From sequence record PZ445431.1: a stretch of 64,000 nt of DNA; one strand, given 5' to 3'. Source of the DNA: a phage. The notes beneath the pieces are model-generated. The model did no database searches. It had not been told where the DNA came from and saw only the letters and a list, made by a program, of their open reading frames with translations. Below, piece after piece: positions 1 through 64,000 of this stretch; positions within the stretch are counted from its first letter, which is position 1, and each line of letters opens with the position of its first letter. The position numbers were made by a program, and so were the translations under genes.

Positions 1-419
1 TGAGCGTGAATGATTTCATCACGAGGGATACCAGCACGTTCCAGAAGGTCATCAACGTTAGTAGTGAAGTTCTTCACGCTATCCGCACCATAACGCTGGA
101 ACCATTCTGCAATTCGCAGATGGGCAATGTTAGGCTCAACAGTCTGTAATTCCTGACGACGCATGTTGTAGAACTCATGAGTCTTGAGATACAGATCGTT
201 ACCATCTTTATCAATGCCAGGGAAACGAGCACTGAAGTAGTTAGGATCATCTTCACCACAGAAGCGACGGAAGCCAGCTTCAAAGTTAGGCAAGCTACAT
301 ACTTCCTCTAGATCGTACTCATCCCACAAGGATTTCCCACTAGCAGTATCAGTACGGAAAGCACGAACACCACTATCTACACTCAAACCTGCACCACTAA
401 CAACGATTAGTCTACGCAT
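1..419 (-). CDS. Sir2-like NAD-dependent deacetylase/ADP-ribosyltransferase family protein, partial (C-terminus beyond window start)
   Basis: Minus-strand frame from ATG at 419-417 translates MRRLIVVSGAGLSVDSGVRAFRTD..., i.e. the sirtuin N-terminal GAG[IL]S..SG..FR motif; stop of upstream gene overlaps the ATG (TAATG); not in ORF track because truncated. Confidence 0.55.
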   Translation of the reverse strand, partial: MRRLIVVSGAGLSVDSGVRAFRTDTASGKSLWDEYDLEEVCSLPNFEAGFRRFCGEDDPNYFSARFPGIDKDGNDLYLKTHEFYNMRRQELQTVEPNIAHLRIAEWFQRYGADSVKNFTTNVDDLLERAGIPRDEIIHA

Positions 420-613
420 TATACGATTCCTTGCTTGAATCCTTCGATGATATTTTGGAGCAGAATTGCTTCTTCTGGGCGAACCTTCTCTTGCTTAATA
501 AGCATATCCAAACCAGCAATACAGGTAGCTACTCCAGCATTATACCCAGCATTCCACTGCTCCATGAGCATATTTTCTAAATTACTTTTTAGATTCTGAT
601 TCAAGAAGTCCAT
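419..613 (-). CDS. hypothetical small protein (about 65 aa; ORF track lists longer 419..697 form)
   Basis: GGAGGA RBS immediately upstream of internal ATG at 613; region upstream of 613 better explained by the overlapping 582..785 ORF. Confidence 0.4.
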   Translation of the reverse strand: MDFLNQNLKSNLENMLMEQWNAGYNAGVATCIAGLDMLIKQEKVRPEEAILLQNIIEGFKQGIV

Positions 614-785
614 AAAGTTTTTCCTCCAATTCCATAATACGATTTTCGTAAGAAGCACGCAGCTTCTCGATGGACAAAGCACGAACTGTAACTTCATCTG
701 AATTGATCGCTAGCTGAGCTAGATCTTCTGTTTCCATACGTCCGTTGTAAATTAAGCGATATTTAAGATGTTTTACGTTTTTCAT
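582..785 (-). CDS. hypothetical protein (67 aa)
   Basis: ORF in minus-strand gene string; exact 3' end versus the 419..613 gene unresolved. Confidence 0.4.
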   Translation of the reverse strand: MKNVKHLKYRLIYNGRMETEDLAQLAINSDEVTVRALSIEKLRASYENRIMELEEKLYGLLESESKK

Positions 786-794
786 TCTTGTTCC

Positions 795-1076
795 TTAGTT
801 CTGTACTGTAAATTCATTCTTATCACAGTGAGCATAATAATACCCATACATACGATAAATTTTCACAGCCTTAGTAGACCCCTTCGATTCTTCATAATCA
901 ATCCAGAGCCACTTGTCTTTACCTACATAATGTACCCGAAACTTCTTAACTTTCTTATCATTCCATGTTGCAACAACACGACGATAATCAAATCCGCCCA
1001 ACCAATCTAGAGCCTTACGTTCTTCACTAGGCTCTCCAAGATGGGAAACATCTACTTTTGGAAGCAATTCGCTCAT
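795..1076 (-). CDS. hypothetical protein (93 aa)
   Basis: ORF with GAGGAGA RBS upstream of the ATG. Confidence 0.5.
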   Translation of the reverse strand: MSELLPKVDVSHLGEPSEERKALDWLGGFDYRRVVATWNDKKVKKFRVHYVGKDKWLWIDYEESKGSTKAVKIYRMYGYYYAHCDKNEFTVQN

Positions 1077-1174
1077 AGCTTTCTCCTCTCAAATTTATAA
1101 ATCAATTATACATAAGTTTTAGTTCGAAAGCAAATAAAATAAAAGCCAGGTCGACTAGCAACCTGGCTGATTCA

Positions 1175-3049
1175 TTATTTAGCGCGAATGTCTTGATGTT
1201 TCACTCGACCCATAACCTCATGTTGTTTACCTGGGTTAAACGGACGAGCACCTGGATTTCCAAGATATCCACAAACTCGACGAGTTACCTCAAGAGTCTC
1301 AGGATCATGGTTGCCACAAATAGGGCATTTGAAACCATCCTCAGAAGCTATAGTTTCACCCAAGAACCCACATTCCCCACAAGAGTCTACTGGAGTATTA
1401 ATACCGAAGTAATGAACTTTACTTGCAGCATAGTTAATAACCCATTCCAGTGCATCAGGGAATCGTTTCATATCCGGTAATTCCACATAGGAAATGCACC
1501 CACCAGAAGCAATAGGAGTAAAGTTAGACTCATAATCAAACTTCACATTTGGAGCAACCTTACGTTCTACATCAAGGTGATGGGAATTAGTGTAATATCC
1601 TTTAGCCAGAATATCTTCATGCTCTGGGAAATACTCACGGTCTAGGCGACAGAAGCGATCACATAGAGATTCAGATGGTGTAGCATACAGACTATACCCT
1701 AATTGAGTCTCTTCCTTCTTCTGATCAGCACGATCACGCATGTATTGTAGCACACGTTGAACGAACTTGATACAAGACTCAGACATTGTATCTACATCTT
1801 TACCAAACATGAGTTGCAACATTTCGTGGCAGCCAATATATCCTAGGGATACAGAAGCACGCTTGTAGAAATGATCAAACACATATTCATCTGGCCCCAG
1901 ACGTAATCCAAAGGCTCCTGACGTATAGAGGATGGGCGCAGCTTTAGCTTGAATGTATTTTAAGCGATCAACCCTCCACTCCAATGCTTTTAACGCGGTA
2001 TCCACACGCAGCTCAAGCAGATCGAAGAATAGATCAATATTTCCTTCCGCTTCGATAGCGATTCGAGGAAGGTTTACGGAAACAACGCCTAAGTTGTTAC
2101 GACCAGAAGTTTCACCATCTTCCGCAGCAGCCAGGAATGAACGACAGCCCATAGAGACTTTGTAGTCCCCCGTAACTTCTACAACCTTATCATAACTGAT
2201 GTAGTCAGGATACATACGTTCAGCAGTACATTTCATAGCTAACTTCTTGATATCATAGTTAACATCACCAGGTTTCATGTTTACGCCCTCACGCAAAACA
2301 AATACCAGTTTAGGGAAGATAGCTGTACGTTTATTGATACCCAAACCATCCATACGTACTTCTAGTATTGCTTTCTGTACAAGACGTGCTTCCCAAGAAG
2401 TTCCTAGACCAAAACCAAAGGTAATAAACGGACTTTGACCATTAGAGTTGAACATCGTATTGATTTCATACTCCAGGCCCTGACAGGCATCGTAAACTTC
2501 TTTCTCAGTCATTTCCGTAGCCATTACAGATGCTTTAGCTTCATCCTTAGTCCAACGCTTTGCAAACGCATGATTCTTATCATAAGACTTACGAACATAA
2601 GGAGCCAATACTTCATCTAATCGGTCTACAGAAGTACCCCCATATTGATGTGAACTAACCTGAGTGATAATCTGAGCTGTGATAGCAGCCGCAGTAGTAA
2701 TAGAGTTTGGTGTACTGATTTCAGCATTACCAACCTTCATACCATTCTTCAACATATCTTCCAAAGCAACCAGGCAACAGTTAGTCATACCTAACGCAGC
2801 GTAATCAGCATCATGGAAGTGAATATCACCAATCATGTGAGCATTTCGAATCTGGATTGGCATTTCTTCCAGAATCAGATATTTACTCAATTCCCCTGCA
2901 AGCATATCCCTTTGTGTAGGGAAACGTTCTGAGGGCTTATTGGCATTATTAAACAGCAGCTCTTCATCTGCTGAACCTTCGATAATTTCTTTGCAGTTTC
3001 GAATCAAGGACTGCATTCCTTTATACTTTAGTTCTTCATTGCGATTCAT
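1175..3049 (-). CDS. nrdD: anaerobic ribonucleoside-triphosphate reductase (class III RNR, glycyl-radical enzyme)
   Basis: 624 aa; C-terminal glycyl radical motif RVCGYLG preceded by Cys-rich zinc ribbon (CGECG...CPICG); length and layout typical of NrdD. Confidence 0.9.
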   Translation of the reverse strand: MNRNEELKYKGMQSLIRNCKEIIEGSADEELLFNNANKPSERFPTQRDMLAGELSKYLILEEMPIQIRNAHMIGDIHFHDADYAALGMTNCCLVALEDMLKNGMKVGNAEISTPNSITTAAAITAQIITQVSSHQYGGTSVDRLDEVLAPYVRKSYDKNHAFAKRWTKDEAKASVMATEMTEKEVYDACQGLEYEINTMFNSNGQSPFITFGFGLGTSWEARLVQKAILEVRMDGLGINKRTAIFPKLVFVLREGVNMKPGDVNYDIKKLAMKCTAERMYPDYISYDKVVEVTGDYKVSMGCRSFLAAAEDGETSGRNNLGVVSVNLPRIAIEAEGNIDLFFDLLELRVDTALKALEWRVDRLKYIQAKAAPILYTSGAFGLRLGPDEYVFDHFYKRASVSLGYIGCHEMLQLMFGKDVDTMSESCIKFVQRVLQYMRDRADQKKEETQLGYSLYATPSESLCDRFCRLDREYFPEHEDILAKGYYTNSHHLDVERKVAPNVKFDYESNFTPIASGGCISYVELPDMKRFPDALEWVINYAASKVHYFGINTPVDSCGECGFLGETIASEDGFKCPICGNHDPETLEVTRRVCGYLGNPGARPFNPGKQHEVMGRVKHQDIRAK

Positions 3050-3158
3050 TATACCCTCCTTCTCTAACTAAGACTACTATTATAACTCATTCGAAGGCGG
3101 ATGTCAACAATATTTTACTATAAAGTTCTGTAACATGATCTGAGTCAAAAAATTTTAT

Positions 3159-3187
3159 TTGCCAACCTCTACTAAAAATAGTATAAT
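3159..3187 (+). promoter_or_regulatory. sigma70-type promoter (TTGCCA-N17-TATAAT)
   Basis: -35 at 3159-3164, -10 at 3182-3187. Confidence 0.55.
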
Positions 3188-3299
3188 CACGCATCCGTGT
3201 ACGCGATATAAAATGATTATCTAGTACCATACATCTCCCAATAAAAGCAAGCAAATTTTTTATTTAAATGCAATATCATAGGCTTATTTAAAATTGTAG

Positions 3300-3328
3300 T
3301 TGCTTTCTCCCGTATATATTGGTATAAT
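3300..3328 (+). promoter_or_regulatory. T5-type early promoter (TTGCTT-N17-TATAAT) upstream of phoH
   Basis: -35 at 3300-3305, -10 at 3323-3328. Confidence 0.65.
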
Positions 3329-3401
3329 ATATTTGTAAGTTGATAAACAAGATCTTTTTGTTGATCCTCTGTTAGCGAAGTACACTATAGGAGTGTTATT
3401 T

Positions 3402-4154
3402 ATGGGAAAAGCACGTCAAAAAAGAGAGAACCGCAATGGTTCAAGAAAGCGTGGCAACAAGTATGAGAGTAACGTAATTCAAGCAGATTTCTCTGGTGAT
3501 TACGCCAATCCAGTTGCTAAATCCCTAGTTGGTAAAAACCGTGAGCAAAAATCATATATCAATATGATCAAGAACAACACAGTGACTGTGGGTATTGGTG
3601 AACCAGGTACTGGTAAAACCTTTATTCCGTCCGTTCTTGCAGCTCAGGAACTCGTAGACATTCACTCAGATATTGAGCAAGTGATCCTCGTGCGTCCGAA
3701 CGAACCTCTAGGTAAATCTCTTGGTATGCTCCCAGGTGATCTGGCAGAAAAGCTAGAGCCTTGGTTGGAACCAATAACCGATGGTATGAAATGGGCAATC
3801 GGTGATCACGCCTACAAAGGATATGTCGAACGTCAGAAAATTAAATTCCTGGCTATCGAACATGCCCGTGGCCGAACTTTCAACAACTCCTATGTAATTG
3901 TCGATGAAGCTCAGAATATCTCCGTTGAAGCAATGATCTGTCTCCTGACTCGTGTAGGACAAGATTGTCGTTTAATTATCTGTGGGGATATAGCTCAGAA
4001 AGACATCAAGGGTGATTCAGGTCTAGCACTTCTTATGGAAGTCTATGAGAAGTACGAAAACTCTCCTTTCTCTATGATCGAACTGATCGACAACGTTCGC
4101 TCACCAGAGTCTAAAGCATTCTACGATATCTTTAAGGATATGGGGAAGGTGTAA
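3402..4154 (+). CDS. phoH: PhoH-like ATPase
   Basis: Walker A GEPGTGKTF and VIVDEAQN motif; start moved to ATG 3402 (RBS TAGGAG 9 nt upstream) rather than track start 3393. Confidence 0.85.
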   Translation: MGKARQKRENRNGSRKRGNKYESNVIQADFSGDYANPVAKSLVGKNREQKSYINMIKNNTVTVGIGEPGTGKTFIPSVLAAQELVDIHSDIEQVILVRPNEPLGKSLGMLPGDLAEKLEPWLEPITDGMKWAIGDHAYKGYVERQKIKFLAIEHARGRTFNNSYVIVDEAQNISVEAMICLLTRVGQDCRLIICGDIAQKDIKGDSGLALLMEVYEKYENSPFSMIELIDNVRSPESKAFYDIFKDMGKV

Positions 4155-4155
4155 T

Positions 4156-4398
4156 ATGGGAAACGTCGTACATCTGCACCGCAAAACTAAGATCCACCGT
4201 ACTTCACTGAGCGCTGCTAATATGATTACACGTAAGGAAGGGGAAGAAAGTCCTAAGACTACCCTAGCGTGGAAAATTGTAGCCTCTAATCCAAATCGGC
4301 CTTTCAACTATAATGAACTGAGTACTTCTATAGACATTCTTATGGCTAAGGAAATACAACAGAAACTAACTGATATGACCGATAAACTTAAATGGTAA
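4156..4398 (+). CDS. hypothetical protein (80 aa)
   Basis: ORF tightly coupled to phoH stop; followed by hairpin terminator. Confidence 0.5.
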   Translation: MGNVVHLHRKTKIHRTSLSAANMITRKEGEESPKTTLAWKIVASNPNRPFNYNELSTSIDILMAKEIQQKLTDMTDKLKW

Positions 4399-4405
4399 GA
4401 CAGAC

Positions 4406-4439
4406 GAGCCTGGGTATGAAAATATCCGGGCTCTTTTTA
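4406..4439 (+). terminator. rho-independent terminator candidate
   Basis: GAGCCTGG ... CCGGGCTC stem followed by TTTTTA. Confidence 0.6.
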
Positions 4440-4454
4440 TCTGTAAAATTGTAC

Positions 4455-4483
4455 TTGCAAAATGACCCAAAACAAAGTAGAAT
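4455..4483 (+). promoter_or_regulatory. promoter upstream of nrdA (TTGCAA-N17-TAGAAT)
   Basis: -35 at 4455-4460, -10 at 4478-4483. Confidence 0.55.
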
Positions 4484-4521
4484 ATTTCCTAAATCCTGAT
4501 AACTACAAAAAGGAAAGCCAA

Positions 4522-6855
4522 ATGAGCCATCGTATCGAAAAAGTAATTAAACGTGACGGTACTGTTCAGGACTTTGCTCCTGAAAAACTCAATGATTGGG
4601 CTGCATGGGCATGTAAAGATACTGACGTAAGTTGGTCTGCCGTAGTTATGGCTGCCCTGAAAAATCTACCCAAAGGTGTTGTAGACTCCGATACACTCCA
4701 AGATGTGTTAATTAAAGCCGCTGAAGGTCTTATCAAAGACAACCCAGCATATGATACTGTAGCAAAGGAATTACGTCTTGCGCAGATGCGTAAACGCCTA
4801 TATGATTCTTTTGAACCTCCTTCTCTGCGTTTCTTCCACGATCATATGGTTCGTGTCGGCGCTTGGGAAGACATGAGTGCATGGATTAGCGATGATCAGT
4901 TTGAAGCTCTGAACCAAGTTATTGATCATGATCGTGATCGTTTATTCACCAGTGGTGGACTGAAACAGTTCTTCGACAAGTATTCCCGTCGTAATATTGC
5001 AACTGGTGAAATTTATGAAACCCCGCAGTTTGCCTACATGGGTATGGCAATGGCGATGTTATCTCAACCTAACTGGACAATTCTCGATGCAATCGACCTC
5101 TACAACGCAATGTCACTCCATAAAATCAACGTGCCGACTCCACCTCTCGTGGGTCTTAGGAGCAGCGACCGCGGTTTTGCTTCTTGTTGTCTTGTTGATA
5201 GTACTGATACCCTCGATTCAATCGACACAGCCGAGCACATCGTCTTCAAAATGGTCGCAGCCAGAGCGGGAATCGGGTATCATCTTGAAAGCCGATCAAT
5301 TGCTGATCCGGTGCGAAATGGGGCATTCCCGCATTCCGGAAAACTGCCATATTATCGACACATTGACCGATCAGTAAAAGCTAACACTCAGCAAACCCGT
5401 GGTGGTTCTGCTACTGTGTCTTACCCATACTTCGATCCTGAAATCATTCAGTTGATGCAGGTTAAGCAGCAACGTGCTACAGACGAGAATAAAATCGATA
5501 AGATGGATTACTCTCTGAGCTTTAACAACCTTCTGTTAAAACGTTACCTGAAAAATGAAGATATTACGCTAATGTCCTACTTCTACGCACCAGAAGTTCA
5601 TGAAGCGTTTTATGGCGAAGATGAGGCTAAGTTTGAAGAAATCTACGTGGCAGCGGAGAAACGTGTGGCATCTCTTACAAAGATCGACCACGAAGGAAAA
5701 ACAATTCCAGCAGCTCCTAGAATCTCTGCAAAAGAAATCCTAGATACTTGGTTACGTATCCGTATGGAAACAGGGCGTATGTATGCTCATCACATTGGTG
5801 AATCTAACCGTCATGGTAACTTCCTTGACCCGATTCGTATGACCAACCTTTGTGTTGAAATTACTCAGCCAACCCGTCCATTCCATCACATTACGGAGCT
5901 GTATAAGACCCAAGATCAGTTAGACGATATGCGTCCAGAGGACATTGGTGAAGTATCTCTGTGTAACTTAGGTGGTGTTGTACTAGGTCGCATGGAATCT
6001 CTGGCTGAATGGGAGAAAACTTGCTACATCCTTCTGAAATTCGTTGATACAATCATCGAGATTCAGGATTATCCATTCCCAACCATGGAATACACGGCTA
6101 AGAAACGTCGTAACGTTGGTATTGGTCTGATGAACGCAGCAGGTGCAATGGCAGCAGAAGGTTTGGCTTACGAAGGTGTTGAAGCACGTAACTGGATTCA
6201 CCGTGAAGCTGAAAAGCTGTCCTACTTCCTGCACAAAGCCTCTGTACGTCTGGCCAAAGAACAGGGTGCATGTGACTGGTTTAATCGTACTAAGCCTTCA
6301 CAAGGAACTCTGGTAATCGACACGTATAAGAAAACTGTTGATGAACTGGTAACTGTAGGTCTAGAAATGGATTGGGAATCTCTACGTGCAGATATCCTGA
6401 AATATGGTATGCGTAACTCCGTTCTGACTGCTCAGATGCCGGGTGAAAGTTCCTCTGTACTGCTAGGTGTTACTAACTCTATTGAACCGCCTCGTAAGAT
6501 TGTATCTATCAAGGGTAGTGCAGTGAATAAAGTAATTGCAATTGCTCCAGGTGCAACTGATTGGGATACATTAATGAGCTATAAACTGGCTTATGATGTA
6601 GATCGTATCGAGTGGATCAAATGGGTAGCAACCATGCAGAAATTCTTCAGTCAGTCTATAAGTACGAATATGTACTATGACTACACCAAGTTTGAGAATG
6701 AAATTATTCCTGGCCCAGTAGTAGTTCGTGACTTCATGACTGCTGTTAAGTACGGTTGGAAAACTTTCTACTATGCAAACTTTAACACCGAGAATGGTGG
6801 TGGTGCAGGGGAAGAAACTGCTGCTGGATGCGCATCAGGTGGTTGTAACCTGTAA
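4522..6855 (+). CDS. nrdA: ribonucleoside-diphosphate reductase large subunit (class Ia)
   Basis: ATP-cone N-terminus (VIKRDGTVQDF), about 778 aa from ATG 4522 with AAGGAAAG RBS; track start 4462 lies inside the promoter. Confidence 0.9.
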   Translation: MSHRIEKVIKRDGTVQDFAPEKLNDWAAWACKDTDVSWSAVVMAALKNLPKGVVDSDTLQDVLIKAAEGLIKDNPAYDTVAKELRLAQMRKRLYDSFEPPSLRFFHDHMVRVGAWEDMSAWISDDQFEALNQVIDHDRDRLFTSGGLKQFFDKYSRRNIATGEIYETPQFAYMGMAMAMLSQPNWTILDAIDLYNAMSLHKINVPTPPLVGLRSSDRGFASCCLVDSTDTLDSIDTAEHIVFKMVAARAGIGYHLESRSIADPVRNGAFPHSGKLPYYRHIDRSVKANTQQTRGGSATVSYPYFDPEIIQLMQVKQQRATDENKIDKMDYSLSFNNLLLKRYLKNEDITLMSYFYAPEVHEAFYGEDEAKFEEIYVAAEKRVASLTKIDHEGKTIPAAPRISAKEILDTWLRIRMETGRMYAHHIGESNRHGNFLDPIRMTNLCVEITQPTRPFHHITELYKTQDQLDDMRPEDIGEVSLCNLGGVVLGRMESLAEWEKTCYILLKFVDTIIEIQDYPFPTMEYTAKKRRNVGIGLMNAAGAMAAEGLAYEGVEARNWIHREAEKLSYFLHKASVRLAKEQGACDWFNRTKPSQGTLVIDTYKKTVDELVTVGLEMDWESLRADILKYGMRNSVLTAQMPGESSSVLLGVTNSIEPPRKIVSIKGSAVNKVIAIAPGATDWDTLMSYKLAYDVDRIEWIKWVATMQKFFSQSISTNMYYDYTKFENEIIPGPVVVRDFMTAVKYGWKTFYYANFNTENGGGAGEETAAGCASGGCNL

Positions 6856-6864
6856 TAAAAACAA

Positions 6865-6890
6865 GGAGATCTTCGGGTCTCCTTTTTCTT
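6865..6890 (+). terminator. rho-independent terminator candidate
   Basis: GGAGAT-CTTCGG-GTCTCC hairpin followed by TTTTTCTTT. Confidence 0.6.
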
Positions 6891-6901
6891 TGAAATTTTA
6901 C

Positions 6902-6930
6902 TTGCTAATCGCTACCAGATTTGCTATAAT
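6902..6930 (+). promoter_or_regulatory. promoter (TTGCTA-N17-TATAAT) upstream of HNH/nrdB
   Basis: -35 at 6902-6907, -10 at 6925-6930. Confidence 0.65.
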
Positions 6931-6956
6931 ATCTCCATTAGTTAAGGAGATTAGTT

Positions 6957-7472
6957 TTGATAACACAAGATGAATTAAAAAGGATTCTGGAGTATAATCC
7001 AGATGAAGGAACATTTACTTGGTTAAATAACCAAGAAGTACACAATAAAGTAAGAGGACTACCTGCTGGTTGTTTAAAACCCCACTCAGTAGATCCTAAC
7101 CGAAAAGACTTAGTAATACAAATCAATGGTAAGAAATATCCTGCACAAAATATTGCTTTCCTGTACATGACAGGAAACTTACCTAAAGTTATGGTTGATC
7201 ATATAGATGGAGATTCACTAAACTATAAGTGGACTAATCTAAGAGAAGCAGACTGGCAGTTAAATAGTCAAAATAGAAAAACCAGTAAAAACAATATATT
7301 GGGTACTAAGAATATTCGGAAGAAAGGGTCTGGATTTCAAGTTAGAAAATCCATTAACGGAAAAGAATACGTGAAAACTCTTCCAACTCTCGAAGAGGCG
7401 ATAGAGTATCGAGATTCTTTAATCCTCTCTATAACCAAAGACCCAACACTACTTAGAAACACAGATAAATAG
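6957..7472 (+). CDS. HNH homing endonuclease with AP2-type DNA-binding domain (free-standing, between nrdA and nrdB)
   Basis: N-terminal ELK..LEYNPDEG.F.W motif, DHIDGD...N...NLR HNH core, AP2-like SGFQVRK..NGKEY; TTG start after AAGGAG; paralogous to 28254, 39420, 41576. Confidence 0.8.
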   Translation: MITQDELKRILEYNPDEGTFTWLNNQEVHNKVRGLPAGCLKPHSVDPNRKDLVIQINGKKYPAQNIAFLYMTGNLPKVMVDHIDGDSLNYKWTNLREADWQLNSQNRKTSKNNILGTKNIRKKGSGFQVRKSINGKEYVKTLPTLEEAIEYRDSLILSITKDPTLLRNTDK

Positions 7473-7480
7473 GAGAACTA

Positions 7481-8626
7481 ATGACAACTTTACTTAACTT
7501 AAACTGGGATCATACCAATAAAGATCTATTTCTCGGTGATTCTCTTGGTATTGCAGATTATGTACGAGTAGCTCATCCAGAGCTAGAAAGGCTGGCGTTA
7601 TTAGCTCGCTCTCAATTCTGGACTGAAACTGAAATCAGTCTGGAAGCTGATAAGAAACAATGGCCAAACCTTCCGCGTGATATTCAGGAAATTACTCTCC
7701 TGAACTTAGCATGGCAGACCCAAACAGATTCTTTCATTAGCCGTGCTCCTGAAGCAGCTATTATGCCGCTTGTAAGCCGTCCTGAATTGGAGGGTATGCT
7801 CAAGCAGTGGAGCTACTTCGAAGATCTGCATAGCCGTGCATATAGTAACATTATTCGTAACGTTCTGACTGATCCAGCAGAATTTATTGATTCTGTAACT
7901 AAAAACCAAGAAGCATTTGCACGTATCGCAGATTCTGTTGAACTGTTTGATGAATTGTATCTGTTAGGTCAGTATTTCCTTGCAGTACGTGATCATCGTG
8001 GTGATAATACTTATCCAGAAACTGAGTTCCCTGAAGTTAAACGTGAAACTCAGGCTAAGCTGTTAGATGCTTACTTTGCAATCTACGGTCTGGAAGCAAT
8101 GCAGTTCTACGCATCCTTTGCATGTACCTTTGCTCTAGCAGAGAACGATATTCTGCAAGGTATTGCCAAGAACCTGCAACTAATCGCTAAAGATGAAGCT
8201 CTACATACTCAAATGTCTAAAGCTATCATCCAGATTATGTTCCAGCAGTTTGATAAAGATCTGGTAGACGAAGCATTAGCTAAAGCACCAGCACAACTCC
8301 TAAAAACTCTGAAAACTGAGATTGAATGGGGCCACTTTATCTTTAAAGGCCGCAGTCTGATTGGTTTGAACGCAGAATTGCTTGAAGAATACCTTTACTT
8401 TGTAGGACGTAACGCATTTATGCACATTGGTGTAGAATGGCCAAGCCACTTACCTGTAATTACTAAGAACCCTATTCCGTGGATTATGAACTGGCTGGAT
8501 ACTACTTCCTTACAGCCTGCCCCACAAGAAATCCAGATTGGTGCAGCATATCGTGTGGGTCAGGTAACTGAAACTTCTGCTGATACCCTGAAAGATCTGG
8601 GTAACGAATTTGAGGGCATGTTCTAA
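7481..8626 (+). CDS. nrdB: ribonucleoside-diphosphate reductase small subunit (class Ia)
   Basis: 381 aa, di-iron RNR small-subunit layout, directly downstream of nrdA. Confidence 0.85.
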   Translation: MTTLLNLNWDHTNKDLFLGDSLGIADYVRVAHPELERLALLARSQFWTETEISLEADKKQWPNLPRDIQEITLLNLAWQTQTDSFISRAPEAAIMPLVSRPELEGMLKQWSYFEDLHSRAYSNIIRNVLTDPAEFIDSVTKNQEAFARIADSVELFDELYLLGQYFLAVRDHRGDNTYPETEFPEVKRETQAKLLDAYFAIYGLEAMQFYASFACTFALAENDILQGIAKNLQLIAKDEALHTQMSKAIIQIMFQQFDKDLVDEALAKAPAQLLKTLKTEIEWGHFIFKGRSLIGLNAELLEEYLYFVGRNAFMHIGVEWPSHLPVITKNPIPWIMNWLDTTSLQPAPQEIQIGAAYRVGQVTETSADTLKDLGNEFEGMF

Positions 8627-9156
8627 TGATAGCAGCAATCTATGCAACTGGGCCGAATGGGGAGTTCGGCCTCAATGGTAAGCTCCCCTGGGGTTCTTTC
8701 AAAGAAGAACTAGATATCTTCTATACTACTTTGGATTCTCTAGCACCTGATAATATTATTGTAGGTGCAGGAACTTGGTTAGCCTTCCCTGAGACTCTGC
8801 AAAAAAGAATACTAGGAGATTCTGACCTATTTATTTATGCAAATAGATCACTACCTAACTCTGTAGGATCAGCTACACGCATAAGCAACATTGGATACCG
8901 TCTGCCTGATTTTCTCAAGGAAGAGGTAACTGTAGTATTAGGGGGAGCAACTCTGCTTCTTGAAATGTATGTCAAAAATCATCTAGATATGGCGTATATC
9001 TCTACTATTACTTCAGCCACACCATTATCTGCTGATGTACATCTGCATCATCATATTACTTTAACTAATTCAATGGCAACTAGAATGGACTATGTGGCAG
9101 GACAGAATGCAGATAAAACGCTTTCATTCTTACAAGAATTGGTGATATTTAAATGA
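8626..9156 (+). CDS. frd: dihydrofolate reductase
   Basis: N-terminus [22 protein letters not shown] matches the DHFR signature; sits between nrdB and thymidylate synthase. Confidence 0.75.
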
Positions 9157-10007
9157 AGCAATATATTGAAACTGGAAAACGTATTCTTGAAGAGGGTGTA
9201 TGGGTAACGAATCCTAGAACAGGGGTTCGTTGCCTAACCATTATTGATGCAGACTTTACCTTTAACGTAGGAGCAGGAGAACTGCCGCTAGTAACTACTC
9301 GTAAAGCATTTGCTAAACAAGCAATAATGGAAATGATCGGATATCTCCGTGGGTACGACTCAGCAGCACAATTCCGCGCTATTGGTGTTAATACATGGAA
9401 TGCTAATGCAAATGAAAATATTGCCTGGCTAGGTAATCCATTCCGTAAAGGCGAGGATGATATGGGACGAGTCTATGGTGTTCAAGGACGTCATTGGACT
9501 AATTCTGATGGTATGGTATTTGATCAGTTAGCCAAAGTCTATCATAATTTGAAAAGAGGGATTGACGATCGTGGAGAAATTTTAACTTTTTGGAACCCTG
9601 GGGAATTTCGTAAAGGATGCCTACGTCCGTGTATGCATACCCATCAATTCTCTATTTTAGGTGATACACTATACCTAAACTCTTTCCAGAGGTCTAATGA
9701 TTTCTTGCTGGGCCAAGTATTTAATATGGTGCAATGCTATGCACTTCTAGCTATTATGGCACAGATTACAGGTCTTAAGCCAGGTATTGCTCGTCAAAAG
9801 ATTATTAATCTTCATATCTATGAAGATCAGTATAATGTTCTGATGGAGCACAAGCAATTCGATCGTGAACCTTTTGCACCTCCTACTTTAGAAATCAATC
9901 CAAATATTAGAACTTTGGATGATGTATTAACGTGGGTAAGTAAGGATGATTTTACTGTTCGTGGCTATGAACACCATCCTGCTATTGCATATCCATTTAC
10001 GGTGTAA
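9153..10007 (+). CDS. thyA: thymidylate synthase
   Basis: MKQY start, [14 protein letters not shown] (active-site Cys region), [24 protein letters not shown]; collinear with E. coli ThyA. Confidence 0.9.
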
Positions 10008-10055
10008 CATATATTAATTATACTATTATTTGTCATATTCTTTCTAAAACATTTT

Positions 10056-10364
10056 ATGGCCGATTATCCACTCCAAACACCATATATGCTAAAAAAGACG
10101 CATAAAATAGGGTGGAAACTTCCATTATTAACCCATTCGCTAGTACATGCTGGATTAACATTTGCAATTCTAATCCTATTCACATCACCAGGAATGTCTA
10201 TAGCTTTAGCTATTATGGAATTAATTCTACACTTTATTATAGATTATTGGAAAGCACAACGCTGTAAATACGCTATAAGCGATGCTAAGTTTTGGATAGC
10301 TTTAGGATTTGATCAGTTACTGCATTATCTGACATACGCCCTAATAATCTTGATTATAATCTAA
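10056..10364 (+). CDS. hypothetical membrane protein
   Basis: Highly hydrophobic 102 aa ORF; start may be the internal ATG near 10086. Confidence 0.5.
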   Translation: MADYPLQTPYMLKKTHKIGWKLPLLTHSLVHAGLTFAILILFTSPGMSIALAIMELILHFIIDYWKAQRCKYAISDAKFWIALGFDQLLHYLTYALIILIII

Positions 10365-10368
10365 TTCA

Positions 10369-10394
10369 AATAGCCCTTCGGGGCTATTATATTT
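10369..10394 (+). terminator. rho-independent terminator
   Basis: TAGCCC-TTCG-GGGCTA hairpin followed by T-rich tract. Confidence 0.7.
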
Positions 10395-10403
10395 AAATTT
10401 CAT

Positions 10404-10432
10404 TTGCTTACTGAGTGAAATTCAAATATAAT
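10404..10432 (+). promoter_or_regulatory. T5-type early promoter
   Basis: TTGCTT 10404-10409, TATAAT 10427-10432. Confidence 0.65.
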
Positions 10433-10462
10433 ATACTTCTAATTTGACAGAAGGATTTAATA

Positions 10463-11041
10463 ATGACAGCCATAGTAGCATTTAAATATAAAGATAAAGT
10501 ATACTTAGCCGGTGATCGTATGGGTTCTAATGGCTATACGAAACTGCTGGTTAAAAATCCGAAAGTATTCAAAATCTCTGATGATTTGTGCTTCGGATAC
10601 ACTAGTTCCTTCTACATGGGACAATTACTAGAGCATAGCTTTACTGTACCACCACGTTTAGCAGATATTTCTGATGATAAATATTTATATACGGAAATAG
10701 TACCTAAATTACGTGATATGTTTAACCAGAAAGATTTTGGCGAAAAGAAAAATGAAAAATATGCTGAACCTAATCTGGGACAATTTATTATGCTCTACAA
10801 AGGAAGAATCTTTATTTTCCAATCTAATGCTTCTATTCTAGAAGTTGAATATGCCGGTGTAGGCTGTGGAGGAGAAGATGTACTTTCCAGTATTCGTACA
10901 GGTTTAGCTATTGCGGATTGTCGAGCCACAGATTTAGATGTAGATGATATATTTGAAATCATTGATCTGGCTTTTACGCATTGTGCAGATTATATGTGTG
11001 GTGTATCTTCTCAACATGATATTTTAGTAATTGGAGAATAA
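10463..11041 (+). CDS. putative Ntn-hydrolase, HslV/proteasome-beta-like peptidase
   Basis: N-terminal MTAIVAFKYKDKVYLAGD (Thr2 after Met, as in HslV TTIVSVRR..V.IAGDGQ) and later YAGVGCGGEDV resembling the HslV GSGG motif; similarity judged by eye. Confidence 0.4.
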   Translation: MTAIVAFKYKDKVYLAGDRMGSNGYTKLLVKNPKVFKISDDLCFGYTSSFYMGQLLEHSFTVPPRLADISDDKYLYTEIVPKLRDMFNQKDFGEKKNEKYAEPNLGQFIMLYKGRIFIFQSNASILEVEYAGVGCGGEDVLSSIRTGLAIADCRATDLDVDDIFEIIDLAFTHCADYMCGVSSQHDILVIGE

Positions 11042-11043
11042 AT

Positions 11044-11313
11044 ATGTCTATTCTTTTATCTGCTTTAGAAGCAAAACAAAATACTATTGCTAGCATTAAA
11101 AAGGAAGTAATTGACCTAGAATCACTTATTGCCGTAGAGATTGACAAAGCTATTAAAGATAAAGAATTTAATTGTCACATCCAGGGATTAACTGAATACT
11201 CAGAAAACGCTAGAAATAGCGTCATGCAAAAACTTAGCAAACTAGGTTATGTTGTAGAAGCTAAGTATGAACAGCGTGAAGGTTTTTGGCTTGAAATTGA
11301 TTGGAGCAAATAA
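11044..11313 (+). CDS. hypothetical protein (89 aa)
   Basis: ORF coupled to upstream gene. Confidence 0.5.
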   Translation: MSILLSALEAKQNTIASIKKEVIDLESLIAVEIDKAIKDKEFNCHIQGLTEYSENARNSVMQKLSKLGYVVEAKYEQREGFWLEIDWSK

Positions 11314-11789
11314 TGTCGGTTTTCCACATATATACAGATGGTGCATGTAAAGGCAATCCTGGTTTAGGTGCGTGGGGATTCGTTGTCTATAATGATAATG
11401 ATGATCGTATTGGCTCTAAATCTGGCTTCAGCCCTAAAACTACTAATAACGAAATGGAACTTACTGCAATTGTAGAAGTTCTTCGTTGGTCTACTAAGAA
11501 AGATAATCGTCCAGTAATTATCTACACTGATTCTGCTTACTGCAAAAATGGTATGGAAAGCTGGATGTGGTCTTGGCAGAAGAAAGGCTGGAAGAAGGGA
11601 GATGGTGAAACCCCTCTTAATCTAGAACTCTGGCAAGAAGCATTTAAACTAACCCAACAGTACATTAACTTCCATGATACCAATCCAACCTTTGTTAAGG
11701 TTAAAGGTCACTCAGGTATTCGTGGTAATGAAGAAGTTGATGCTCTATGCAATACTGTAATTACTGAGCAAGAACTTGCTGAGATGTAA
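11301..11789 (+). CDS. rnh: ribonuclease H
   Basis: RNase HI motif HIYTDGACKGNPGLGAWG and downstream catalytic acidic residues; true start probably ATG near 11313. Confidence 0.85.
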   Translation: MEQIMSVFHIYTDGACKGNPGLGAWGFVVYNDNDDRIGSKSGFSPKTTNNEMELTAIVEVLRWSTKKDNRPVIIYTDSAYCKNGMESWMWSWQKKGWKKGDGETPLNLELWQEAFKLTQQYINFHDTNPTFVKVKGHSGIRGNEEVDALCNTVITEQELAEM

Positions 11790-11809
11790 TAAATAAATTA
11801 AAAATTCAC

Positions 11810-11838
11810 TTGCTTAAAGCCCTCGAATTTAGTATAAT
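11810..11838 (+). promoter_or_regulatory. T5-type early promoter
   Basis: AAAATTCACTTGCTTAAAGCC...TAGTATAAT; -35 at 11810, -10 at 11833. Confidence 0.7.
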
Positions 11839-11865
11839 ATTCGTATTGAAAGTGAGGAGGGCTTT

Positions 11866-12144
11866 ATGCGAATTTACAACTCAAATTCATTAGGATTTAA
11901 ACCTTTGAGAAAACGCGCACAATCTCCGCGTCAGATCAGAAAGGCAAATATTGGTGAGCCAGAAACTAGGCTTCCACCACCTCCGGAGCAACGTCTAGTT
12001 TACCTAGATGAAGAGTTAGCCGAAAGGGAACGCAAAGCTCAAGAAGAAATTGAGCGTAAGAAACTGTGTACTGCTCCTGCGTATAACAAGGGTGGTTATC
12101 AATACGTTTCCAGTGAGGAACAAGCTAAGATGATCGGCAGATAA
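11866..12144 (+). CDS. hypothetical protein (92 aa)
   Basis: ORF directly after a consensus early promoter with GAGGAGG RBS. Confidence 0.55.
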   Translation: MRIYNSNSLGFKPLRKRAQSPRQIRKANIGEPETRLPPPPEQRLVYLDEELAERERKAQEEIERKKLCTAPAYNKGGYQYVSSEEQAKMIGR

Positions 12145-12160
12145 TTTTTAAAAAATTCAT

Positions 12161-12189
12161 TTGCTAAACGCTTCAAAATTTAGTATAAT
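12161..12189 (+). promoter_or_regulatory. T5-type early promoter
   Basis: TTGCTA 12161-12166, TATAAT 12184-12189. Confidence 0.7.
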
Positions 12190-12227
12190 ATATCTCATAA
12201 ATTGATCAACAAAAAGGAAAACAAATA

Positions 12228-12743
12228 ATGGCTAAGCAGAAAAACGCAAAAACTCAGGCAGCTCCGGCAGTTAAAACTTTCGCTCAGACCGAAGCCAATC
12301 GTAAGGCTCGTCTGGAACGTCATCTGCGTAAGCATCCTAGCGATGCTCAGGCTCAGACTGCTCTGAAGTCTCCGGTTCCGATTCGTCAGAAGCCGAAGGC
12401 TAAGAACTCCACTCGCGCAACTGCTAAGCAGGTTGTGTTCATCAAGGGTGAAGGTCATAAGTCTGTACCGGTAACTCTGAGCTTTAACGGAGGTGCTGAG
12501 ATGTTCGCCCGCAACGGTATGGCTCTGAAAGATTACGAAAAAGCAGTCAATCAGAAGCGTAAGCCAATGGCTGACGTAATGCGTGAATCCCGTGGACAGT
12601 TTGGCTCCGTTAAACCGAATATCTTCGGGGTAGAGTATAGCCGTGACAACGTTCGCGCTCTGTGCTATGGTATCGGTATTAAGTTTACTGGTGCTTCTGA
12701 TCGTAAATCCACTAAACCTGCTCGTAAGCGTAAAGCGAAGTAA
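12228..12743 (+). CDS. hypothetical basic protein (171 aa), probable highly expressed early protein
   Basis: Lys/Arg-rich; codon choice dominated by CTG/CGT/AAA; consensus promoter upstream and GNRA-loop hairpin terminator downstream. Confidence 0.6.
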   Translation: MAKQKNAKTQAAPAVKTFAQTEANRKARLERHLRKHPSDAQAQTALKSPVPIRQKPKAKNSTRATAKQVVFIKGEGHKSVPVTLSFNGGAEMFARNGMALKDYEKAVNQKRKPMADVMRESRGQFGSVKPNIFGVEYSRDNVRALCYGIGIKFTGASDRKSTKPARKRKAK

Positions 12744-12749
12744 TGATTG

Positions 12750-12767
12750 ATGGGGCGAAAGCCCCAT
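12750..12767 (+). terminator. hairpin terminator with GAAA tetraloop
   Basis: ATGGGGC-GAAA-GCCCCAT perfect 7 bp stem. Confidence 0.6.
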
Positions 12768-12804
12768 ATACTAACTCTTTCTCTGACTAATTAAGGATAT
12801 TTTT

Positions 12805-13020
12805 ATGTTCTCTAAGAAACCACGTTCCGTTACTGAAATCGTTGCTTCCTTTACCACTATTACTGATGAACTTCAAGCTCGTATTGAAGCTGACCAGAAA
12901 ACTGCTGCTGATATTCAGAAACAGCAGGAAGAACTCGCTCTGAAACTGGCTGAAACCAATAAGAGTGAAAAATCTGCTCAAACTATTAAGGAAAATATCC
13001 TTAAACTGCTGGGCAAGTAA
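12805..13020 (+). CDS. hypothetical protein (71 aa)
   Basis: ORF with AAGGA RBS between two GAAA-tetraloop hairpins. Confidence 0.55.
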   Translation: MFSKKPRSVTEIVASFTTITDELQARIEADQKTAADIQKQQEELALKLAETNKSEKSAQTIKENILKLLGK

Positions 13021-13027
13021 TTTAAAT

Positions 13028-13052
13028 CAGGGGGCGAAAGCCCCTCTTATTT
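13028..13052 (+). terminator. hairpin terminator with GAAA tetraloop
   Basis: GGGGGC-GAAA-GCCCC followed by TCTTATTT. Confidence 0.6.
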
Positions 13053-13061
13053 GGAGAAACT

Positions 13062-13274
13062 ATGCGTAACTTCGTTGCAAAGAATGATTTTAACCGTGCT
13101 AGCACTCACAAGTCTGCTAGAGACTACACTCGTCTTTCTAAACATGAGCTTCTAGAAGAAATCATGGAAGAAAACTGGGATGTTAGTGAAAATGGAACAG
13201 ACCTGTTTGAAGAAGGGGAACTTCCTCTGAAAGACCCCAAACAGTGGGAGTCTATTAAAGAGACAGCTCTTTAA
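13062..13274 (+). CDS. hypothetical protein (70 aa)
   Basis: ORF with GGAGAAA RBS. Confidence 0.5.
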   Translation: MRNFVAKNDFNRASTHKSARDYTRLSKHELLEEIMEENWDVSENGTDLFEEGELPLKDPKQWESIKETAL

Positions 13275-13304
13275 TAGTTTTCTACAACAATAAAGGACAT
13301 AATT

Positions 13305-14006
13305 ATGAAATTCAAGCCCTTTGGTATGCTGGACATTGAATCTCTAGGTACTCCAGGAAATTGCGGTACTACTCATATTGCAATGCCTTCTTTCGCTTTT
13401 GTAGCGATGCACGGAATTGATAAAGATCCTGATCTGGTATTCGTTACTCTAGACGTTCAAGATCAGCTTAATGCGGGTGCTAAGGTAACTGCCTCTACTA
13501 TTGCATTCTGGATGGATCAAGCTAAAAACAGTCCATCTGCGCTCCATATTATGGAGGCTCTAAATGGTCGTAATCCTAAACTGATTGCCTTCCGTGATGG
13601 TAAGCATCACTGCACTAATGACGTAGGCTCTAATTATGCTGCCTTCTCTATGGCTCAGAACATTATGGAATTGTCTCTAGGAGATAATGCTCTGTATTAC
13701 GGCAATGGCCCAGAGTTTGATATGACTATCTACTCTGCAAATACGTTCCATGCCGGAACCCATGAAGAAGTAGTTCCGTGGAAATTCTGGAACTTAGGTA
13801 ATGTTCGATCTTTCCGTAATCAATGGATGCAAGCTGGTTATAGTTATAAAGATCTAGAAGCCGAAGGTGCTAGCTGGGCAAAAGCTAAAATGGAAAAGAT
13901 GGATACCATTCGTTATGGAATCTATCCAGTTAAACATGATCCAGCATTCGATGCTTTAGTTGAAAGTTATTGTGTAGCCATCATGATCGAAAAAATCAAA
14001 ATTTGA
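13305..14006 (+). CDS. putative DEDDh-type 3'-5' exonuclease-like protein
   Basis: Exo I-like MLDIESLG near N-terminus and C-terminal H-x4-D (KHDPAFD); weak, motif-only. Confidence 0.35.
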   Translation: MKFKPFGMLDIESLGTPGNCGTTHIAMPSFAFVAMHGIDKDPDLVFVTLDVQDQLNAGAKVTASTIAFWMDQAKNSPSALHIMEALNGRNPKLIAFRDGKHHCTNDVGSNYAAFSMAQNIMELSLGDNALYYGNGPEFDMTIYSANTFHAGTHEEVVPWKFWNLGNVRSFRNQWMQAGYSYKDLEAEGASWAKAKMEKMDTIRYGIYPVKHDPAFDALVESYCVAIMIEKIKI

Positions 14007-14007
14007 T

Positions 14008-14036
14008 TTGCTTTCAGCTCCAAAATTCTGTATAAT
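14008..14036 (+). promoter_or_regulatory. T5-type early promoter
   Basis: TTGCTT 14008-14013, TATAAT 14031-14036, then leader CATAAATTTGAGAGAACAA. Confidence 0.7.
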
Positions 14037-14076
14037 ATATTCATAAATTTGAGAGAACAACAAAAGGAAAATAATT

Positions 14077-14259
14077 ATGCCAGTATCTAAAAACGTCCGT
14101 AAAAATGGTAAAGTAGCAAAACGTAACCTGGGTCTGCGTCGTATGGCTGAGCGTCAGTCCGGCATCCAGAAAATCTTTAATGTACTGAATCGCACCAACC
14201 CGAATATTGATAACAGTTCTGATACTGTTCTGCGCACTCTGCTCGCAATCGGTCTGTAA
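14077..14259 (+). CDS. hypothetical small basic protein (60 aa)
   Basis: ORF downstream of consensus promoter with AAAGGAAA RBS. Confidence 0.5.
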   Translation: MPVSKNVRKNGKVAKRNLGLRRMAERQSGIQKIFNVLNRTNPNIDNSSDTVLRTLLAIGL

Positions 14260-14313
14260 TAGACCGTTTTTAAAACAAGTTCAAATCTCAAACTTCATAT
14301 AAGGAAGCAAATA

Positions 14314-14952
14314 ATGACTACTCGTATCTCTAAAACTCGTGCTCTGGCAACTATCAAGTCTCTGGAAGCTAAAATCCGTAAAGCTACTGAACAACAGCTT
14401 TTGATTGCTGTTGGTGAAGGTAAAGACAAGAATCAAGTTGTCGTTGGTGCTGCAATCGAAGTAGATGCTCTGTCTACTCGTATTAAAACTGATTTCCAGT
14501 CTCTGCTGGATATGATGACCCAGCGTGATCATCTGAAAGCAGCGCTGATCAAGAGCAATGCTGAAACTGTTGTAGAGATCGGTTCCCGCTCTATGACTGT
14601 TGCGGAAGCAATCGAAGCTAAGCGTTCTATGGAACTCAAAGCTCAGTTGCTGGCTAACATGCGTAAGCAGTTCCATGCTGCTACTGTTAAGTTTAACACT
14701 CAAAAGGCTCAGTTTGATGCCAAGTATGAGCGTTTGCAGGATACCATGGCTACCCGTGACAAGAAGACTTCCGAGGATGAAGTTAAGATGCAGCTTAACC
14801 TGCTGGAACTCAAGAACACTCCGTTCCTGATCGATCCGCTGGAGCTGGAAAAGCTGATCAAGCAACACGACGAAGAGTACCAGGACTTTGCAACCAACGT
14901 TGACTTTGTTCTGTCTGAGTCCAACGCCTCTACTTTTATCGAAGTAGAGTAA
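14314..14952 (+). CDS. hypothetical protein (212 aa), coiled-coil-rich, probable highly expressed
   Basis: AAGGAAG RBS, host-like high-expression codon usage; antisense ORF 14281..14868 judged spurious. Confidence 0.6.
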   Translation: MTTRISKTRALATIKSLEAKIRKATEQQLLIAVGEGKDKNQVVVGAAIEVDALSTRIKTDFQSLLDMMTQRDHLKAALIKSNAETVVEIGSRSMTVAEAIEAKRSMELKAQLLANMRKQFHAATVKFNTQKAQFDAKYERLQDTMATRDKKTSEDEVKMQLNLLELKNTPFLIDPLELEKLIKQHDEEYQDFATNVDFVLSESNASTFIEVE

Positions 14953-15336
14953 TAATTTAAAAGACTAGTAAATCGGTAGACGAAAGCCCAAGCATCTTAC
15001 CTCGCAGCAGCGGTTGAAATACGAGGTTAAATAAGACCGCTGACCATACTATAAAGTATAATCTATTGGAGATTATGTTTATTACATCAGACATTTAATC
15101 TGACACGTAAAAACAAAAGGTCGTTGGTAGTACCAACACAACTTCAAAGATCAACGCTCAAGTATGAAAGCTGAAAAGTTAAAAGCACTCAAACTTCTAA
15201 CCTTCTAAAGCTAAAAGATGCAAAGTATTCGTTGATGATTCAAACCCTAGATCAAAGGTACATGGCTCATAAGATATGGCCTGTGGCGCCTCTAGGCTGT
15301 TTATCGGTTTACTAGTCTCTCAATTTAAAAATGTAT

Positions 15337-15365
15337 TTGCTAATTAGTTTAGTTTTCTATATAAT
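15337..15365 (+). promoter_or_regulatory. T5-type early promoter
   Basis: TTGCTA 15337-15342, TATAAT 15360-15365. Confidence 0.65.
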
Positions 15366-15395
15366 ATATTTTTAAATTGATGAGACGAGGCTATT

Positions 15396-15713
15396 ATGAT
15401 TTTTCATATTCTGATTGATGATGTGCGTAACCTTCATGGAATGGACATTATCATTCGAACCCCCGAAGCCGCTGTTGAGTTTCTGAATAAAACCGATACC
15501 ACAGGTCATTTCGTTTATATGGATAACGATCTGGCTGTAGATGGTATGGAAGGTTATCAAATTCTTCGTTTACTCCTAGAATTTGGTCAGAGACCCAAGA
15601 AAGTGGTACTAGTAACCTCGAACCCAGTAGCTAAAGAGACCATGCGTAATGATCTCTTAGACGAAGGGTATCAAGAAAGCCCTAATCGTATTGAGTACGA
15701 TTGGCCGGAGTAA
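15396..15713 (+). CDS. putative stand-alone CheY-like receiver (REC) domain protein
   Basis: ILIDD near N-terminus, YMDNDLAVDGMEGYQIL (acidic pocket/phospho-acceptor region resembling CheY DWNMPNMDG), LVTSN and a following Lys; shorter than canonical REC. Confidence 0.35.
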   Translation: MIFHILIDDVRNLHGMDIIIRTPEAAVEFLNKTDTTGHFVYMDNDLAVDGMEGYQILRLLLEFGQRPKKVVLVTSNPVAKETMRNDLLDEGYQESPNRIEYDWPE

Positions 15714-16168
15714 ATAAAATGAAGGCAGCTTTGCTTTTAATAGCTGCCCTAACCTATAGCTTCAATAGTCATGCGACCTACGACTCAAAGCAGATTGATT
15801 GCATTGCAAAAAATATCTACTTCGAAGCACGAGGTGAGGGCACTAAAGGAATGATCGCAGTTGCACAGGTTACTAAAAACCGTGTTAACTCTGGTACTTT
15901 TCCTAATTCTTACTGTAAAGTAGTATATCAGTCTAACCAGTTCTCTTGGGTGGCCAAGAGACCAAAAGTTGATAAAACCGATGAGGCTTGGCAAGTTGCT
16001 AAGAATTTAGCTAGAGTGATATACTACGTTGATTTACCACAAGATCCAACACATGGAGCGTTATACTTCCATAGTGGTAAAGATAAACCGTACTGGACAA
16101 AGAAGTTTAAGAAAACAACGAAGATTCAAGGCCATACGTTCTACAAGCCTGTGGTTAAGAAAACTTAA
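15701..16168 (+). CDS. secreted SleB-like cell-wall hydrolase (Hydrolase_2 family)
   Basis: Signal peptide MKAALLLIAALTYSFNSHA and the NIYFEARGEG...AVAQVTKNR signature; start probably ATG near 15719. Confidence 0.7.
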   Translation: MAGVNKMKAALLLIAALTYSFNSHATYDSKQIDCIAKNIYFEARGEGTKGMIAVAQVTKNRVNSGTFPNSYCKVVYQSNQFSWVAKRPKVDKTDEAWQVAKNLARVIYYVDLPQDPTHGALYFHSGKDKPYWTKKFKKTTKIQGHTFYKPVVKKT

Positions 16169-16176
16169 AAATTCGA

Positions 16177-16205
16177 TTGCTTAAAGCCTTAAATTTCTGT
16201 ATAAT
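16177..16205 (+). promoter_or_regulatory. T5-type early promoter
   Basis: TTGCTT 16177-16182, TATAAT 16200-16205. Confidence 0.7.
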
Positions 16206-16236
16206 ACTTTCATAAATTAATGAGAGGAAGCGAAAT

Positions 16237-16407
16237 ATGAAATCAGTTGTAATTATTGGTGTTAATACTCGTGGTATCCGTACTACGAAAACAGTTAAAA
16301 CTACTAACGTTGCTGAAATTACTACAAACCCTAAGAAGTTTGATTTCGCTAAAGTCTCGGCAGTTATGACAGAACAATCTTTTAACCAAGCACTGGGAAT
16401 TAAATAA
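16237..16407 (+). CDS. hypothetical small protein (56 aa)
   Basis: Not in ORF track (<60 aa); sits exactly behind the conserved promoter/leader ...AATTAATGAGAGGAAGCGAAATATG and is coupled (TAATG) to the next gene. Confidence 0.5.
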   Translation: MKSVVIIGVNTRGIRTTKTVKTTNVAEITTNPKKFDFAKVSAVMTEQSFNQALGIK

Positions 16408-16850
16408 TGGAAGAGAATATTCTAGATGTTTTGCGTAGGGCTTTGCAGGAATCTAAGGTTGATGGTTCTGATAAAGAAGTAGCTAAAAGCTACCAGACCA
16501 TAATCGGAGATCTTCAGCGTGTTGATAAAGACTTCATTACTTCTGAACAGTTTGTATCTTATATAAAAGCTCAACTGAAAAGCATTAATCAGACGAAAGC
16601 TAAACTTCACGGTCAAGACCTTGATAATTATAGCTTGCAGTCTGCTCAGTATGAGTATATACTGAACAAATGGCTACAACAGTATCTGCCGCCTCAGTTA
16701 TCTGATTCTGAGATTCGCAAATACTTTGCAGAATTAGTTAAGTTGAACCCTGGGATTACAAAAGGTATGCTGATGAAAGCGATTAAGGAAGAGTTTCCTG
16801 GTCGTTACGACGGTGGCATTGCTGCTCAGGTTGCTGGCGAATTTAATTAA
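16407..16850 (+). CDS. GatB/YqeY-domain protein
   Basis: C-terminal GMLMKAIKEEFPGRYDGGIAAQVA resembles YqeY; 147 aa. Confidence 0.6.
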   Translation: MEENILDVLRRALQESKVDGSDKEVAKSYQTIIGDLQRVDKDFITSEQFVSYIKAQLKSINQTKAKLHGQDLDNYSLQSAQYEYILNKWLQQYLPPQLSDSEIRKYFAELVKLNPGITKGMLMKAIKEEFPGRYDGGIAAQVAGEFN

Positions 16851-16858
16851 AAATTGAT

Positions 16859-16887
16859 TTGCTAAACGCCTCAAAATTCTGTATAAT
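16859..16887 (+). promoter_or_regulatory. T5-type early promoter driving an ORF-free segment
   Basis: TTGCTA 16859-16864, TATAAT 16882-16887. Confidence 0.7.
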
Positions 16888-17770
16888 AGATTCATAAATT
16901 AGAGAACAGCGAGCCGATTACGCTGAGTGAGTTTAGTGATTCCTACTAGGATAGCTATTCCACTGAATAGAGTCGGTGAGTTTAGAATGATCACCTGTTA
17001 GAGTTCCGAGTCCAGTCCGGTATATCCGGCCAAGTGACTAGAGTAACGAATATAGGTTCGAGACTTCTTGTAAAACTCGGGAGCTGTCCCGAAATCTCGT
17101 AAACTCTTCTCTAGTTTATGTTAGTGGGGTGTCGAACTGACTTATGTGATAACACTGCCGTCCTAGTATAAACGGTAATATCAAACCGTAACTGGTGGAA
17201 GATGCAGGTTCGAATCCTGCGGTCGGAAAGAATCAGATAACTCGGGCTTATACCGGATAAGCATTCGCTGCTGGAGTACATACTATGACGGTTCAGGAGG
17301 TACGCCACCTGATCAGTATTAGGTTAGAATCGAAACAGCTAAACCACGAGGAAACCTGACGGCCTCAACCAAACTCGGAACTCGGGATCACTGCCTAGTG
17401 TGTGCCCCGTTTAACCTGAGACTAGGCATCCAGCTTCGCATCGAAAATCGGAGGTGCGATTCTAACAGACCGCGTGAATATGAGAGTGGGAAACGCTGAC
17501 ATGAGAGATGTCACTAATGGTGCCCAATAGTACAGGTAATTCGCGATAATTCCTGTTGAGCGGCAGCAGTAGGCTGGGAGTCATGACCTAAGCCTAACCG
17601 AGTTCTTCACATACGGAGAACATAACCACAAAGTCACCCTGACTTAAACTGGAAGATATTGTCTGACGGAAGGGCTGCAGAGCTTAATCTGAGGGGGCTG
17701 ACCCTACCTACCATCGGGTATCTTTAAGAGCTTTTTCGAGAGTTCTTAAAAATACCTAACAAAAGGAATC
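16888..17770 (+). ncRNA. candidate structured non-coding RNA region (no ORF >=60 aa on the sense strand)
   Basis: About 0.88 kb directly downstream of consensus promoter 16859-16887; contains tRNA-like T-arm GCAGGTTCGAATCCTGC (17204-17220) without a pairing acceptor stem and several short hairpins. Confidence 0.35.
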
Positions 17771-17773
17771 AAT

Positions 17774-18283
17774 ATGAATCTAGGAACAACTTGTATCTTT
17801 GATCATCAAGAAATGTGTTGCCCTCGTATTCTGCATATAGCACATTTCTCTGAACGATTGACACTTGATCAAGCTCGCGAGAAAATGAGTGAGATTACAG
17901 GATATAATTTTCGAGAAGGTGAATACTTTAGCGTAGCTTTGGATTACATCGACAATACTCGTCTTTATCACCTAGTTCAGCTTGGTGAAGAAACTGATGA
18001 AGTAAAAATGGCGAAAGATACATTACGTCGTTATCGCCCGCAGATTCTAGAGAGTACACTTCGCGGAGAGCCTAGTGATTACTTCTATATGCGCTGTTAT
18101 GACGCAGATGCACAAGAATACATGGCACATCAACGTTTCTACCACGATATTAAAGAGTTCGTTAATATCAAGTATGACAAGCTATTGATTGACTCTAAAG
18201 CACAACGTGCAGCTAAAAATGCTGAGAAATCTGCTAAAGAAGCTGTTGAAAGTCAAACTAAATTGAATAAAGTCATTAAATGA
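17774..18283 (+). CDS. hypothetical protein (169 aa)
   Basis: ORF with AAAAGGAA RBS. Confidence 0.55.
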   Translation: MNLGTTCIFDHQEMCCPRILHIAHFSERLTLDQAREKMSEITGYNFREGEYFSVALDYIDNTRLYHLVQLGEETDEVKMAKDTLRRYRPQILESTLRGEPSDYFYMRCYDADAQEYMAHQRFYHDIKEFVNIKYDKLLIDSKAQRAAKNAEKSAKEAVESQTKLNKVIK

Positions 18284-18291
18284 TTAACTTT

Positions 18292-18363
18292 CGGGGTGTA
18301 GTCTAAGGGATAGGCAGGAGTCTTCTAAATTCCTTTATGCAGGTTCGAATCCTGTCACCTCGG
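18292..18363 (+). tRNA. tRNA-Arg (anticodon UCU, read by eye)
   Basis: Acceptor CGGGGTG/CACCTCG (one G-U), anticodon arm GGAGT-CTTCTAA-ATTCC, T-arm GCAGG-TTCGAAT-CCTGT, encoded CCA. Confidence 0.55.
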
Positions 18364-18392
18364 CCAATTTTATTAACTGCTAGGAAAATAAA

Positions 18393-18593
18393 GTGAAAAC
18401 ACGATATATAGTAAAAGTAGTAGGTGAACATTCACAAGTAAATACCACCGATGTTACAGCGCTAGCATTTGAAGTAGTCTCCGGTATAGTCATATTTCAT
18501 AACGGAGATATCAAAGCTCCTGAATTTGCTGTGGATGCTAGCCTGTTTATTTCTGCAACTAAAGTAACTGTAGTAGCTAACTCTTCTAAATAA
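18393..18593 (+). CDS. hypothetical protein (66 aa)
   Basis: ORF track only. Confidence 0.4.
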   Translation: MKTRYIVKVVGEHSQVNTTDVTALAFEVVSGIVIFHNGDIKAPEFAVDASLFISATKVTVVANSSK

Positions 18594-18604
18594 TAAGGAA
18601 ATAT

Positions 18605-19549
18605 ATGTTTACTAAAAACACTAAAGAACTGACTTCCGATCAAAAAGTAATTCGTACTATTAAACGTTGGGGCGTTGGTGCTGTAGTTGGTCTTGGCGCT
18701 CTTATTCTGGCTCTCAATTCCTATACAGTTGTTCAGGACGGTACGGTTAAAACTCAGACTTTCCTGGGTAAAGTTAGTCCTAATCCTGTATTGCCGGGGT
18801 TCCATATTGTCAACCCATTCGCCTCTTTTGATACTTTTAGTACGAAAGATATTTCTATGAAACTGGATAAACTTCAGGTTCCTAGCCAGGATAAGTTTAA
18901 GTCCACTGTTGACATTACCGTTATGTTGCAGTTTGATGGTGCTAAAGCTCCTATGAACCGTGTTAACGCAGGTACTCAGGATCAAGCTCTGAACAAGTAC
19001 GTTGAAGAGAAGATGCTATCTACGATTCGTGAGTTTGGTAAGTCTGTACCAAAAGCACAAGATCTGTTCGACGCTAAGATTCAGGCTCAACTGCAAACTG
19101 CTATTCAGCAAGAAGTAGAAGAGTACGCGCGTCCTTATGGTTACACGGTTAAGCAAGTATTCCTTCAGGATATTACTCTGCCACCTGTAATCATGGAACA
19201 GGTACAAAACACAAAAGTTCGTGAAGAACAAGTTAACGCCGCTAAAGCTGAATTGGCTCGTGTTGAACAAGAAGCACAGCAGAAAGTTAAGCAAGCTGAA
19301 GCTGATCGTTCTGCTCGTGAAAACATGGCAGTAGCTAACGAACGTGACGCAGATGCTAAACTGTACGCAGCTAAGAAAGAAGCTGAAGCTAACGCCGCGC
19401 TGCAACGTACCATTACTCCTGAAATGATTCGTTGGAAGCAGCTGGAAGTTGAAATGCTTCGTGCTGAAAAATACCAAGGTGGTGTACCGCAGACTGTTGT
19501 TGGTACTGGCTACGATGGTCAAATGATCATGGATATGCGTAACAAGTAA
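18605..19549 (+). CDS. SPFH/band-7 (prohibitin/HflKC-like) membrane protein
   Basis: N-terminal TM helix, then VVQDGTVK...LPGFHIVNPF SPFH core and long Ala/Glu/Gln-rich coiled-coil tail. Confidence 0.7.
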   Translation: MFTKNTKELTSDQKVIRTIKRWGVGAVVGLGALILALNSYTVVQDGTVKTQTFLGKVSPNPVLPGFHIVNPFASFDTFSTKDISMKLDKLQVPSQDKFKSTVDITVMLQFDGAKAPMNRVNAGTQDQALNKYVEEKMLSTIREFGKSVPKAQDLFDAKIQAQLQTAIQQEVEEYARPYGYTVKQVFLQDITLPPVIMEQVQNTKVREEQVNAAKAELARVEQEAQQKVKQAEADRSARENMAVANERDADAKLYAAKKEAEANAALQRTITPEMIRWKQLEVEMLRAEKYQGGVPQTVVGTGYDGQMIMDMRNK

Positions 19550-19572
19550 TAGTTACACGTAATCTTCGAACC

Positions 19573-19612
19573 AAGCCCGCGTTTCCTCTGAGAGCGCGGG
19601 CTTTTCTGTATT
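19573..19612 (+). terminator. rho-independent terminator
   Basis: AAGCCCGCG ... CGCGGGCTT stem followed by TTCTGTATTT. Confidence 0.7.
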
Positions 19613-19752
19613 TAAGGCAAAAGAAAAGCCCATAAGTTATTCAACTAAGGTCTTTAGTATTTAATTCTTTAGAATCATATACTATTATTTCAGCAACAAC
19701 GTGCTGCCCTTAAGTGCCCTGCGATTTTCCTCTAAAAAGTTAAAAAATTCGA

Positions 19753-19781
19753 TTGCTTGAATGCTAAATTCTCTGTATAAT
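19753..19781 (+). promoter_or_regulatory. T5-type early promoter upstream of nadR-like gene
   Basis: TTGCTT 19753-19758, TATAAT 19776-19781. Confidence 0.7.
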
Positions 19782-19811
19782 ATATTTATAAATTTGAGAG
19801 AGGAATCAAAT

Positions 19812-20867
19812 ATGATTAAGACTGGTCTAGTAATTGGTAAGTTCGCACCATTAACACGTGGTCATATTAACCTAATAAACACAGCAGCAACTATGTGTGA
19901 ACGAGTTATAGTTGTAGTTAGTCATGATAATCGCTGGCTGGATAAACAAAACACACGTGATCAGGAAGTCTTACAGTTAAAGAACCGACTTCGTTGGTTA
20001 GAACAAACTTACGCGGATATTGAGCACATTTCGGTAGAGTACATTATTGAAGATGATATTCCTGAATATCCGAATGGTTGGCCGGAATATGCTAGAATAC
20101 TTAATGAAAATTATGGACATTTGCCTGAGATCACCATTTTCTCTAGCGAACTAGACTATGATGCAGAATATAAGAAATATCTGCCGAAGTTTGGTCATTA
20201 TATTGTAGATTCTGATCGGACTCGTGTTCCAATCTCAGCTACAATGATTCGTAATGATCTTATGAAGTATTGGGAGTTTCTTCCTAGCGTAGTTCGTAAA
20301 GATTACGTGCGTAAGGTTGTAATCATTGGGACTGAAAGCTCGGGAAAGACTACTTTAACAAAATACCTTGCGAAGCTATACAACACTTCGTGGGTAGAAG
20401 AATATGGTCGAACGTATTGTGAAGTTGATCTAGTTGGTAACGAAAATCTGCTTACCAGCGAAGATTATAGTAAAATTGCGTTCAGACACAAAGAGCTAGA
20501 GTTTGAAGCAGAACGTACTGCAAATAAGATCATGTTTGTGGATACAAATGCTTTTATTACTGAGTTCTACCACAGACTTTATGAACATAGTAAGAATCCT
20601 GTGGTTACAGCAATTGCAAAAGAAGAACATTATGATTTAGTAATTGTTCTAGCGCCTACTGTCAAGTGGGTAGATGATGGTTTACGTATTAACTCCGATC
20701 GTTCAATTACTTCTGAACTGTTCGAGCAGATGAAGAAAGAATTTCCAAATCAGTTCCCTGAAGGGCGTACTGTTTACATCGACTCTCCGGACTACAAAGT
20801 TCGTATGGACGAAGCAGTAAACGCAGTAGACTGGCTGATTCATCACTTTAACGTTGGAGAGTTTTAA
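19812..20867 (+). CDS. nadR: NadR-like bifunctional NMN adenylyltransferase / ribosylnicotinamide kinase (no HTH domain)
   Basis: GKFAPLTRGHINLI nucleotidyltransferase motif and VVIIGTESSGKTTLTKYLAKLYNTSWVEEYGR P-loop closely matching NadR; start ATG 19812 after conserved leader GAGAGAGGAATCAAAT. Confidence 0.8.
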   Translation: MIKTGLVIGKFAPLTRGHINLINTAATMCERVIVVVSHDNRWLDKQNTRDQEVLQLKNRLRWLEQTYADIEHISVEYIIEDDIPEYPNGWPEYARILNENYGHLPEITIFSSELDYDAEYKKYLPKFGHYIVDSDRTRVPISATMIRNDLMKYWEFLPSVVRKDYVRKVVIIGTESSGKTTLTKYLAKLYNTSWVEEYGRTYCEVDLVGNENLLTSEDYSKIAFRHKELEFEAERTANKIMFVDTNAFITEFYHRLYEHSKNPVVTAIAKEEHYDLVIVLAPTVKWVDDGLRINSDRSITSELFEQMKKEFPNQFPEGRTVYIDSPDYKVRMDEAVNAVDWLIHHFNVGEF

Positions 20868-20868
20868 T

Positions 20869-21546
20869 ATGACTAACTATCTCGTAAATGACTTTAAAAA
20901 CTGGAAACCTCTGGAATATCTGTGGCTGTTCATAGCGGTTGTCTTCATTAGTTTAGCAAACTATAATGGTACAGCTCTAGATTGGGCTACTGCAATAACC
21001 AATGTGGTTTGTGTTATTCTGGTTGCAAAAGGACGTGTTTCCAACTATATTTGGGGCTTAGTGGGTGTTCTTACATATGGTATTACAGCTTTAAACGCAG
21101 ATCTTTATGGTAACGCTGCACTAAACCTGCTATACTACGTTCCTATGCAGTTTTATGGAATGTACTTATGGCATAAAAATAAGCCAAGTAATCTGCCGGA
21201 TGTTCCAACTAAGGTTCTGACTAAAGCCCAAGCTCTGCTGACTCTAGGGATTCTAGCAGTAGCCACGTTAGGGTATGGTAGTTTCTTAGCTACTACGGCT
21301 GATCCATTTCCAATGTTGGATGCATTTACTGCGGTAGGTAGTGTGATCGCTATGTGGCTTATGGTTAAGCAGTATGCCGAGCAGTGGCTGATCTGGATTG
21401 CTATTAACATTGGTACTGTGTACATTTGGCTTGTAACTGCTCAATCTACAGGTGCATCTTATGCAATCCTAGCAATGTGGCTAGTATTCTTAGGTAACTC
21501 TATTATGGGAGCCTATAAAGGATACTTTGTACGCGTTAACAAATAA
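20869..21546 (+). CDS. pnuC: PnuC-family nicotinamide riboside transporter
   Basis: Multi-TM 226 aa protein with Trp-rich PnuC-like helices, immediately downstream of the nadR-like gene. Confidence 0.7.
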   Translation: MTNYLVNDFKNWKPLEYLWLFIAVVFISLANYNGTALDWATAITNVVCVILVAKGRVSNYIWGLVGVLTYGITALNADLYGNAALNLLYYVPMQFYGMYLWHKNKPSNLPDVPTKVLTKAQALLTLGILAVATLGYGSFLATTADPFPMLDAFTAVGSVIAMWLMVKQYAEQWLIWIAINIGTVYIWLVTAQSTGASYAILAMWLVFLGNSIMGAYKGYFVRVNK

Positions 21547-21553
21547 AGTAGTT

Positions 21554-21580
21554 ATAGCCCTCGCTTAGAGGGCTATTATA
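21554..21580 (+). terminator. rho-independent terminator
   Basis: TAGCCCTC-GCTTA-GAGGGCTA hairpin followed by TTATAC. Confidence 0.6.
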
Positions 21581-21593
21581 CAGAAATTTTCAC

Positions 21594-21622
21594 TTGCTTA
21601 ATATAGAAAATTTCTGTATAAT
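21594..21622 (+). promoter_or_regulatory. T5-type early promoter
   Basis: TTGCTT 21594-21599, TATAAT 21617-21622. Confidence 0.7.
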
Positions 21623-21652
21623 ATATTTATAAATTTGAGAGAGGAATCAAAT

Positions 21653-21949
21653 ATGAAACGCATTGTACTTGCATTGACTCTAGTATCTACTTCTGTATTT
21701 GCTGCTCCACAACAGGAACTTTGTCAAGTTCAAGTTTGTAATAAGCTAGAACGATTTACTCTAGACATTTGGTCACATATTAAAGATAATATGGGTGAAC
21801 AGTGTTTTGATATTGTTCTGCCAAAAGAACAAGCTGTTCCTGGTGCTGTTCTCAGTTCAGAATCACGTTGGTGGCAGGGTTCTTCTATCAATCCAACTAA
21901 GAAGTCAGTGACACGTATCAAACAAGTATATCAGTGCAATGTTCAGTAA
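21653..21949 (+). CDS. secreted small Cys-containing protein
   Basis: Signal peptide MKRIVLALTLVSTSVFA; four Cys; conserved promoter/leader upstream. Confidence 0.6.
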   Translation: MKRIVLALTLVSTSVFAAPQQELCQVQVCNKLERFTLDIWSHIKDNMGEQCFDIVLPKEQAVPGAVLSSESRWWQGSSINPTKKSVTRIKQVYQCNVQ

Positions 21950-21957
21950 AATTTCAC

Positions 21958-21986
21958 TTGCTTAATGCCGAAATTTTCTGTATAAT
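21958..21986 (+). promoter_or_regulatory. T5-type early promoter driving tRNA-Ser/tRNA-CAU
   Basis: TTGCTT 21958-21963, TATAAT 21981-21986; tRNA starts 15 nt downstream. Confidence 0.7.
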
Positions 21987-22000
21987 ATATTCATAATTTC

Positions 22001-22091
22001 GGAAGATTAACCCTAAAGGTAAGGGAGCTGTTTGCTAAACAGCTAGTAGCTGTGGAAACACGGTGTGCCAGTTCGAGTCTGGCATCTTCCT
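22001..22091 (+). tRNA. tRNA-Ser (anticodon GCU), type II
   Basis: Perfect acceptor GGAAGAT/ATCTTCC, anticodon arm GCTGT-TTGCTAA-ACAGC, long variable arm, T-arm GCCAG-TTCGAGT-CTGGC, encoded CCA. Confidence 0.75.
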
Positions 22092-22099
22092 CCAAATTT

Positions 22100-22174
22100 G
22101 GTTCTCAAGCTCATTTGGTATGAGCCGTCGCCTCATAAGCGAAAGGTAGGTAGGTTCGAATCCTCCGGGAGCCA
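22100..22174 (+). tRNA. tRNA with CAU anticodon (Met/fMet or Ile-lysidine)
   Basis: Acceptor GGTTCTC/GGGAGCC (two G-U), anticodon loop CTCATAA, T-loop TTCGAAT, encoded CCA. Confidence 0.6.
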
Positions 22175-22194
22175 CCAATTAACTAGGAGACGAT

Positions 22195-22380
22195 ATGTCT
22201 AAGTTTCAGGAATTGAAGCAGGAACTAGAAGAGTGTGCCTGCCCAAAATGCTTCGGAGCAGGTGAATGGAACGATGCTGAACCTGGTGATACATGGTATA
22301 ATACATACGTTTGTACACATTGTAATGGTTCTGGTATTAATCCTGAATGCGGTATTTCTCTAGGTATTGAGCGAGGCTAA
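22195..22380 (+). CDS. hypothetical Cys-rich (zinc-ribbon-like) small protein
   Basis: CxxC ... CxxC pairs in 61 aa; AGGAG RBS. Confidence 0.5.
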   Translation: MSKFQELKQELEECACPKCFGAGEWNDAEPGDTWYNTYVCTHCNGSGINPECGISLGIERG

Positions 22381-22381
22381 G

Positions 22382-22714
22382 ATGGATATTTACACTACAC
22401 CAGCAGTAAACCTGATTGGCTCTTGCCTTGTGCATTTCCGCTTCTTCCAAACGGATGATAGCAAAGAGGAGTATACCTATCCTCTGATGGATTTTCAGAT
22501 TGAGGACTTCTTCCGTGAAGTGCGTAATATCTCTGAGAACTTCTATTATGGCATGGATAAGGAAGACTTTGACATTGAGTTCCCTATAATCTCTCGTTAT
22601 TTCCTAGAGCAGTCCGACGCTCGGTTTGAGAAGATTGAACACATGGAAGTAGCCTGGGCTATCCAGTTCGAAATTACTGGCTTTGCTCGATACATTCAAG
22701 GTTACGAACTATGA
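22382..22714 (+). CDS. hypothetical protein (about 110 aa)
   Basis: ORF; start moved to internal ATG 22382 to avoid overlap. Confidence 0.5.
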   Translation: MDIYTTPAVNLIGSCLVHFRFFQTDDSKEEYTYPLMDFQIEDFFREVRNISENFYYGMDKEDFDIEFPIISRYFLEQSDARFEKIEHMEVAWAIQFEITGFARYIQGYEL

Positions 22715-22809
22715 AATTAAAAGATTATTATATTGGTTGGTTTGTAGGACTAATAGTAGGATTTTCACTGGGCTACAACTTGTATCAACTGATAAACTGA
22801 TTACATGGG
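22714..22809 (+). CDS. possible small hydrophobic peptide (31 aa)
   Basis: ATGA-coupled to upstream stop; single predicted TM; overlaps the 5' end of the following tRNA by 3 nt. Confidence 0.25.
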
Positions 22810-22880
22810 GGTGTAATCGAATTGGCATAGGTACTGGACTTAAAATTCAGGTTTTGTGGGTTCGAATCCCACCACCCCTA
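22807..22880 (+). tRNA. tRNA, anticodon UAA by eye (Leu-type anticodon on a short-variable-arm body)
   Basis: Acceptor GGGGGTG/CACCCCT, anticodon arm CTGGA-CTTAAAA-TTCAG, T-arm GTGGG-TTCGAAT-CCCAC, A73, encoded CCA. Confidence 0.55.
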
Positions 22881-22898
22881 CCAAATTAAGGAAATAAA

Positions 22899-23021
22899 AT
22901 GAAAGCTATTAAGAAAGCACTGCGTAAATTTATGTATTGTCGTTTTCATAGCATCAAGGCTTCAACTAATGGTACTACTTACGATCGCTATGATCCTAAG
23001 TTTGGCTTACATTCTAAATAA
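22899..23021 (+). CDS. possible small basic protein (40 aa)
   Basis: AAGGAA RBS then ATG; not in track (<60 aa). Confidence 0.3.
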   Translation: MKAIKKALRKFMYCRFHSIKASTNGTTYDRYDPKFGLHSK

Positions 23022-23035
23022 CTGGAGAAAACAAA

Positions 23036-23241
23036 TGGCTAATCCTGAAATTACGGCACAACGCTTTATGCTGAAAGGAATTATTGCTGAAGCAGGCATG
23101 ACAGAAGAAGTTGCAGATTTTCAAAAGCAATTCCTCAATATTCTCACTCAAGCCAAAGAGCTAGGAGAGAAAGAACATGGCGCGGCTATTATGGCAATCA
23201 CATTGGTTGGGCTTGATCTGGCTGAAGAATCAGGAGTTTAA
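23036..23241 (+). CDS. hypothetical protein (68 aa)
   Basis: ATG 23036 after GGAGAA RBS; track form 22969..23241 begins inside the preceding small ORF. Confidence 0.45.
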
Positions 23242-23271
23242 CTCCTCCAAGCAGAAATTTTAAAAATGTAC

Positions 23272-23301
23272 TTGCTTTTTACTTAAGATTTCTGCTATAA
23301 T
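23272..23301 (+). promoter_or_regulatory. T5-type early promoter (N18 spacing)
   Basis: TTGCTT 23272-23277, TATAAT 23296-23301. Confidence 0.6.
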
Positions 23302-23330
23302 AGTTATATAAGTTGATGAGAGGAATCAGA

Positions 23331-23597
23331 ATGTTAAAACGTTTTGCAGCAACTGGTATTGAAAGCTCAGTATGTAAATCCTGGGGTGGTTGGGAAGGTG
23401 AGATCGAGTGGCTTTATTTCTACAATGTAGAACTTCTTCCAGAGATCAAAGCTCAATGTATTGAGGCTGGTATGGCTCCTGATGCTACGGCTGATGTTGA
23501 AATCAGCATGAATAAGCTAGAGGGTCGAGTAGTCACTGTTACTGATGAAGGTGAAGAGGTATTCGAACTTCCATTCACTTTGAAAGTCACTCCTTAA
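23331..23597 (+). CDS. hypothetical protein (88 aa)
   Basis: ATG directly after conserved leader TTGATGAGAGGAATCAGA. Confidence 0.55.
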   Translation: MLKRFAATGIESSVCKSWGGWEGEIEWLYFYNVELLPEIKAQCIEAGMAPDATADVEISMNKLEGRVVTVTDEGEEVFELPFTLKVTP

Positions 23598-23642
23598 TTT
23601 GATTAACTGATACAGCACTGAGCAAGTTCTTTAAAATTTGAC

Positions 23643-23671
23643 TTGCTCAGTCCTTCAAAACTTGATATAAT
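23643..23671 (+). promoter_or_regulatory. T5-type early promoter driving tRNA-Tyr/Glu cluster
   Basis: TTGCTC 23643-23648, TATAAT 23666-23671. Confidence 0.65.
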
Positions 23672-23735
23672 AGTTATCTAATTTGGAAAACATATTTAAA
23701 AGTGTTTAAACTAGTATTTGAATATTTCTAAATAT

Positions 23736-23823
23736 GTTGGATTAGTATCGTAGAGGTAGCGAAGCAGACTGTAAATCTGCCGACTCGGAAGGGTCTCGGG
23801 TGGTTCGACTCCATCATCCAACA
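23736..23823 (+). tRNA. tRNA-Tyr (anticodon GUA), type II
   Basis: Perfect acceptor GTTGGAT/ATCCAAC, anticodon arm GCAGA-CTGTAAA-TCTGC, long variable arm, encoded CCA. Confidence 0.75.
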
Positions 23824-23833
23824 CCAAATTTAA

Positions 23834-23907
23834 GTCCTGTTAGACAAACTGGTAAAGTCACTACCCTTTCAAGGTAGGATTTGCGGGTTCGATCCCCGCA
23901 CAGGACG
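23834..23907 (+). tRNA. tRNA-Glu (anticodon UUC)
   Basis: Perfect acceptor GTCCTGT/ACAGGAC, anticodon arm CTACC-CTTTCAA-GGTAG, T-arm GCGGG-TTCGATC-CCCGC, encoded CCA. Confidence 0.75.
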
Positions 23908-23917
23908 CCAATTTCTG

Positions 23918-23995
23918 CATTCCTAGAGTGTTACTGGACAGCATGTCGGTCTCCAAAACCGTACGGTCTAGGTTCGAGTCCTAGTAGGTTTGCCA
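23918..23995 (+). tRNA. tRNA-like gene, possibly Trp (CCA anticodon arm CGGT-CTCCAAA-ACCG); acceptor stem not resolved
   Basis: Anticodon arm and T-arm CTAGG-TTCGAGT-CCTAG resemble tRNA-Trp but I could not pair a 5' acceptor strand by eye. Confidence 0.35.
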
Positions 23996-24001
23996 ATATT
24001 T

Positions 24002-24073
24002 GCACCTTTAGCTGAGATGGATTAGCGCTTGCCTGAAGAGCTTGAGAGGTTCGTTCGATACGAACAGGGTGCA
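24002..24073 (+). tRNA. tRNA, anticodon not resolved by eye (possibly CCU)
   Basis: Acceptor GCACCTT/AGGGTGC, T-arm GTTCG-TTCGATA-CGAAC, encoded CCA; anticodon stem has a mismatch. Confidence 0.5.
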
Positions 24074-24087
24074 CCAATTTGAAGGAG

Positions 24088-24366
24088 ATGCTGATGCATC
24101 CTGAAAACTTCTTTATTTACTGTGCGGATAAGTCACTGAAACGCAGAATTAACAAAGTCTATCATTATCGTGCTAGTCAACAGCCTTATGTTTATGCTTT
24201 TGATGGAGATTACATCCCACTAGAACAGTTGGCCTGTGATTACATGGTTTTGAAGAACTTTGACGAGACAAAGATCTCAAGCGTTCATAATCGACAGAAC
24301 CCGTTAACGTGGAAATATAAGAAGAAAAAGAAAGGCATCAAATTCTTAAAAAATGTAGTTGCTTAA
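24088..24366 (+). CDS. hypothetical protein (about 92 aa)
   Basis: GAAGGAG RBS then ATG; 3' end overlaps the next promoter. Confidence 0.5.
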   Translation: MLMHPENFFIYCADKSLKRRINKVYHYRASQQPYVYAFDGDYIPLEQLACDYMVLKNFDETKISSVHNRQNPLTWKYKKKKKGIKFLKNVVA

Positions 24367-24387
24367 CCGCTTAAAGTTCTGTATAAT
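24359..24387 (+). promoter_or_regulatory. T5-type early promoter embedded in the 3' end of a CDS
   Basis: TTGCTT 24359-24364, TATAAT 24382-24387. Confidence 0.65.
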
Positions 24388-24416
24388 TATTACATAAATT
24401 GAACTGGAGAAGCAAC

Positions 24417-24641
24417 ATGACAGAACAAGAATTGAAAGAACGTAAGCTGGTAATGCTTCGCTTACTAAACATTTTCTCTGGTATGGATGGTGGTATTGAC
24501 TTCATTCAACTACGCACTTTTGTAGAAGAAGCAGAAGGCGAGGCTATCACTAGGATTCTTAAACATATGGGTTTGTTACTAGATGCTGCTAATGTGGCTA
24601 CTCAATATAAACTCGAAGATTTACCGGAGCGTGTTAAATGA
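24417..24641 (+). CDS. hypothetical protein (74 aa)
   Basis: ATG after conserved leader; track start 24399 lies inside the leader. Confidence 0.55.
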   Translation: MTEQELKERKLVMLRLLNIFSGMDGGIDFIQLRTFVEEAEGEAITRILKHMGLLLDAANVATQYKLEDLPERVK

Positions 24642-24829
24642 AAATGTTAGTTAAATTTAAGTGTTGTGGTTCTGAACATATTTTCACTCGTTATAGAGAG
24701 TTTAAGATGTGTGAGTGCGGTAAATCAGGCTACGATGCTGGAGATGGCTATTATGCTAGATCTATAGGACATTCTAAAGATCTAGAGTTTACTAATCTCG
24801 AAAAGCAAGATAAATCGACCGTTGGCTGA
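24638..24829 (+). CDS. hypothetical Cys-rich small protein (63 aa)
   Basis: CC...CxC cluster; overlapping ATGA coupling. Confidence 0.5.
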   Translation: MKMLVKFKCCGSEHIFTRYREFKMCECGKSGYDAGDGYYARSIGHSKDLEFTNLEKQDKSTVG

Positions 24830-24888
24830 ATGGCTTAGGCGGAGGCCTGCAAAACCTCCTTATGTGAGTTCGAATCTCATGCGGTCGT
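24816..24888 (+). tRNA. tRNA-Cys (anticodon GCA)
   Basis: Acceptor CGACCGT/GCGGTCG, anticodon arm GAGGC-CTGCAAA-ACCTC with a C-A closing mismatch, T-arm GTGAG-TTCGAAT-CTCAT, encoded CCA. Confidence 0.55.
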
Positions 24889-24898
24889 CCAAATTTTA

Positions 24899-24978
24899 GG
24901 GTCGTTAGCCAAGCGGTTTGGCGGTGGACTGTTAATCCATGTCGAAAGACAACGTAGGTTCGAATCCTACACGGCCCG
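24899..24978 (+). tRNA. tRNA-Asn (anticodon GUU) with unusually long variable region
   Basis: Acceptor GGGTCGT/ACGGCCC, anticodon arm GTGGA-CTGTTAA-TCCAT (close to E. coli tRNA-Asn), extra hairpin GTCGAAAGAC before the T-arm, encoded CCA. Confidence 0.55.
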
Positions 24979-25084
24979 CCATATTCTGTGTAGAGTTAAG
25001 TAAACCGGTAGCCAACCAGCTATCATTGCTGATATCGAATTCAGTCACAGATACCATTTTTCATTAACAACTGAGGAAATAGAT

Positions 25085-25270
25085 ATGACAACTCGTGCAA
25101 TTGCTCGACTAGAAGCTGATCGTGATAATCTGATTAATAATATTAAGGTTCGTGGTAATATTATTAAGGCTCTGAAAGCTGAACTTCTTGAAGAACTTCA
25201 AGGTCAAGTAGAGCGTCGTGAAGCTCTAAAAGAGGTTGAGGAAGCTATCGAAAAACTCAAAACTGAGTAA
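25085..25270 (+). CDS. hypothetical coiled-coil protein (61 aa)
   Basis: GAGGAAA RBS. Confidence 0.5.
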   Translation: MTTRAIARLEADRDNLINNIKVRGNIIKALKAELLEELQGQVERREALKEVEEAIEKLKTE

Positions 25271-25273
25271 ATT

Positions 25274-25855
25274 ATGCACGGAATATCCTTACCCATTCCA
25301 GGGTTTGAGGAGTACTTAGTAAGTTTGGATGGGTTAGTATTTAGTATCAAATCAAACAAAATACTAACCCAAATAACCAGTAATTACGGATACTTATCTA
25401 TACGTCTCCATAAAAATGGTCAACAGAGAAATACCGGTGTACATAGGATTTTAGCATGTGCATTTAAGAAATTACCAAGTCTAGACTCTGAACTAGAAGT
25501 TGACCATATTAACACAGACATTACTTATTGGGGTCTTAATAACTTACAAGTGCTCACAAAAGAGCAGCATCTAGAAAAGACTTTAAAAGATAAAGGATTT
25601 AGTAAACTAAACCATGATAATTGTTGTAAGGATTGTGGTAAAGCTATTTCTTTAAAAGCTGAAAAATGTCAGGAGTGCTCTTCACATAAACCAAAAGATA
25701 TCTCTATAACTAAAGAAATAATCGAGGTTACAGTAAGAGAGCTAGGCTGGTCAGGTGCAGGGAGAAAGTTAAGTTATTCAGATAATGGGTTGCGTAAAAG
25801 ATACACTTCTTTAGGAGGCAATCCTAAAGAACTTAAAAAGTTAAAGGTACTATAG
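25274..25855 (+). CDS. HNH homing endonuclease (NUMOD-type N-terminus)
   Basis: IPGFEEYLVSLDGLVFS N-terminal motif and VDHINTD...NNLQVL HNH core; stop codon lies inside the acceptor stem of the next tRNA. Confidence 0.75.
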   Translation: MHGISLPIPGFEEYLVSLDGLVFSIKSNKILTQITSNYGYLSIRLHKNGQQRNTGVHRILACAFKKLPSLDSELEVDHINTDITYWGLNNLQVLTKEQHLEKTLKDKGFSKLNHDNCCKDCGKAISLKAEKCQECSSHKPKDISITKEIIEVTVRELGWSGAGRKLSYSDNGLRKRYTSLGGNPKELKKLKVL

Positions 25856-25917
25856 TCTAACGGTTAGGATACTCCCCTGTCACGGGAGAGGTAGGGTTTC
25901 GATTACCCTTAGTACCG
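25846..25917 (+). tRNA. tRNA-Asp (anticodon GUC)
   Basis: Perfect acceptor GGTACTA/TAGTACC, anticodon arm CTCCC-CTGTCAC-GGGAG, T-arm AGGGT-TTCGATT-ACCCT, encoded CCA; 5' end overlaps the HNH gene stop. Confidence 0.75.
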
Positions 25918-25926
25918 CCAAATTAT

Positions 25927-26000
25927 ACATCCATAGCTCAATTGGTTAGAGCTACCGCCTCTTAAGCGGTAGGTTCTAGGTTCAAGTCCTTCATTGGAGA
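25927..26000 (+). tRNA. tRNA-Lys-like (anticodon CUU); acceptor/T stems imperfect
   Basis: Canonical D-arm GCTCAATTGGTTAGAGC and anticodon arm ACCGC-CTCTTAA-GCGGT; acceptor pairing poor by eye. Confidence 0.4.
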
Positions 26001-26010
26001 CCAAACAATT

Positions 26011-26084
26011 GCGGGTTAGATCTTTGGTAGAGATCGCTAGTCTCATAAGCTAGAAAGAGGTAGGTTCGATTCCTGCACCCGCTT
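26011..26084 (+). tRNA. tRNA with CAU anticodon (second copy)
   Basis: Acceptor GCGGGTT/CACCCGC region, anticodon arm CTAGT-CTCATAA-GCTAG, T-arm GTAGG-TTCGATT-CCTGC, encoded CCA. Confidence 0.6.
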
Positions 26085-26108
26085 CCAATTTAATAGAAGG
26101 ATTTCGAA

Positions 26109-26273
26109 ATGAAATTATTTCGTTTAAAAGTAAGTGATTTACGTTCTAGCAAAGATCGTAAGAAGTATCCACTAGCCCATTACGGTAAAGATGAAAACGA
26201 AGTGATGGCGGAATTTGGTATTAATCACCCTTACTTAAAAGTTTATTCTATTAAGGAAGTCTATGCTAATTAA
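26109..26273 (+). CDS. hypothetical small protein (54 aa)
   Basis: AAGGA RBS then ATG; not in track (<60 aa). Confidence 0.4.
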   Translation: MKLFRLKVSDLRSSKDRKKYPLAHYGKDENEVMAEFGINHPYLKVYSIKEVYAN

Positions 26274-26736
26274 TAAAGTTTTAGCTGCCTTAAACCTTCC
26301 TGATAACTTCATTATAGATGATAAGCTCATAAGAGCTTATATGAGCAAATATAACGAAATTTCAGGTAAAGAAGGTAAGTTAAAAACTTCAGAGTTTAGA
26401 TTCTGTTATCGAATGGCAGCCTTAAATCTCTTAAAATATAAAAGGGAGCATAAAATACCTATAACGGAAGGTTTTGTATATGTAATTGGTAATCCAGCAT
26501 GGCCAGGCATGTATAAAATAGGTATGACTATAGATGTGAATGAGAGGTTAACAAGTTATCAAACTTATTCACCTAATAGAGACTACAAGCTATACCATTT
26601 CAGATTTTCGTCGGATAAAAGACGTACAGAGAAAGAATTACATAATCTTCTTAAAGATTATAGAGTATCTGGAGAATGGTTTGAAGTACCTGTACTAGAT
26701 GCTTTTAAATTATTAGTAGAAAAATTGGATTGCTAG
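26263..26736 (+). CDS. T5orf172-domain (GIY-YIG-like) protein, putative homing endonuclease
   Basis: GFVYVIGNPAWPGMYKIGMTIDVNERL matches the T5orf172/GIY-YIG-like core; 3' end overlaps the next tRNA acceptor stem. Confidence 0.6.
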   Translation: MLINKVLAALNLPDNFIIDDKLIRAYMSKYNEISGKEGKLKTSEFRFCYRMAALNLLKYKREHKIPITEGFVYVIGNPAWPGMYKIGMTIDVNERLTSYQTYSPNRDYKLYHFRFSSDKRRTEKELHNLLKDYRVSGEWFEVPVLDAFKLLVEKLDC

Positions 26737-26801
26737 CTCAACTGGATAAGAGTAGCGGACCTTTAATCCGTCAGTTCTGGGTTCGAATCCCAGGCAATCC
26801 A
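26727..26801 (+). tRNA. tRNA, anticodon UUU by eye (Lys) with C at position 33
   Basis: Perfect acceptor GGATTGC/GCAATCC, T-arm CTGGG-TTCGAAT-CCCAG, encoded CCA. Confidence 0.55.
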
Positions 26802-26808
26802 CCAAATT

Positions 26809-26879
26809 GCTCGGTTAGTTTAATGGGAGAACCCCGTCTTTACACGGCGGTTGCGATAGTTCGATTCTATCACCGAGTA
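26809..26879 (+). tRNA. tRNA-like gene with apparent 6-nt anticodon loop (anticodon unresolved)
   Basis: Acceptor GCTCGGT/ACCGAGT, perfect T-arm GATAG-TTCGATT-CTATC, encoded CCA; only CCGT/ACGG pairs around loop CTTTAC. Confidence 0.45.
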
Positions 26880-26906
26880 CCACTCAACTAAAATAAGGAA
26901 TTGCAA

Positions 26907-27143
26907 ATGCAATTATCATCTAAAGTTCAAGGTTTCTTCGCACATGCAACAGCAGAATTTGCTATTAGCAAGGGTTGGGATTTTGAGCAAGAACTTTCTG
27001 AGTTCTATAAAGATATAGATATGAATACGCCATACATGGGACTCTCCACTGGTCAAGAGATCACAGAAGGCGATGTGTTCAAGGCAAGTCAAGGTGAGGT
27101 AACACCTAGTTTTGCCGCTTTTTTGGAGTGGCTTCACAATTAA
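26907..27143 (+). CDS. hypothetical protein (78 aa)
   Basis: AAGGAA RBS; second in-frame ATG chosen for spacing. Confidence 0.5.
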   Translation: MQLSSKVQGFFAHATAEFAISKGWDFEQELSEFYKDIDMNTPYMGLSTGQEITEGDVFKASQGEVTPSFAAFLEWLHN

Positions 27144-27252
27144 AGAAGAAGCTCCAGATGATGATGTATTTATGCAAAGCATGCACTCTGGGAGTTCTGA
27201 TATGTTATTTGTTAAAGATGTACGACATATCCAAGAAGTGGTAAAAACGCAG

Positions 27253-27281
27253 TTGCTTAATGCTTAATTTCTTGTTATAAT
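27253..27281 (+). promoter_or_regulatory. T5-type early promoter driving ORF-free/tRNA-like segment
   Basis: TTGCTT 27253-27258, TATAAT 27276-27281. Confidence 0.7.
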
Positions 27282-27284
27282 ATT

Positions 27285-27615
27285 TATATAAATTGATGCG
27301 AAAATAGCTGCCTAGATACCAGGTGTATGACGTCTACACTAGCAGAGCTACCGAAAAAGAGATCCTCAGGATAAACGTCGTAGCAAAATTAGTCTGGTAT
27401 CCATTAATTTAGTTCACTAAGGTATTAGCTCGACCTAGGACTGGCTGCCAAAAAGCACGATCCCTACGATTTGGGAGAAGTTCTAGATTAGTCCACTAGA
27501 TTCAGCGGCAACTGAATAGTGTATCGGGTTTGTGAAGAGCAGCTATTCTCTACTGGCTAATGTCTGAGGTTAGTACGCACACCGAGCTAATAGCCTTAGT
27601 AAACTTAAAGAATTT
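27285..27615 (+). ncRNA. candidate non-coding RNA (ORF-free segment downstream of consensus promoter)
   Basis: About 330 nt with no ORF >=60 aa after promoter 27253-27281; long-range complement GATACCAG (27308) / CTGGTATC (27394) and hairpin ATTCAG-CGGCAA-CTGAAT. Confidence 0.35.
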
Positions 27616-27688
27616 GGGCGAATAGTGTCAGCGGGAGCACACCAGACTTGCAAGTCTGGTAGGGAGGGTTCGAGTCTCTCTTTGTCCA
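27616..27688 (+). tRNA. tRNA-like gene with non-canonical anticodon loop (6 or 8 nt around TTGCAA)
   Basis: Acceptor GGGCGAA/TTTGTCC (two G-U), D-stem GTGT/ACAC, stem CCAGAC/GTCTGG, T-arm GAGGG-TTCGAGT-CTCTC, encoded CCA. Confidence 0.45.
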
Positions 27689-27706
27689 CCAAATTAAAAA
27701 GAATGC

Positions 27707-27780
27707 GCGCGATTGACGGAATAGGTATACGTGTCAGCCTTAGAAGTTGAATTTTGAGGGTTCGAATCCCTTGTCGCGCA
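27707..27780 (+). tRNA. tRNA, anticodon UAG by eye (Leu-type anticodon on a short-variable-arm body)
   Basis: Perfect acceptor GCGCGAT/GTCGCGC, anticodon arm TCAGC-CTTAGAA-GTTGA, T-arm GAGGG-TTCGAAT-CCCTT, A73, encoded CCA. Confidence 0.55.
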
Positions 27781-27908
27781 CCAAATTTGATGGTCAGAGT
27801 AAATTAAACCTACTATCTCGGTTGAGCTGTTTTAATGGATTCGAATCCCAGCGAGGCGTAACTGCCTGGCGTGATAGAGGCATCATTCCACTAACATTGG
27901 AAAAACTA

Positions 27909-28139
27909 ATGAAACGAAAATTAAAAAAGTCTTATATAATTAAGATAAATAAGCTACGAAGTAGGGCAAAAGGATGGCCACTTCGAATATTAATTGCGGA
28001 TAACCATATTAGATACCATGCGGAACAACATCATTACAAACAGTGGGAGTCATACTGTCGCTCAAAAGCAGGTCGTTTAGATGGATCTTATGAGCTTCTA
28101 TTTGGTAAGAAGCCTACTAGATTAGCTTTAGGTAAGTAA
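27909..28139 (+). CDS. hypothetical basic protein (76 aa)
   Basis: Internal ATG of track ORF 27747..28139; the upstream part of that ORF overlaps tRNA-like sequence. Confidence 0.35.
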   Translation: MKRKLKKSYIIKINKLRSRAKGWPLRILIADNHIRYHAEQHHYKQWESYCRSKAGRLDGSYELLFGKKPTRLALGK

Positions 28140-28144
28140 TACTT

Positions 28145-28235
28145 GGAAAAGCAAATAGACTGGCGACTAAACCCGATTGGAAATCGGTTGAGTAATAGCA
28201 ATATTGCCTTATGGGTTCAACTCCCATCTTTTCCG
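28145..28235 (+). tRNA. tRNA-Ser (anticodon GGA), type II
   Basis: Perfect acceptor GGAAAAG/CTTTTCC, anticodon arm CCCGA-TTGGAAA-TCGGT, long variable arm, T-arm ATGGG-TTCAACT-CCCAT, encoded CCA. Confidence 0.7.
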
Positions 28236-28253
28236 CCAAATATTGGAGTATAG

Positions 28254-28769
28254 ATGCTAACACAACAAGAATTAAAATCCGTGTTGTTATATAAACCAGA
28301 TACTGGAGAGTTTTTCTGGAAATATAGATCTGATTTAGATAGTCAATGGAATAGTAAATATGCTGGAACTAGGGCAGGATTTATTAATGAACTAGGCTAT
28401 TGGAAGATAACTCTAGGAAATACTAGCTGGTTAGCACATCGTCTAGCATTCTTATACATGACTGGGGAAATACCAGATCTAATTGACCACAAGGATCAAG
28501 ATAAGTCCAATACTAAATGGGATAACTTACGAATAGCCACTGTATCACAGAATCAGGCTAATGCTAAATTAAGGGTAGATAATACCTCTGGGTACAAAAA
28601 TGTAACTTGGCATAAGCAAAGAAATAAGTGGAAAGTAGAAGTACGTAAAGATGGCAAACTCCATTATGGTGGACTTTTTACAGAACTAGATAAAGCTGTA
28701 AATAAAGCTAATAATCTTAGACGTGAGTTATTCGGGGAATTTGCAGTATATGAAGAGTTTATGGGGTAG
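28254..28769 (+). CDS. HNH homing endonuclease with AP2-type DNA-binding domain
   Basis: Same architecture as 6957..7472 (ELK..LYKPDTG.F.W, IDHKDQDKSNTKWDNLR, AP2-like SGYKNVTWHK); stop lies inside the next tRNA acceptor stem. Confidence 0.8.
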   Translation: MLTQQELKSVLLYKPDTGEFFWKYRSDLDSQWNSKYAGTRAGFINELGYWKITLGNTSWLAHRLAFLYMTGEIPDLIDHKDQDKSNTKWDNLRIATVSQNQANAKLRVDNTSGYKNVTWHKQRNKWKVEVRKDGKLHYGGLFTELDKAVNKANNLRRELFGEFAVYEEFMG

Positions 28770-28856
28770 GTCAATCCAACGGCTGGCGCTGGACTCCGAC
28801 TTGAAATCGGTTGATCGTAGTGATACGGTGTAAGGGTTCGATCCCCTTACCTACCT
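28765..28856 (+). tRNA. tRNA-Ser (anticodon UGA), type II
   Basis: Perfect acceptor GGTAGGT/ACCTACC, anticodon loop CTTGAAA, long variable arm, T-arm AAGGG-TTCGATC-CCCTT, encoded CCA. Confidence 0.7.
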
Positions 28857-28879
28857 CCAATTAACTATAAGGAATCCTT

Positions 28880-29053
28880 ATGAGCAAAACAGCTACTGTA
28901 ACAATGAAGGATGGTACAAAATTTAAAGCATGTCTTCATGAAACAGATAATGGATGGAAGGCTTATTTGCCACACCTAGATTCCACTGGGTATGGAATGA
29001 CCCAACGTGAAGCTATTGTTGATGCTTTAAATGAGGCTTCCGCTGGTTTATAA
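28880..29053 (+). CDS. hypothetical small protein (57 aa)
   Basis: TAAGGAA RBS then ATG; not in track (<60 aa). Confidence 0.4.
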   Translation: MSKTATVTMKDGTKFKACLHETDNGWKAYLPHLDSTGYGMTQREAIVDALNEASAGL

Positions 29054-29060
29054 AAATTCT

Positions 29061-29191
29061 TGGAATATGCCGGAATTGGTAGACGGGACTGCCGAATAGG
29101 TTTACTAGGAACATCCACTCCTAGAAATATACCTTAAAAGCGGTTGAGTTAAATGGTATAACTCATGAAGGTTCAAGTCCTTCTATTCCTT
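29061..29191 (+). tRNA. tRNA-like element of abnormal length (about 131 nt, or 85 nt from alternative 5' end); possible insertion-containing or degenerate tRNA
   Basis: Leu-like D-arm TGCCGGAATTGGTAGACGGG near 5' end, perfect T-arm GAAGG-TTCAAGT-CCTTC at 3' end, acceptor candidates pair 6/7, no encoded CCA. Confidence 0.3.
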
Positions 29192-29312
29192 GATACATCA
29201 ATGGCTCAAAGTGTAACGGTGCTATTTGATGCTCTTGGCAAGACTTCCCCGACATGCGTTCGGGAGTAAGCTGCTAAGACTAGAGTAGAAGAGTTTCAAC
29301 AAGACAACGATA

Positions 29313-29384
29313 GCTCTTAAAGCATTGCTGGCGATGCAGTTGCCTTGTAAGCATCTGAACCGGGTTCGATTCCTAGTGGGAGCA
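29313..29384 (+). tRNA. tRNA-Thr (anticodon UGU)
   Basis: Acceptor GCTCTTA/TGGGAGC (two G-U), D-arm GCAT...ATGC, anticodon arm GTTGC-CTTGTAA-GCATC, T-loop TTCGATT, encoded CCA. Confidence 0.55.
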
Positions 29385-29403
29385 CCAAAATTAAAAAATT
29401 CAT

Positions 29404-29432
29404 TTGCCTTCTCTCTTATTTCTTGTTATTAT
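29404..29432 (+). promoter_or_regulatory. early promoter variant (TTGCCT-N17-TATTAT)
   Basis: -35 at 29404-29409, -10 at 29427-29432. Confidence 0.55.
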
Positions 29433-29462
29433 ATTTATATAAATTAATGAGAGGGAAACCAA

Positions 29463-29756
29463 ATGAAACGTTATCTTTCTGTTATGTTCCAAACTGGTGG
29501 TCAACGCTATACTTATGAATTTCCATCTTCTTGGAAGATCAAAGAAGGTGATCAAGTAGTAGTGTTAACACCGCGTGATGGTTTCAAGGTAGTAACGGTT
29601 AAGCAAGTATTTCCAAAAGATCACGAACCATCTAAGGCTATTCAGTACAAGATGATTCATGGTCTGGTACGAAAAGTACCTAGAACAGAAGTCGAAGTAG
29701 ATAAAACTGGGGAAGCTAAATACCAGTATACCTCTTACTTAGACGAGTTGTTATAA
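29463..29756 (+). CDS. hypothetical protein (97 aa)
   Basis: ATG directly after conserved leader AATTAATGAGAGGGAAACCAA. Confidence 0.55.
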   Translation: MKRYLSVMFQTGGQRYTYEFPSSWKIKEGDQVVVLTPRDGFKVVTVKQVFPKDHEPSKAIQYKMIHGLVRKVPRTEVEVDKTGEAKYQYTSYLDELL

Positions 29757-29962
29757 TGGGAATTACTTTCACAGAAAAGATTATGGGCAATGGTGTTATG
29801 ATCATTACCGCATGGGATGGTAATCAGTGGTGTAGTGTTTCAGGTATTAAGCCTGAAGAACAAACACTAGAAAATATCTCAAAGATTAAGCGAAGAATGG
29901 CAGAACGTGCACGACTTCCAGGTGCGCCTAGAAATGGTAAACGTTCTGCAATTAAATGTTAA
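29756..29962 (+). CDS. hypothetical protein (68 aa)
   Basis: ATAATG-coupled ORF. Confidence 0.5.
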   Translation: MGITFTEKIMGNGVMIITAWDGNQWCSVSGIKPEEQTLENISKIKRRMAERARLPGAPRNGKRSAIKC

Positions 29963-29963
29963 T

Positions 29964-30037
29964 GCTTCGGTAGCTTAGCGATCTAAAGCACTCGGCTGAT
30001 AACCGAGAGATCGGGGGTTTAAATCCCTCCCGGAGTA
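29964..30037 (+). tRNA. tRNA-Ile (anticodon GAU)
   Basis: Acceptor GCTTCGG/CCGGAGT (two G-U), anticodon arm CTCGG-CTGATAA-CCGAG, T-arm GGGGG-TTTAAAT-CCCTC, encoded CCA. Confidence 0.65.
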
Positions 30038-30058
30038 CCAAATTTAGGAAGTAAGACT

Positions 30059-30133
30059 ATGCGTCCAGGAAAGTTTAAAAAAAAAAAAAAGCTAATTGGT
30101 CTAAAGAGTATAAAGAATATTTACTTAGTCTAG
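30059..30133 (+). CDS. possible mini-ORF (24 aa) containing an A14 homopolymer
   Basis: ATG after TAGGAAG; translation MRPGKFKKKKKLIGLKSIKNIYLV; coding status doubtful. Confidence 0.2.
   Translation: MRPGKFKKKKKLIGLKSIKNIYLV
30077..30090. repeat. A14 homopolymeric tract
   Basis: 14 consecutive A between tRNA-Ile and the third CAU tRNA. Confidence 0.95.
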
Positions 30134-30144
30134 TAAAACATAAT

Positions 30145-30217
30145 AGTTAGTTGGCAGAGTGGTTATGCACCTCCTTCATACGGAGCGACTACAGTGGTTC
30201 AAATCCACTACTAACTA
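30145..30217 (+). tRNA. tRNA with CAU anticodon (third copy)
   Basis: Perfect acceptor AGTTAGT/ACTAACT, anticodon loop TTCATAC, T-arm AGTGG-TTCAAAT-CCACT, encoded CCA. Confidence 0.6.
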
Positions 30218-30258
30218 CCATAAAAAAGAGCTAGAGATAGCTAAATATAGGAGCAAGT

Positions 30259-30453
30259 GTGTTAACTGTTAAAATAATGTCTGCAAATGGTGGTGAAGAA
30301 ATTCATGATGGTAATAGCGTAGGATTTAATCCTAAAAATAAGAGTATTCATGTCTCGGGATTAGATCAAGCCATATTCCTAAAAGAGGATGAAGTCGCCT
30401 ACGTTATGAATCAGAACGGTAAAACAGTTTCTGTTTACTACGGTAAGCTGTAA
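30259..30453 (+). CDS. hypothetical protein (64 aa)
   Basis: GTG/ATG start after TAGGAGC. Confidence 0.45.
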   Translation: MLTVKIMSANGGEEIHDGNSVGFNPKNKSIHVSGLDQAIFLKEDEVAYVMNQNGKTVSVYYGKL

Positions 30454-30820
30454 AGAACAGAGGATCAGGTCATTGTACCAGATCCTGCTGAGAAGAGAGT
30501 CCACATTCTATAAATGGCCGGGCGTGACAGCAGGAAGTAGACTGCAACTCCATGCTATCCAGGAGTATAAATGTAGAAGCTAAGACTTTAGATAGCCATT
30601 GTCTTAGCGTGAGCAATCACGTAGTTGCAACAGACCTGGAAGATCGCAACGTTAAAATCAAAGCTCCTGTGCTTATTAAACTGAATGGGACTATCAATCC
30701 ACAAGCCGGACTACGAGCGATTATCGGGTATTCACTTAATAAGCAAGCCTGCCTTCCAGTTTTTATCTTGCTTCTGGGTTAACAAAAAGCTGAGCCAAAT
30801 TCTAACATCAGGGAGATCTA

Positions 30821-31189
30821 ATGAAAGCATATCAAAGTCTTAAGTCTGGCGTAATTAACATTGTTCATAACAATCAGATCATTCAACTATATTCTAAAGA
30901 TGGTGAACTTAAACAGAAAGTTCTAGTCGAAGATCTAGAAGGTATCACACCTCACTTTGACCCTGAGGCCTTTCGCATTGTAGATGTGGAAGTGGTTCCT
31001 CAAGTCGAGGGTGGTCAGCACCTAAATGTCAATGTGTTAAGCCGTGATCAGCTTTTGGATGCACAGAAACATCCTGAAAAATATCCTCAGTTGACCATCC
31101 GTGTCTCTGGCTATGCTGTTCGATTTAACGCATTGACGCGTGAACAACAGAACGACGTTATTAGTCGTACATTTACTCAGGCGATATAA
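30821..31189 (+). CDS. grcA: GrcA/YfiD-like autonomous glycyl-radical cofactor (pyruvate formate-lyase C-terminal domain homologue)
   Basis: C-terminal [60 protein letters not shown] is near-identical to the glycyl-radical domain of E. coli GrcA/PflB (RVSGYAV motif); host-like codon usage. Confidence 0.85.
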
Positions 31190-31270
31190 TGGGGTTTGGA
31201 TACGATTTCTCCCAGCTACGCAAGGTAGTCGAGCAAACTCCATTTATCTCCCAAGTTTTAGGAGAAATGT

Positions 31271-31570
31271 GTGGATCGAGCATTAAGACGCCATCACCGG
31301 CAACGTGTGAAAAACAATCGCAAAAAGTATTGGACAGTCTTCCCACATGAAGAAAGTCCTAAGCGGTTAGGCATTATCACTACCACTCCTTGCATCTGTT
31401 CTTGTTGGATGTGTGGGAATCCTCGCAAATACTATAAGAATAGTAAAGCAGGCATGAAAATCTCGGAGATTAAAAAGATGGATGCAATGATTATGGGCAT
31501 CACCTTTACAGGTGGTATCTCTGATGAATTCGACGGTTTTGTAACTCAGGATATTGTCGAAATTATCTAA
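31271..31570 (+). CDS. hypothetical Cys-rich protein (99 aa)
   Basis: GTG start 8 nt after TAGGAG; CxCxC...C cluster. Confidence 0.45.
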   Translation: MDRALRRHHRQRVKNNRKKYWTVFPHEESPKRLGIITTTPCICSCWMCGNPRKYYKNSKAGMKISEIKKMDAMIMGITFTGGISDEFDGFVTQDIVEII

Positions 31571-31579
31571 TTAATAATA

Positions 31580-31617
31580 AACCCCAGCTATTGAATAGGT
31601 AGTCTGGGGTTTTCTTG
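31580..31617 (+). terminator. rho-independent terminator
   Basis: ACCCCAG ... CTGGGGT stem followed by TTTCTTG. Confidence 0.65.
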
Positions 31618-31634
31618 TATGTAGGATTTTCGAA

Positions 31635-31820
31635 ATGAAAATTTTTAAAGTGAACTATAGCGGCCTGTGGTTAGGTGGTACAGCTATTGTCGTTGCAGAA
31701 ACTGCAGAAGAAGCAATCGAACTGACTAGAAACCATAGAAGTTCTATAGAATTCGAGGATGTGACAGTAGAAGAACTCCCGAGCAGTGGGGTAGTATACA
31801 ACAACAACGGAGATTACTGA
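31635..31820 (+). CDS. hypothetical protein (61 aa)
   Basis: ORF with weak RBS. Confidence 0.4.
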   Translation: MKIFKVNYSGLWLGGTAIVVAETAEEAIELTRNHRSSIEFEDVTVEELPSSGVVYNNNGDY

Positions 31821-31878
31821 TGTTATATTTTGAAGTTCGCCCACATTAAGTTAATTTAAAAGACTTAATGGAGGTAAT

Positions 31879-32274
31879 ATGAGCCGTACATATCGTAAAC
31901 AATCTGGTGATCGTCACTGGCGTGATGCACATCGTTCTACTTATAATTTTCATAGCACTAATATCCGTATTCCGTATACCTACACGGATAGGGATGGTAA
32001 GCAGTGGAAGTATTATCAAGTTCGATCCAATGAAGCATGGGCTAAAACTTGGGATGAAATTGAGAAGGAGATTCAGGAAAATATCATCCGTAACGAGAAG
32101 AAAGATGGGCACTGGTGGGATTCTGTTAGTAGGAATGTTAAGTGGCATTCTAACAAAATGGTTCGTCAGGGAAACCGTCGCGAACTTCATCGTGTGATGA
32201 AAGATCCAGAAAATTACGACTATAATCGCGATCATGATCTGCGTAAGCGTGGGTTATGGTGGTGCTACGACTAA
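31879..32274 (+). CDS. hypothetical basic Trp/His-rich protein (131 aa)
   Basis: GGAGG RBS; antisense ORF 31846..32235 judged spurious. Confidence 0.5.
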   Translation: MSRTYRKQSGDRHWRDAHRSTYNFHSTNIRIPYTYTDRDGKQWKYYQVRSNEAWAKTWDEIEKEIQENIIRNEKKDGHWWDSVSRNVKWHSNKMVRQGNRRELHRVMKDPENYDYNRDHDLRKRGLWWCYD

Positions 32275-32291
32275 TTTCGTAAATAATTCAT

Positions 32292-32320
32292 TTGCTAAAA
32301 CCCTCTCCTTTTGATATAAT
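32292..32320 (+). promoter_or_regulatory. T5-type early promoter
   Basis: TTGCTA 32292-32297, TATAAT 32315-32320. Confidence 0.7.
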
Positions 32321-32350
32321 ATTTATATAAATTGATGAGAGGGCTTTGAA

Positions 32351-32623
32351 ATGAAAGAAGCAGAAATTAATGAAATGGCTAGAATATTCATCGTTTCCTA
32401 TATGCAAGGCAGTTGCAATAGTTTATTCGAGTCTGCTATAGTATTTCAGGAAATGTTAGCCGAGAAAGGCGTACATATGGAAGATACTGAAATTGAAGAT
32501 CTTCTAATGGAAACTTGTAGTAGTGCTGAAGTCTTCCAGTGTGGTAACTGTAATTGGTGGTGTCCAGAGCATGATCGTTCTGAAGAAGGTTCCTACTGTT
32601 CCGATTGTGAAGGAGAAGAATAA
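32351..32623 (+). CDS. hypothetical acidic protein with C-terminal CxxC...CxxC zinc ribbon
   Basis: ATG after conserved leader; QCGNCNWWC...YCSDCEGEE. Confidence 0.55.
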   Translation: MKEAEINEMARIFIVSYMQGSCNSLFESAIVFQEMLAEKGVHMEDTEIEDLLMETCSSAEVFQCGNCNWWCPEHDRSEEGSYCSDCEGEE

Positions 32624-32922
32624 TGAATAAGTTTATTATTGCTCTAGTAATTTCAGCAGTTAGTTTCGGTTCTCTGGCATCTACCAAAGTTTCTATGAAA
32701 AATGGTAATGTTAAAGTTCAGCAGAATGGCATTACCACCGAATATGGTAAAGTACGTGATGTAAAAGAACGTAATGGCAAAGTAGAAATATATACTAATA
32801 AAAACTTCTCTACTCCGGCTGTTACTGTTAGTAAACGTGGTGAAATCACTACTCAACGTACTAATAGTTCTGATTCTTTTACTTGCCGTTATGACTGCGG
32901 CTTTGAAGGTGAAGATGAGTAA
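32623..32922 (+). CDS. secreted protein (signal peptide)
   Basis: MNKFIIALVISAVSFGSLAS signal peptide; ATAATG coupling. Confidence 0.55.
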   Translation: MNKFIIALVISAVSFGSLASTKVSMKNGNVKVQQNGITTEYGKVRDVKERNGKVEIYTNKNFSTPAVTVSKRGEITTQRTNSSDSFTCRYDCGFEGEDE

Positions 32923-33334
32923 TTTAGACCCTAGAATTAAACATGCAGTCGAAGAAATCCAAGATCAGATAGATGAGGACTTCACTGTTTGGTCAAGATT
33001 TGGCAATGGTGAAGGCTGTCAGCTTTATAGCATGAAAATGGGCATCTCGATTGAACTTAGTATCAATCCAGAGGGCAACGTAGAAGCCCAACCCATGTTC
33101 AGTGTTCCAGGCTTCTCTGGATTTGTTATGGGCATGAAACTATGTCTACCAAATAAACATCTTTACCGTGTTATCTGTCAGCTAGAAACAATTAAACATT
33201 TCTTGCCAGAAGATAACATTAATGACTACTATCATGAAGTTGTAGCAGCTTACATGATGAAAGAACGCAAACGTCGGAGAGAAGAACGTGAAAGAGCTAA
33301 ATCTCAACAGTCTAGTACAGATTCCAGCAACTGA
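32915..33334 (+). CDS. hypothetical protein (about 139 aa)
   Basis: Internal ATG 32915 overlapping upstream stop (ATGAGTAA); track start 32837 would overlap 85 nt. Confidence 0.5.
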   Translation: MSNLDPRIKHAVEEIQDQIDEDFTVWSRFGNGEGCQLYSMKMGISIELSINPEGNVEAQPMFSVPGFSGFVMGMKLCLPNKHLYRVICQLETIKHFLPEDNINDYYHEVVAAYMMKERKRRREERERAKSQQSSTDSSN

Positions 33335-33581
33335 TGCTGTACTAGAATATCTTAGAAAGGATCATGTTAAATTCTGGACTGATTATAGCTACGAGCATAA
33401 CTCAGATTTAGCTACTGATTTTGCAAATAAACGAATAGCTGAGTATACAGATCCTAGAGTTAAGAATGGTGTGATTACTTTACCACTTTGGGATGTGATG
33501 GAAAAGTTTGGTAAAGATTTGTGCCCAGGTTGTGTACCATTGTTTGTTACTATTCTAATTGATGAAAAGGATCTTAAATGA
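33288..33581 (+). CDS. hypothetical protein (97 aa)
   Basis: ORF overlapping upstream gene by 47 nt. Confidence 0.45.
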   Translation: MKELNLNSLVQIPATDAVLEYLRKDHVKFWTDYSYEHNSDLATDFANKRIAEYTDPRVKNGVITLPLWDVMEKFGKDLCPGCVPLFVTILIDEKDLK

Positions 33582-33862
33582 TTATCTCTCCATTTGCTTT
33601 GTGGTTTGTTATTGGTGCAGTTGTCGCGATTTACAGCCTGATTGATGATCTGTATATCTCTAAAAATAAAGATGTTATTCTTTATGTTATAAACAAATAT
33701 CGTCCACCAGAATTAGCAGAATTTGACAATGAAAAGATGTTCAAATTCATTATGTCAGGTATGCTTATCATGGACACCTTGTTCGGGCCAGTAGCTACTT
33801 ACTTCTTCTTCCGTAAAACTCGTAAGATGAAAAAGTTTCGCGCTGAAATGCAGAGCAAGTAA
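33578..33862 (+). CDS. hypothetical membrane protein (94 aa)
   Basis: Two hydrophobic helices; ATGA coupling. Confidence 0.5.
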   Translation: MIISPFALWFVIGAVVAIYSLIDDLYISKNKDVILYVINKYRPPELAEFDNEKMFKFIMSGMLIMDTLFGPVATYFFFRKTRKMKKFRAEMQSK

Positions 33863-33979
33863 AGAACTCGCGTAGGACCGAGTTGCGTCACCTGCAACTG
33901 TTACGGATAAGGGAGTCGTGCCCCTTTAGTGCGGTAAGTGGTGAGTTGGTCGCTGACCTCAACTTTAACTGGAGATATC

Positions 33980-34327
33980 ATGAGCTTTATTTTATTCAGT
34001 GTAGCAGCATGGTTTATTATTGGTTTAGGCTATGCTATTGCAGTTATTCGTCATCTGGATGAATATTCTGCTGAATGGTTTATTAAGTACCTACGTTTAG
34101 ACGATCGAGAACACGAGTTCGACAGTGCTGAGGAAAGACAGGCTGTCCAGTCAATGACTCCCAAAGAATGCTTGCTTTACATGCGTGTAATTGGTTTCTT
34201 TGGACTGTTGGTAGTGGGGCCGCTAGGTCTTACTATTGCTCCCTACAAAGAAGTTGTTGACGACATTAAACTATGGAGAACCGCTGGATCGCTACGTCGT
34301 GCTAGAGAATTAAGTAAACAAGAGTGA
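33980..34327 (+). CDS. hypothetical membrane protein (about 115 aa)
   Basis: Start at ATG 33980 after CTGGAGA; two predicted TM segments. Confidence 0.5.
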   Translation: MSFILFSVAAWFIIGLGYAIAVIRHLDEYSAEWFIKYLRLDDREHEFDSAEERQAVQSMTPKECLLYMRVIGFFGLLVVGPLGLTIAPYKEVVDDIKLWRTAGSLRRARELSKQE

Positions 34328-34361
34328 TGATAATCACCTCCTAGCAAGAATAATAATGACA

Positions 34362-34396
34362 AAGCCCAGCCTGCAATTTTGCGACTGGGCTATTTT
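34362..34396 (+). terminator. rho-independent terminator
   Basis: AGCCCAG ... CTGGGCT stem followed by ATTTTTG. Confidence 0.65.
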
Positions 34397-34412
34397 TGTA
34401 ATAAAATTTCAG

Positions 34413-34441
34413 TTGCTCAGATGCCACAAGTATTGTATAAT
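34413..34441 (+). promoter_or_regulatory. T5-type early promoter
   Basis: TTGCTC 34413-34418, TATAAT 34436-34441. Confidence 0.65.
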
Positions 34442-34472
34442 ATGTTTATAGATTGAGGCAAAAGGATAATTT

Positions 34473-35171
34473 ATGAGAATCATTTCAAAGTTCAATGATG
34501 TATACGATTTGCAGAATAGTTTATTTGATCCAGATCGTGTCTGGGAGCGTAAAACTGAAGAGCTGCGAGTAAAAGTAACTGACGATGTAGAAAAGAATAT
34601 CGTTCATAATCGTCAGGTGTTTCGTGAGGGTTCCTTATCCTTCCGTGGTGACTTCGAATACTCAGTAAATCCACTGTTTATTGCAGGCGAAGTTTACTGG
34701 TTACATGAACTGTCCTGCTGGCATCCAGCATTCAGTTTCAAAACGTTCAACATCGATGCTGTGTTCGATAAAATGGAAGAAATGGGATTACATGCCCGTT
34801 CTTACTTACTAGATAAGAATCGTGGTGATGTTCGTGAAACCATGCGAGATATGTTGGTTGAAGCAAAACCTAAAGCAGAACGTATCTTATCTGAACTGCG
34901 CGTACCAATTGCATATGTGAAAGGTATTAAGAAGAACGATAACGATGATGTTCGTAACTTCGTAATTCAGACAAACATTCGTTTCCATCAGTCAGGTATT
35001 CCGTGGCAGGAAATTGAAAGTAACTTATACCGTTTACACCAAGTTCTCGAACAGTATATCTTCGGTGTACTAGGAACTGGTGAGCCTGATATGATTACCG
35101 TATCAGATAAAGACAGGTTAGCAGCACATGGATTTGATACAAAAACTTCTTTCAGGAATATGGCAAGGTAA
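34473..35171 (+). CDS. hypothetical protein (232 aa)
   Basis: ATG after AAAAGGATAA and consensus promoter; no motif recognised. Confidence 0.6.
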   Translation: MRIISKFNDVYDLQNSLFDPDRVWERKTEELRVKVTDDVEKNIVHNRQVFREGSLSFRGDFEYSVNPLFIAGEVYWLHELSCWHPAFSFKTFNIDAVFDKMEEMGLHARSYLLDKNRGDVRETMRDMLVEAKPKAERILSELRVPIAYVKGIKKNDNDDVRNFVIQTNIRFHQSGIPWQEIESNLYRLHQVLEQYIFGVLGTGEPDMITVSDKDRLAAHGFDTKTSFRNMAR

Positions 35172-35577
35172 GTGGTATATCCTGGGAGCTGGTCTTGCGA
35201 TAGGTATCGGATTCGGTGCTTATCACTTAGTTAATAAGGTTGAGACTCTAGCAGGTGATCTTGCAGTTGCGACTAAAAAGATCTCCACTCTAGAGACTTC
35301 TCTTAATAAAGTGAAAACTGAGAGTGAACTTCGTGAGACTCGAATGAACCAGTATTTCACAATGAATAATATTTCGCAAGCAGATCTAGACAAAAAGATT
35401 AAGCAGTTAGATAAAGCTCTTAGTCGTCAAGATGTTATCGCTGCAAAGCCTGGATTGGTAACATTAATTGCTAAAAAGCAGAATAAAGAGTTCGAGGAAA
35501 GATTAGCGTGTTTAACTGGAAACTTGGAGTACTGCTCGCAGCCGCAATCACAATCACAGGCTGTGCAGAAGAAATAA
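35128..35577 (+). CDS. membrane-anchored coiled-coil protein, i-spanin-like
   Basis: N-terminal TM helix (WYILGAGLAIGIGFGAYHLV) then coiled coil; 3' end overlapped by a lipoprotein gene in another frame. Confidence 0.4.
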   Translation: MDLIQKLLSGIWQGKWYILGAGLAIGIGFGAYHLVNKVETLAGDLAVATKKISTLETSLNKVKTESELRETRMNQYFTMNNISQADLDKKIKQLDKALSRQDVIAAKPGLVTLIAKKQNKEFEERLACLTGNLEYCSQPQSQSQAVQKK

Positions 35578-35861
35578 AACCGGAGCCATCCCATGAGTTA
35601 AAGCAAGCTCATATAGATTGGCCTAAAGGACTTCAGCCGTGTAGCTTTGATTTCAAATTCGAAAAGAAATTAGCTACAAATGGTGAAGATGGCGTAGTAG
35701 TTGTTGTACCTTACAAAGATTGGAATGCAAAAGCAAAATGCGAGGAAGCAGTTTACTCTTACATTTCACGACTGACCGGTATGGTTTGCTTCTATCGTCA
35801 AGATTTACAAGAAAAACGTTGCTTAGTTTATTATCCACCCATTACAAATAGGAAAGATTAA
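35508..35861 (+). CDS. lipoprotein, o-spanin-like (embedded/overlapping arrangement)
   Basis: Signal peptide with lipobox LAAAITITGC; overlaps 3' end of preceding membrane protein. Confidence 0.4.
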   Translation: MFNWKLGVLLAAAITITGCAEEIKPEPSHELKQAHIDWPKGLQPCSFDFKFEKKLATNGEDGVVVVVPYKDWNAKAKCEEAVYSYISRLTGMVCFYRQDLQEKRCLVYYPPITNRKD

Positions 35862-36613
35862 TGTCAGTATTAGTCGGTTTACACGGTGAGGCTGGTGCGG
35901 GAAAAGATACCGTTGCAGAATTAATGATTGACTGGTGTAATGACACGTTCCCAACGTGTTTATCCCGTCGTTACAGTTTTGCTAAACCCGTTTACGAACT
36001 TGCATCCGTAATCCTCGGGGTAACTCCAGAGTTTCTGGGAGAGCGCAGGGGGAAAGAGATTGACCAATGGTTTACAGTCACACAATCTCAATTGGAGCGA
36101 GCTAGAGACATATGGTTTAAGTATGGTATCGATAAGTTTGAGGACTTCTCGTACGTTTGGCCTATTTTTGAAGGAAAATACCTTGATCCTCAGCAGTTAA
36201 TTGGGCAAGCTGATGATGCGCTGTATAGCGTGTTTATCTCCCCAAGAAAAATGCTACAGCTTGTAGGTACTGAGTTAGGAAGGCAGCTGGTGCATGAACG
36301 CATTTGGCTCATAATTCTGGAGCAATCCATCGATAAAGACGACCCAGACGTCGCAATCGTTACCGATGTGCGTTTTCCCAATGAGGGAGAGCTAATCATG
36401 GAAACCAATACTCTAGATATGGATTCCATACTTATTAAGGTTGAATCTGGTATTACTAATAAGTATCGCATCGAGACAGATCATCCGTCTGAAAGCGGTA
36501 TTCCTGAAAAATACATTTCTCATAAATTTGAGAATACCTTCAACGGACTTGATGCACTTCGTACCGATGTGTACCACTTCTGTGACTTAGAGCTAGAACC
36601 ACTAGTTGGATAA
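35861..36613 (+). CDS. dnk: deoxynucleoside monophosphate kinase
   Basis: P-loop GLHGEAGAGKDT at N-terminus, 250 aa, matching T5 dNMP kinase size and layout. Confidence 0.7.
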   Translation: MSVLVGLHGEAGAGKDTVAELMIDWCNDTFPTCLSRRYSFAKPVYELASVILGVTPEFLGERRGKEIDQWFTVTQSQLERARDIWFKYGIDKFEDFSYVWPIFEGKYLDPQQLIGQADDALYSVFISPRKMLQLVGTELGRQLVHERIWLIILEQSIDKDDPDVAIVTDVRFPNEGELIMETNTLDMDSILIKVESGITNKYRIETDHPSESGIPEKYISHKFENTFNGLDALRTDVYHFCDLELEPLVG

Positions 36614-36625
36614 TTAAGGATCACT

Positions 36626-37225
36626 ATGACTAACAAGAAAGAAGAAAAGACTAACCTGTTTCACACTGTTCGCCAATCTAATGAGTATACCTTTTTCTTT
36701 GACGAAGAGTTAGGCTCACCGGATGAGTATCGTGATCTATCAATGATACTGATGCAGGCTGGTGAAGATGATGAAATTAATCTGATGATTAATGGGCCTG
36801 GTGGTTACGTTGATACTGCTGCACAGCTATCTAACCTAATAGCTAACTGTCGTGGAACGGTTATTGGGCACCTGCTCGGTCCTAGTGCTTCTGCTTACTG
36901 CACAATCTTCCTATCTTGCCACGGTTGGGTTGTACATCCACATGCTACGCTTATGGGACATACGTTCTCTGGCGGATTCTGCGAGAAAGGTCAAGAAATC
37001 AAGAAAGCCTATGAATCCTACAACCAGTTTGTAGAAGATATGATGCTAGATATTTACTTTCCGTTCTTCTCTGTCGACGAAATCGAGGACATGGTAAAAG
37101 AGAATAAGAATATCTATCTCAACAGCAAAGAAATCAATAAGCGTATTGAAATTTTGGCGAATTATCGTAAAGAGCAGTGTAGTAAAGCTCAAGCCCCACA
37201 TCCAGAAGAACATGGAGAAGTGTAA
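36626..37225 (+). CDS. ClpP-like serine peptidase (S14 family-like)
   Basis: INLMINGPGGYVDTA (ClpP INSPGGVITAG), GPSASAYCTIFL (GQAASMG) and LMGHTFSGG (MIHQPLGG) blocks collinear with ClpP. Confidence 0.55.
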   Translation: MTNKKEEKTNLFHTVRQSNEYTFFFDEELGSPDEYRDLSMILMQAGEDDEINLMINGPGGYVDTAAQLSNLIANCRGTVIGHLLGPSASAYCTIFLSCHGWVVHPHATLMGHTFSGGFCEKGQEIKKAYESYNQFVEDMMLDIYFPFFSVDEIEDMVKENKNIYLNSKEINKRIEILANYRKEQCSKAQAPHPEEHGEV

Positions 37226-37233
37226 GTAGTTTT

Positions 37234-37267
37234 AAGCCAGAGTTTAACGACTCTGGCTTTTCTTTTG
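37234..37267 (+). terminator. rho-independent terminator
   Basis: AAGCCAGAG ... CTCTGGCTT stem followed by TTCTTTTG. Confidence 0.7.
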
Positions 37268-37327
37268 CCTAAAATTCTTCTTGACAACGACAAAAAATTG
37301 TGCTCCAGAAGTGATCTTAAAAAACAC

Positions 37328-37357
37328 ATTGTAATTTTACTCTAGAATTAGTATAAT
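37328..37357 (+). promoter_or_regulatory. candidate promoter upstream of holin (TTGTAA-N18-TATAAT)
   Basis: -10 TATAAT at 37352-37357. Confidence 0.4.
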
Positions 37358-37381
37358 GGTAGTGGTTAGAGGAGGTTACAA

Positions 37382-38038
37382 GTGGAAAAGTTTATACAAC
37401 TATTAACGATACTGCTACAAGAAGCGAAAGATCCAGCTTCACTACTAAAACGTCTGCTAACTATCTTAGTTGCTGTCATTATTTTCTTGTTTGTAAGTAA
37501 CACTAGCGAGGTGATGTCATTTTTAAAGACTTTCTCCACGTCTTCGGTTTTACAGGATGTTCAAACCCAAAGGATAGATAACTTTCCTAATGTAGCACGA
37601 GAAAAGAGTATGGTTCTTTTCTCCCAGACTGGTGCGGATGCCGTTTTTGTAGTAAAGTATAAACCAGATGCTATAAATGATTATTCAAACATTATTGCAT
37701 GGGAAAGCAATGCGCAATTGGATAGGGCTGACTTGGCCGATAAAGCAGTAAATAAGACGTCTGAACTTTATAGACGTCACCTGGAAGGCTTTAACTACGC
37801 TGCGGATTTAAGTGTAAAAGTAAATAAATATACGGGGTCAAATATACCAGCGTTTAAGAACATTACTTTTAATTACGTCTACACTTGTCCATATTTCAAC
37901 CTAAATAATATCTATGCTGGATACATAGGTATTGCATGGAAGGATAAACCCGTAGATACAGCTGATTCGGAACAATTTAATGAGTACTTAGCAAAGCTCT
38001 GTTCCCCACAACGGAGATCATTAGGTAGATCTATATGA
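37382..38038 (+). CDS. holin (T5-type, large)
   Basis: GTG start after AGAGGAGG; N-terminal TM helix; immediately upstream of and overlapping the endolysin gene. Confidence 0.6.
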   Translation: MEKFIQLLTILLQEAKDPASLLKRLLTILVAVIIFLFVSNTSEVMSFLKTFSTSSVLQDVQTQRIDNFPNVAREKSMVLFSQTGADAVFVVKYKPDAINDYSNIIAWESNAQLDRADLADKAVNKTSELYRRHLEGFNYAADLSVKVNKYTGSNIPAFKNITFNYVYTCPYFNLNNIYAGYIGIAWKDKPVDTADSEQFNEYLAKLCSPQRRSLGRSI

Positions 38039-38448
38039 GTTTTAAATTTGGTAAAAATAGCGAAAAACAATTAGCAACTGTTAAGCCCGAGCTACAGAAG
38101 GTAGCTCGTAGGGCTTTAGAATTATCTCCATATGATTTCATAATCGTACAGGGTATTCGTACAGTAGCACAAAGTGCCCAAAACATTGCTAATGGTACTT
38201 CATTTTTGAAAGACCCTAGCAAGAGTAAGCATGTAACTGGAGACGCTATCGATTTTGCACCATATATTAATGGAAAGATTGATTGGAAAGATCTGGAAGC
38301 ATTTTGGGCTGTTAAGAAGGCTTTTGAACAAGCCGGTAAGGAACTTGGTGTCAAACTTCGTTTTGGTGCCGACTGGAATAGTTCTGGTGATTATCATGAT
38401 GAGATCGATCGTGGTACTTACGACGGTGGTCACGTAGAATTAGTCTGA
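38035..38448 (+). CDS. lys: endolysin, L-alanyl-D-glutamate peptidase (M15 family)
   Basis: 137 aa with SKHVTGDAIDF and DGGHVEL zinc-binding motifs; size and motifs match T5 endolysin. Confidence 0.85.
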   Translation: MSFKFGKNSEKQLATVKPELQKVARRALELSPYDFIIVQGIRTVAQSAQNIANGTSFLKDPSKSKHVTGDAIDFAPYINGKIDWKDLEAFWAVKKAFEQAGKELGVKLRFGADWNSSGDYHDEIDRGTYDGGHVELV

Positions 38449-38458
38449 TAATAAATCA

Positions 38459-38482
38459 AGGCGGGGTAATTCCCGCCTTTTA
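38459..38482 (+). terminator. rho-independent terminator
   Basis: GGCGGG-GTAATT-CCCGCC followed by TTTT. Confidence 0.7.
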
Positions 38483-38523
38483 AAGCAAAGGGGGCTTTAA
38501 AAACTTAATGATAGGAGAAAGCC

Positions 38524-38940
38524 ATGTTTGCAGAACTATTCACCATGATATTACTAGGAATATGGAAAATAAGCCTAGTAATTTTCATCTTAATGATAAT
38601 TCTCACTGTTGTCGCACTAGTTACCCAAAATGATACATTAAAGAAAGTCGTTCATGGGCTAGAGTATATAATTATGGGCACATTCGGCGTTTGCAAATGC
38701 AACTGTCAGAGGAATACGAAATATTGTTGGCTTTGGATGGAGTTAGAGAACTGCATCACAGTAGCCCTGGCTGTCTCATTCGGTATGATTCTTATGGCCC
38801 TAACTCTAGCATTGATACCACTAATGTTAGCTGGGGGAGTCACGGCTTATTTCACCCTTTTCTCCCCTATACTTATGTATTCAATATATCCAATAACTAT
38901 GTACTTAGTTAGGAAGAGATTCCCACATCAAGCACACTAA
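38524..38940 (+). CDS. hypothetical polytopic membrane protein (138 aa)
   Basis: Several hydrophobic helices and a CKCNC cluster. Confidence 0.5.
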   Translation: MFAELFTMILLGIWKISLVIFILMIILTVVALVTQNDTLKKVVHGLEYIIMGTFGVCKCNCQRNTKYCWLWMELENCITVALAVSFGMILMALTLALIPLMLAGGVTAYFTLFSPILMYSIYPITMYLVRKRFPHQAH

Positions 38941-38953
38941 TATAAAAAAGTAG

Positions 38954-38982
38954 TTGACTTTCCGCTGAAATTTTTATATAAT
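38954..38982 (+). promoter_or_regulatory. early promoter (TTGACT-N17-TATAAT)
   Basis: -35 at 38954-38959, -10 at 38977-38982. Confidence 0.7.
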
Positions 38983-39015
38983 ATTTGTATAAATTGAATC
39001 AGAGGAGTTTCACAA

Positions 39016-39423
39016 ATGTCAGATCGTTACTATACTCAGATGGCTAACCATTACAATATGGCTCCGTATGAATTGAACATCGCATTACGTGACCTCGATT
39101 CACCAGAGCGTGCAAAACTTGAGAAAAAGGCGGGAATTCGTATGTCTAGCAAGGGCAAGAAACTTACTCGTATTGACTTAAATACCATGTTAATGGAAGA
39201 GCTTGGCGTGAATATTGAAGGTCAGAAGTTGCCTCTCAATGTTCTTGAAACGATGCTGGATAAAGTCAAAAAGAAAACCTATAAGAAAGTACAAGTACCG
39301 GAAGGCAGGCTAAAAGCCCCTTATCAGGCTGCTGTATCTGAGTGCTTAGGTGCTACCTTAGATCTTAGCACTGCAACTGTTAAAGTGATGCGTGCGTTTT
39401 TAGAGGCAGTTAATAAATTGTGA
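39016..39423 (+). CDS. hypothetical protein (135 aa)
   Basis: ATG after conserved leader. Confidence 0.55.
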   Translation: MSDRYYTQMANHYNMAPYELNIALRDLDSPERAKLEKKAGIRMSSKGKKLTRIDLNTMLMEELGVNIEGQKLPLNVLETMLDKVKKKTYKKVQVPEGRLKAPYQAAVSECLGATLDLSTATVKVMRAFLEAVNKL

Positions 39424-39947
39424 TTACCCAAGAAAGATTGAAGGAGCTTCTAGAGTACAATCCAGATACAGGGATATTTATATGGAAGAGCCGAAAGATA
39501 GATAGAAGTGGTTTTAACAAGCAATTCGCAGGAAAAGTTGCTGGCAATCCTCAAAATAACGGTTATATCAATATTACTGTTGATTCCGAAGTTCATGGGG
39601 CACATAGATTAGCTTTTCTTTACATGGAAGGCTATATGCCTGCAAGGGTAGACCACGAAAACATGGTTAGGTCTGATAACAAATGGCTTAACCTACGAGA
39701 AGCTACAGTCTCTCAAAATGGTGCTAATGCGTTAAAGTATTCTAACAATAGTTCTGGATATAAGAACGTATACTGGACAAAGAAAACGTGTAAATGGCAA
39801 GTACAGGTTATGAAAGATGGTAAATCCTACTCGGGAGGATACTTCACAAACCTCAAAGATGCTGTAGAAACTGCCAATGAGTTAAGATTTGAATTATTTG
39901 GGGAATTTGCCCTATATGAACCATTTAAAGGAGATAAACATGAGTAA
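39420..39947 (+). CDS. HNH homing endonuclease with AP2-type DNA-binding domain
   Basis: GTG start; ERLKELLEYNPDTGIFIW, VDHENMVRSDNKWLNLR, AP2-like SGYKNVYWTKK; paralogue of 6957, 28254, 41576. Confidence 0.8.
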   Translation: MITQERLKELLEYNPDTGIFIWKSRKIDRSGFNKQFAGKVAGNPQNNGYINITVDSEVHGAHRLAFLYMEGYMPARVDHENMVRSDNKWLNLREATVSQNGANALKYSNNSSGYKNVYWTKKTCKWQVQVMKDGKSYSGGYFTNLKDAVETANELRFELFGEFALYEPFKGDKHE

Positions 39948-40230
39948 ATTAGTATATCTATTAAAGGGATCTACCTGCAATCCGTGCAAAATGTTCGAGC
40001 CTGTATTCGATAAAGTAGTACAGGACTACAGTCTAGAAGTTCATAAAGAGACTGATAACACAGAACTTATGCAGAAATTTGGCGTTCGTCAGGTTCCTGT
40101 AGTAGTTCTAGCAGATCGTCTCCCTAATGGTCGTGTGGAAGCCAACCACATTCTGATTGGTCGTCAGCTTCGTAAAGAAACTATGCACGATGCAATCAAA
40201 AACTTCCTGGAAGATAATCCAGAAGATTAA
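39940..40230 (+). CDS. thioredoxin/glutaredoxin-like protein
   Basis: CNPC redox motif near N-terminus and thioredoxin-fold-like length (96 aa); start ATG 39940 after AAAGGAGA. Confidence 0.5.
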   Translation: MSKLVYLLKGSTCNPCKMFEPVFDKVVQDYSLEVHKETDNTELMQKFGVRQVPVVVLADRLPNGRVEANHILIGRQLRKETMHDAIKNFLEDNPED

Positions 40231-40238
40231 TAAATCCA

Positions 40239-40268
40239 ACCCAGATCTTAGCTGATCTGGGTTTTTTA
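40239..40268 (+). terminator. rho-independent terminator
   Basis: ACCCAGATC-TTAGCT-GATCTGGGT followed by TTTTTATT. Confidence 0.75.
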
Positions 40269-40272
40269 TTAC

Positions 40273-40301
40273 TTGCTTTCTGCTAAAAATTTTGATATAA
40301 T
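40273..40301 (+). promoter_or_regulatory. T5-type early promoter
   Basis: TTGCTT 40273-40278, TATAAT 40296-40301. Confidence 0.7.
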
Positions 40302-40332
40302 ATATTTATAAATTGATGAGAGGAGTATCACA

Positions 40333-40713
40333 TTGAATTACGCATATCTTATAATACATAACAACGTGGTCTGTGGTACTCGTGCTGTAGAAATGGGAAT
40401 CACAGAAGAAAAATATAAGTCACTACCTGAAAAAGAGCAAGAATATTACGTTGAGCAAGCTGCTTGGGAATATGCTGAAGTTTATCCCGAAGAACGTGAA
40501 GGTCGTGTTACTATTGTTGTTGCTCTGGGGCTGGTGGGCTGTGATACCGAAGTTGATACAGATCTAGAAACACTTGAAGAATGGGAAGAGCTGGATATTG
40601 CAGAGCAAAATGCTATTATCCGTGAATCTTTCTGGGAAGCAGTAGACTGTCACGTTGTCTTTGAGCCAAACGATACAGAAGCTGAAAAACATACTAATTG
40701 GATGACTCGATAA
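40333..40713 (+). CDS. hypothetical acidic protein (126 aa)
   Basis: TTG start after conserved leader GAGAGGAGTATCACA; alternative ATG at about 40393. Confidence 0.45.
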   Translation: MNYAYLIIHNNVVCGTRAVEMGITEEKYKSLPEKEQEYYVEQAAWEYAEVYPEEREGRVTIVVALGLVGCDTEVDTDLETLEEWEELDIAEQNAIIRESFWEAVDCHVVFEPNDTEAEKHTNWMTR

Positions 40714-41576
40714 TGAAAAAAGAATTTAACCTGCATGAAATGTTAGTAGTACCAGACGATGTTAACCTGTTCTTCGTAGGAGATATTCACGGCTGTAATG
40801 ATATGCTGGAAGATGCTCTTAAACTAGCAGGATATAAAGAAAAGCGTGACTATGTTGTCTGTGTTGGCGACTTAATTGACCGTGGCCCGCAGAACTTACA
40901 GGTTCTAGCCAAATTCTTATATAACCCACGTTTCCGTAGCGTTCGTGGCAACCATGATCAGTTTATGATTGCCGGGGATTATGCCAACTGGATGTATAAT
41001 GGTGGAATGTGGGCAATGAATGATCTGGATACCGATACAATTAAAGGTATCGCAGAAGATATGGCAGTTAAAATGCCAGTATTCATGACTGTACTCCATC
41101 GTGGCAAGAAATACGGTATTGTTCATGGTGGAATACCATTCCAGTATAAAGATGCGGGATTCGATGTACATACACCTAATTGGGACGATATTATTGATCA
41201 TATCGCTGCAAGTGAAAATGATCCTAATGATCATCCTAGTTATTACATTGAGCCATATCTATGGGATCGTGATGTAATTCAGGAAATTGGGTTCATCCTA
41301 GCACGTGGAGGAGCTACTCATGAGTACTTCAATCGTTATGCTAGCTTTAAGAATCAGTTAGTAGTTGAAGTACCTCCAGTTAAAGGTGTGGACTATGTAT
41401 TCCATGGGCACACAGGTGTACCATACCCAATCCTGTACCAGAACCGCGTATACCTAGATACTGGCGGTGTGTTCAACGGGAAGTTGACGGTTGCGCAAGT
41501 TAATGATGAAGCCGGTAAGATTATGACATTTACCACAGATAAAAATGATAGCTGTGGTGTACAGAGGATTCTGTAA
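40713..41576 (+). CDS. serine/threonine protein phosphatase (calcineurin-like metallophosphoesterase, lambda-PPase type)
   Basis: GDIHGC, GDLIDRG, GNHD motifs. Confidence 0.8.
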   Translation: MKKEFNLHEMLVVPDDVNLFFVGDIHGCNDMLEDALKLAGYKEKRDYVVCVGDLIDRGPQNLQVLAKFLYNPRFRSVRGNHDQFMIAGDYANWMYNGGMWAMNDLDTDTIKGIAEDMAVKMPVFMTVLHRGKKYGIVHGGIPFQYKDAGFDVHTPNWDDIIDHIAASENDPNDHPSYYIEPYLWDRDVIQEIGFILARGGATHEYFNRYASFKNQLVVEVPPVKGVDYVFHGHTGVPYPILYQNRVYLDTGGVFNGKLTVAQVNDEAGKIMTFTTDKNDSCGVQRIL

Positions 41577-42088
41577 TGGCCGGTATTTCTCAGGAATACC
41601 TGAAGAGTAGACTAACCTATAATCCTGAAACATGGGAGTTTCGGTGGAAGCCTAACCCAAATGCTAGTAAAACATGGAATACTAGGTTTGCTGGTAAAGA
41701 AGCAGGTACTCTAAATAAAACTACCGGATATATCAATTTAACAATTGATGGGGTTAAGCATGGTGCACATAGAATGGCTTTCTTATACATGGAGGGCTAT
41801 TTACCTACTAAAGTGGATCACAAAGATACAATAAGAACAAATAATGCTTGGAGTAACCTTAGGGCTGCTGATAATGCTCAGAATACTTGGAATGCTGGTA
41901 TGAAAAGCTCCAATACTTCAGGATTTAAAGGTGTTTACTTAGATAAGCGTATAAATAAATATGTAGGTAGAGTTCGCTTTAGAGACAAAAGGTTCTCTAC
42001 TAAATATTATGAAAATGCTGAGGATGCAGCTAAAGAGTTGGAAATCCTTAGAGAACAGTTACATAAAGAATTTGCGAGGAATGAATAA
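41576..42088 (+). CDS. HNH homing endonuclease with AP2-type DNA-binding domain
   Basis: Same family as 6957, 28254, 39420; KVDHKDTIRTNNAWSNLR HNH core and AP2-like SGFKGVYLDK. Confidence 0.8.
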   Translation: MAGISQEYLKSRLTYNPETWEFRWKPNPNASKTWNTRFAGKEAGTLNKTTGYINLTIDGVKHGAHRMAFLYMEGYLPTKVDHKDTIRTNNAWSNLRAADNAQNTWNAGMKSSNTSGFKGVYLDKRINKYVGRVRFRDKRFSTKYYENAEDAAKELEILREQLHKEFARNE

Positions 42089-42686
42089 TGCGTGTTAAAT
42101 TCTGGTCGGATTTGCACTTAGACCACCCTGGAACTCTTCGCTTCCGTCCGTGGTTTAAGAATATGAAAGAACATGATGAATATATCCTAGATACTTTGTC
42201 CAAGCACATTGGCAAGCGTACTAAGCTCGTCTTGCTAGGGGATATTGCCGTGGGGCGTGAAGGGTTGGCTAAATTAAAGTCGGTTATCCACAATGTGCCT
42301 AACCAGTTAATCATGGGCAACCACGATGCTGAACGTCAGGGTCTGCATATTAAAGATCTTGTAGACGTTTATGATGATATTCAGGCTCTAGGTAAGCAAA
42401 CAGGTGGTGGCAAGAAGTTTTGGCTGTCACACTGTCACACTGTCCATTGCACGAAGCAGAACTTCGTGGTAAGCTAAACATTCACGGACATGTGCACACC
42501 AATTCTGTGCGCGACCCACGTTATATCAACATCTCTTTTGAGATGAGTAAGACTCCTATTCCTCTAGAAGATATTGTATCTGGCAAGTTCACAAGCTATG
42601 ATAGAGTAGTTAACTGCACTACTGGTGAAGTACTCCAAATCGATGAAGATGTGGCAGCAGTATTGAGGGGAGATATCAATGTTTGA
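42088..42686 (+). pseudogene. calcineurin-like metallophosphoesterase interrupted by a frameshift (8 bp tandem duplication)
   Basis: ORFs 42088..42477 (DLHLDH, GDIAVG, GNHD) and 42420..42686 (HGHVH) are two halves of one phosphoesterase; frames switch at CTGTCACA CTGTCACA (42424-42439); removing one copy restores ...FWLSHCPLHEAELRG... Confidence 0.65.
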
Positions 42687-42780
42687 TTTTGATGGTATGG
42701 CTCGTGAGATATTTATAGCAATAGGGGTAGTAGTTCTTATCTCTTTCTTTACGGGCCTAGGCTTAGGCCTTTTATTTTAA
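42679..42780 (+). CDS. possible small hydrophobic peptide (33 aa)
   Basis: ATG overlapping upstream stop (ATGTTTGA); single TM. Confidence 0.3.
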   Translation: MFDFDGMAREIFIAIGVVVLISFFTGLGLGLLF

Positions 42781-42788
42781 AACTTCAT

Positions 42789-42817
42789 TTGCTAAAATGC
42801 TTAGTTTTCTGTATAAT
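42789..42817 (+). promoter_or_regulatory. T5-type early promoter
   Basis: TTGCTA 42789-42794, TATAAT 42812-42817. Confidence 0.7.
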
Positions 42818-42847
42818 TACTTTATAAATTGATGAGAAGGAATCAAA

Positions 42848-43279
42848 ATGCAAAAGATTGATAAAGCACTTTTAATCGCAACAGCAGATAAGTTTGAGCA
42901 AGTTAAAGCTACTTTTAAGGCAGTCTTTCAGTCCTATGTTCAAGACAAATCGAACCCGATTTCTGAGCGTTTGATGATGTGGGAATGTTTTGCTTGCAAT
43001 GCTCTGCTAATTTCCGATTATAAGGGAGAAGTATCTGAGGAATTGCATGAGATCTTTATTAATGAGGATACTCCACGCTATCAGTTAGTGAACTTCCAAG
43101 ATCTAGCTGAGCAAGTTATTCCTGATGATCTTTGGGACAAGTATTACGGTGATCCTGAAGAAGATGGTATGGAACCTGAGAAGTGCATTGAACTGATCTG
43201 TAAAGATCATCCTGAAATTGCTGAGAAATTTGAGTTGGTATTTGCTTCGGAGTTCTCAGGTTTCGTTAACGATTGGTAA
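42848..43279 (+). CDS. hypothetical acidic protein (143 aa)
   Basis: ATG after conserved leader. Confidence 0.55.
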   Translation: MQKIDKALLIATADKFEQVKATFKAVFQSYVQDKSNPISERLMMWECFACNALLISDYKGEVSEELHEIFINEDTPRYQLVNFQDLAEQVIPDDLWDKYYGDPEEDGMEPEKCIELICKDHPEIAEKFELVFASEFSGFVNDW

Positions 43280-43292
43280 ATAAATAATTTAC

Positions 43293-43321
43293 TTGCTAAA
43301 TGTCCAGAAATCTTATATAAT
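43293..43321 (+). promoter_or_regulatory. T5-type early promoter
   Basis: TTGCTA 43293-43298, TATAAT 43316-43321. Confidence 0.7.
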
Positions 43322-43353
43322 ATATTTATAAATTAATGAGAGAGGAAGTTCAA

Positions 43354-43605
43354 ATGGAAAACATGACTAAAACTGAAATGGCAAACGTATTGGCTATCCT
43401 GCTGGACATGCAAGGGTTTGAAGGTCAGCTCATGAAGATGTCTATTCCGGCAATGAAAAAGATGTACGATTCTCTGAACAAGAATGCTATGGCATTCAAC
43501 CTCGCAAAACAGGAAGCACGTTTTGCGAAAGAGCATCAAGCAACTGCCGAACGTCGTGCAGCATCTTTTGAGCGTGAAGTTAAGCAACTAAAAGGTAAGA
43601 AATAA
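43354..43605 (+). CDS. hypothetical protein (83 aa)
   Basis: ATG after conserved leader; track start 43336 lies in the leader. Confidence 0.55.
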   Translation: MENMTKTEMANVLAILLDMQGFEGQLMKMSIPAMKKMYDSLNKNAMAFNLAKQEARFAKEHQATAERRAASFEREVKQLKGKK

Positions 43606-43979
43606 TGACTAACGGAAAATTCTTACTTGTACTAGGGCTGAATGCCCTAGTTTCCCTGGCTATCACGCTTGGTGTTACCGATTTCACGCTCAACCAGCGT
43701 GAGAAGATGGAGGACTTACCTTTATCCTTCTCAGCGGTTGAATATACTAACCAAGAAGCAGATGTTATACGTTACCAAGCTAACCTAGACGAGGGTCTTT
43801 CGAAGTATTCTGGTGTGGAAGTTTTTGATGCGTATAAACTGAATGATATCGCTGAAGCTAAGCTTCAGATTGAAGAAGGTAAACTCTTCTGTAAAGCAAG
43901 TAACTCATCCCTAGTAAAAATTAAGTTTTATGAAACTATAAGCCCCTACATTAAATGTAGTAATGGAGTAACGGATTAA
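43605..43979 (+). CDS. hypothetical exported/membrane-anchored protein (124 aa)
   Basis: N-terminal hydrophobic signal-like segment; ATAATG coupling. Confidence 0.5.
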   Translation: MTNGKFLLVLGLNALVSLAITLGVTDFTLNQREKMEDLPLSFSAVEYTNQEADVIRYQANLDEGLSKYSGVEVFDAYKLNDIAEAKLQIEEGKLFCKASNSSLVKIKFYETISPYIKCSNGVTD

Positions 43980-44260
43980 TGATTACAGAAATTTTAATTG
44001 GATTGCTGGTTCTCACGACTTTAGCAGCAATTGGCGGAATCATTGGCATTATTAATGCTAATAAAAATATGGATAGGATGCGCCTCACTAATGATGGGCT
44101 AGTTAAACGTCTCGTTGAACAGGAAGAAGATATCGAATTAGCACAAAGACGCTCAGATCTTCTTAAAGAAAAGCTAACGAATATTGAAACTCTTGTTGGT
44201 AACACTAAACTTCCTATTAAAGTCCTGCGCGCTCAGGTAATCACGGAGATTAAGAAATGA
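43979..44260 (+). CDS. hypothetical membrane protein (93 aa)
   Basis: N-terminal TM helix, coupled start. Confidence 0.5.
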   Translation: MITEILIGLLVLTTLAAIGGIIGIINANKNMDRMRLTNDGLVKRLVEQEEDIELAQRRSDLLKEKLTNIETLVGNTKLPIKVLRAQVITEIKK

Positions 44261-44502
44261 TGTTAATTATCTTAGCTTTTTATCTGGTTATTGTTGGTGT
44301 TCTGGTTACTAAGTATCATACCTGGATCCCGAAGAACGTTGCTAAAGTAGCACTGTTTGTTCTGCCAGTTCCTATCATCATCGTTGCAATGCTGTTCACG
44401 ATGTTGGCTGGTAAAGTGACAAAAACCGACGTTAAACGCATTGTAGATGAACTACAGCAATCTTCTGACCTGATCGAGGATATTCTGAAAGATGAAGCTT
44501 AA
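44257..44502 (+). CDS. hypothetical membrane protein (81 aa)
   Basis: Two hydrophobic helices, ATGA coupling. Confidence 0.5.
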   Translation: MMLIILAFYLVIVGVLVTKYHTWIPKNVAKVALFVLPVPIIIVAMLFTMLAGKVTKTDVKRIVDELQQSSDLIEDILKDEA

Positions 44503-44824
44503 TTTTAGTGAATTAACCCTGCTGGACGAGTTTCTAGGTTTTGTTACTGAACGTGGGTTTATTAATGTAGATCCTCAGACACTAGAAGTTCTGCAATCTA
44601 TCCAGAATAAAACTAGAACAGATCTAGAAGACTTATGGCGACCGCTTTCTGAGCTAACTCCTCTTAACATGAAAGTGATTGTTAAAAATATTGAAACTGG
44701 TGAAGAACGCGAAATGGTTCGTAAAGAACTGGCTAATAGTTATTCTCCAGAGTCCTTAGTAATGCATCATGACGATGAACCAGAAACACTTTGGACAGCC
44801 CATTACGTTTGGCGTCTGCCTTGA
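44492..44824 (+). CDS. hypothetical protein (110 aa)
   Basis: Coupled ORF. Confidence 0.5.
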   Translation: MKLNFSELTLLDEFLGFVTERGFINVDPQTLEVLQSIQNKTRTDLEDLWRPLSELTPLNMKVIVKNIETGEEREMVRKELANSYSPESLVMHHDDEPETLWTAHYVWRLP

Positions 44825-44924
44825 TTGATTTAACAACTGTTACGGCAATCCTAGTCTTCGGTTTAGTGGTTGCCGTTTTCATAATAGTTGAGCAGGCCAA
44901 AGTAATACGGAGACTTAAAAATAG

Positions 44925-45125
44925 ATGATTAATTTTTATAACCCTAAATTGCAGAAAGCAACGTGGGATTACTTTATAATTCTACCAGCTTTTATGTTAA
45001 GTTGTGCAATCATTAACATTATGTATCAAGAAGCTGGTTGGACAGTCCAAGATTTCCACATTTCACAAGTTCTTCCTTTCATGTATGAAGGCGTTATCGC
45101 AGCAATAAATGGAGTTTGTAAATGA
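44925..45125 (+). CDS. hypothetical membrane protein (66 aa)
   Basis: Hydrophobic ORF. Confidence 0.45.
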   Translation: MINFYNPKLQKATWDYFIILPAFMLSCAIINIMYQEAGWTVQDFHISQVLPFMYEGVIAAINGVCK

Positions 45126-45589
45126 CAGCACTGCAAAGATTACAGAATTACTGGTTTGATGGCCAATTTAATGATTTATTCATCCAGTTGTTTGTCGAAA
45201 CGAACGGACGTTTTAATTACCGCTTCTTTAATACTTTCCATGAAACGAAGTTCTCGCATACAGAGATTAACGCAGCGATTCAAGATCTCACTGGTTCTAA
45301 GGTAATTCCTTATCGTGATGTAGATTTTGCACCTGACTGTTTTGGTTTTGAACTGTTTAAGAAAGCATATAAGTTCGGTAAGTTCGAAGATGCACGACAT
45401 TGGGTTCATGACTTCTGGTATAATACCGATATCGTCCCTAGCCGTGTACTGATCCTCAACTGGATTGCTAAACAACATCCGCCGAAGGCACAATCGGCAT
45501 TCCTTCCAACTGATACAGGAAATCTTTACCATGACACAAAAGAAAAATCCAGTGCTAGAGCAGATGAAGCAGTTGGAGAAGCAGATTGA
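45122..45589 (+). CDS. hypothetical protein (155 aa)
   Basis: Coupled ORF. Confidence 0.5.
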   Translation: MTALQRLQNYWFDGQFNDLFIQLFVETNGRFNYRFFNTFHETKFSHTEINAAIQDLTGSKVIPYRDVDFAPDCFGFELFKKAYKFGKFEDARHWVHDFWYNTDIVPSRVLILNWIAKQHPPKAQSAFLPTDTGNLYHDTKEKSSARADEAVGEAD

Positions 45590-45914
45590 GGAAGGAAGCG
45601 TTGATGGACAGTCAATTGTCAATCATGCTTTTGATCTTACAGTAGGATGTGCTAATCCGCTGGTGGCAGGTGAAACAGCAGATATTCTTGGGCTTTTAAT
45701 GGCAGTTGGCCAGTTAATCGAGATTACCCAAGAAGAGCTAGACAATGATGAAGAAGTAATTGTTCATGATGTTCTTGGTGCTCTAGATCTGATTGTTAAT
45801 GCTTATGCCTATAAACGCCGCCACTCAATTGATGAATATCGAGTTTCTCGTGAGATTACCGAATCTATTCTGGAAACTGCTGATATGGCCTTAAACGGCA
45901 AGCAACTTCACTAA
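45531..45914 (+). CDS. hypothetical acidic protein (about 127 aa)
   Basis: Internal ATG 45531 of track ORF 45465..45914. Confidence 0.45.
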   Translation: MTQKKNPVLEQMKQLEKQIEEGSVDGQSIVNHAFDLTVGCANPLVAGETADILGLLMAVGQLIEITQEELDNDEEVIVHDVLGALDLIVNAYAYKRRHSIDEYRVSREITESILETADMALNGKQLH

Positions 45915-45968
45915 TCCTAGAGGCCAGGACTTAATTGTTCTGGCCTTTCGTGTATCAAGGAATATAAT

Positions 45969-46166
45969 ATGAAATCACTAGATAATTACTTAAAAGCTAA
46001 ATACAGTCCTATAGAAGATCAATCCGCTGTAACTTGTGAAATAAGTCAAAATAATACATTACGATTAGCTCAAAAAGGTGGAGGAGCATCCGCCAGCATT
46101 ATTTGGCTATCCGAAGAACAAGCAAAAGACTTGTACCATAAGCTAGACAAGTTATTTAATAAGTAA
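45969..46166 (+). CDS. hypothetical protein (65 aa)
   Basis: ORF with AAGGAA RBS. Confidence 0.45.
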   Translation: MKSLDNYLKAKYSPIEDQSAVTCEISQNNTLRLAQKGGGASASIIWLSEEQAKDLYHKLDKLFNK

Positions 46167-46167
46167 T

Positions 46168-46686
46168 ATGAGAGATAAAATAAACGAATTACTTTATGAG
46201 GAAGCATTACAATTCCCCATAAATAGATTCACTAAATCAGATGGATCTATTAATAGAACTAAGCTCAAACAACTTCATCCAGATTTCCAGCAAGATGCAC
46301 TTAATCTAATCTTTATTAGAAGAGCTGTAGAAGCACATGGTAAGTTCTTTGGGTATGAAAGAGTTAAGTATAGAACTATGCAACAGCAAGTTGAGATCTA
46401 TTGTCCAGATCATGATGGTTACTTCTTGCAAACTGCACGGTCTCACTTAGAAGGACATGGTTGCCGATTATGTGCACATAAAGTTGTGACACGCTTAACA
46501 GAATATGGAGTGTACACCGTACCAGCACCTTTCCACAAATTTATAGTTGACGGTGAGCACATAATTTGGTATAATAAAGATCAAAAGTTAAAACAGGAGT
46601 TAAAGAAAGATGGAGTACGTAGTCTGGTCAAACCCCTTAGCTCTACTCTCCCACAAACTGTTCAAGACGACGTGGGGAAAGAATGA
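46168..46686 (+). CDS. putative endonuclease-like protein with His/Cys zinc-binding module (paralogue of 48708..49436)
   Basis: Shares HPDFQQDALNLIFI...YGYERV...QTARSHLEGHGC..CA block with 48708..49436. Confidence 0.5.
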   Translation: MRDKINELLYEEALQFPINRFTKSDGSINRTKLKQLHPDFQQDALNLIFIRRAVEAHGKFFGYERVKYRTMQQQVEIYCPDHDGYFLQTARSHLEGHGCRLCAHKVVTRLTEYGVYTVPAPFHKFIVDGEHIIWYNKDQKLKQELKKDGVRSLVKPLSSTLPQTVQDDVGKE

Positions 46687-46894
46687 GATAATTGTTAACG
46701 AGAGTCCTCTTAATCATCAACATCCTTTAGTCCCAGCTCTCTACAAGATTATTATAAATGGTACAGAATACCTAGTAGATGATTTCGGTAAAGAGTTTGT
46801 ACAAGAAGCCATAGACAACAATAACATTTCTATGGGCGAATTAATTAATAGAGCATCTAATTTTGATAAGAGTTGGATGCTAATCTGGGGTTGA
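46610..46894 (+). CDS. hypothetical protein (94 aa); start uncertain
   Basis: Track ORF overlapping previous gene by 77 nt. Confidence 0.3.
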   Translation: MEYVVWSNPLALLSHKLFKTTWGKNEIIVNESPLNHQHPLVPALYKIIINGTEYLVDDFGKEFVQEAIDNNNISMGELINRASNFDKSWMLIWG

Positions 46895-46895
46895 T

Positions 46896-47060
46896 ATGGA
46901 AACATTACTTCTTGTACTACTAGGCGGTTCACTCTTAACCATTCTAGGCTTGATAATTATATGTAGTCGCCTCAATGTTAAGAATCTAGAATTAGATAGT
47001 GAGAATCAGATTCTTAACCGAGAAATTAAACAACATAATACACAGCTCGTAAGCTGTTAG
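46896..47060 (+). CDS. possible small membrane-anchored protein (54 aa)
   Basis: ATG then hydrophobic N-terminus; not in track. Confidence 0.3.
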   Translation: METLLLVLLGGSLLTILGLIIICSRLNVKNLELDSENQILNREIKQHNTQLVSC

Positions 47061-47079
47061 ATAAACTGGAGAATAGATA

Positions 47080-47685
47080 ATGTTTACACAACAAACCATT
47101 AAAGTAGTTGCAGATCATGAACTCGACACATGGGATTACAGCTTTAAAGATCTGACTGCTACAGTACAGTTTAAATCTATGCAACTGTCGTTTTTGCACA
47201 TTGATCTTCAGGCTTGCAAAGAGTTTCAGGCTAAGCTCATGAATGCTCGTAAGATCTTTGGCACAGCTCGCATCCCGGCTGATAATCTGATTAATGCACT
47301 GATCGATGCAGGATACAAACTCGTGAAGACTGAAGTGAACCGCCCGAGTACTACAACTATTCCTCGTAATGACCCTTGGCATATTACTGCACTAACTAAT
47401 TCTGATAAAAGATTAATGTCGGATATGCACAATGTTCCGTGTGGTGGCGTGGTAAGCAATACGCAATCATATAAATTTGGGGAAACATCTAGCGTAGACG
47501 AGTGGAATAAAGCTGGCGTTGCAATGATGGGCTTTGCAAAAGATCGCGGAGCACAAGAAGACTCCGGAGTTTCTAGGAACTCATATACTATCCGTTTGAG
47601 CAATCCTAGAAAAGAGGGAGAGCTTGAAGAAATGTTAACGAAAGTATTCGAAGCTATTGATGCAGATAAAGCTAGAGGTCGTTAA
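47080..47685 (+). CDS. hypothetical protein (201 aa)
   Basis: ORF track; antisense ORFs judged spurious. Confidence 0.55.
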   Translation: MFTQQTIKVVADHELDTWDYSFKDLTATVQFKSMQLSFLHIDLQACKEFQAKLMNARKIFGTARIPADNLINALIDAGYKLVKTEVNRPSTTTIPRNDPWHITALTNSDKRLMSDMHNVPCGGVVSNTQSYKFGETSSVDEWNKAGVAMMGFAKDRGAQEDSGVSRNSYTIRLSNPRKEGELEEMLTKVFEAIDADKARGR

Positions 47686-47993
47686 TGGATATAATTACTC
47701 AGTTTACTGTAGGCCGCTGTAAGGTGGCCACACTCAATAAACATACAGTCGGAGTTAGTACATTATCTGAAAACGAATATGAACAAAAAGAAGATATGCA
47801 GTATATTCTCTTCATTGGTTCAGATGATATGAAGTTACTTAAAGACCTAGTATTTAAGTTACCTCCAAATATAAAAATAACACCTAGAAATATATCTCAC
47901 TTATCTAAGCAGCTAGGGTTTACGTGGATTAAGTTAGATCCTTCAGTGAAATCAGTAACAAAAACTAAACCAAAACCGGATGATTATATATGA
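47685..47993 (+). CDS. hypothetical protein (102 aa)
   Basis: Coupled ORF. Confidence 0.5.
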   Translation: MDIITQFTVGRCKVATLNKHTVGVSTLSENEYEQKEDMQYILFIGSDDMKLLKDLVFKLPPNIKITPRNISHLSKQLGFTWIKLDPSVKSVTKTKPKPDDYI

Positions 47994-48715
47994 GTATAAA
48001 AAAGAATTTAGCAGAGATTATTAAGTTAGCTAGAGCTTGTAATGGAAAGAATGTTTCCGAACTTAATGAGTTAGAAGCTCATGCAGTAGCATTTTGTGCA
48101 GAGTTTTATCCAGCATATATTAATGCTAGTGGGCAACCTAAATATAATAAAGATGCAGAAGAAGTCACATTAGCCCCTTCATACATTAGCTTACGTCGTC
48201 TAATTCAAACTATTGATCCGACTATTAAAGGATTCTCAGCGGATTCATTCCATGTGTTTGCAGATGTAGAACTTCCACATTTTAAGGAAGCAAATGCAAA
48301 GTCAGCATTAGAATGTTATCCAAATATTTTAATGGTTCCACAAAAGCAATGTAAATACGATCATCTTCCTAGACTTATTAAAAAGGTAGAACCTCCTTAT
48401 TCTTCCTTATCTGAATTAAAGCTAGGGATTGTATCTACTCTTACGCAAGTTCATCTAAGTTTAGTTGATGACAATGTTACTTCTAATCCTATTCTAGATG
48501 CCGCACATTATGAAATTCTACGTGACCCTGAGCAAGCTAGAAAAGTTGCAAAGTCAGTTAAGTTTGATATCTCAACAATTCTTGACATTGAACAAGAAAC
48601 GAGACCTAGAGGAAGTGTGGATTATTCTGCGCTTAATTCTGAAGCATCTTATTTAGCGACATTCCTTTTTATGGCATCGAAAGGAGTTATTCTAAAGGTT
48701 AACAAAGATGGATGA
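47990..48715 (+). CDS. hypothetical protein (241 aa)
   Basis: Coupled ORF. Confidence 0.55.
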   Translation: MSIKKNLAEIIKLARACNGKNVSELNELEAHAVAFCAEFYPAYINASGQPKYNKDAEEVTLAPSYISLRRLIQTIDPTIKGFSADSFHVFADVELPHFKEANAKSALECYPNILMVPQKQCKYDHLPRLIKKVEPPYSSLSELKLGIVSTLTQVHLSLVDDNVTSNPILDAAHYEILRDPEQARKVAKSVKFDISTILDIEQETRPRGSVDYSALNSEASYLATFLFMASKGVILKVNKDG

Positions 48716-49436
48716 TTTACGTAGTGAAATTAATAAAAACCTAAGAGAGGAAGCCAGGAGGTTTCCTCTCAAAAACTTTTTAAAGTCAAACGGTTCTACT
48801 AATATTACAAAGATTAGGCAGCTTCATCCAGACTTCCAACAAGAGGCATTAAATCTTATCTTTATTAAGAAAGCATTGAAAGTCCAAAAGGAAGAGTATG
48901 GGTATGAAAGAGTTAACTATAAAACAGCTACTCAATTAGTAGAGATTTGGTGTTACAAACATCAAGGCTATTTTATGCAAACAGCTAGATCCCATCTAGA
49001 AGGGCACGGTTGTTTACAATGTGCTAGAGAAAGCAATCTCAATACACCTATCGAGAAACCGGAAATAGATGAGGATGTTCAGTTTCCCACCTATCTCTAT
49101 ATCTTCTCTAATAAGGATCAGTCTAGGAAGAAATTAAAGACGAAGATTGGAGTTTCTAGAGAGCCACATCAAAGGTTTAAGAATCTAGAATATGATAAAC
49201 TGCGTGTGCCGGGTTTCGAAGATATGGAAGTATTTGGTATATATCAGTATAAGAAAGGATCTAAAGAACTTGCTTATAAAATGGAACATCAAGCACATAA
49301 ATTTTTCGAGAGCAGATTTGCTAATCATTATAAATTCGATGGAGCAAAAGAGATATTCAACGTTAAGGCTGTGGAGGCAGAAGAATATTTATTAAGTCAA
49401 GGATGCATAAAAATTTACCCAACTCCAAACTCATGA
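48708..49436 (+). CDS. putative GIY-YIG/T5orf172-like endonuclease with His/Cys zinc-binding module (paralogue of 46168..46686)
   Basis: N-terminal block shared with 46168 (HPDFQQEALNLIFI, QTARSHLEGHGCLQCA) plus C-terminal YLYIFSNKDQSRKKLKTKIGVSREPHQRFKNL GIY-YIG-like segment. Confidence 0.5.
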   Translation: MDDLRSEINKNLREEARRFPLKNFLKSNGSTNITKIRQLHPDFQQEALNLIFIKKALKVQKEEYGYERVNYKTATQLVEIWCYKHQGYFMQTARSHLEGHGCLQCARESNLNTPIEKPEIDEDVQFPTYLYIFSNKDQSRKKLKTKIGVSREPHQRFKNLEYDKLRVPGFEDMEVFGIYQYKKGSKELAYKMEHQAHKFFESRFANHYKFDGAKEIFNVKAVEAEEYLLSQGCIKIYPTPNS

Positions 49437-49463
49437 TAAAAATTTAAAAGTAACGAAATCTGC

Positions 49464-49493
49464 TTGACATTCGTGAGAATAATGTGTTATAAT
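49464..49493 (+). promoter_or_regulatory. near-consensus sigma70 promoter (TTGACA-N17/18-TATAAT) with no ORF downstream
   Basis: TTGACA at 49464-49469, TTATAAT at 49487-49493; differs from the TTGCTT early promoter class. Confidence 0.5.
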
Positions 49494-49779
49494 AATCTCA
49501 TAGATTAAAAACATCAACTTGTTTTTACCTCTAGGCCGTAGATTTACATCATTCCTCGTAGGAAAACACTTGATGACGGTTCTGCTTGCAGGTTCTCGTC
49601 AATTGTTCTTCCTCCCCGAGACTCAGGAGGATGTATCAAATCGCGCGCGCCTAGAGGGGCTAACTCTCATGAAATGGGGGTATATTAACTTTTAAATAAC
49701 TAAAAATATTTAAAGGCAATATTTATGTTCAAGATGATACACCTGTTGCCGCTCATCTGCTAGGATGGCACAACACTTT

Positions 49780-49960
49780 CTTCTAGGCTCCTAAGTTTCT
49801 AGGAATAGTTAAGCACTAACTCTAGAGTTTACACTAAACTTTAAATCTGTTTCTCACACATTCTAGGGCAGTTTCTCTCCAACGTTACATATCCTAGGGC
49901 GGTTTCCTATACAGGGCGGTTATAGGGAGGGCGGTTATTTCTAGGAGACATTTTTTGAAA
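49780..49960. repeat. short direct repeats (TTTCTAGG x4-5, GGGCGGTT x3)
   Basis: CTTCTAGG, TTTCTAGG, CTAGGGCGGTT, CAGGGCGGTT, GGGAGGGCGGTT read directly. Confidence 0.8.
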
Positions 49961-49979
49961 ACACATTTCTGGAAATTAC

Positions 49980-50580
49980 TGTCGGATTTGCACATTACAT
50001 TTCTAGAAATTTATGGTCGGATTTGCACATTGATAGGAGTCTCCAAAGTTTTTAGGAACACTGAAAATAGCAGCATTATTTCGGGCCGAAGGCCCATATT
50101 TGCCTGAGTTTTTAGAGCCACAGGAATTTTCACTTGTCAAGCGATTTTGCCCCATTTTGCTAATAAAATTTCGCTTTATCTCCCCTAATCTCAATTCTAG
50201 CCAAAACATCCCGCATTATCCTCAAAAATGCAGCAAACCGGTGCTAAAGCACCATCACCGCTGCTCCTTCCGTAGTTCCTCCCAAAATCTCATCGGATTC
50301 GCACTTCTCCCCAAACTCACACAATCACACACCCTCTCATCGAAGTCACAAAAATCTTGTCGGATTTGCACACCTTAACACTTGTCGGATTTGCACATAC
50401 TCTAGTAAACCCAGCTGGATTGCATCGCAGTTGCGGATTGCTGGAGTTTTTAGGAAAATTCATTGTCGGATTTGCACACTATAAAAATTTTTCGGGTAGG
50501 ATTTGCACATTACCAAAAATTGTCGGATTCGCACATACACGCCAGCACGTAACCCATGGAGCAAATGTCGGATTTGCACA
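49980..50580. repeat. iteron array: about 9 direct copies of TGTCGGATTTGCACA (minor variants)
   Basis: Copies at about 49980, 50016, 50291, 50359, 50383, 50464, 50496, 50521, 50566, all same orientation, irregular spacing. Confidence 0.9.
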
Positions 50581-50599
50581 AAAGCGCAGGGCAATTTGC

Positions 50600-50755
50600 C
50601 CTGCCTGCCGAAATGCGAATGATAATGAGAATGATTCGCATTTGAGAAGTTGAATGCGAATGAGAACAGTTATCATTTGACTACCGGAATACGAATGAGA
50701 ATGATTTGCATTTAGGAAGGGAAACGCTAATAATAATGAGAATGACTCGCATTTA
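50600..50755. repeat. second iteron family AATGAGAATGA(T/C)T(C/T)GCATTT (3 full copies plus partial), each embedding short AATGCGAAT/ATTCGCATT inverted motifs
   Basis: Copies at about 50621, 50693, 50733 plus GCGAATGAGAACAG at 50664. Confidence 0.85.
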
Positions 50756-50786
50756 CAAAGCGAAGTGAGAAACACTGTTATTTAAG

Positions 50787-50856
50787 TTATCCACAGGTTT
50801 ATTAACAGCACGATCTGACTTGACAAAATCCTAGTGATTTTGAGGCGTTATCCACA
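50787..50856 (+). promoter_or_regulatory. two perfect DnaA boxes (TTATCCACA) in direct orientation
   Basis: TTATCCACA at 50787-50795 and 50848-50856. Confidence 0.8.
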
Positions 50857-50894
50857 GACTTATCAACAGGTTATTCTACTGTATATTTATACAG
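50848..50894. repeat. left arm of about 47 bp inverted repeat (partner 54593-54639)
   Basis: TTATCCACAGACTTATCAACAGGTTATTCTACTGTATATTTATACAG versus reverse complement of 54593-54639, about 90% identical. Confidence 0.8.
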
Positions 50895-50926
50895 TATTCC
50901 TGCGTAGTGAATAACTCTAATATAGC

Positions 50927-50957
50927 TCTAAAACGCTCTCAAACGCGTTCTAACGCG
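50927..50957. repeat. direct repeat copy 1 (TCTAAAACGCTCTCAAACGCGTTCTAACGCG); partner at 55019-55050
   Basis: Same orientation, about 27/31 matches to 55019-55050. Confidence 0.8.
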
Positions 50958-51041
50958 TTTATTTTTGGGGGAGGTATTTTAATAAGGGGAAATTTGAGGA
51001 AGGCCAGAAAAGACGGGGCCGATAGTTGCGCCCCGTTATTA

Positions 51042-51236
51042 TTAGTCTGGTAGTCGATGTGTGATCTTTTCGCTTTCGCCGTAGGAGTCTACCAAATGTT
51101 GATAGTAACCATCGTTATCATAAATCACTTTATCATAATCGCCACGCTCCACCGCTTGCCGATTTTCCAGCGTATCAGGCACAAAGAAAGTATCAACGGT
51201 AACAGTAGTTTTAGTTACAACAATTTTATCACTCAT
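51042..51236 (-). CDS. hypothetical protein (64 aa), pre-early-region leftward operon
   Basis: ORF in leftward gene string. Confidence 0.45.
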   Translation of the reverse strand: MSDKIVVTKTTVTVDTFFVPDTLENRQAVERGDYDKVIYDNDGYYQHLVDSYGESEKITHRLPD

Positions 51237-51366
51237 AACGCCATTGCTCCTAGAATGAGAATGATTATCAATATCATTGTGAAGCCATTACCAAATCGTA
51301 AACGCTGGGAATGTTTCCCAGCGGTATTATTAGATTTATGGCTTTGTGTTTTTCGCCACCAGCTAT

Positions 51367-51579
51367 TCACGGTTTTAAATTCTCTATAGTTAATTTTGCG
51401 CGAATAGTGATTCCATATAATTCGCCTCCCTTGTTTCTTACATCAGGTAGCCAGTCCCACAATTCATGGTATCCGCTTAAAATTCCTAGCGATGCAAGAT
51501 TAGCAATAAAACCGGCTATAGTAACCGCTTCCAGTGAAATAGTTACACGATTATTAATAACTAAAGTAAACTTTTTCAT
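51367..51579 (-). CDS. hypothetical protein (70 aa)
   Basis: ATGA-coupled to upstream gene. Confidence 0.5.
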   Translation of the reverse strand: MKKFTLVINNRVTISLEAVTIAGFIANLASLGILSGYHELWDWLPDVRNKGGELYGITIRAKLTIENLKP

Positions 51580-51920
51580 TGCGCCACCTTTCGAAACGCT
51601 GTTTCGATACTTTCAGCGGTTGATTGAATATACGCGCCTTTCATAATTAGACGCTCCGTACATACTTTGCGGAAAATGAAAATGAATTCATTTTCATTTT
51701 CCGCTATTAACGCTTCCCCCATAACCTGAACGTCACAAGACCCAAAAGTTAAAAATTGAAACGCTAGTTCACGGGCGACAACGGCAGAAATTTTATAATG
51801 TGCTTTGCCCTCATAGATATTAACCACGCCTTTATAAACAGGGGAAAGCTGATTTAAATAGTTTGCTAATAATGCCGGACGGCAATTAGTTACAAAGCGA
51901 TTGCCCTCATAAATAACCAT
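51576..51920 (-). CDS. hypothetical protein (114 aa)
   Basis: ORF in leftward gene string. Confidence 0.55.
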   Translation of the reverse strand: MVIYEGNRFVTNCRPALLANYLNQLSPVYKGVVNIYEGKAHYKISAVVARELAFQFLTFGSCDVQVMGEALIAENENEFIFIFRKVCTERLIMKGAYIQSTAESIETAFRKVAQ

Positions 51921-52026
51921 TAAATGATCCTCGCATCACGGATAACCATAATCACTAGCGTGATCAACATTGCAGCACTAGACACGCCACAAACAAAAGT
52001 TAGCATTTTAACAATTGCCCCTTCCA

Positions 52027-52239
52027 TTATAACACCCCACGAAAAGCAGCGTAAAAAGTAGCAAAGTGTTTAACCGTTTCGGCTATCAAATTGCCGCGCT
52101 TGTCAAATTTCTTTTCTGTAACACGGAAAGCGTTTTTGTTGCGTGCTACATATTCTATTTTACAATCTGGACGCTCGAAGGTGTTAACATCCACCAGCTT
52201 AAAACCTTTAGAACGGGCAAGGGAAACATTTTTTAACAT
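52027..52239 (-). CDS. hypothetical basic protein (70 aa)
   Basis: ORF in leftward gene string. Confidence 0.5.
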   Translation of the reverse strand: MLKNVSLARSKGFKLVDVNTFERPDCKIEYVARNKNAFRVTEKKFDKRGNLIAETVKHFATFYAAFRGVL

Positions 52240-52245
52240 TTTTAT

Positions 52246-52395
52246 TCCCCTTTACCAGTCATACAGCCCAACAAGTAAGAAAACCCCGCGATACCTGCTC
52301 CAATAATAACCACGTGAACGCCGAAAGCTATTACAAACAGCGATAAAATAGCGCCCAAGATACTAGCCAGAATAGATCGAAAAATAACCATTTTA
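52246..52395 (-). CDS. possible small membrane protein (49 aa)
   Basis: Minus-strand ATG at 52395 followed by two hydrophobic segments; not in track. Confidence 0.35.
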
Positions 52396-52437
52396 TTAGC
52401 TCCTAGAAATTAGGGGATAATATATCCCCTTTAATAA

Positions 52438-52665
52438 TTACATTAAAACAATTTTTACCGCTTGCTTTTTGGTGCAGTGGTTAGTTTTCAATTCATCCAA
52501 CAAAAAGCCCGCCGTTTGCTGGTCAATCTTGTCATTGTCATAAAGTTCCTGAATGGTAACATAAGTTTTACCTATGCCGAACTCAGAAACCATAACGCTG
52601 ACAATAGCGGGAACGGATACCCATTCCATACCGTTAAAAATTGCAGAAGATGATGAATGTACCAT
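52438..52665 (-). CDS. hypothetical protein (75 aa)
   Basis: ORF in leftward gene string. Confidence 0.5.
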   Translation of the reverse strand: MVHSSSSAIFNGMEWVSVPAIVSVMVSEFGIGKTYVTIQELYDNDKIDQQTAGFLLDELKTNHCTKKQAVKIVLM

Positions 52666-52772
52666 TTTAACGCCTCCTAGAAATCAGGGAAAATTTTCAA
52701 TCCACCGTTTCGGTGTAAAGGCATTATAACAAAAAAGGCCACCATAATAGGCGACCTTTACAAAACTTTACA

Positions 52773-53294
52773 TTAGACTATTTCTAATGCTTCCACACCG
52801 AAACAGCGTTTTAGTTCTTTCTGTAAAACTGCATATTCATCCCAACGGGAATTATCAGGAATATAAACAAGCTGTTTTAATCGATTTGCATATAATAACG
52901 CCTTGTTACCAATTATTTCCGCGCCACCGTGTTTAATAATTAGTTTCATAACGGTATTAATAGGATCGCCGCCATTTACATAAGTACCGGACTTACTCAA
53001 TTGATAATGATAAATACTCGCATATACATTATCATTTTCAATCCATTCCCCTGTTTCTTCATCTTCTTCCCCATCGCTACCGAAACGAGAAGCATTATCA
53101 TATGCGTGTTCGTTTGCGAAAGCGTCCAGATCACAGCCAGCGGGAACAAAATGTTCCTCCGTCCAGCCCTCCCCGCAATAGCCAGTATGACAATCAACTA
53201 AAACGATCATATCGTGCTTAGCTTCATTCACACTTTCTAGTGAAAATCCATACTTGCAAACACTATCACGCTCAATAATTAATTTACTAAACAT
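52773..53294 (-). CDS. hypothetical acidic protein (173 aa)
   Basis: Cys/His cluster (CHTGYCGEGW...GC) followed by strongly acidic tract GSDGEEDEETGEWIEND. Confidence 0.6.
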   Translation of the reverse strand: MFSKLIIERDSVCKYGFSLESVNEAKHDMIVLVDCHTGYCGEGWTEEHFVPAGCDLDAFANEHAYDNASRFGSDGEEDEETGEWIENDNVYASIYHYQLSKSGTYVNGGDPINTVMKLIIKHGGAEIIGNKALLYANRLKQLVYIPDNSRWDEYAVLQKELKRCFGVEALEIV

Positions 53295-53347
53295 AATTAG
53301 TCTCCTAACTAAAAGGGAAAGCGGGGATTATTCCCCACTAGTAATTA

Positions 53348-54343
53348 TTATTCACTTTCGGTGTTAGTGGTAAAGGTAGAAATGTCAATACCTTTTACCA
53401 TTTCGTCGATCATTTCAGCAATATTGAAACTCTGTACCATTTCCAACATTGCCGCTTCCATTGCCGCGCCTGCTACCGCTTTCGCTTTCTGATTAGTCGG
53501 GGCGTACTGGTCAACTGCTACGCTTAACAGGTTAGCGATCACTATACGACCAATCGGCGTATCGATATAACCTTTAATCATAAACGGCGCTTTTTTCGCC
53601 GCTACTTTCGTGATTTGAGTTAATGCAATTTTACCCGCTTCCAGTTTTGCAGCATTTACAACAGCGGATTTATTAGCAGCAACGATAGAAGATACTTTAG
53701 TCATGATATTTCCTTTATTTTCAGTAGTTTGCGCATTTGCGCTTGAAGTTTGAGAGTTTACAGCCTGTTTTGCTACGTTGTCAACTGGTTTTAGTGTAAA
53801 TCCAGCGTTTGCAACGTTTGATTCATTCCCATACTCTAAATAATCGTTAGGGATCAACATGTTACCGCTAGCGCGTTCAAAACACAATACGCCAGTTGTT
53901 TCGATTGCGTCACTATCCGCACGTTTAATGGCGCTTGTCAATTCGCCCCAAATGCTAGACAGTAAATCTTCTACATCTCTGGAATTAATACCATTTACGC
54001 GAGTAGCGAAAACCATTTCTTTTTCTTGTACATTGTAACCACGGGCAATATAGCTTTTTTCGTCGTGACCTACAATGATAAAATCAATATCGCTTCCCCG
54101 CTGATTTCGTATGATGTGATAGTCACGGTTGTAAAGCACTAGAACGCGGCTAGGGTCTAGTAATAGCGTGAAATCATCGACTGAATAATGAGTATCATTA
54201 TTATCTAAAATATCATCGTGAATCTTTTCAACCATTGCCACCGTATGTTGTAGGCTTGCTGGACTTGATCCGTCTAGCAGGTTGCGCAAAATACCCTTAA
54301 TAATAGTGGCGTTTGCTGGTACTGCAATTCTTACAGTAGACAT
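53348..54343 (-). CDS. hypothetical protein (331 aa), first gene of leftward pre-early operon
   Basis: Longest ORF of the block; GGAGAC RBS; Ala/Lys-rich C-terminal half. Confidence 0.6.
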   Translation of the reverse strand: MSTVRIAVPANATIIKGILRNLLDGSSPASLQHTVAMVEKIHDDILDNNDTHYSVDDFTLLLDPSRVLVLYNRDYHIIRNQRGSDIDFIIVGHDEKSYIARGYNVQEKEMVFATRVNGINSRDVEDLLSSIWGELTSAIKRADSDAIETTGVLCFERASGNMLIPNDYLEYGNESNVANAGFTLKPVDNVAKQAVNSQTSSANAQTTENKGNIMTKVSSIVAANKSAVVNAAKLEAGKIALTQITKVAAKKAPFMIKGYIDTPIGRIVIANLLSVAVDQYAPTNQKAKAVAGAAMEAAMLEMVQSFNIAEMIDEMVKGIDISTFTTNTESE

Positions 54344-54592
54344 TTCTTTGTCTCCCTCGTTAATCGGTGAGTGAATGATATAGATAATTGTTCGCTATGG
54401 GCAAGAAAAAAGAAAAGGTTTTTTATTCCTTGCCTAACGCTTGTTTTTATGATACCCGCGTGTTTTCTATTTCTAGCTCTCTGTAAGCGTACACAAGGCT
54501 TTATTATAATAAGGGTAGCAGTGAGAAAACGCCGTGTAGCGTGTTCTAGACCTCTTAAATTTGATTGCGGTTGTTACTGCTACCATTCTACC

Positions 54593-54639
54593 CTGTATAT
54601 TTATACAGTAGGATAACCTGTATATAAGTCTGTGGATAA
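54593..54639. repeat. right arm of about 47 bp inverted repeat (partner 50848-50894), containing a DnaA box
   Basis: CTGTATATTTATACAGTAGGATAACCTGTATATAAGTCTGTGGATAA. Confidence 0.8.
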
Positions 54640-54688
54640 GTCGCCAAATCGTCGCCTATTACGTCAAGTTATTTTGTGCTGTGGATAA
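54631..54688 (-). promoter_or_regulatory. two perfect DnaA boxes (TGTGGATAA on + strand = TTATCCACA on - strand)
   Basis: TGTGGATAA at 54631-54639 and 54680-54688; partial boxes at about 54611 and 54965. Confidence 0.8.
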
Positions 54689-55018
54689 CTTTGGGGATAA
54701 GTTAAATGATAGTGGTTCTCACTTAGCCCGATAGTTTCTCATAGTTATTATTTCTCTTTAATTTATAAGTATATTATATAATATGAAATAGTTAGTTGGC
54801 TAATAGGTTTTTAGAGTATTAATAGTCTGCTAATAATAACGCATGTTACAATCCACCAGCGTGATTATCATCCTAGCGACTATTAGCGTGCTAATGACCT
54901 GATACACGTCCAGACTTATTTGTCAATGAAAAATAATAGCAGAAAATACTTTTTTGAAAAATCAAGTGGATAACTCATTAAATTTCATTTTTGCTTTTTG
55001 TATAAGTTATTAACAGGG

Positions 55019-55050
55019 TCTAAAACGCTCTGTAACGCATTCTAAGCGCC
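55019..55050. repeat. direct repeat copy 2 (TCTAAAACGCTCTGTAACGCATTCTAAGCGCC)
   Basis: Matches 50927-50957 in the same orientation. Confidence 0.8.
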
Positions 55051-55351
55051 TCAAAGGAAAAGATAGGCAATCATAAGGAGTACACCGAGAAAACCTCACC
55101 ACTAGCGAAATAAGTTTTGTCAAGTACCCCAAAGCAGATATAAATGAAAAAATTACTTGCTAAAATGGTTGTTTTGATGTTATTCGCGCGCCCGTTTCAT
55201 TTAATTTTAGGCAGTCGCTGGACGTGGTGCGGTGGCGTTTGTCCTTACGTTTCTTTACAAAAATAAGGTTGCGCCCTTCTCGGTATTCTCCTATTATTTA
55301 TCACGTAGGGCGGCAATGACGAACTACACGGCGGAGAAGTTTACCACCGCG

Positions 55352-55388
55352 CTCTTTAAAAACTAGGGAACATCTTAAAGCCTATCGG
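55352..55388. repeat. left arm of 37 bp near-perfect inverted repeat
   Basis: CTCTTTAAAAACTAGGGAACATCTTAAAGCCTATCGG; reverse complement matches 55795-55831 at 36/37. Confidence 0.9.
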
Positions 55389-55421
55389 CGGTAAACTTAT
55401 ATAATATAAGGAATCGACGAT

Positions 55422-55580
55422 ATGACAACAATATTTAACGATCATCCAGCTACCCACGACACGATCGAAAAAATCGAACAATGGGTAAAGACTGCAAATG
55501 AATACTATGCTAATCATTCGGAAGCGGTAATAATCTGCAATGATGGGAATGGTTTATATGCTTTGGAGGATCTCAAATGA
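55422..55580 (+). CDS. hypothetical small protein (52 aa) inside the IR-flanked cassette
   Basis: ATG after TATATAATATAAGGAATCGACGAT; ATGA-coupled to the next ORF; not in track. Confidence 0.45.
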   Translation: MTTIFNDHPATHDTIEKIEQWVKTANEYYANHSEAVIICNDGNGLYALEDLK

Positions 55581-55786
55581 AACAAACGCTTTTGATCACT
55601 GGCAAGCCTATCAAGTCACTTGATAGCAGAACAAAAAATTTGTTGATAGTAGCGCAAAAATCGGTAAAATACCGATTCAAGCAGTACAAGAAAGGAAGGC
55701 AGCAAGGTCTGGAAATGGTGTGGCGTAATATAATGATTGATTTATATAACTCCCATCAAATCGAAAAAAGTTTAAAAAACGCTTGA
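55577..55786 (+). CDS. hypothetical basic protein (69 aa) inside the IR-flanked cassette
   Basis: ORF track; Lys/Arg-rich. Confidence 0.5.
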   Translation: MKQTLLITGKPIKSLDSRTKNLLIVAQKSVKYRFKQYKKGRQQGLEMVWRNIMIDLYNSHQIEKSLKNA

Positions 55787-55794
55787 TACGCTAG

Positions 55795-55831
55795 CCGATA
55801 GGTTTTAAGATGTTCCCTAGTTTTTAAAGAG
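55795..55831. repeat. right arm of 37 bp near-perfect inverted repeat
   Basis: CCGATAGGTTTTAAGATGTTCCCTAGTTTTTAAAGAG. Confidence 0.9.
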
Positions 55832-56017
55832 CGATAACTTGATAAAATTTGACGGTCGGCACTTACCATAATGTGCCCCGCCCCCTAACTGGGATATAGC
55901 GGCCCGCGTGGAGTTCTTTAAATTTATTATACTGGCGAGCGGATTATAATCTAATAGCGTTTCAACGTATCGAGGCGCTATTGTGGAATAATCCCCCAAT
56001 AAACCGGAGTATTAAAA

Positions 56018-56269
56018 ATGCAAAACGTTATTACCGCGCCGAAAGTAGGTCAATCTGTTTTCATTCCTTTTGTAACTAAAACGGATGAATTAACCGGAAA
56101 AGCCGAACGTATTAAAGGTGTGGCGCTTGATCCTTTCGATAAAATCGAAGCGGTATACGCGGAAACGGAACGGAGTAACAACGGCAAGCCAATTTATAAC
56201 GTTCGCGTTAAATCCGGCGACGTTGTAAAGATCATTCAGAAAGATGATAAATGGCAAGCTATTAGCTAA
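56018..56269 (+). CDS. hypothetical protein (83 aa)
   Basis: ORF with GGAG RBS. Confidence 0.55.
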   Translation: MQNVITAPKVGQSVFIPFVTKTDELTGKAERIKGVALDPFDKIEAVYAETERSNNGKPIYNVRVKSGDVVKIIQKDDKWQAIS

Positions 56270-56368
56270 TTAGTGCTAACTTTATATTCCCCTGAAATAT
56301 GGGGAATATATGGATTAACATTAGTTAATCATAATCCCTTAATTAATAATTGAATGGAGTATTAAATT

Positions 56369-56785
56369 ATGTCTAACGTTAAAACCGAAAAAGCCGCAAA
56401 ATTCGCATGGAATGAAGAAAACACTGAAAAAGCCGTTTCTATGTATTCTGAAATGGTCGCTAAAAGCGGAATTGAATTTGCTAACACTGACGGCTTAAAA
56501 GAAATCGCCGCCGCCGTTGGCGCGGCTTCTCCCGTGTCTGTTCGCTCAAAATTGACCAGCGCAAAAGCCTACCAGAAAAGCGATAAACCTCGCAAAGTTG
56601 GCGGTGGTAGCTCAATCCGTAAAGCTCACTATGTGCGCGTCATTGCTAAACATGCCATTGATAGCGGCATTGTAAAAGACGCCGACGATCTGGCAAGTCT
56701 GGAAAGCGCAAAATTGGAAACGCTGGACGCCGTAGCGCAATTGTTAGGCGTAGCGGAGGAAGTAAAACAGGCCGCAGGCGAATAA
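56369..56785 (+). CDS. hypothetical protein (138 aa)
   Basis: ORF with GGAG RBS. Confidence 0.55.
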   Translation: MSNVKTEKAAKFAWNEENTEKAVSMYSEMVAKSGIEFANTDGLKEIAAAVGAASPVSVRSKLTSAKAYQKSDKPRKVGGGSSIRKAHYVRVIAKHAIDSGIVKDADDLASLESAKLETLDAVAQLLGVAEEVKQAAGE

Positions 56786-56834
56786 ATTTAATCAGTGGGG
56801 AATAATCCCCACTATCCCTTAAAGGAGAATAATT

Positions 56835-57059
56835 TTGATCTTTTATCCTAGCGAAGCGTTTATTTTGGGCTTATTTATAGTTGCCGCCGCTTTTATTCTG
56901 AATTATACGCGGTCAATTCTGGCAATAATCGGAATTAATAACGTTTACGCCGCAAATAATTTCCGCAAAAACGCGAATATTCAAAAATATATGTCAATCA
57001 TCTTTCTTACAATTGGCATTGTATTTGGCTTTTGTTCTAGTTTAACGCCGATTAATTAA
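56835..57059 (+). CDS. hypothetical membrane protein (74 aa)
   Basis: Two hydrophobic helices; AAGGAGAA RBS. Confidence 0.5.
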   Translation: MIFYPSEAFILGLFIVAAAFILNYTRSILAIIGINNVYAANNFRKNANIQKYMSIIFLTIGIVFGFCSSLTPIN

Positions 57060-57171
57060 ATGTTGCAAATTATAACGCCTTTAAAAGTCCTCACTTCAGG
57101 CAAGGCGTTATATTTGGCAATATTGCCAGCTTTAAAATGTTTTAAATCCCTTTAATGGAGTTACTTAACTT

Positions 57172-58836
57172 ATGAATATTTCCGCAGAAAAACAGTCTCA
57201 GATCAATAAACTTGCCGCCGACTTTAATTTCTACGGTAAGCGTTTACGCGCTACCAAACTTGAAGTTTGCGACGATATTTCAAAAGCTGTATATGATACG
57301 CCGAAACATTCAACGGCAATTTGTGACTGGTTGGAAGCAAATAAGCCAGCGAAACCGAAGGCAGCGAAAGCTGTAAAAGCCATTAAAAACGATGATCGCC
57401 CCGAAGCGGCGGGGATCGTTTCTAGCACGGTTGAGCAATGGGAAGTTAAATCCGGTCGCCGTTTTATTCTAACGTCGATTCAAAATAATACTTTCCCGCA
57501 CAAAAACTTTTTGAAAGCGCTTGAGCAATACGCTAGTTATTATGGCGCTGAATTGCTTGTTAGCAAATTCATTTACAACAAAAACGGATTTCAGAATGGG
57601 GAAGGCGGCGAAAAAATCAAATATGATCCCGCATTTGATAAATATATTTGTGAGAAAAACGTATTTTTAAATAATCGCCGCTTTGCTTTCATGGCTGAAA
57701 TTAACGTATTACCAACGGCAGATTATCCGCTTTCAGGATTCGCAGAAACTGCCACCGCTTTAAATATTGAAGGTCTGGCAATTGGTCACGCAAAAATTAC
57801 CGCTGAAAGTGTGCCAGCGTTAAAAGGTGAAGTAGTGCGCCGTATGTACTCCACCGGAACGGCTACGCTTAAAAACTACATTCAGCAGAAAGCAGGTCAA
57901 AAAGCTGAGGCGCTGCATAATTACGGCGCTTTGCTGGTAGAATTTGACGACGACGGCGAATTTTTTGTTCGCCAGCTTGAGACAATGGATGAAAGCGGGA
58001 TGTTTTATGATTTGAATATTTGCGCTATACCAACCGGATGTTTCAAAACATCTGATCATGTTTTAGGTTTGCAATATGGCGATATTCACGCCGAAAAATT
58101 AGATGATGATTGCGCTGTTGCATCATGGGTGGGCGAAAATAGCTTGCTTGATATTCTTAAACCAAAATATCAGTTTATCCATGATGTGCATGATTTTACA
58201 TCGCGTAACCATCATAATCGCGCCTCTGGTGTATTCCTAGCTAAACAGTACGCCGCCGGACGTGATAAAGTTATTGATGATCTTATCGATACTGGACGTG
58301 TATTAGAATCAATGGAGCGCGATTTTTCTCAAACAATCATCGTGGAATCCAATCATGATTTGGCGTTATCCCGTTGGCTTGACGATCGCAACGCTAATAT
58401 TAAAGACGATCCCGCAAACGCCGAACTGTATCACAGCCTAAACGCCGCTATTTATGCAGCTATTGCAAAACAAGATGATACCTTTAACGTATTGGATTAC
58501 GCGCTTAGAAACGTTGCAGGTTGCGAATTTAACGCTATTTTTCTGACTACTGACCAATCTTTCAAGATTGCAGGAATTGAATGCGGCGTACACGGTCACA
58601 ATGGCATTAACGGCAGTCGGGGCAATCCTAAGCAGTTTAAGAAACTTGGACGCCTCAACACTGGCCATACTCACACGGCGAGCATTTACGGTGGCGTGTA
58701 TACCGCTGGCGTTGCTGGTAGTCTCGATATGGGTTACAACGTGGGCGCGTCAAGCTGGACGCAAACGCATTTAATTACCTATGCAAACGGGCAACGTACT
58801 TTGATTGATTTCAAAAACGGTAAATTCTTTGCATAG
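57172..58836 (+). CDS. A1: A1-like pre-early protein (metallophosphoesterase-type)
   Basis: 554 aa with GDIHAE, ESNHD, GVHGHNG, NTGHTHT phosphoesterase-like motifs; size and position next to a dmp-like gene match T5 A1. Confidence 0.6.
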   Translation: MNISAEKQSQINKLAADFNFYGKRLRATKLEVCDDISKAVYDTPKHSTAICDWLEANKPAKPKAAKAVKAIKNDDRPEAAGIVSSTVEQWEVKSGRRFILTSIQNNTFPHKNFLKALEQYASYYGAELLVSKFIYNKNGFQNGEGGEKIKYDPAFDKYICEKNVFLNNRRFAFMAEINVLPTADYPLSGFAETATALNIEGLAIGHAKITAESVPALKGEVVRRMYSTGTATLKNYIQQKAGQKAEALHNYGALLVEFDDDGEFFVRQLETMDESGMFYDLNICAIPTGCFKTSDHVLGLQYGDIHAEKLDDDCAVASWVGENSLLDILKPKYQFIHDVHDFTSRNHHNRASGVFLAKQYAAGRDKVIDDLIDTGRVLESMERDFSQTIIVESNHDLALSRWLDDRNANIKDDPANAELYHSLNAAIYAAIAKQDDTFNVLDYALRNVAGCEFNAIFLTTDQSFKIAGIECGVHGHNGINGSRGNPKQFKKLGRLNTGHTHTASIYGGVYTAGVAGSLDMGYNVGASSWTQTHLITYANGQRTLIDFKNGKFFA

Positions 58837-58888
58837 TTAAATTTAATCGGCGGTTGAAATATACCGCCATTAATAAAAGGTTTATTAA

Positions 58889-59146
58889 ATGAATATTGTA
58901 TTACCTAAAACGCTGGATAAAAAGCAGTATATAACGCCGGATGATATGGAGTGCGGCAAGGTATACCAATTCGATTATATGTTGGCTAGTCCGACAAATA
59001 CAGGTTGTATTATTGCAGTTGATACCCGCGATAATGACGTATTAACGTTTAATGATTATTCTGACTTTATGGAATGGTTAGATGATCAAAGTATCACTAA
59101 TAATGGCGAATTAACGCCCTATCAATTAACGCTCACAATTAAATAG
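58889..59146 (+). CDS. hypothetical acidic protein (85 aa)
   Basis: ORF track. Confidence 0.5.
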   Translation: MNIVLPKTLDKKQYITPDDMECGKVYQFDYMLASPTNTGCIIAVDTRDNDVLTFNDYSDFMEWLDDQSITNNGELTPYQLTLTIK

Positions 59147-59184
59147 TTTAATCCCGTAAATATAAATAATCAGGAGTTATAAAC

Positions 59185-59577
59185 ATGAAACAACAAAATA
59201 TTCCTTTTGACGCTGCAAAATCTTCCATCGTTCTAGTTTATTCTAATGGTGAACGTTATCACGTCGAGGCGGGGCAAGTTAATTTTGATTTGCTGAATTA
59301 TAACGACGCTTTGCAGGTTACTACCTTTGCTTATGATACCGGCAAAGTGGCAAGCCATACGAAAGCAAAAGGCGTTTACGCTGATACTTTGACAGTGCAA
59401 ACAATTATTATTGATGCGCTTAAATCCGGTCTAGCGTTTGCAGTTGTTAAGCCGTGTCCGGTCTGCAATCCAGAAGCTAGCGCGATGGTTTACATTTGCG
59501 CGGGAATCCGTTCTAGTGTATCCGGTGAAGATCTTAGCTTTATTGGTGACGCGCTAGCGTACGGCCTCACTAATTAA
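59185..59577 (+). CDS. hypothetical pre-early protein (130 aa), possible A2 counterpart
   Basis: Position downstream of A1 and size; no motif-level support. Confidence 0.3.
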   Translation: MKQQNIPFDAAKSSIVLVYSNGERYHVEAGQVNFDLLNYNDALQVTTFAYDTGKVASHTKAKGVYADTLTVQTIIIDALKSGLAFAVVKPCPVCNPEASAMVYICAGIRSSVSGEDLSFIGDALAYGLTN

Positions 59578-59665
59578 TAGTTAATTGAACATTGCCAGCT
59601 AATCTAATATAATTAGCTGGCAAGATTGAATTAACCCTAAACCCCTTAAATGGAGAATGTAGCAA

Positions 59666-60400
59666 ATGAATCAAGTTAATATGAATATTACCCGCGCTTT
59701 CCCGCATATTTCCCGCGTTATGATTTGGGATTTAGACGGGACAATCATTAATTCAATGCACCGTGTAGCGCCTTGTTTTGATGATAACGGAAATTTAAAT
59801 TTAAATAAGTATTCCCGCGAAGCCTGCAAACATGATTTAATTATGCAGGATTCTTTATTGCCGTTGGTTGAATATATGCGCCAATGTATGAATGATGCAA
59901 ATACTTTAAATATTATTTGTACCGCGCGCCTTATGTCTAAAAGCGATTACTTTTATTTGCGTAAACAAGGCTTGCGAGGGCGCGGAAATAGCAATATCCG
60001 CGTATTCTCCCGCGATACATTACACAAATACTTTGAAGCGGATAAGGTTAGCGAAATATACCACAGCAAAGACGCTGTATACAAAAGCTATTACTTTGAA
60101 CTATTTAAACAGCTATATCCGAACGCTGATTTTACGATGATTGATGATCATAAAGGCGTATTATCGGCGGCGGCAAGTGCTGGATTTAAAACGTTGGATG
60201 CTCAAGCCGTTAACGATATCCTATCAATCGGCGTAACATTGATCGGTGAAACCTTTATTGATGAATCGCTTGATGATGATAACGATTATCAATTCCTAGC
60301 CGAACGTTTAAAAATGTGTTGGGAAGGTATGACCGAGGAAGAACGCGCGGAATATAGTACCACTCCGCAACAATTCATTGATAAATTAAAAGTTGCCTAA
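59666..60400 (+). CDS. dmp: 5'-deoxyribonucleotidase (HAD-superfamily phosphatase), Dmp-like
   Basis: 244 aa with HAD motif I MIWDLDGTIIN; size and position match T5 dmp. Confidence 0.65.
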   Translation: MNQVNMNITRAFPHISRVMIWDLDGTIINSMHRVAPCFDDNGNLNLNKYSREACKHDLIMQDSLLPLVEYMRQCMNDANTLNIICTARLMSKSDYFYLRKQGLRGRGNSNIRVFSRDTLHKYFEADKVSEIYHSKDAVYKSYYFELFKQLYPNADFTMIDDHKGVLSAAASAGFKTLDAQAVNDILSIGVTLIGETFIDESLDDDNDYQFLAERLKMCWEGMTEEERAEYSTTPQQFIDKLKVA

Positions 60401-60415
60401 CAATTAAAAATAAAA

Positions 60416-60450
60416 TAGTCACACTGTGTAATGATAACATGGTGTGACTA
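60416..60450 (+). other. strong hairpin (9 bp stem) immediately after the dmp-like gene
   Basis: TAGTCACAC ... GTGTGACTA with 17 nt loop; no T tract. Confidence 0.5.
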
Positions 60451-60563
60451 TTAGCTTGCTAAGTACCGGGGCGGTAATGAGACTCATTCTCATCTAGGGA
60501 ACCTCTGGGCACACCTTCATGTGTAATCTTATGAGATTTCGAGAATTGGTAATTAGCGCTAAC

Positions 60564-60809
60564 TTAGGAGGAACACCGGTCTACCGGCTTGTATCCTGAT
60601 TCTGACATACGAAATCTCCTCCGCGATGCCCGAGATCCATCCGACCACTCTCGCTCAAACTCCTCCCGTTTCTCCGCAAACTTCCGCTCCCTTTCCGAAA
60701 GCTCCCGCGATACTCCCGCAATATATTCACGATGCTTATTAATCGCCCCGAGTGTTCCGAAGATTCCCGCAAGCACCCCGATAATGAAGATAGCCACAAA
60801 ACTAAACAT
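60564..60809 (-). CDS. hypothetical membrane-anchored protein (81 aa)
   Basis: N-terminal TM helix then Arg/Glu-rich tail. Confidence 0.45.
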   Translation of the reverse strand: MFSFVAIFIIGVLAGIFGTLGAINKHREYIAGVSRELSERERKFAEKREEFEREWSDGSRASRRRFRMSESGYKPVDRCSS

Positions 60810-60912
60810 TACTTGTCTCCCCGCAGCTTACGTTCGATACGAGCTAAGTGGTTATCTAAGATGCACTGTCCGATAATTACCACAACTAGTAAAGCAATAA
60901 TTACTACTTCCA

Positions 60913-61098
60913 TTATAACCACCCCGCCATAGCTGCTAACCAAAAGAGTACAAAGATAAAGAATAACACAGTCCCGAATCCGAAACTATTTATCCAACTT
61001 TCGTACACTTCCCCGCGTCTGTTCTTTCTTCTGTTGTCGTCTGACATCTCTTTGCTTCTCCTGTAGTCTTGGTATTTGGAATACCCTAGCAATTGCAC
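60913..61098 (-). CDS. hypothetical tail-anchored membrane protein (61 aa)
   Basis: C-terminal TM helix; overlapping alternative ORF 60986..61177 not chosen. Confidence 0.35.
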   Translation of the reverse strand: MQLLGYSKYQDYRRSKEMSDDNRRKNRRGEVYESWINSFGFGTVLFFIFVLFWLAAMAGWL

Positions 61099-61376
61099 GA
61101 ACCATTATGACTGTCCCGATAAGATCCATTACTTCATCAAAGCCGGATTCTTCTAGTAAGAAGGATGTTCCCATCACGTCTTCTATTGTATCTTCTATGA
61201 CGTCTTGAATGATTTCATCAATTGCATCATGTATTGCTTTTTATTCCTGGGATTTATTTCAAAGTTAACAGGTTCCTGAAAGGACTTTTCTTCATCTTGC
61301 ATTGTGTTTGCTACCTGTACCTCATCCCAGAAATAAAAATTTTTGTTTACTTCGAGATCTTTTTACTTTATACTAA

Positions 61377-61643
61377 TTACAAGTGACCAGATTGTTCTAG
61401 TTTAAATTTGCAATCACCATATTTGAGATCAAACTGTGACAAATCCCACCACCCAAACTTAGTGCGTAACTGAGTTTTAGGGAATCGGTAGCCCACAGTA
61501 CGTGCTTCTCGAATATCTAAAGCGTAGTGTTCTTCACCAACATGACCATAAGACTTCACATATGCCTTACAAAATGGCTCGGGAGCTGGCACACAACCCG
61601 TCAACACTACTGCTGCAACTACGATGGCTAGTAACTTTTTCAT
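61377..61643 (-). CDS. llp: lipoprotein, lytic-conversion (Llp-like) candidate
   Basis: Signal peptide with lipobox MKKLLAIVVAAVVLTGC; divergently adjacent to the pb5-like gene, as llp/oad in T5. Confidence 0.65.
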   Translation of the reverse strand: MKKLLAIVVAAVVLTGCVPAPEPFCKAYVKSYGHVGEEHYALDIREARTVGYRFPKTQLRTKFGWWDLSQFDLKYGDCKFKLEQSGHL

Positions 61644-61726
61644 AATCGTTCCTCTGTTTAATTTATAAATATATTATAGCAAAATAGAGGGATCTAAGCA
61701 AATACATTTTTAAAGAAGGAGATTGT

Positions 61727-63508
61727 ATGAGTTTTTTCGCAGGAAAATTTAGTGATGGTAAAACTGTATTATCTCTAAACGCTGCTAATGGTGGTGATAT
61801 AAATCAGCACTACTCTCCAAATACTAATAGTATCTTCCACTCAGATATGCCATTTGTCCTAGTTGATGGGACTTATGAAGCAGCCCTAGGTAACGCAGGT
61901 AATGGATACTTTGTTACTCAGATGCCTTGGGATATTATAAATATTAAATCCAATGATCCGGGTAGAGTTATATTAACTGCTATTGAGATAAACGGTACTC
62001 ATCGTGGATTTCTGAATGGTACTCAATCTCAGGTTGGCCAGTTCTTATCATTCTTTGAAGACCCACCACGTGCTGGTGCTGAATTATCTGTAACATCTGC
62101 TTTTGCGATCGGTGATAGTTTAGCTCATGGTACTTATATCTATAATGGTGGTCTTGGTCATGAGGAATCTATTGCTAGGCAAGGTTCTGGAGGCAGTTTA
62201 CTACAGTCCTCTGGTTTCCAGATCTTTAGACCTGGTGGTGTTTCTGCTGGTGAAGCCATTGCCAGAGCCTGGAGTCTTATGGGTTTTCCAACTGGTGTCT
62301 CTACTGTTCCTTTAGATGGTGGTAACGCAGATTATTGGGAACCTAACTGGCAGGCGCCTATTGGTTCTGCTGGTAGAGGCCATGATTGGTTTTATGTTTG
62401 TAGTTCTAATATTCGTGGCTTCGCAGGTAAAAAAGGCGTACTACCAGATAACGTAAACGTTCTTTACCAATCTCCTGCATACCCAGAAAAAATATATGTT
62501 TGTAGAGGTTCTACTTCTAATATGGCTGCTCAGTCTGCTAGAAAGGTATATGTACAGGACTGGTATAACGTTACGCCAACTAAGGTTATTTGGTATGTGC
62601 TAAATCTGCGCTATTCTAATGGTAGTATGGGAGTTTCTGGTAATCCATTTACCGGTTCAGATATCCTAATATCTCCGTCTAATTTTACTATTAAAGGTGT
62701 TAGCCTACCAAATACAGGCTATAAATTTATTAACCAGAATGCTTTCGGAAACTTAGGCTATCGCCCTGATATGGAGTATGTTGGTAATAACGCTGCGTAT
62801 ACCGGAGTTTTTGGTGATAATACTGCACGATGTGAATTTATCGGCTCTAGTAATGGCGGGTTGTGGTCTCCTGTTAACTATGGGGGTGCAGCTTCTCAAA
62901 TTAGCTTATATAAATTTGGTATAGGTAAACAATGGTATGTAGATACTAATACCAACTCCATTGGTAATGAACATGGACCTGTGTGGAGTCCTAGTACTGT
63001 ACCCCTCAGGTTATTCCCAGGCAACGTTGCAAGTACTTATGTAGGGGACGATATAACTCCATCCTACCCTGGTGCTGGTGACTTCTACACACCTTTGGCC
63101 ACAGTTTGGTTGGGATTACCAAATGCTCACTCTACTGTTATATTAACTACTGAAGTTATTATGGGTAATCTTAATACTGCTGGAATGCCTGTGCGTACTT
63201 ACGGCGGTAGCGCTTGGCAGGTACAAGGTAGACGTCAACAAAGTTATACAGCTGGTGATGGTGTATTCCACCAGATTCTTACTCTGCCACCTGGATATCT
63301 AGTACCTTATCACAGTACAACTTCCTATAGTTATATACAGACTTGGGCTAGTAGGCCTGATGAGTTTGCTTTCCGTAGGAACGGATATATTTATACTATT
63401 AAAAACCTTGGTAATGGCAACGTTGAGTTGGGTGTTATCATTCACGCTGCAGAAGCGGCAGCTGTTTTCTTGCCAAGACTACGTGTAACAGTTCAACGCC
63501 TAACCTAA
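61727..63508 (+). CDS. oad: receptor-binding tail protein, pb5-like
   Basis: 593 aa; N-terminus [41 protein letters not shown] follows the T5 pb5 N-terminal pattern as I recall it; divergent from llp-like gene. Confidence 0.65.
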
Positions 63509-63518
63509 AGGAGGATAT

Positions 63519-64000
63519 ATGGCAAATGATGTATTAGTTCCCGATCTCATGTCTCCCGAAGGCATGGATGTTATTGAAGCCTATTTACAGTGCGGTAGTG
63601 ATGTTCCTGCCGCCGCTCGTAGTCTTGGAATGTCCGAGATTGCATTCCGTGATATAATGAATCGTGGGGAAGTTAAAAACTATCTCAACGATATCTTTAT
63701 GGAAAGTGGCTTCCGTAATCGTGACCGCTTATTCGGAGTTCTTGACGAAGTTATCAAGCGTAAGCTGGAAGAACTTGAAGAAACTGGCATGGGTTCTGAC
63801 CAGGATATCATGGATATTCTCTGGAAGGCGCACAAGATGAAGATGGAAGAAATGAAAATGATGGTAGAACTGGAGAAAGTGAAGGCAGCAGCCCGTACTC
63901 CGGCTAACCAGACTAATATTCAGAATAATATTATTGCTGGAAGTGGTGACGAAAACTATATGAATCTTATTACCGCTCTAGCAGGAGGAGGTAAGAGATA
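63519..64000 (+). CDS. putative terminase small subunit-like protein, partial (3' end beyond window)
   Basis: AGGAGGA RBS; N-terminal helix-turn-helix-like segment ([21 protein letters not shown]) and charged coiled-coil region. Confidence 0.4.

What the first reader, a model, noticed from the sequence alone, without database searches (positions are those of the whole stretch)
46168..49436. Paralogous gene pair sharing a His/Cys module, one with an added GIY-YIG-like tail
The proteins at 46168-46686 and 48708-49436 share about 110 aa (HPDFQQ[DE]ALNLIFI...YGYERV...QTARSHLEGHGC..CA). The second adds a C-terminal segment resembling T5orf172/GIY-YIG. They look like homing-endonuclease-type selfish genes near the boundary with the pre-early block.
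Basis: seen in the sequence. Interest (0 to 1): 0.4.

Follow-up and report, generated by a model that had tools for sequence, protein, structure and literature searches.

The report
Optional phage nuclease and its nuclease-free relative
In this T5-like phage, one gene is an ordinary optional selfish-type DNA-cutting enzyme, and the other is a conserved, nuclease-free protein found across T5-like phages that shares the same zinc-finger DNA-recognition module.

Summary
The window matches Escherichia phage TrudiRoth (Bas30, T5-like). Gene A (46168-46686, 172 aa) and gene B (48708-49436, 242 aa) share an N-terminal module of about 106 aa (59% identity; BLASTP E=2e-46). B alone adds a T5orf172 (GIY-YIG superfamily) domain that scores above Pfam's cut-off and keeps the conserved core residues.

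The shared His/Cys core is one treble-clef zinc-finger unit (C-x2-H-x16-C-x2-C). It belongs to the CapR/DUF723/DUF4379 kind already described as the usual DNA-binding domain of phage T5orf172 homing endonucleases.

B behaves like a mobile nuclease gene:
- It is a clean ~750-bp insertion, present in 35 phage records.
- It sits in a slot that is empty or holds other nuclease genes in related phages.
- A recombination boundary abuts it.
- It is under purifying selection.

A is not a selfish nuclease gene. It has no nuclease domain or detectable relic. It occupies a fixed slot (T5p022) in at least five Demerecviridae genera plus an unclassified Serratia phage. Its dN/dS is 0.02-0.09. It is best read as a CapR-like sequence-specific DNA-binding early protein.

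The parts
46168..46686 (+). Gene A (bas30_0173, 172 aa). It is the positional ortholog of T5p022: a nuclease-free protein made of the shared DNA-binding module plus an A-specific tail.
   Evidence: ORF. Annotation. Synteny with T5p022 and orthologs in other Demerecviridae. phrog_4605 at E=1e-82. dN/dS 0.02-0.09.
46168..46299 (+). N-terminal helical part of the shared module in A (residues 1-44).
   Evidence: Aligned with B residues 4-47. The equivalent part of B is modelled as helices at pLDDT 90-98. No Pfam family matches it.
46300..46488 (+). Zinc-finger unit of A (residues 45-107). Putative ligands are C79, H82, C99 and C102, in the pattern C-x2-H-x16-C-x2-C.
   Evidence: Motif located. The ligands are invariant in A-type orthologs and in B. 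A profile of this unit retrieves 20,164 representative proteins. Sampled members of that set score above the Pfam cut-offs for DUF4379, DUF723 and CapR.
46489..46683 (+). A-specific tail (residues 108-172). Its first ~35 residues carry a motif conserved across genera (G.YTVPA.FHKF.VD..HIIWYN); the remainder is variable.
   Evidence: Alignments. hhalign gives 0.1% probability against the zinc-unit profile and 0.4% against the T5orf172 profile. Some orthologs lack the tail (P0188, Kamaji).
46547..46575 (+). Near-consensus sigma-70 promoter-like site (TTGACG-17-TATAAT with TG) inside the 3' part of gene A, just upstream of the overlapping ORF bas30_0174 (46610-46894).
   Evidence: T5 has a 'putative promoter' annotated inside the 3' part of T5p022 as well.
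48203..48702 (+). Divergent tract in the 3' part of bas30_0178, directly upstream of the B insertion. This is a recombination boundary.
   Evidence: Identity of TrudiRoth to the B-less phage 1-23 is 91-100% per 100-bp window from 46.9 to 48.2 kb (96-100% over the last 700 bp). It then falls to 83-88% up to the insertion point.
48703..49455 (+). Insertion that carries gene B, measured against B-less relatives. About 750 bp here correspond to about 22 bp in Salmonella phage 1-23.
   Evidence: blastn coordinates. Junction alignment.
48708..49436 (+). Gene B (bas30_0179, 242 aa): a free-standing T5orf172 endonuclease gene with an N-terminal zinc-finger DNA-binding module. Its ATG overlaps the stop codon of bas30_0178 (ATGGATGA).
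   Evidence: The ortholog in phage vB_SenS_S124 is annotated 'endonuclease'. dN/dS is 0.02-0.04 in both halves.
48849..49037 (+). Zinc-finger unit of B (residues 48-110). Ligands are C82, H85, C102 and C105.
   Evidence: The ligands are invariant in alignments A4 and A5. In the AlphaFold2 model at pLDDT ~97, C82 and H85 lie at the turn of the hairpin 77-82/87-92, and C102 and C105 lie at the start of helix 103-112, which is the treble-clef arrangement.
49092..49385 (+). T5orf172 (GIY-YIG superfamily) nuclease domain of B (residues 129-226). Conserved residues are Y131, K146, G148, R156, E193 and E215.
   Evidence: Pfam PF10544 at 26.6 bits against a cut-off of 20. These columns are invariant among divergent two-domain relatives. 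Foldseek against viral models gives 100 hits at E<=1e-3, named T5orf172, GIY-YIG or homing endonuclease.
49464..49493 (+). Perfect-consensus sigma-70 promoter-like site (TTGACA-18-TATAAT with TG). It forms the right border of the B slot.
   Evidence: The site is conserved in the B-less phage 1-23 and downstream of the module-only gene P0190.

Best explanation
Gene B encodes a free-standing, homing-type T5orf172 (GIY-YIG superfamily) endonuclease.

Inferred mechanism for B: its N-terminal module (a helical segment plus one treble-clef zinc finger of the CapR/DUF723/DUF4379 kind) recognises a DNA sequence. The C-terminal nuclease domain cuts nearby in related phage genomes that lack the gene. 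During co-infection, repair from the B-carrying genome copies B and adjacent DNA into the cut genome. B occupies a hot-spot between the last early gene and a strong promoter just before the injection-stop/terminal-repeat boundary.

Gene A is not a nuclease. It is the conserved, nuclease-free paralog of B's DNA-binding module, and it is carried in the same early-gene slot throughout the T5-like family (Demerecviridae). It most likely acts as a zinc-dependent, sequence-specific DNA-binding protein, for example a transcriptional regulator in the manner of CapR.

B's module branches inside the A-type radiation, so B is probably a chimera of an A-type module and a slot-resident T5orf172 nuclease. 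The direction of that event is not settled.

Shown here: the homology, the domain content, conservation of the metal-ligand and catalytic residues, the distribution among phages, the insertion junctions and the selection regime.

Inferred, not shown: zinc binding, DNA binding, cleavage, homing, and any regulatory role for A.
For: Homology and domains:
- A and B align at E=2e-46.
- T5orf172 scores above the Pfam cut-off in B only.
- Both match phrog_4605, and both match 'endonuclease' phrog_681 through the zinc unit.

Zinc unit:
- The profile of the module finds 20,164 representative proteins, often with 5-14 tandem units.
- Sampled hits score above the gathering cut-offs for DUF4379 ('probable treble clef zinc finger'), DUF723 and CapR. 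P0117 ends in T5orf172.
- C82, H85, C102 and C105 are invariant.
- The model shows treble-clef geometry at pLDDT ~97.

Nuclease:
- Y131, K146, G148, R156, E193 and E215 are invariant among divergent relatives.
- dN/dS is 0.02-0.05 in the nuclease half.
- BFVD fold matches are to T5orf172, GIY-YIG, CapR and 'Hef-like homing endonuclease' proteins.

Mobility:
- B is a clean insertion relative to phage 1-23.
- The nuclease domain occurs at >=90% identity in only 35 records, whereas an A-type gene at >=60% identity occurs in about 520.
- The same slot is empty in some phages. In others it holds a 118-aa or a 123-aa nuclease-only gene, or a 119-aa module-only gene.
- There is an identity step 500 bp upstream of B.
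- Between TrudiRoth and S124, B has dS 0.56 while A has dS 1.75. The 0178-B-downstream block is 86% identical in DNA, against 75% for A.

Gene A:
- It is a short gene in the same slot in five classified genera, an unclassified Serratia phage and a metagenomic contig.
- Module dN/dS is 0.01-0.04.

Literature:
- 87% of 229 phage T5orf172 HEGs carry CapR, DUF723 or DUF4379 zinc fingers, and T5-like phages are enriched in T5orf172 genes (PMC10448857).
- CapR is a nuclease-free relative that represses a promoter, and it needs its four cysteines to bind DNA (PMC8096241).
- The T5orf172 nuclease Odn cleaves DNA in vitro, and the E180A mutant does not (PMC8263062).
Against: - Neither A nor B reaches any Pfam zinc-finger model directly, even at E<=10. 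Assignment of the module is transitive, supported also by a precomputed PF05265 flag.
- No solved structure matches significantly. The only thematically consistent PDB hits are weak ones to Slx1 and UPF0213.
- The nuclease domain is modelled only at pLDDT 50-86.
- Homing has not been demonstrated experimentally for any T5orf172 gene, according to Barth et al.. Patchy distribution could also arise from ordinary recombination and deletion.
- The identity step upstream of B is not matched by higher identity to the two B-carrying phages examined, so no donor has been identified.
- Gene A is truncated to 53 aa in phage KKP 3953. Either it is dispensable there or the record contains an error.
- The module tree is neighbour-joining, midpoint-rooted and has no support values.
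Confidence: 0.7

Rival explanations
1. Both genes are homing-endonuclease genes, and A is a decaying copy that has lost its nuclease domain and is on its way to deletion.
For: A shares the DNA-binding module with a nuclease gene. A module-only derivative of the B lineage, P0190, exists in the B slot, so nuclease loss does happen. A's tail shows a short resemblance to the start of B's nuclease domain. A is truncated in KKP 3953.
Against: A-type genes are short and syntenic in five classified Demerecviridae genera plus unclassified relatives. dN/dS is 0.02-0.09. About 520 records carry an A-type gene at >=60% identity. The tail resemblance is reached by 4.6% of shuffles, and hhalign against T5orf172 gives 0.4% probability. 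tblastn finds no nuclease remnant downstream of A.
Confidence: 0.07
2. B is not a homing element. It is a co-opted, Odn-like weapon: a nuclease that acquired the DNA-recognition module of the family's own early protein A, and so cuts at A-type binding sites in competing T5-like phages or in a parasitic element, to the benefit of the carrier phage.
For: B's module nests within the A-type radiation. The closest relatives of its nuclease domain are stand-alone T5orf172 genes in the same slot, which fits a chimera. Both halves are under strong purifying selection. There is a precedent: Odn combines a T5orf172 domain with a captured RepA_N domain and cleaves the site bound by the donor protein (PMC8263062; PMC10448857).
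Against: No target is known. B is found in only 35 records, which is typical of a selfish gene. B matches no defence-system model. Its module is only 59-66% identical to the A-types, so shared specificity is not guaranteed. A precise slot with alternative nuclease genes and an adjoining recombination boundary is the classical HEG pattern.
Confidence: 0.13
3. B is catalytically dead and acts only as a DNA-binding regulator, like CapR or I-TevI autorepression. On this view A and B are two paralogous regulators.
For: The zinc-finger module is the best-conserved and best-modelled part. B lies immediately upstream of a consensus promoter. CapR shows that such proteins can act as repressors.
Against: All conserved T5orf172 core residues, including the Arg and the Glu columns, are intact. 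The nuclease half has dN/dS 0.02-0.05. Pfam T5orf172 scores above its cut-off.
Confidence: 0.05

Closest known systems
T5orf172 homing endonucleases of vibriophage ICP1 and other phages (e.g. ICP1 Gp165, Gp174; Barth, Dunham & Seed 2023, PMC10448857)
   Same: [quoted passage not shown] It is free-standing, patchily distributed and lies at a boundary of genetic exchange. That paper already names T5-like phages as a lineage rich in T5orf172 genes.
   Different: B has a single zinc unit, preceded by a ~47-residue helical segment found almost only in T5-like phages (with one weak match in jumbo phage GAP32). The ligand pattern is C-x2-H...C-x2-C rather than CxxC...CxC. The module falls below all three Pfam models when scanned directly.
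CapR of the Vibrio cholerae PLE satellite (Netter et al. 2021, PMC8096241)
   Same: Gene A resembles CapR in being a small, nuclease-free protein homologous to the zinc-finger DNA-binding domain of T5orf172 endonucleases. CapR binds a promoter and represses it, and its four cysteines are required for binding.
   Different: A is encoded by the phage itself and is conserved family-wide in a fixed early-gene slot, not by a satellite. Its target and function are unknown. It has an A-specific conserved tail. Sequence similarity to the CapR Pfam model is not detectable directly.
Odn (ICP1 Gp88), a chimeric origin-directed T5orf172 nuclease (Barth et al. 2021, PMC8263062)
   Same: Odn is a T5orf172 nuclease whose DNA-binding domain is homologous to that of another, nuclease-free DNA-binding protein. 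This suggests chimera formation by domain capture. Its nuclease activity and the catalytic Glu were shown experimentally.
   Different: Odn's captured domain is RepA_N from a satellite, and its target (the satellite origin) is known. B's module is a zinc finger related to a protein of its own phage family, and no target is known.
Stand-alone T5orf172 genes of T5-like phages ('putative homing endonuclease P-TflXVII' / YomD-like, e.g. DT57C gp012, T5_ev219)
   Same: They occupy the same intergenic slot, directly downstream of the bas30_0178 homolog. Their nuclease domain is homologous to B's at 36-41% identity.
   Different: They are 118-123 aa with no DNA-binding module at all.
I-TevI and the Seg proteins of phage T4 (GIY-YIG homing endonucleases)
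   Same: They share the GIY-YIG superfamily catalytic fold joined to a separate DNA-binding region. I-TevI also contains a small zinc finger. The Seg proteins have the same free-standing lifestyle between phage genes.
   Different: The domain order is reversed: the nuclease is N-terminal in I-TevI and the Seg proteins. The I-TevI zinc finger sits in the linker, and its DNA-binding domain is a helix-turn-helix. No significant sequence or fold match was obtained here.

Membership tests
T5orf172 (Pfam PF10544; GIY-YIG clan) - gene B | Match to the family profile above the curated threshold | tested here: met
   26.6 bits against a cut-off of 20, residues 129-226 matching profile positions 2-95 of 101. 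The precomputed annotation of the 95%-identical P0001 also lists PF10544.
T5orf172 (Pfam PF10544; GIY-YIG clan) - gene B | Conserved core residues: Tyr of the first strand, K-I-G of the second strand, the conserved Arg, and the conserved Glu needed for catalysis | tested here: met
   Y131, K146, G148, R156, E193 and E215 are invariant in an alignment with seven relatives at 25-35% identity. Equating E215 with Odn E180 or I-TevI E75 is inferred from motif position (FDG..E.F). It was not aligned directly.
T5orf172 (Pfam PF10544; GIY-YIG clan) - gene B | GIY-YIG-like alpha/beta fold | tested here: inconclusive
   The model shows strand-strand-helix-strand-helix, but only at pLDDT 50-86. PDB hits to Slx1 and UPF0213 are not significant (E 0.5-2.4). 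Hits to predicted T5orf172 and GIY-YIG viral proteins are strong (E down to 2e-11 beyond the ortholog).
T5orf172 (Pfam PF10544; GIY-YIG clan) - gene B | Metal-dependent endonuclease activity | not testable with these tools
   This needs purified protein. It has been shown only for the relative Odn (PMC8263062).
Homing endonuclease gene (functional class) - gene B | Presence/absence polymorphism at one precise site among otherwise collinear relatives | tested here: met
   Window 48703-49455 corresponds to ~22 bp in phage 1-23, with conserved flanks. B occurs in 35 records at >=90% identity. It is in the same slot in TrudiRoth, S124 and KKP 3953.
Homing endonuclease gene (functional class) - gene B | Evidence of horizontal spread together with flanking DNA (co-conversion) | tested here: inconclusive
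   Identity falls from 96-100% to 83-88% in the 500 bp upstream of B when compared with a B-less phage. Between TrudiRoth and S124, B and its neighbours are more similar than gene A is (dS 0.56 against 1.75; 86% against 75% DNA identity). No donor tract was identified.
Homing endonuclease gene (functional class) - gene B | Site-specific cleavage of the gene-less allele and preferential inheritance in mixed infection | not testable with these tools
   This requires in vitro cleavage mapping and phage crosses. It has not been demonstrated for any T5orf172 gene, according to PMC10448857.
Homing endonuclease gene (functional class) - gene A | Possession of a nuclease domain | tested here: not met
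   Pfam, NCBIfam and PADLOC give no hits for A or its tail. hhalign of the tail profile against T5orf172 gives 0.4% probability. Orthologs are 121-172 aa everywhere.
Homing endonuclease gene (functional class) - gene A | Sporadic distribution | tested here: not met
   An A-type gene at >=60% identity is found in ~520 records. It is syntenic in Tequintavirus, Epseptimavirus, Sugarlandvirus, Priunavirus, Novosibvirus and an unclassified Serratia Demerecviridae phage.
CapR / DUF723 / DUF4379 treble-clef zinc-finger DNA-binding domains - shared module of A and B | Direct match to PF21817, PF05265 or PF14311 above threshold | tested here: not met
   hmmscan of the isolated modules and of P0002-P0004 at E<=10 returns nothing. 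Only the database's precomputed table flags PF05265.
CapR / DUF723 / DUF4379 treble-clef zinc-finger DNA-binding domains - shared module of A and B | Homology to members of those families by profile search | tested here: met
   The A+B profile finds 20,164 proteins at E<=1e-3, matching residues ~52-108 repeatedly. Of ten top hits scanned, nine score above the cut-off for DUF4379, six for DUF723 and two for CapR. In P0014 the same stretch (73-129) is the best match for both my profile and CapR.
CapR / DUF723 / DUF4379 treble-clef zinc-finger DNA-binding domains - shared module of A and B | Four conserved metal ligands arranged as a treble clef: a knuckle in a beta-hairpin plus the first turn of a helix | tested here: met
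   C, H, C and C are invariant in alignments A3, A4 and A5. In the model, C82 and H85 sit at the turn between strands 77-82 and 87-92, and C102 and C105 sit at the start of helix 103-112, at pLDDT ~97. This is a predicted structure, not a solved one.
CapR / DUF723 / DUF4379 treble-clef zinc-finger DNA-binding domains - shared module of A and B | Zinc binding and sequence-specific DNA binding | not testable with these tools
   Shown only for CapR, by EMSA and Cys-to-Ser mutants (PMC8096241).

The most novel reading that the evidence does not exclude
B is an Odn-like chimera that captured the DNA-recognition module of the family-wide early protein A. It would therefore cut at, or next to, the operator sites that A-type proteins bind in rival T5-like phages. 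A itself would be an uncharacterised regulator of the early/pre-early boundary of T5-like phages, for instance one that binds the conserved GTCGGATTTGCACA array in the injection-stop region. On this reading the pair would be a natural example of a selfish nuclease re-targeted through a resident regulator's DNA-binding domain, and a way into an unknown step of T5 early regulation.
Probability: 0.1. Interest if true: 0.6.

Novelty: new member of a known kind. Interest (0 to 1): 0.3.

Why it matters
Gene B adds nothing new in kind. T5orf172 nucleases with zinc-finger DNA-binding domains are already described, and T5-like phages are known to be rich in them.

Two things are modestly useful:
- One intergenic slot shows a natural series: empty, full-length B, module-only, and two different nuclease-only genes. 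This makes it a convenient system for testing experimentally whether T5orf172 genes really home, which has not yet been shown. It also allows study of how such nucleases gain and lose DNA-binding domains.
- Gene A (T5p022 in T5) can now be annotated as a conserved, nuclease-free, CapR-like zinc-finger protein. This gives a testable function (sequence-specific DNA binding, possibly regulation) to an early gene of unknown function present across the T5-like family, in a model phage whose early regulation is still poorly understood.

Tried and rejected
- **Single-sequence AlphaFold2 of B:** pLDDT 33, unusable. It was replaced by an alignment-based model.
- **Direct Pfam and NCBIfam scans of the module and of A's tail:** no family even at E<=10.
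- **Sequence search of B against PDB chains:** only chance-level ribosomal protein hits.
- **Foldseek against PDB:** nothing at E<=1e-3.
- **A's tail as a relic of the first strands of a T5orf172 domain:** the local score of 35 is reached by 229 of 5000 shuffles, and hhalign gives 0.4% probability. Rejected.
- **A's tail as a degenerate half of a second zinc-finger unit:** hhalign gives 0.1% probability. Rejected.
- **More distant T5-like phages might carry a full nuclease in the A slot:** the Serratia phage Kamaji gene is annotated 'putative endonuclease' but is only 134 aa, and all others are 121-158 aa. Rejected.
- **P0190 as an A-slot donor lineage of B's module:** rejected. It lies in the B slot, between a T5p017 homolog and the promoter.
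- **Anti-phage defence models (PADLOC):** no hits.
- **Literature search for T5p022, T5.023 or bas30_0173:** no characterisation found.
- **First homologous-protein search with B alone:** only 4 hits because of the word index. An alignment query was needed.

Full report
**Identity of the window.** The region 45900-49700 is 100% identical to Escherichia phage TrudiRoth (MZ501109, locus tags bas30_, Demerecviridae, Epseptimavirus), a T5-like phage of the BASEL collection. The two ORFs in the finding are bas30_0173 (46168-46686, 172 aa, here 'A') and bas30_0179 (48708-49436, 242 aa, here 'B'). Both are annotated as hypothetical proteins.

**The observation.** BLASTP of A against B gives 48% identity over 156 columns, E=2e-46. 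tblastn of both proteins against the whole window finds only these two copies.

B alone matches Pfam T5orf172 (PF10544) at 26.6 bits against a gathering cut-off of 20, over residues 129-226, and it also matches the related MUG113 weakly. Both proteins match phrog_4605 (unknown function). Through residues ~50-105 both also match phrog_681 'endonuclease', and B's match continues into the nuclease domain.

**What the shared module is.** A profile of the two modules, searched against 1.84 billion representative proteins, found 20,164 proteins at E<=1e-3. The match is always to residues ~52-108, and in the best hits it recurs 5-14 times in tandem.

I scanned ten of those proteins against Pfam. Nine score above the curated cut-off for DUF4379 ('probable treble clef zinc finger'), six for DUF723 and two for the CapR homology domain. 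One of them, P0117, ends in a T5orf172 domain. A and B themselves match none of these models directly, even at E<=10. The assignment is therefore transitive, although the protein database's precomputed table does flag PF05265 on the A/B family.

The unit carries four invariant putative metal ligands in the pattern C-x2-H-x16-C-x2-C. These are C79, H82, C99 and C102 in A, and C82, H85, C102 and C105 in B.

An AlphaFold2 model of B built on a 39-row alignment has pLDDT 90-98 for residues 1-110. It shows four helices, a beta-hairpin (77-82/87-92) with C82 and H85 at its turn, and a helix (103-112) beginning at C102 and C105. That is the treble-clef arrangement. A single-sequence model had failed.

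In other proteins the same unit is fused to HNH, Vsr-like and other nuclease domains as well as to T5orf172. It is evidently a portable DNA-binding module.

**The nuclease domain of B.** I aligned B with seven relatives of 25-35% identity that have the same 'zinc unit, linker, T5orf172' layout. The invariant columns include Y131, K146, G148, R156, E193 and E215, corresponding to the motifs YLYI, KIGxS, QRFKNL and FDGxxExF.

dN/dS between B orthologs is 0.02-0.04 overall and similar in both halves, so the nuclease is being maintained. Foldseek against solved structures gave nothing significant. The only thematically consistent weak hits were the GIY-YIG nucleases Slx1 and UPF0213. Against predicted viral structures there were 100 hits at E<=1e-3. 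The named ones include T5orf172, GIY-YIG, CapR-homology, treble-clef and 'Hef-like homing endonuclease' proteins.

**Is B mobile?**
- Relative to Salmonella phage 1-23, window 48703-49455 is replaced by about 22 bp. B sits exactly between the stop codon of bas30_0178 (which its ATG overlaps) and a perfect-consensus promoter at 49464-49493.
- B's nuclease domain occurs at >=90% identity in only 35 phage records, and the next-best matches are below 60%. An A-type gene at >=60% identity occurs in about 520 records.
- The same slot has at least five states:
  - empty (1-23);
  - B (TrudiRoth, S124, KKP 3953);
  - a 118-aa T5orf172-only gene annotated 'putative homing endonuclease P-TflXVII' (DT57C, T5_ev219);
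  - a 123-aa T5orf172-only gene (STP-SP9);
  - a 119-aa module-only gene, P0190. It is 72% identical to B's module and lies between a T5p017 homolog and the same promoter.
- TrudiRoth and 1-23 are 91-100% identical per 100-bp window from 46.9 to 48.2 kb, and 96-100% over the last 700 bp of that stretch. Identity then drops to 83-88% for the 500 bp abutting B.
- Between TrudiRoth and S124 (filed under Tequintavirus), B has dS 0.56 and its block is 86% identical in DNA. Gene A has dS 1.75 and 75% DNA identity.

All of this matches the pattern described for phage HEGs, including T5orf172 genes (PMC10448857). That paper also states that homing by T5orf172 genes has not been verified experimentally. 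Nuclease activity and dependence on the conserved Glu have been shown only for the relative Odn (PMC8263062).

**Gene A is something else.** It is the positional ortholog of T5p022 (148 aa) in T5. A short gene with the same module occupies the same slot in several other lineages:

| Lineage | Phage or source | Length |
|---|---|---|
| Sugarlandvirus | KpGranit | 158 aa |
| Priunavirus | PSTCR5 | 150 aa |
| Novosibvirus | VTCCBPA139 | 158 aa |
| Unclassified Demerecviridae (Serratia) | Kamaji | 134 aa |
| Metagenomic T5-like contig | P0188 | 121 aa |

None of these has a nuclease domain. dN/dS is 0.02-0.09 for the whole gene and 0.01-0.04 for the module.

After the zinc finger, most orthologs share an A-specific motif (G.YTVPA.FHKF.VD..HIIWYN). 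It is neither a detectable T5orf172 relic (hhalign probability 0.4%) nor a second zinc unit (0.1%). The pairwise resemblance of the A and B tails is at chance level, being reached by 4.6% of shuffles. A is truncated to 53 aa in KKP 3953, so it may be dispensable in some backgrounds, or that record may contain an error.

The closest described analogue is CapR. CapR is a nuclease-free relative of T5orf172 HEG DNA-binding domains that represses a phage promoter and needs its zinc-finger cysteines to bind DNA (PMC8096241). I therefore interpret A as a conserved, zinc-dependent, sequence-specific DNA-binding early protein. Its target is unknown, and I found no paper that characterises it.

**Relationship between A and B.** In a neighbour-joining tree of the modules, B and P0190 branch inside the A-type radiation. 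They are sister to the Markadamsvirinae plus Sugarlandvirus A genes, and the Serratia, Priunavirus and Novosibvirus A genes branch outside them. The nearest relatives of B's nuclease domain are the stand-alone T5orf172 genes of the same slot.

The simplest reading is that B is a chimera of an A-type module and a resident nuclease, as was proposed for Odn. However, the tree is midpoint-rooted and has no support values. P0190 also shows that nuclease loss from a B-type gene occurs. The opposite direction, with A as a very old nuclease-loss derivative, therefore cannot be excluded.

**Verdict.** A is a conserved CapR-like paralog that has not been described as such. Interest is modest. The most useful by-products are the multi-state slot as a test bed for T5orf172 homing, and a concrete functional hypothesis for T5p022.

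Noticed in passing
window 49981-50580: There are eight same-strand copies of the 14-mer GTCGGATTTGCACA (six exact, two with one mismatch). The window holds 12 matches at <=2 mismatches, against 0.36 expected. The array is conserved at the equivalent place in T5, DT57C, 1-23 and others, where T5 has its annotated injection stop signal. One further near-copy lies inside bas30_0176 (47418-47431) and is exact in the T5p018 region of T5. The binding factor, if any, was not examined.
   Followed up: partly
window 50610-50881: There are four overlapping ~35-nt-period repeats (GAATGCGAATGAGAATGA...) with an internal inverted repeat, followed by two to three DnaA-box-like GTTATCCACAG elements (50786, 50847, 50859). 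This lies just before the presumed terminal-repeat boundary.
   Followed up: no
window 49464-49493: A perfect-consensus extended -10 sigma-70 promoter (TTGACA-18-TGnTATAAT) points into a ~1.5-kb stretch without long ORFs. It is conserved in B-less phages and in the metagenomic contig L016. What it transcribes was not determined.
   Followed up: partly
window 45956-46163 (bas30_0172, 45969-46166): The small gene immediately upstream of A is another indel. Its ~208 bp are absent from phages 1-23 and KKP 3953, which join 45955 directly to 46164. Phage 1-23 carries an unrelated 423-nt gene slightly further upstream instead.
   Followed up: partly
L003 3060-3221 (Salmonella phage KKP 3953): Gene A is interrupted after 53 codons in this phage and is annotated as fragments. 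The B ortholog in the same phage has lost its stop codon and is extended to 266 aa.
   Followed up: no
proteins P0005-P0154 (representative search): The 57-aa zinc unit forms long tandem arrays, with a median of 7 units and up to 14, in proteins of 400-1000 aa from metagenomes. Only 6 of the top 150 end in T5orf172. Others carry HNH, Vsr-like, DUF2726 or no recognisable effector domain.
   Followed up: partly
L006 2357-3049 (Klebsiella phage YX3973 gp32): A two-zinc-unit T5orf172 protein, 29% identical to B, sits free-standing between the portal and head-morphogenesis genes of an unrelated 47-kb siphovirus. This is a typical homing-endonuclease position.
   Followed up: no
window 46610-46894 (bas30_0174): This annotated ORF overlaps the last 77 nt of gene A in another frame and starts just after the promoter-like site inside A. 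The overlap probably explains the lower synonymous divergence and the higher dN/dS (0.2-0.8) of A's tail.
   Followed up: no

What the first reader, a model, noticed from the sequence alone, without database searches (positions are those of the whole stretch)
49441..61350. Pre-early (first-step-transfer / terminal-repeat-like) block sitting between early and late genes
About 11.9 kb with visibly different composition (GC-richer, dense iterons, bidirectional gene strings) separates the rightward early genes from the llp/pb5/terminase-like genes. It carries dmp-like (HAD phosphatase, 244 aa) and A1-like (554 aa metallophosphoesterase) genes, which in T5 lie in the 10 kb terminal repeat injected first. 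The layout fits a T5-like genome assembled with one repeat copy and reverse-complemented. Most other proteins in the block have no recognisable motif and are prime host-takeover or anti-defence candidates.
Basis: partly seen in the sequence, partly recalled or inferred. Interest (0 to 1): 0.6.

Follow-up and report, generated by a model that had tools for sequence, protein, structure and literature searches.

The report
T5-type terminal repeat, pre-early genes

Summary
The window is Escherichia phage TrudiRoth (Bas30, MZ501109.1, Epseptimavirus), 100% identical over the block. Window 49441-61350 is colinear, in reverse complement, with the left terminal repeat of phage T5. A1, Dmp and A2 are 89, 91 and 86% identical to the T5 proteins, and gene order matches.

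The BASEL paper says these genomes were assembled as circles, opened at the small terminase gene, and hold one repeat copy. That explains why the repeat appears to sit between early and late genes.

Ends recorded for T5, EscoHU1 and Seafire map the repeat proper to about 50115-60510, or 10.4 kb. On the right it adds about 840 bp holding small membrane-protein ORFs that lie outside the repeat in T5.

The repeats are real: eight GTCGGATTTGCACA copies, four 35-41 nt repeats and eight DnaA-type boxes. They match the published T5 injection-stop region. The "GC-richer" claim is not supported (0.398 against 0.393).

A1 has a metallophosphoesterase fold. Dmp shows the HAD motifs only.

Verdict: interpretation supported, already known, low interest.

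One unannotated item: a consensus promoter followed by a positionally conserved long hairpin at 49464-49690.

The parts
49464..49493 (+). Consensus sigma-70 promoter (TTGACA, 18 nt spacer, TATAAT, with TG extended -10). It lies in unique DNA just after the last early gene and points towards the repeat.
   Evidence: It scores 12 of 12 in the scan. The -10 element TGTTATAAT is kept in saus132, Seafire and EscoHU1, and T5 has TATCAT. It was also found in 35 fetched T5-like loci. It is not annotated in MZ501109.
49500..49690 (+). Long imperfect hairpin or palindrome (about 130 nt, 49528-49657), flanked by a small 5' hairpin and a small 3' hairpin. It is either a candidate structured RNA or a DNA-level palindrome. 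It lies outside the repeat.
   Evidence: MFE is -66.8 kcal/mol, z = -4.85. Eight sequence types from 35 loci keep the same layout although the apical part is replaced by unrelated sequence. There is no Rfam match. The strand test is inconclusive.
49729..49785 (.). Non-coding block of about 55 nt, nearly invariant between T5 and Epseptimavirus phages.
   Evidence: Alignment. Its first 37 bases served as the search pattern that retrieved 24 loci.
49981..50580 (+). Eight direct copies of GTCGGATTTGCACA, probably the DRD repeats of T5 Repeat Region 3. Two copies lie outside the repeat border and six inside.
   Evidence: The repeat series is described for T5 in bioRxiv 10.1101/866236; I made the match to DRD from position and copy number, not from the published sequence.
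50115..60510 (.). Terminal repeat proper (about 10.4 kb), present once in this assembly. The outer physical end is at 60510/60511 and the inner end at 50115.
   Evidence: T5 position 10219 and EscoHU1 position 9914 both map to 50115. Position 1 of Seafire and of EscoHU1 both map to 60510. The T5 right genome end aligns up to 50115, while the left-repeat copy of T5 aligns on into unique DNA. The flanks of both borders are conserved with T5.
50184..51050 (.). Region homologous to the annotated T5 injection stop signal (T5 9140-10149). It includes the position homologous to the T5 major single-strand nick (50583/50584).
   Evidence: Coordinate mapping. T5 annotation.
50610..50771 (+). Four direct repeats of 35-41 nt (AATGAGAATGATTCGCATTT core).
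50787..50868 (+). Two pairs of DnaA-type boxes, each pair 3 bp apart: TTATCCACA-ggt-TTATTAACA and TTATCCACA-gac-TTATCAACA. Together they form one arm of the long inverted repeat.
   Evidence: inverted repeat I1. The same layout is described in bioRxiv 10.1101/866236.
51042..51236 (-). 64 aa homolog of T5.017 (80% identical), not annotated in the GenBank record.
   Evidence: phrog_6973; one search shows no CDS there.
51233..52665 (-). String of small pre-early ORFs: bas30_0181, 0182, 0183 (T5.015 homolog, 89%), 0184, 0185 (T5.014 homolog, 94%), 0186 (T5.013 homolog, two-TM type) and 0187 (T5.012 homolog).
52773..53294 (-). 173 aa protein with no T5 homolog (phrog_6741, function unknown).
   Evidence: No Pfam or NCBIfam match.
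53348..54343 (-). 331 aa homolog of T5.011 (57% identical; DUF7566). T5.011 is toxic to E. coli when expressed alone.
   Evidence: Toxicity is reported in PMC8201957 and bioRxiv 10.64898/2026.04.02.716235.
54344..55231 (.). Non-coding region between the divergent pre-early gene strings. It holds the second set of four DnaA-type boxes (54619-54639 and 54680-54700, minus strand), which form the other arm of the inverted repeat.
   Evidence: (I1, I10). T5 has mapped promoters in the equivalent region.
55232..56269 (+). Small pre-early ORFs: bas30_0190, 0191, 0192 (homolog of T5.008/Hdi, 77%) and 0193 (homolog of T5.007, DUF7177, 78%).
56369..56785 (+). A2, a DNA-binding protein needed for second-step transfer in T5 (86% identical).
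   Evidence: phrog_1725.
56835..57059 (+). 74 aa membrane protein, homolog of T5.005 (34% identical).
   Evidence: phrog_4820.
57172..58836 (+). A1, 554 aa, with a metallophosphoesterase-fold C-terminal domain (89% identical to T5 A1).
58889..59577 (+). bas30_0197 (85 aa, no detectable T5.003 similarity) and bas30_0198 (130 aa, T5.002 homolog, 72%).
59666..60400 (+). Dmp, the deoxynucleoside 5'-monophosphatase, 244 aa (91% identical to T5 Dmp). It carries HAD-type motifs.
60511..61350 (-). Unique DNA outside the repeat, with five small ORFs (bas30_0200-0204). Three of them are homologs of T5.162, T5.160 and T5.159.

Best explanation
Window 50115-60510 is the one assembled copy of the long direct terminal repeat of the T5-like phage TrudiRoth. 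In the virion it should sit at both ends of the linear DNA. It appears internal only because the genome was assembled as a circle and opened at the small terminase gene.

By orthology with T5, the mechanism would run as follows.
1. The end at 60510 enters the cell first.
2. Transfer pauses after about 8% of the genome, at the non-coding injection-stop region (about 50.2-51.05 kb). That region carries the direct repeats and the DnaA-type boxes.
3. Host RNA polymerase transcribes the two divergent pre-early gene strings from the central intergenic region.
4. A1, a metallophosphoesterase-fold protein, drives host DNA breakdown and, with the DNA-binding protein A2, allows the rest of the genome to enter.
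5. Dmp converts the released dNMPs to nucleosides.
6. Small accessory proteins (homologs of Hdi, T5.015, 011 and 013) disturb division, DNA and membranes.

What is shown here: the homology, the gene content, the repeat anatomy and the A1 fold. What is inferred from T5: the two-step transfer and the protein functions.
For: - The block is 100% identical to MZ501109.1.
- It is colinear in reverse complement with T5 1-10219.
- A1, Dmp and A2 are 89, 91 and 86% identical to the T5 proteins, and 12 of the 17 T5 pre-early genes are found in T5 order.
- The inner border maps to the same base from T5 and from EscoHU1. The outer border maps to the same base from Seafire and from EscoHU1.
- The T5 right genome end aligns exactly up to 50115.
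- Sequences flanking both borders are conserved between genera.
- The BASEL paper states linearisation at the small terminase gene and a single repeat copy.
- The repeat and DnaA-box layout equals that published for 25 T5-like phages.
- Roles of the T5 genes come from the literature.
Against: - No reads or virion-end data are available, so terminal redundancy of this particular phage is inferred, not observed.
- Recorded repeat lengths of close relatives disagree. The inner end of Seafire maps to 50585 and that of saus132 to 50324, so the inner border could be up to about 470 bp further in.
- Pfam and NCBIfam do not recognise A1 or Dmp.
- The HAD assignment of Dmp rests on motifs only.
Confidence: 0.93

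Rival explanations
1. The block is a genuine internal, non-redundant module in this phage, so TrudiRoth either lacks a long terminal repeat or has it elsewhere.
For: The record and the window hold only one copy, and no read data could be examined.
Against: - All compared relatives with recorded ends place their repeat exactly on this segment.
- Sequences at both borders are conserved with T5.
- The source paper says the repeat is listed once by convention.
- In a survey of 25 T5-like phages, all carry dmp, A1 and A2 in the left terminal repeat.
Confidence: 0.03
2. The block is a horizontally acquired island of foreign composition inserted between early and late genes.
For: A few ORFs (bas30_0181, 0182, 0184, 0188) have no T5 homolog.
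Against: - GC is 0.398 against 0.393, within the spread of other windows.
- Synteny with T5 is complete at both flanks.
- The variable 51237-51575 segment occurs in 230 phage records, nearly all named as phages of Salmonella, Escherichia and related enterobacteria.
Confidence: 0.01
3. The repeats ('iterons') together with the DnaA boxes form a replication origin rather than an injection-stop or packaging region.
For: There are eight DnaA-type boxes in oriC-like pairs. Eight further GTCGGATTTGCACA repeats each contain a near-DnaA box, ATTTGCACA (read directly from the sequence; positions).
Against: - No replication-initiator family was found among the ORFs of the block.
- The published view is that T5 origins lie near the genome centre and that replication genes are not expressed while only this DNA is in the cell.
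- The region is homologous to the mapped T5 injection stop signal.
Confidence: 0.03

Closest known systems
Left/right terminal repeat of phage T5 (NC_005859.1, 1-10219), the first-step-transfer DNA with its pre-early genes
   Same: Same order and orientation of dmp, 002, A1, 005, A2, 007 and hdi on one strand, and of 011-015 and 017 on the other. Both have a central divergent intergenic region, a terminal non-coding injection-stop region with direct repeats, a DnaA-box inverted repeat, a conserved nick-site motif, and conserved sequences at both borders.
   Different: It lacks hegG (T5.010), T5.016 and detectable homologs of T5.003 and T5.009. It carries extra ORFs (173 aa phrog_6741; bas30_0181, 0182, 0184, 0190, 0191). 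DNA identity is only 70-84%. The neighbouring receptor-binding protein is 29% identical, and the exclusion lipoprotein showed no detectable similarity to T5 Llp.
Terminal repeats of Epseptimavirus phages EscoHU1 (9914 bp), Seafire (9592 bp, PhageTerm) and saus132 (8717 bp)
   Same: DNA identity is 86-95% across the block. The outer end maps to the same base in EscoHU1 and Seafire, and the EscoHU1 inner end equals the T5 inner end on the window.
   Different: Recorded inner ends differ. The Seafire end maps onto the position homologous to the T5 major nick (window 50584/50585), so it may be a nick call rather than a terminus. Gene content of the minus-strand string varies between these phages.
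Calcineurin-like metallophosphoesterase nucleases (Mre11/SbcD, PolD DP1 exonuclease), as a comparison for A1
   Different: There is no Pfam Metallophos match. A1 has a large N-terminal region of about 290 residues without assignment. Nuclease activity of purified A1 is still to be tested, according to the 2026 preprint.
Concatemer-junction promoter and hairpin of phages T7/T3, and 6S-type long-hairpin RNAs, as leads for the element at 49464-49690. Both are recalled from memory, not tested.
   Same: A promoter and a long self-complementary sequence lie next to a long direct terminal repeat (T7/T3). The size, about 190 nt, and the long-hairpin shape resemble 6S RNA.
   Different: There is no sequence or covariance-model similarity to any Rfam family, including 6S. 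There are no data on transcription or on packaging intermediates in T5-like phages. The element lies 425-615 bp from the repeat border.

Membership tests
T5-type long direct terminal repeat carrying the pre-early (first-step-transfer) genes | The same sequence is present at both physical ends of virion DNA | not testable with these tools
   The assembly holds only one copy. The BASEL paper says the repeat is listed once. No reads are available.
T5-type long direct terminal repeat carrying the pre-early (first-step-transfer) genes | Colinear homology to the T5 terminal repeat, with borders matching relatives whose ends were determined | tested here: met
   The T5 and EscoHU1 inner ends map to 50115, the Seafire and EscoHU1 outer ends map to 60510, and the T5 right genome end aligns up to 50115.
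T5-type long direct terminal repeat carrying the pre-early (first-step-transfer) genes | dmp, A1 and A2 orthologs in that order from the outer end | tested here: met
   91, 89 and 86% amino-acid identity to T5, with the same order.
T5-type long direct terminal repeat carrying the pre-early (first-step-transfer) genes | A large non-coding injection-stop region at the inner end, with direct repeats and eight DnaA-type boxes in pairs split between two inverted-repeat arms | tested here: met
   compared with the description in bioRxiv 10.1101/866236.
T5-type long direct terminal repeat carrying the pre-early (first-step-transfer) genes | Two-step DNA transfer with a pause after about 8% of the genome | not testable with these tools
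   This is an experimental property, known for T5 and BF23.
Calcineurin-like metallophosphoesterase superfamily (A1) | Five metal-binding motifs: DxH, GDxxD, GNH[DE], H, GHxH | tested here: met
   G303-D304-H306, H337-D338-D341, N394-H395-D396, H474 and G498-H499-H501 are invariant in 32 homologs down to 42% identity.
Calcineurin-like metallophosphoesterase superfamily (A1) | Metallophosphoesterase fold | tested here: met
Calcineurin-like metallophosphoesterase superfamily (A1) | Match to the Pfam Metallophos profiles | tested here: not met
   No Pfam hit even at E-value 10. No NCBIfam hit. No PDB sequence hit.
HAD phosphatase superfamily (Dmp) | Motifs I-IV: DxDxT, a conserved T/S, a conserved K, and DD | tested here: met
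   D22, D24, T26, T86, K140, D160 and D161 are invariant in 22 homologs.
HAD phosphatase superfamily (Dmp) | Profile-level or fold-level similarity to HAD enzymes | tested here: inconclusive
   Pfam Hydrolase scores E 0.014, 16 bits, below the 26.4 cutoff. The profile against PDB gives HAD chains only at E 0.05-0.15, over motif I alone. The single-sequence model has pLDDT 37.5 and is unusable. PHROG 415 matches.
Iteron-type replication origin | Iterons next to a gene for their cognate initiator protein | tested here: not met
   No ORF of the block matches a replication-initiator family.
Any described RNA family (for the hairpin element 49500-49690) | Covariance-model match in Rfam 15 | tested here: not met
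   No match with E up to 1 in 47000-64000 on either strand.

The most novel reading that the evidence does not exclude
It consists of a consensus sigma-70 promoter (49464-49493) followed by a 95-150 nt hairpin whose apical part has been replaced several times by unrelated but still self-complementary sequence. It could be a structured RNA of about 190 nt made early in infection. It could instead be a DNA palindrome used when the neighbouring terminal repeat is cut and duplicated during packaging, by analogy with T7.
Probability: 0.35. Interest if true: 0.45.

Novelty: already known. Interest (0 to 1): 0.15.

Why it matters
For annotation, the result says three things:
- The block should be labelled as the terminal repeat and first-step-transfer region of a T5-like phage.
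- Its borders should be near 50115 and 60510.
- The virion genome is about 10.4 kb longer than the deposited 114,488 bp.

The biology (two-step DNA entry, A1-driven host DNA destruction) is important, but it has been studied in T5 for decades and was revisited in 2020-2026 papers, so this copy adds no new principle.

Small practical gains:
- One missed gene, the T5.017 homolog.
- A probably spurious CDS across the repeat border.
- A likely explanation for the discordant repeat length reported for Seafire: a nick called as a terminus.
- A testable unannotated promoter and hairpin element beside the repeat.

Tried and rejected
- **Composition as a signal.** GC of the block is not distinct.
- **Rfam scan.** No match in 47-64 kb at E up to 1.
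- **Pfam and NCBIfam for A1, Dmp and A2.** No significant hit. PDB sequence searches found nothing for A1 or Dmp.
- **Dmp fold.** The profile search against PDB was only marginal.
- **Column covariation for the hairpin.** The earlier 4-sequence result of 25 'compensatory' pairs is therefore not trusted.
- **RNA against DNA-level pairing.** Counts were 10 G.U and 7 A.C, p = 0.31, so there is no strand preference. My earlier reading of the G-U changes as RNA evidence is withdrawn.
- **Uniqueness of the hairpin.** It ranks 3rd of 5110 150-nt windows by folding energy, so it is notable but not singular.
- **'TrudiRoth-specific' segment 51237-51575.** It occurs in 230 phage records, so it is not specific.
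- **Literature on a T5 small RNA or promoter at this site.** Nothing was found. The Davison 2015 review is not held.
- **Technical failures.** Two script runs failed for file reasons, one timed out, and one used a wrong regular expression.

Full report
**Identity of the window**

The 11.9 kb block is 100% identical to Escherichia phage TrudiRoth (Bas30, MZ501109.1 / NC_105117.1). This is an Epseptimavirus (Demerecviridae, Markadamsvirinae) of 114,488 bp from the BASEL collection.

- Window 39001-63518 equals record 89971-114488.
- The last 482 bases of the window equal record 1-482. The window therefore runs across the arbitrary start of the record, which is the first base of the small terminase gene.
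- The record already names A1, A2 and a dNMP monophosphatase in the block.

**Observation check**

- Gene strings. A minus-strand string runs from 54343 down to 51042. A plus-strand string runs from 55232 to 60400. They are separated by a non-coding region of 0.9 kb.
- Direct repeats. GTCGGATTTGCACA occurs eight times at 49981-50580 with at most one mismatch. The two-mismatch search gave 12 matches in the whole window against 0.36 expected.
- Four repeats of 35-41 nt follow at 50610-50771.
- The DnaA-box consensus TTATCCACA occurs at 50787 and 50848 on the plus strand, and at 54631 and 54680 on the minus strand. The window total is five against 0.68 expected.
- Composition. This claim fails. 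GC is 0.398 in the block and 0.393 in the rest. Equally long windows elsewhere range from 0.381 to 0.402. Only GC skew changes sign, as expected where the coding strand changes.

**Homology to the T5 terminal repeat**

In reverse complement, the block aligns along its length with T5 positions 83-10615 at 70-84% identity.

Protein comparisons with T5:

| Window protein | T5 counterpart | Identity |
|---|---|---|
| A1 (554 aa) | A1 | 89% |
| Dmp (244 aa) | Dmp | 91% |
| A2 (138 aa) | A2 | 86% |
| bas30_0198 | T5.002 | 72% |
| bas30_0195 | T5.005 | 34% |
| bas30_0193 | T5.007 | 78% |
| bas30_0192 | T5.008 / Hdi | 77% |
| bas30_0189 | T5.011 | 57% |
| bas30_0187 | T5.012 | 69% |
| bas30_0186 | T5.013 | 62% |
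| bas30_0185 | T5.014 | 94% |
| bas30_0183 | T5.015 | 89% |

All of these lie in T5 order.

- A 64 aa ORF at 51042-51236 (minus) is 80% identical to T5.017. It is missing from the GenBank annotation.
- No homolog was detected for hegG, T5.003, T5.009 or T5.016.
- Several ORFs have no T5 counterpart: the 173 aa protein and bas30_0181, 0182, 0184, 0190 and 0191.
- The variable segment 51237-51575 is nevertheless common, occurring in 230 phage records.

**Why the repeat looks internal**

The BASEL paper states that assemblies were linearised at the small terminase gene. [quoted passage not shown]

In T5 the right end of the unique region reads pb5, llp, T5.159-162, then the right repeat. The left repeat is followed by early genes transcribed towards it. 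Joining the two ends through one repeat copy gives exactly the layout seen in the window.

**Borders**

The outer border:
- Position 1 of Seafire (repeat found with PhageTerm, PMC6813399) maps to window 60510.
- Position 1 of EscoHU1 maps to the same base.
- The T5 left end falls one base away. The unique flank CTCGAAATNTCATAAGATTACACATGAAGGTG is conserved between genera.

The inner border:
- The T5 repeat end (10219) and the EscoHU1 repeat end (9914) both map to window 50115.
- The T5 right genome end aligns up to exactly that base. The left-repeat copy aligns on into unique DNA as far as 49721.
- About 70 bp around this border are invariant in five phages.
- Seafire (maps to 50585) and saus132 (maps to 50324) record shorter repeats.
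- The Seafire position coincides with the site homologous to the T5 annotated major single-strand interruption (window 50583/50584). I suspect a nick was called as a terminus there.

The repeat proper is thus about 50115-60510, or 10.4 kb.

- The right margin, 60511-61350, holds five small ORFs. Three are homologs of T5.162, T5.160 and T5.159, which lie outside the repeat in T5.
- The annotated CDS bas30_0180 (50003-50155) straddles the border inside the repeats. It was not run against any family library. It is probably spurious.

**The 'iterons'**

The non-coding inner part of the repeat is homologous to the annotated T5 injection stop signal: T5 9140-10149 corresponds to window 51050-50184.

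Its anatomy matches the description for 25 T5-like phages in bioRxiv 10.1101/866236:
- a series of short direct repeats that overruns the repeat border into unique DNA;
- longer direct repeats;
- a long inverted repeat whose two arms are about 3.7 kb apart (50839-50894 and 54593-54648);
- eight DnaA-type boxes in four pairs, each pair 3 bp apart.

The four pairs are:
- 50787-50807: TTATCCACA and TTATTAACA
- 50848-50868: TTATCCACA and TTATCAACA
- 54619-54639: TTATATACA and TTATCCACA
- 54680-54700: TTATCCACA and TTATCCCCA

No replication-initiator family occurs in the block. The 'origin' reading therefore has no support here.

**The proteins**

*A1.*
- Pfam, NCBIfam and PDB sequence searches do not recognise A1.
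- Its family is large, with 947 clusters at E up to 1e-5.
- All five metallophosphoesterase motifs are invariant in an alignment of 32 sequences.
- An AlphaFold2 model built from that alignment has pLDDT 87.2 and pTM 0.79.
- This agrees with a 2026 preprint that calls A1 a predicted metallo-phosphatase. The preprint shows A1 to be necessary and sufficient for host DNA degradation in vivo (bioRxiv 10.64898/2026.04.02.716235).

*Dmp.*
- The four HAD motifs are invariant residues (D22, D24, T86, K140, D160, D161).
- Profile evidence is only marginal.
- My single-sequence model failed.

*The other proteins.*
- They match only families of unknown function: DUF7566, DUF7177 and PHROGs.
Hdi inhibits division, gene 015 encodes an Ung-dependent nickase, and 011 and 013 are toxic.

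**Mechanism**

By orthology with T5:
1. The DNA end at 60510 enters first.
2. Entry pauses at the injection-stop region.
3. Host polymerase expresses the two divergent pre-early strings.
4. A1 and A2 permit the second step of transfer, and A1 destroys host DNA.
5. Dmp dephosphorylates the released dNMPs.

None of these steps was or can be tested here. They rest on the T5 literature.

**An element the annotation lacks**

Just left of the repeat, in unique DNA, lies a 12-of-12 sigma-70 promoter with an extended -10 (49464-49493, plus strand). It is conserved from Epseptimavirus to T5.

The next 190 nt fold into three parts: a small hairpin, a long hairpin of about 130 nt, and a second small hairpin. 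MFE is -66.8 kcal/mol, z = -4.85.

I fetched further T5-like loci with conserved patterns.
- They gave 26 distinct sequences from 35 loci, which fall into eight types.
- Every type keeps this layout, although the apical 50-60 nt are replaced by unrelated, still self-complementary sequence.
- Seven representatives give plus-strand z-scores of -3.4 to -6.5.
- Within types, stems carry 3 double compensatory changes, 7 single changes that keep pairing and 7 that break it, over 864 paired positions. The 376 unpaired positions carry 17 changes.

The limits of this evidence:
- A sequence alignment across types yields no consensus structure.
- Counts of G.U against A.C show no strand preference (10 against 7, p = 0.31).
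- The hairpin ranks third, not first, among 5110 windows of the 64 kb.
- No Rfam family matches.
- I found no paper that mentions it.
- One relative annotates a 47 aa ORF over it, but that frame is not conserved between types.

I therefore report it as a candidate. It may be a structured early RNA, or a DNA palindrome with a role next to the repeat border.

**Verdict**

- The borders need trimming.
- The feature is already known in kind and already annotated in this very genome.
- Interest is low. The promoter and hairpin element is the only part that might repay an experiment.

Noticed in passing
window 49464-49690 (+): An unannotated consensus sigma-70 promoter is followed by a long hairpin that is conserved in position. 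The same layout appears in eight unalignable sequence types from 35 T5-like loci. There is no Rfam match, and RNA-level and DNA-level roles could not be told apart.
   Followed up: partly
window 49729-49785: A non-coding block of about 55 nt is nearly invariant between T5 and Epseptimavirus phages, in unique DNA about 330 bp outside the repeat border. Its function is unknown.
   Followed up: no
window 50583-50585; L007 (Seafire) 9592: The PhageTerm-derived repeat end of Seafire maps within one base of the site homologous to the T5 annotated major single-strand nick. That repeat may therefore be about 470 bp too short, with a nick called as a terminus.
   Followed up: partly
window 51042-51236 (-): A 64 aa ORF is 80% identical to T5.017 (phrog_6973) but is not annotated in MZ501109.1.
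   Followed up: yes
window 50003-50155 (-): The annotated CDS bas30_0180 lies inside the direct repeats and straddles the repeat border. It was not searched against any family library. It is probably not a gene.
   Followed up: partly
window 51576-51920 (-) and 52027-52239 (-); L004 8086-8644: RefSeq NC_005859 and PHROG 4227 attach 'endonuclease nicking abasic sites generated by Ung' to the 70 aa T5.014 protein. The papers that characterised the activity name gene T5.015, which is 114 aa in the record. This may be an annotation shift that has spread to relatives.
   Followed up: partly
window 25934-25990: The window lacks 979 bp of MZ501109.1. The missing stretch lies between two tRNA-Lys(CTT) copies that share at least 57 identical bases, and it contains a tRNA-Gly and three small CDS. 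The window is therefore not byte-identical to the record. This could be a repeat collapse or a deletion variant.
   Followed up: partly
window 27616-27691: ARAGORN reports a tRNA with a four-base anticodon loop call (tgca, type '???') where the record annotates tRNA-Ala (GCA).
   Followed up: no
window 12251-12425 (-): This is the most stable 150-nt fold in the whole window (-59.6 kcal/mol, GC 0.55). It was not examined further.
   Followed up: no
window about 19800-21550: The NMN adenylyltransferase and NMN transporter genes of Bas30 are the subject of a 2026 paper on a phage NAD+ reconstitution pathway (PMC13464706). They lie outside the finding.
   Followed up: no
A1 homologs P0072, P0075, P0080, P0117: Some distant A1-family proteins carry a precomputed N-terminal helix-turn-helix Pfam domain (PF04218 or PF13384). 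This hints that the unassigned N-terminal region of A1 may bind DNA.
   Followed up: no
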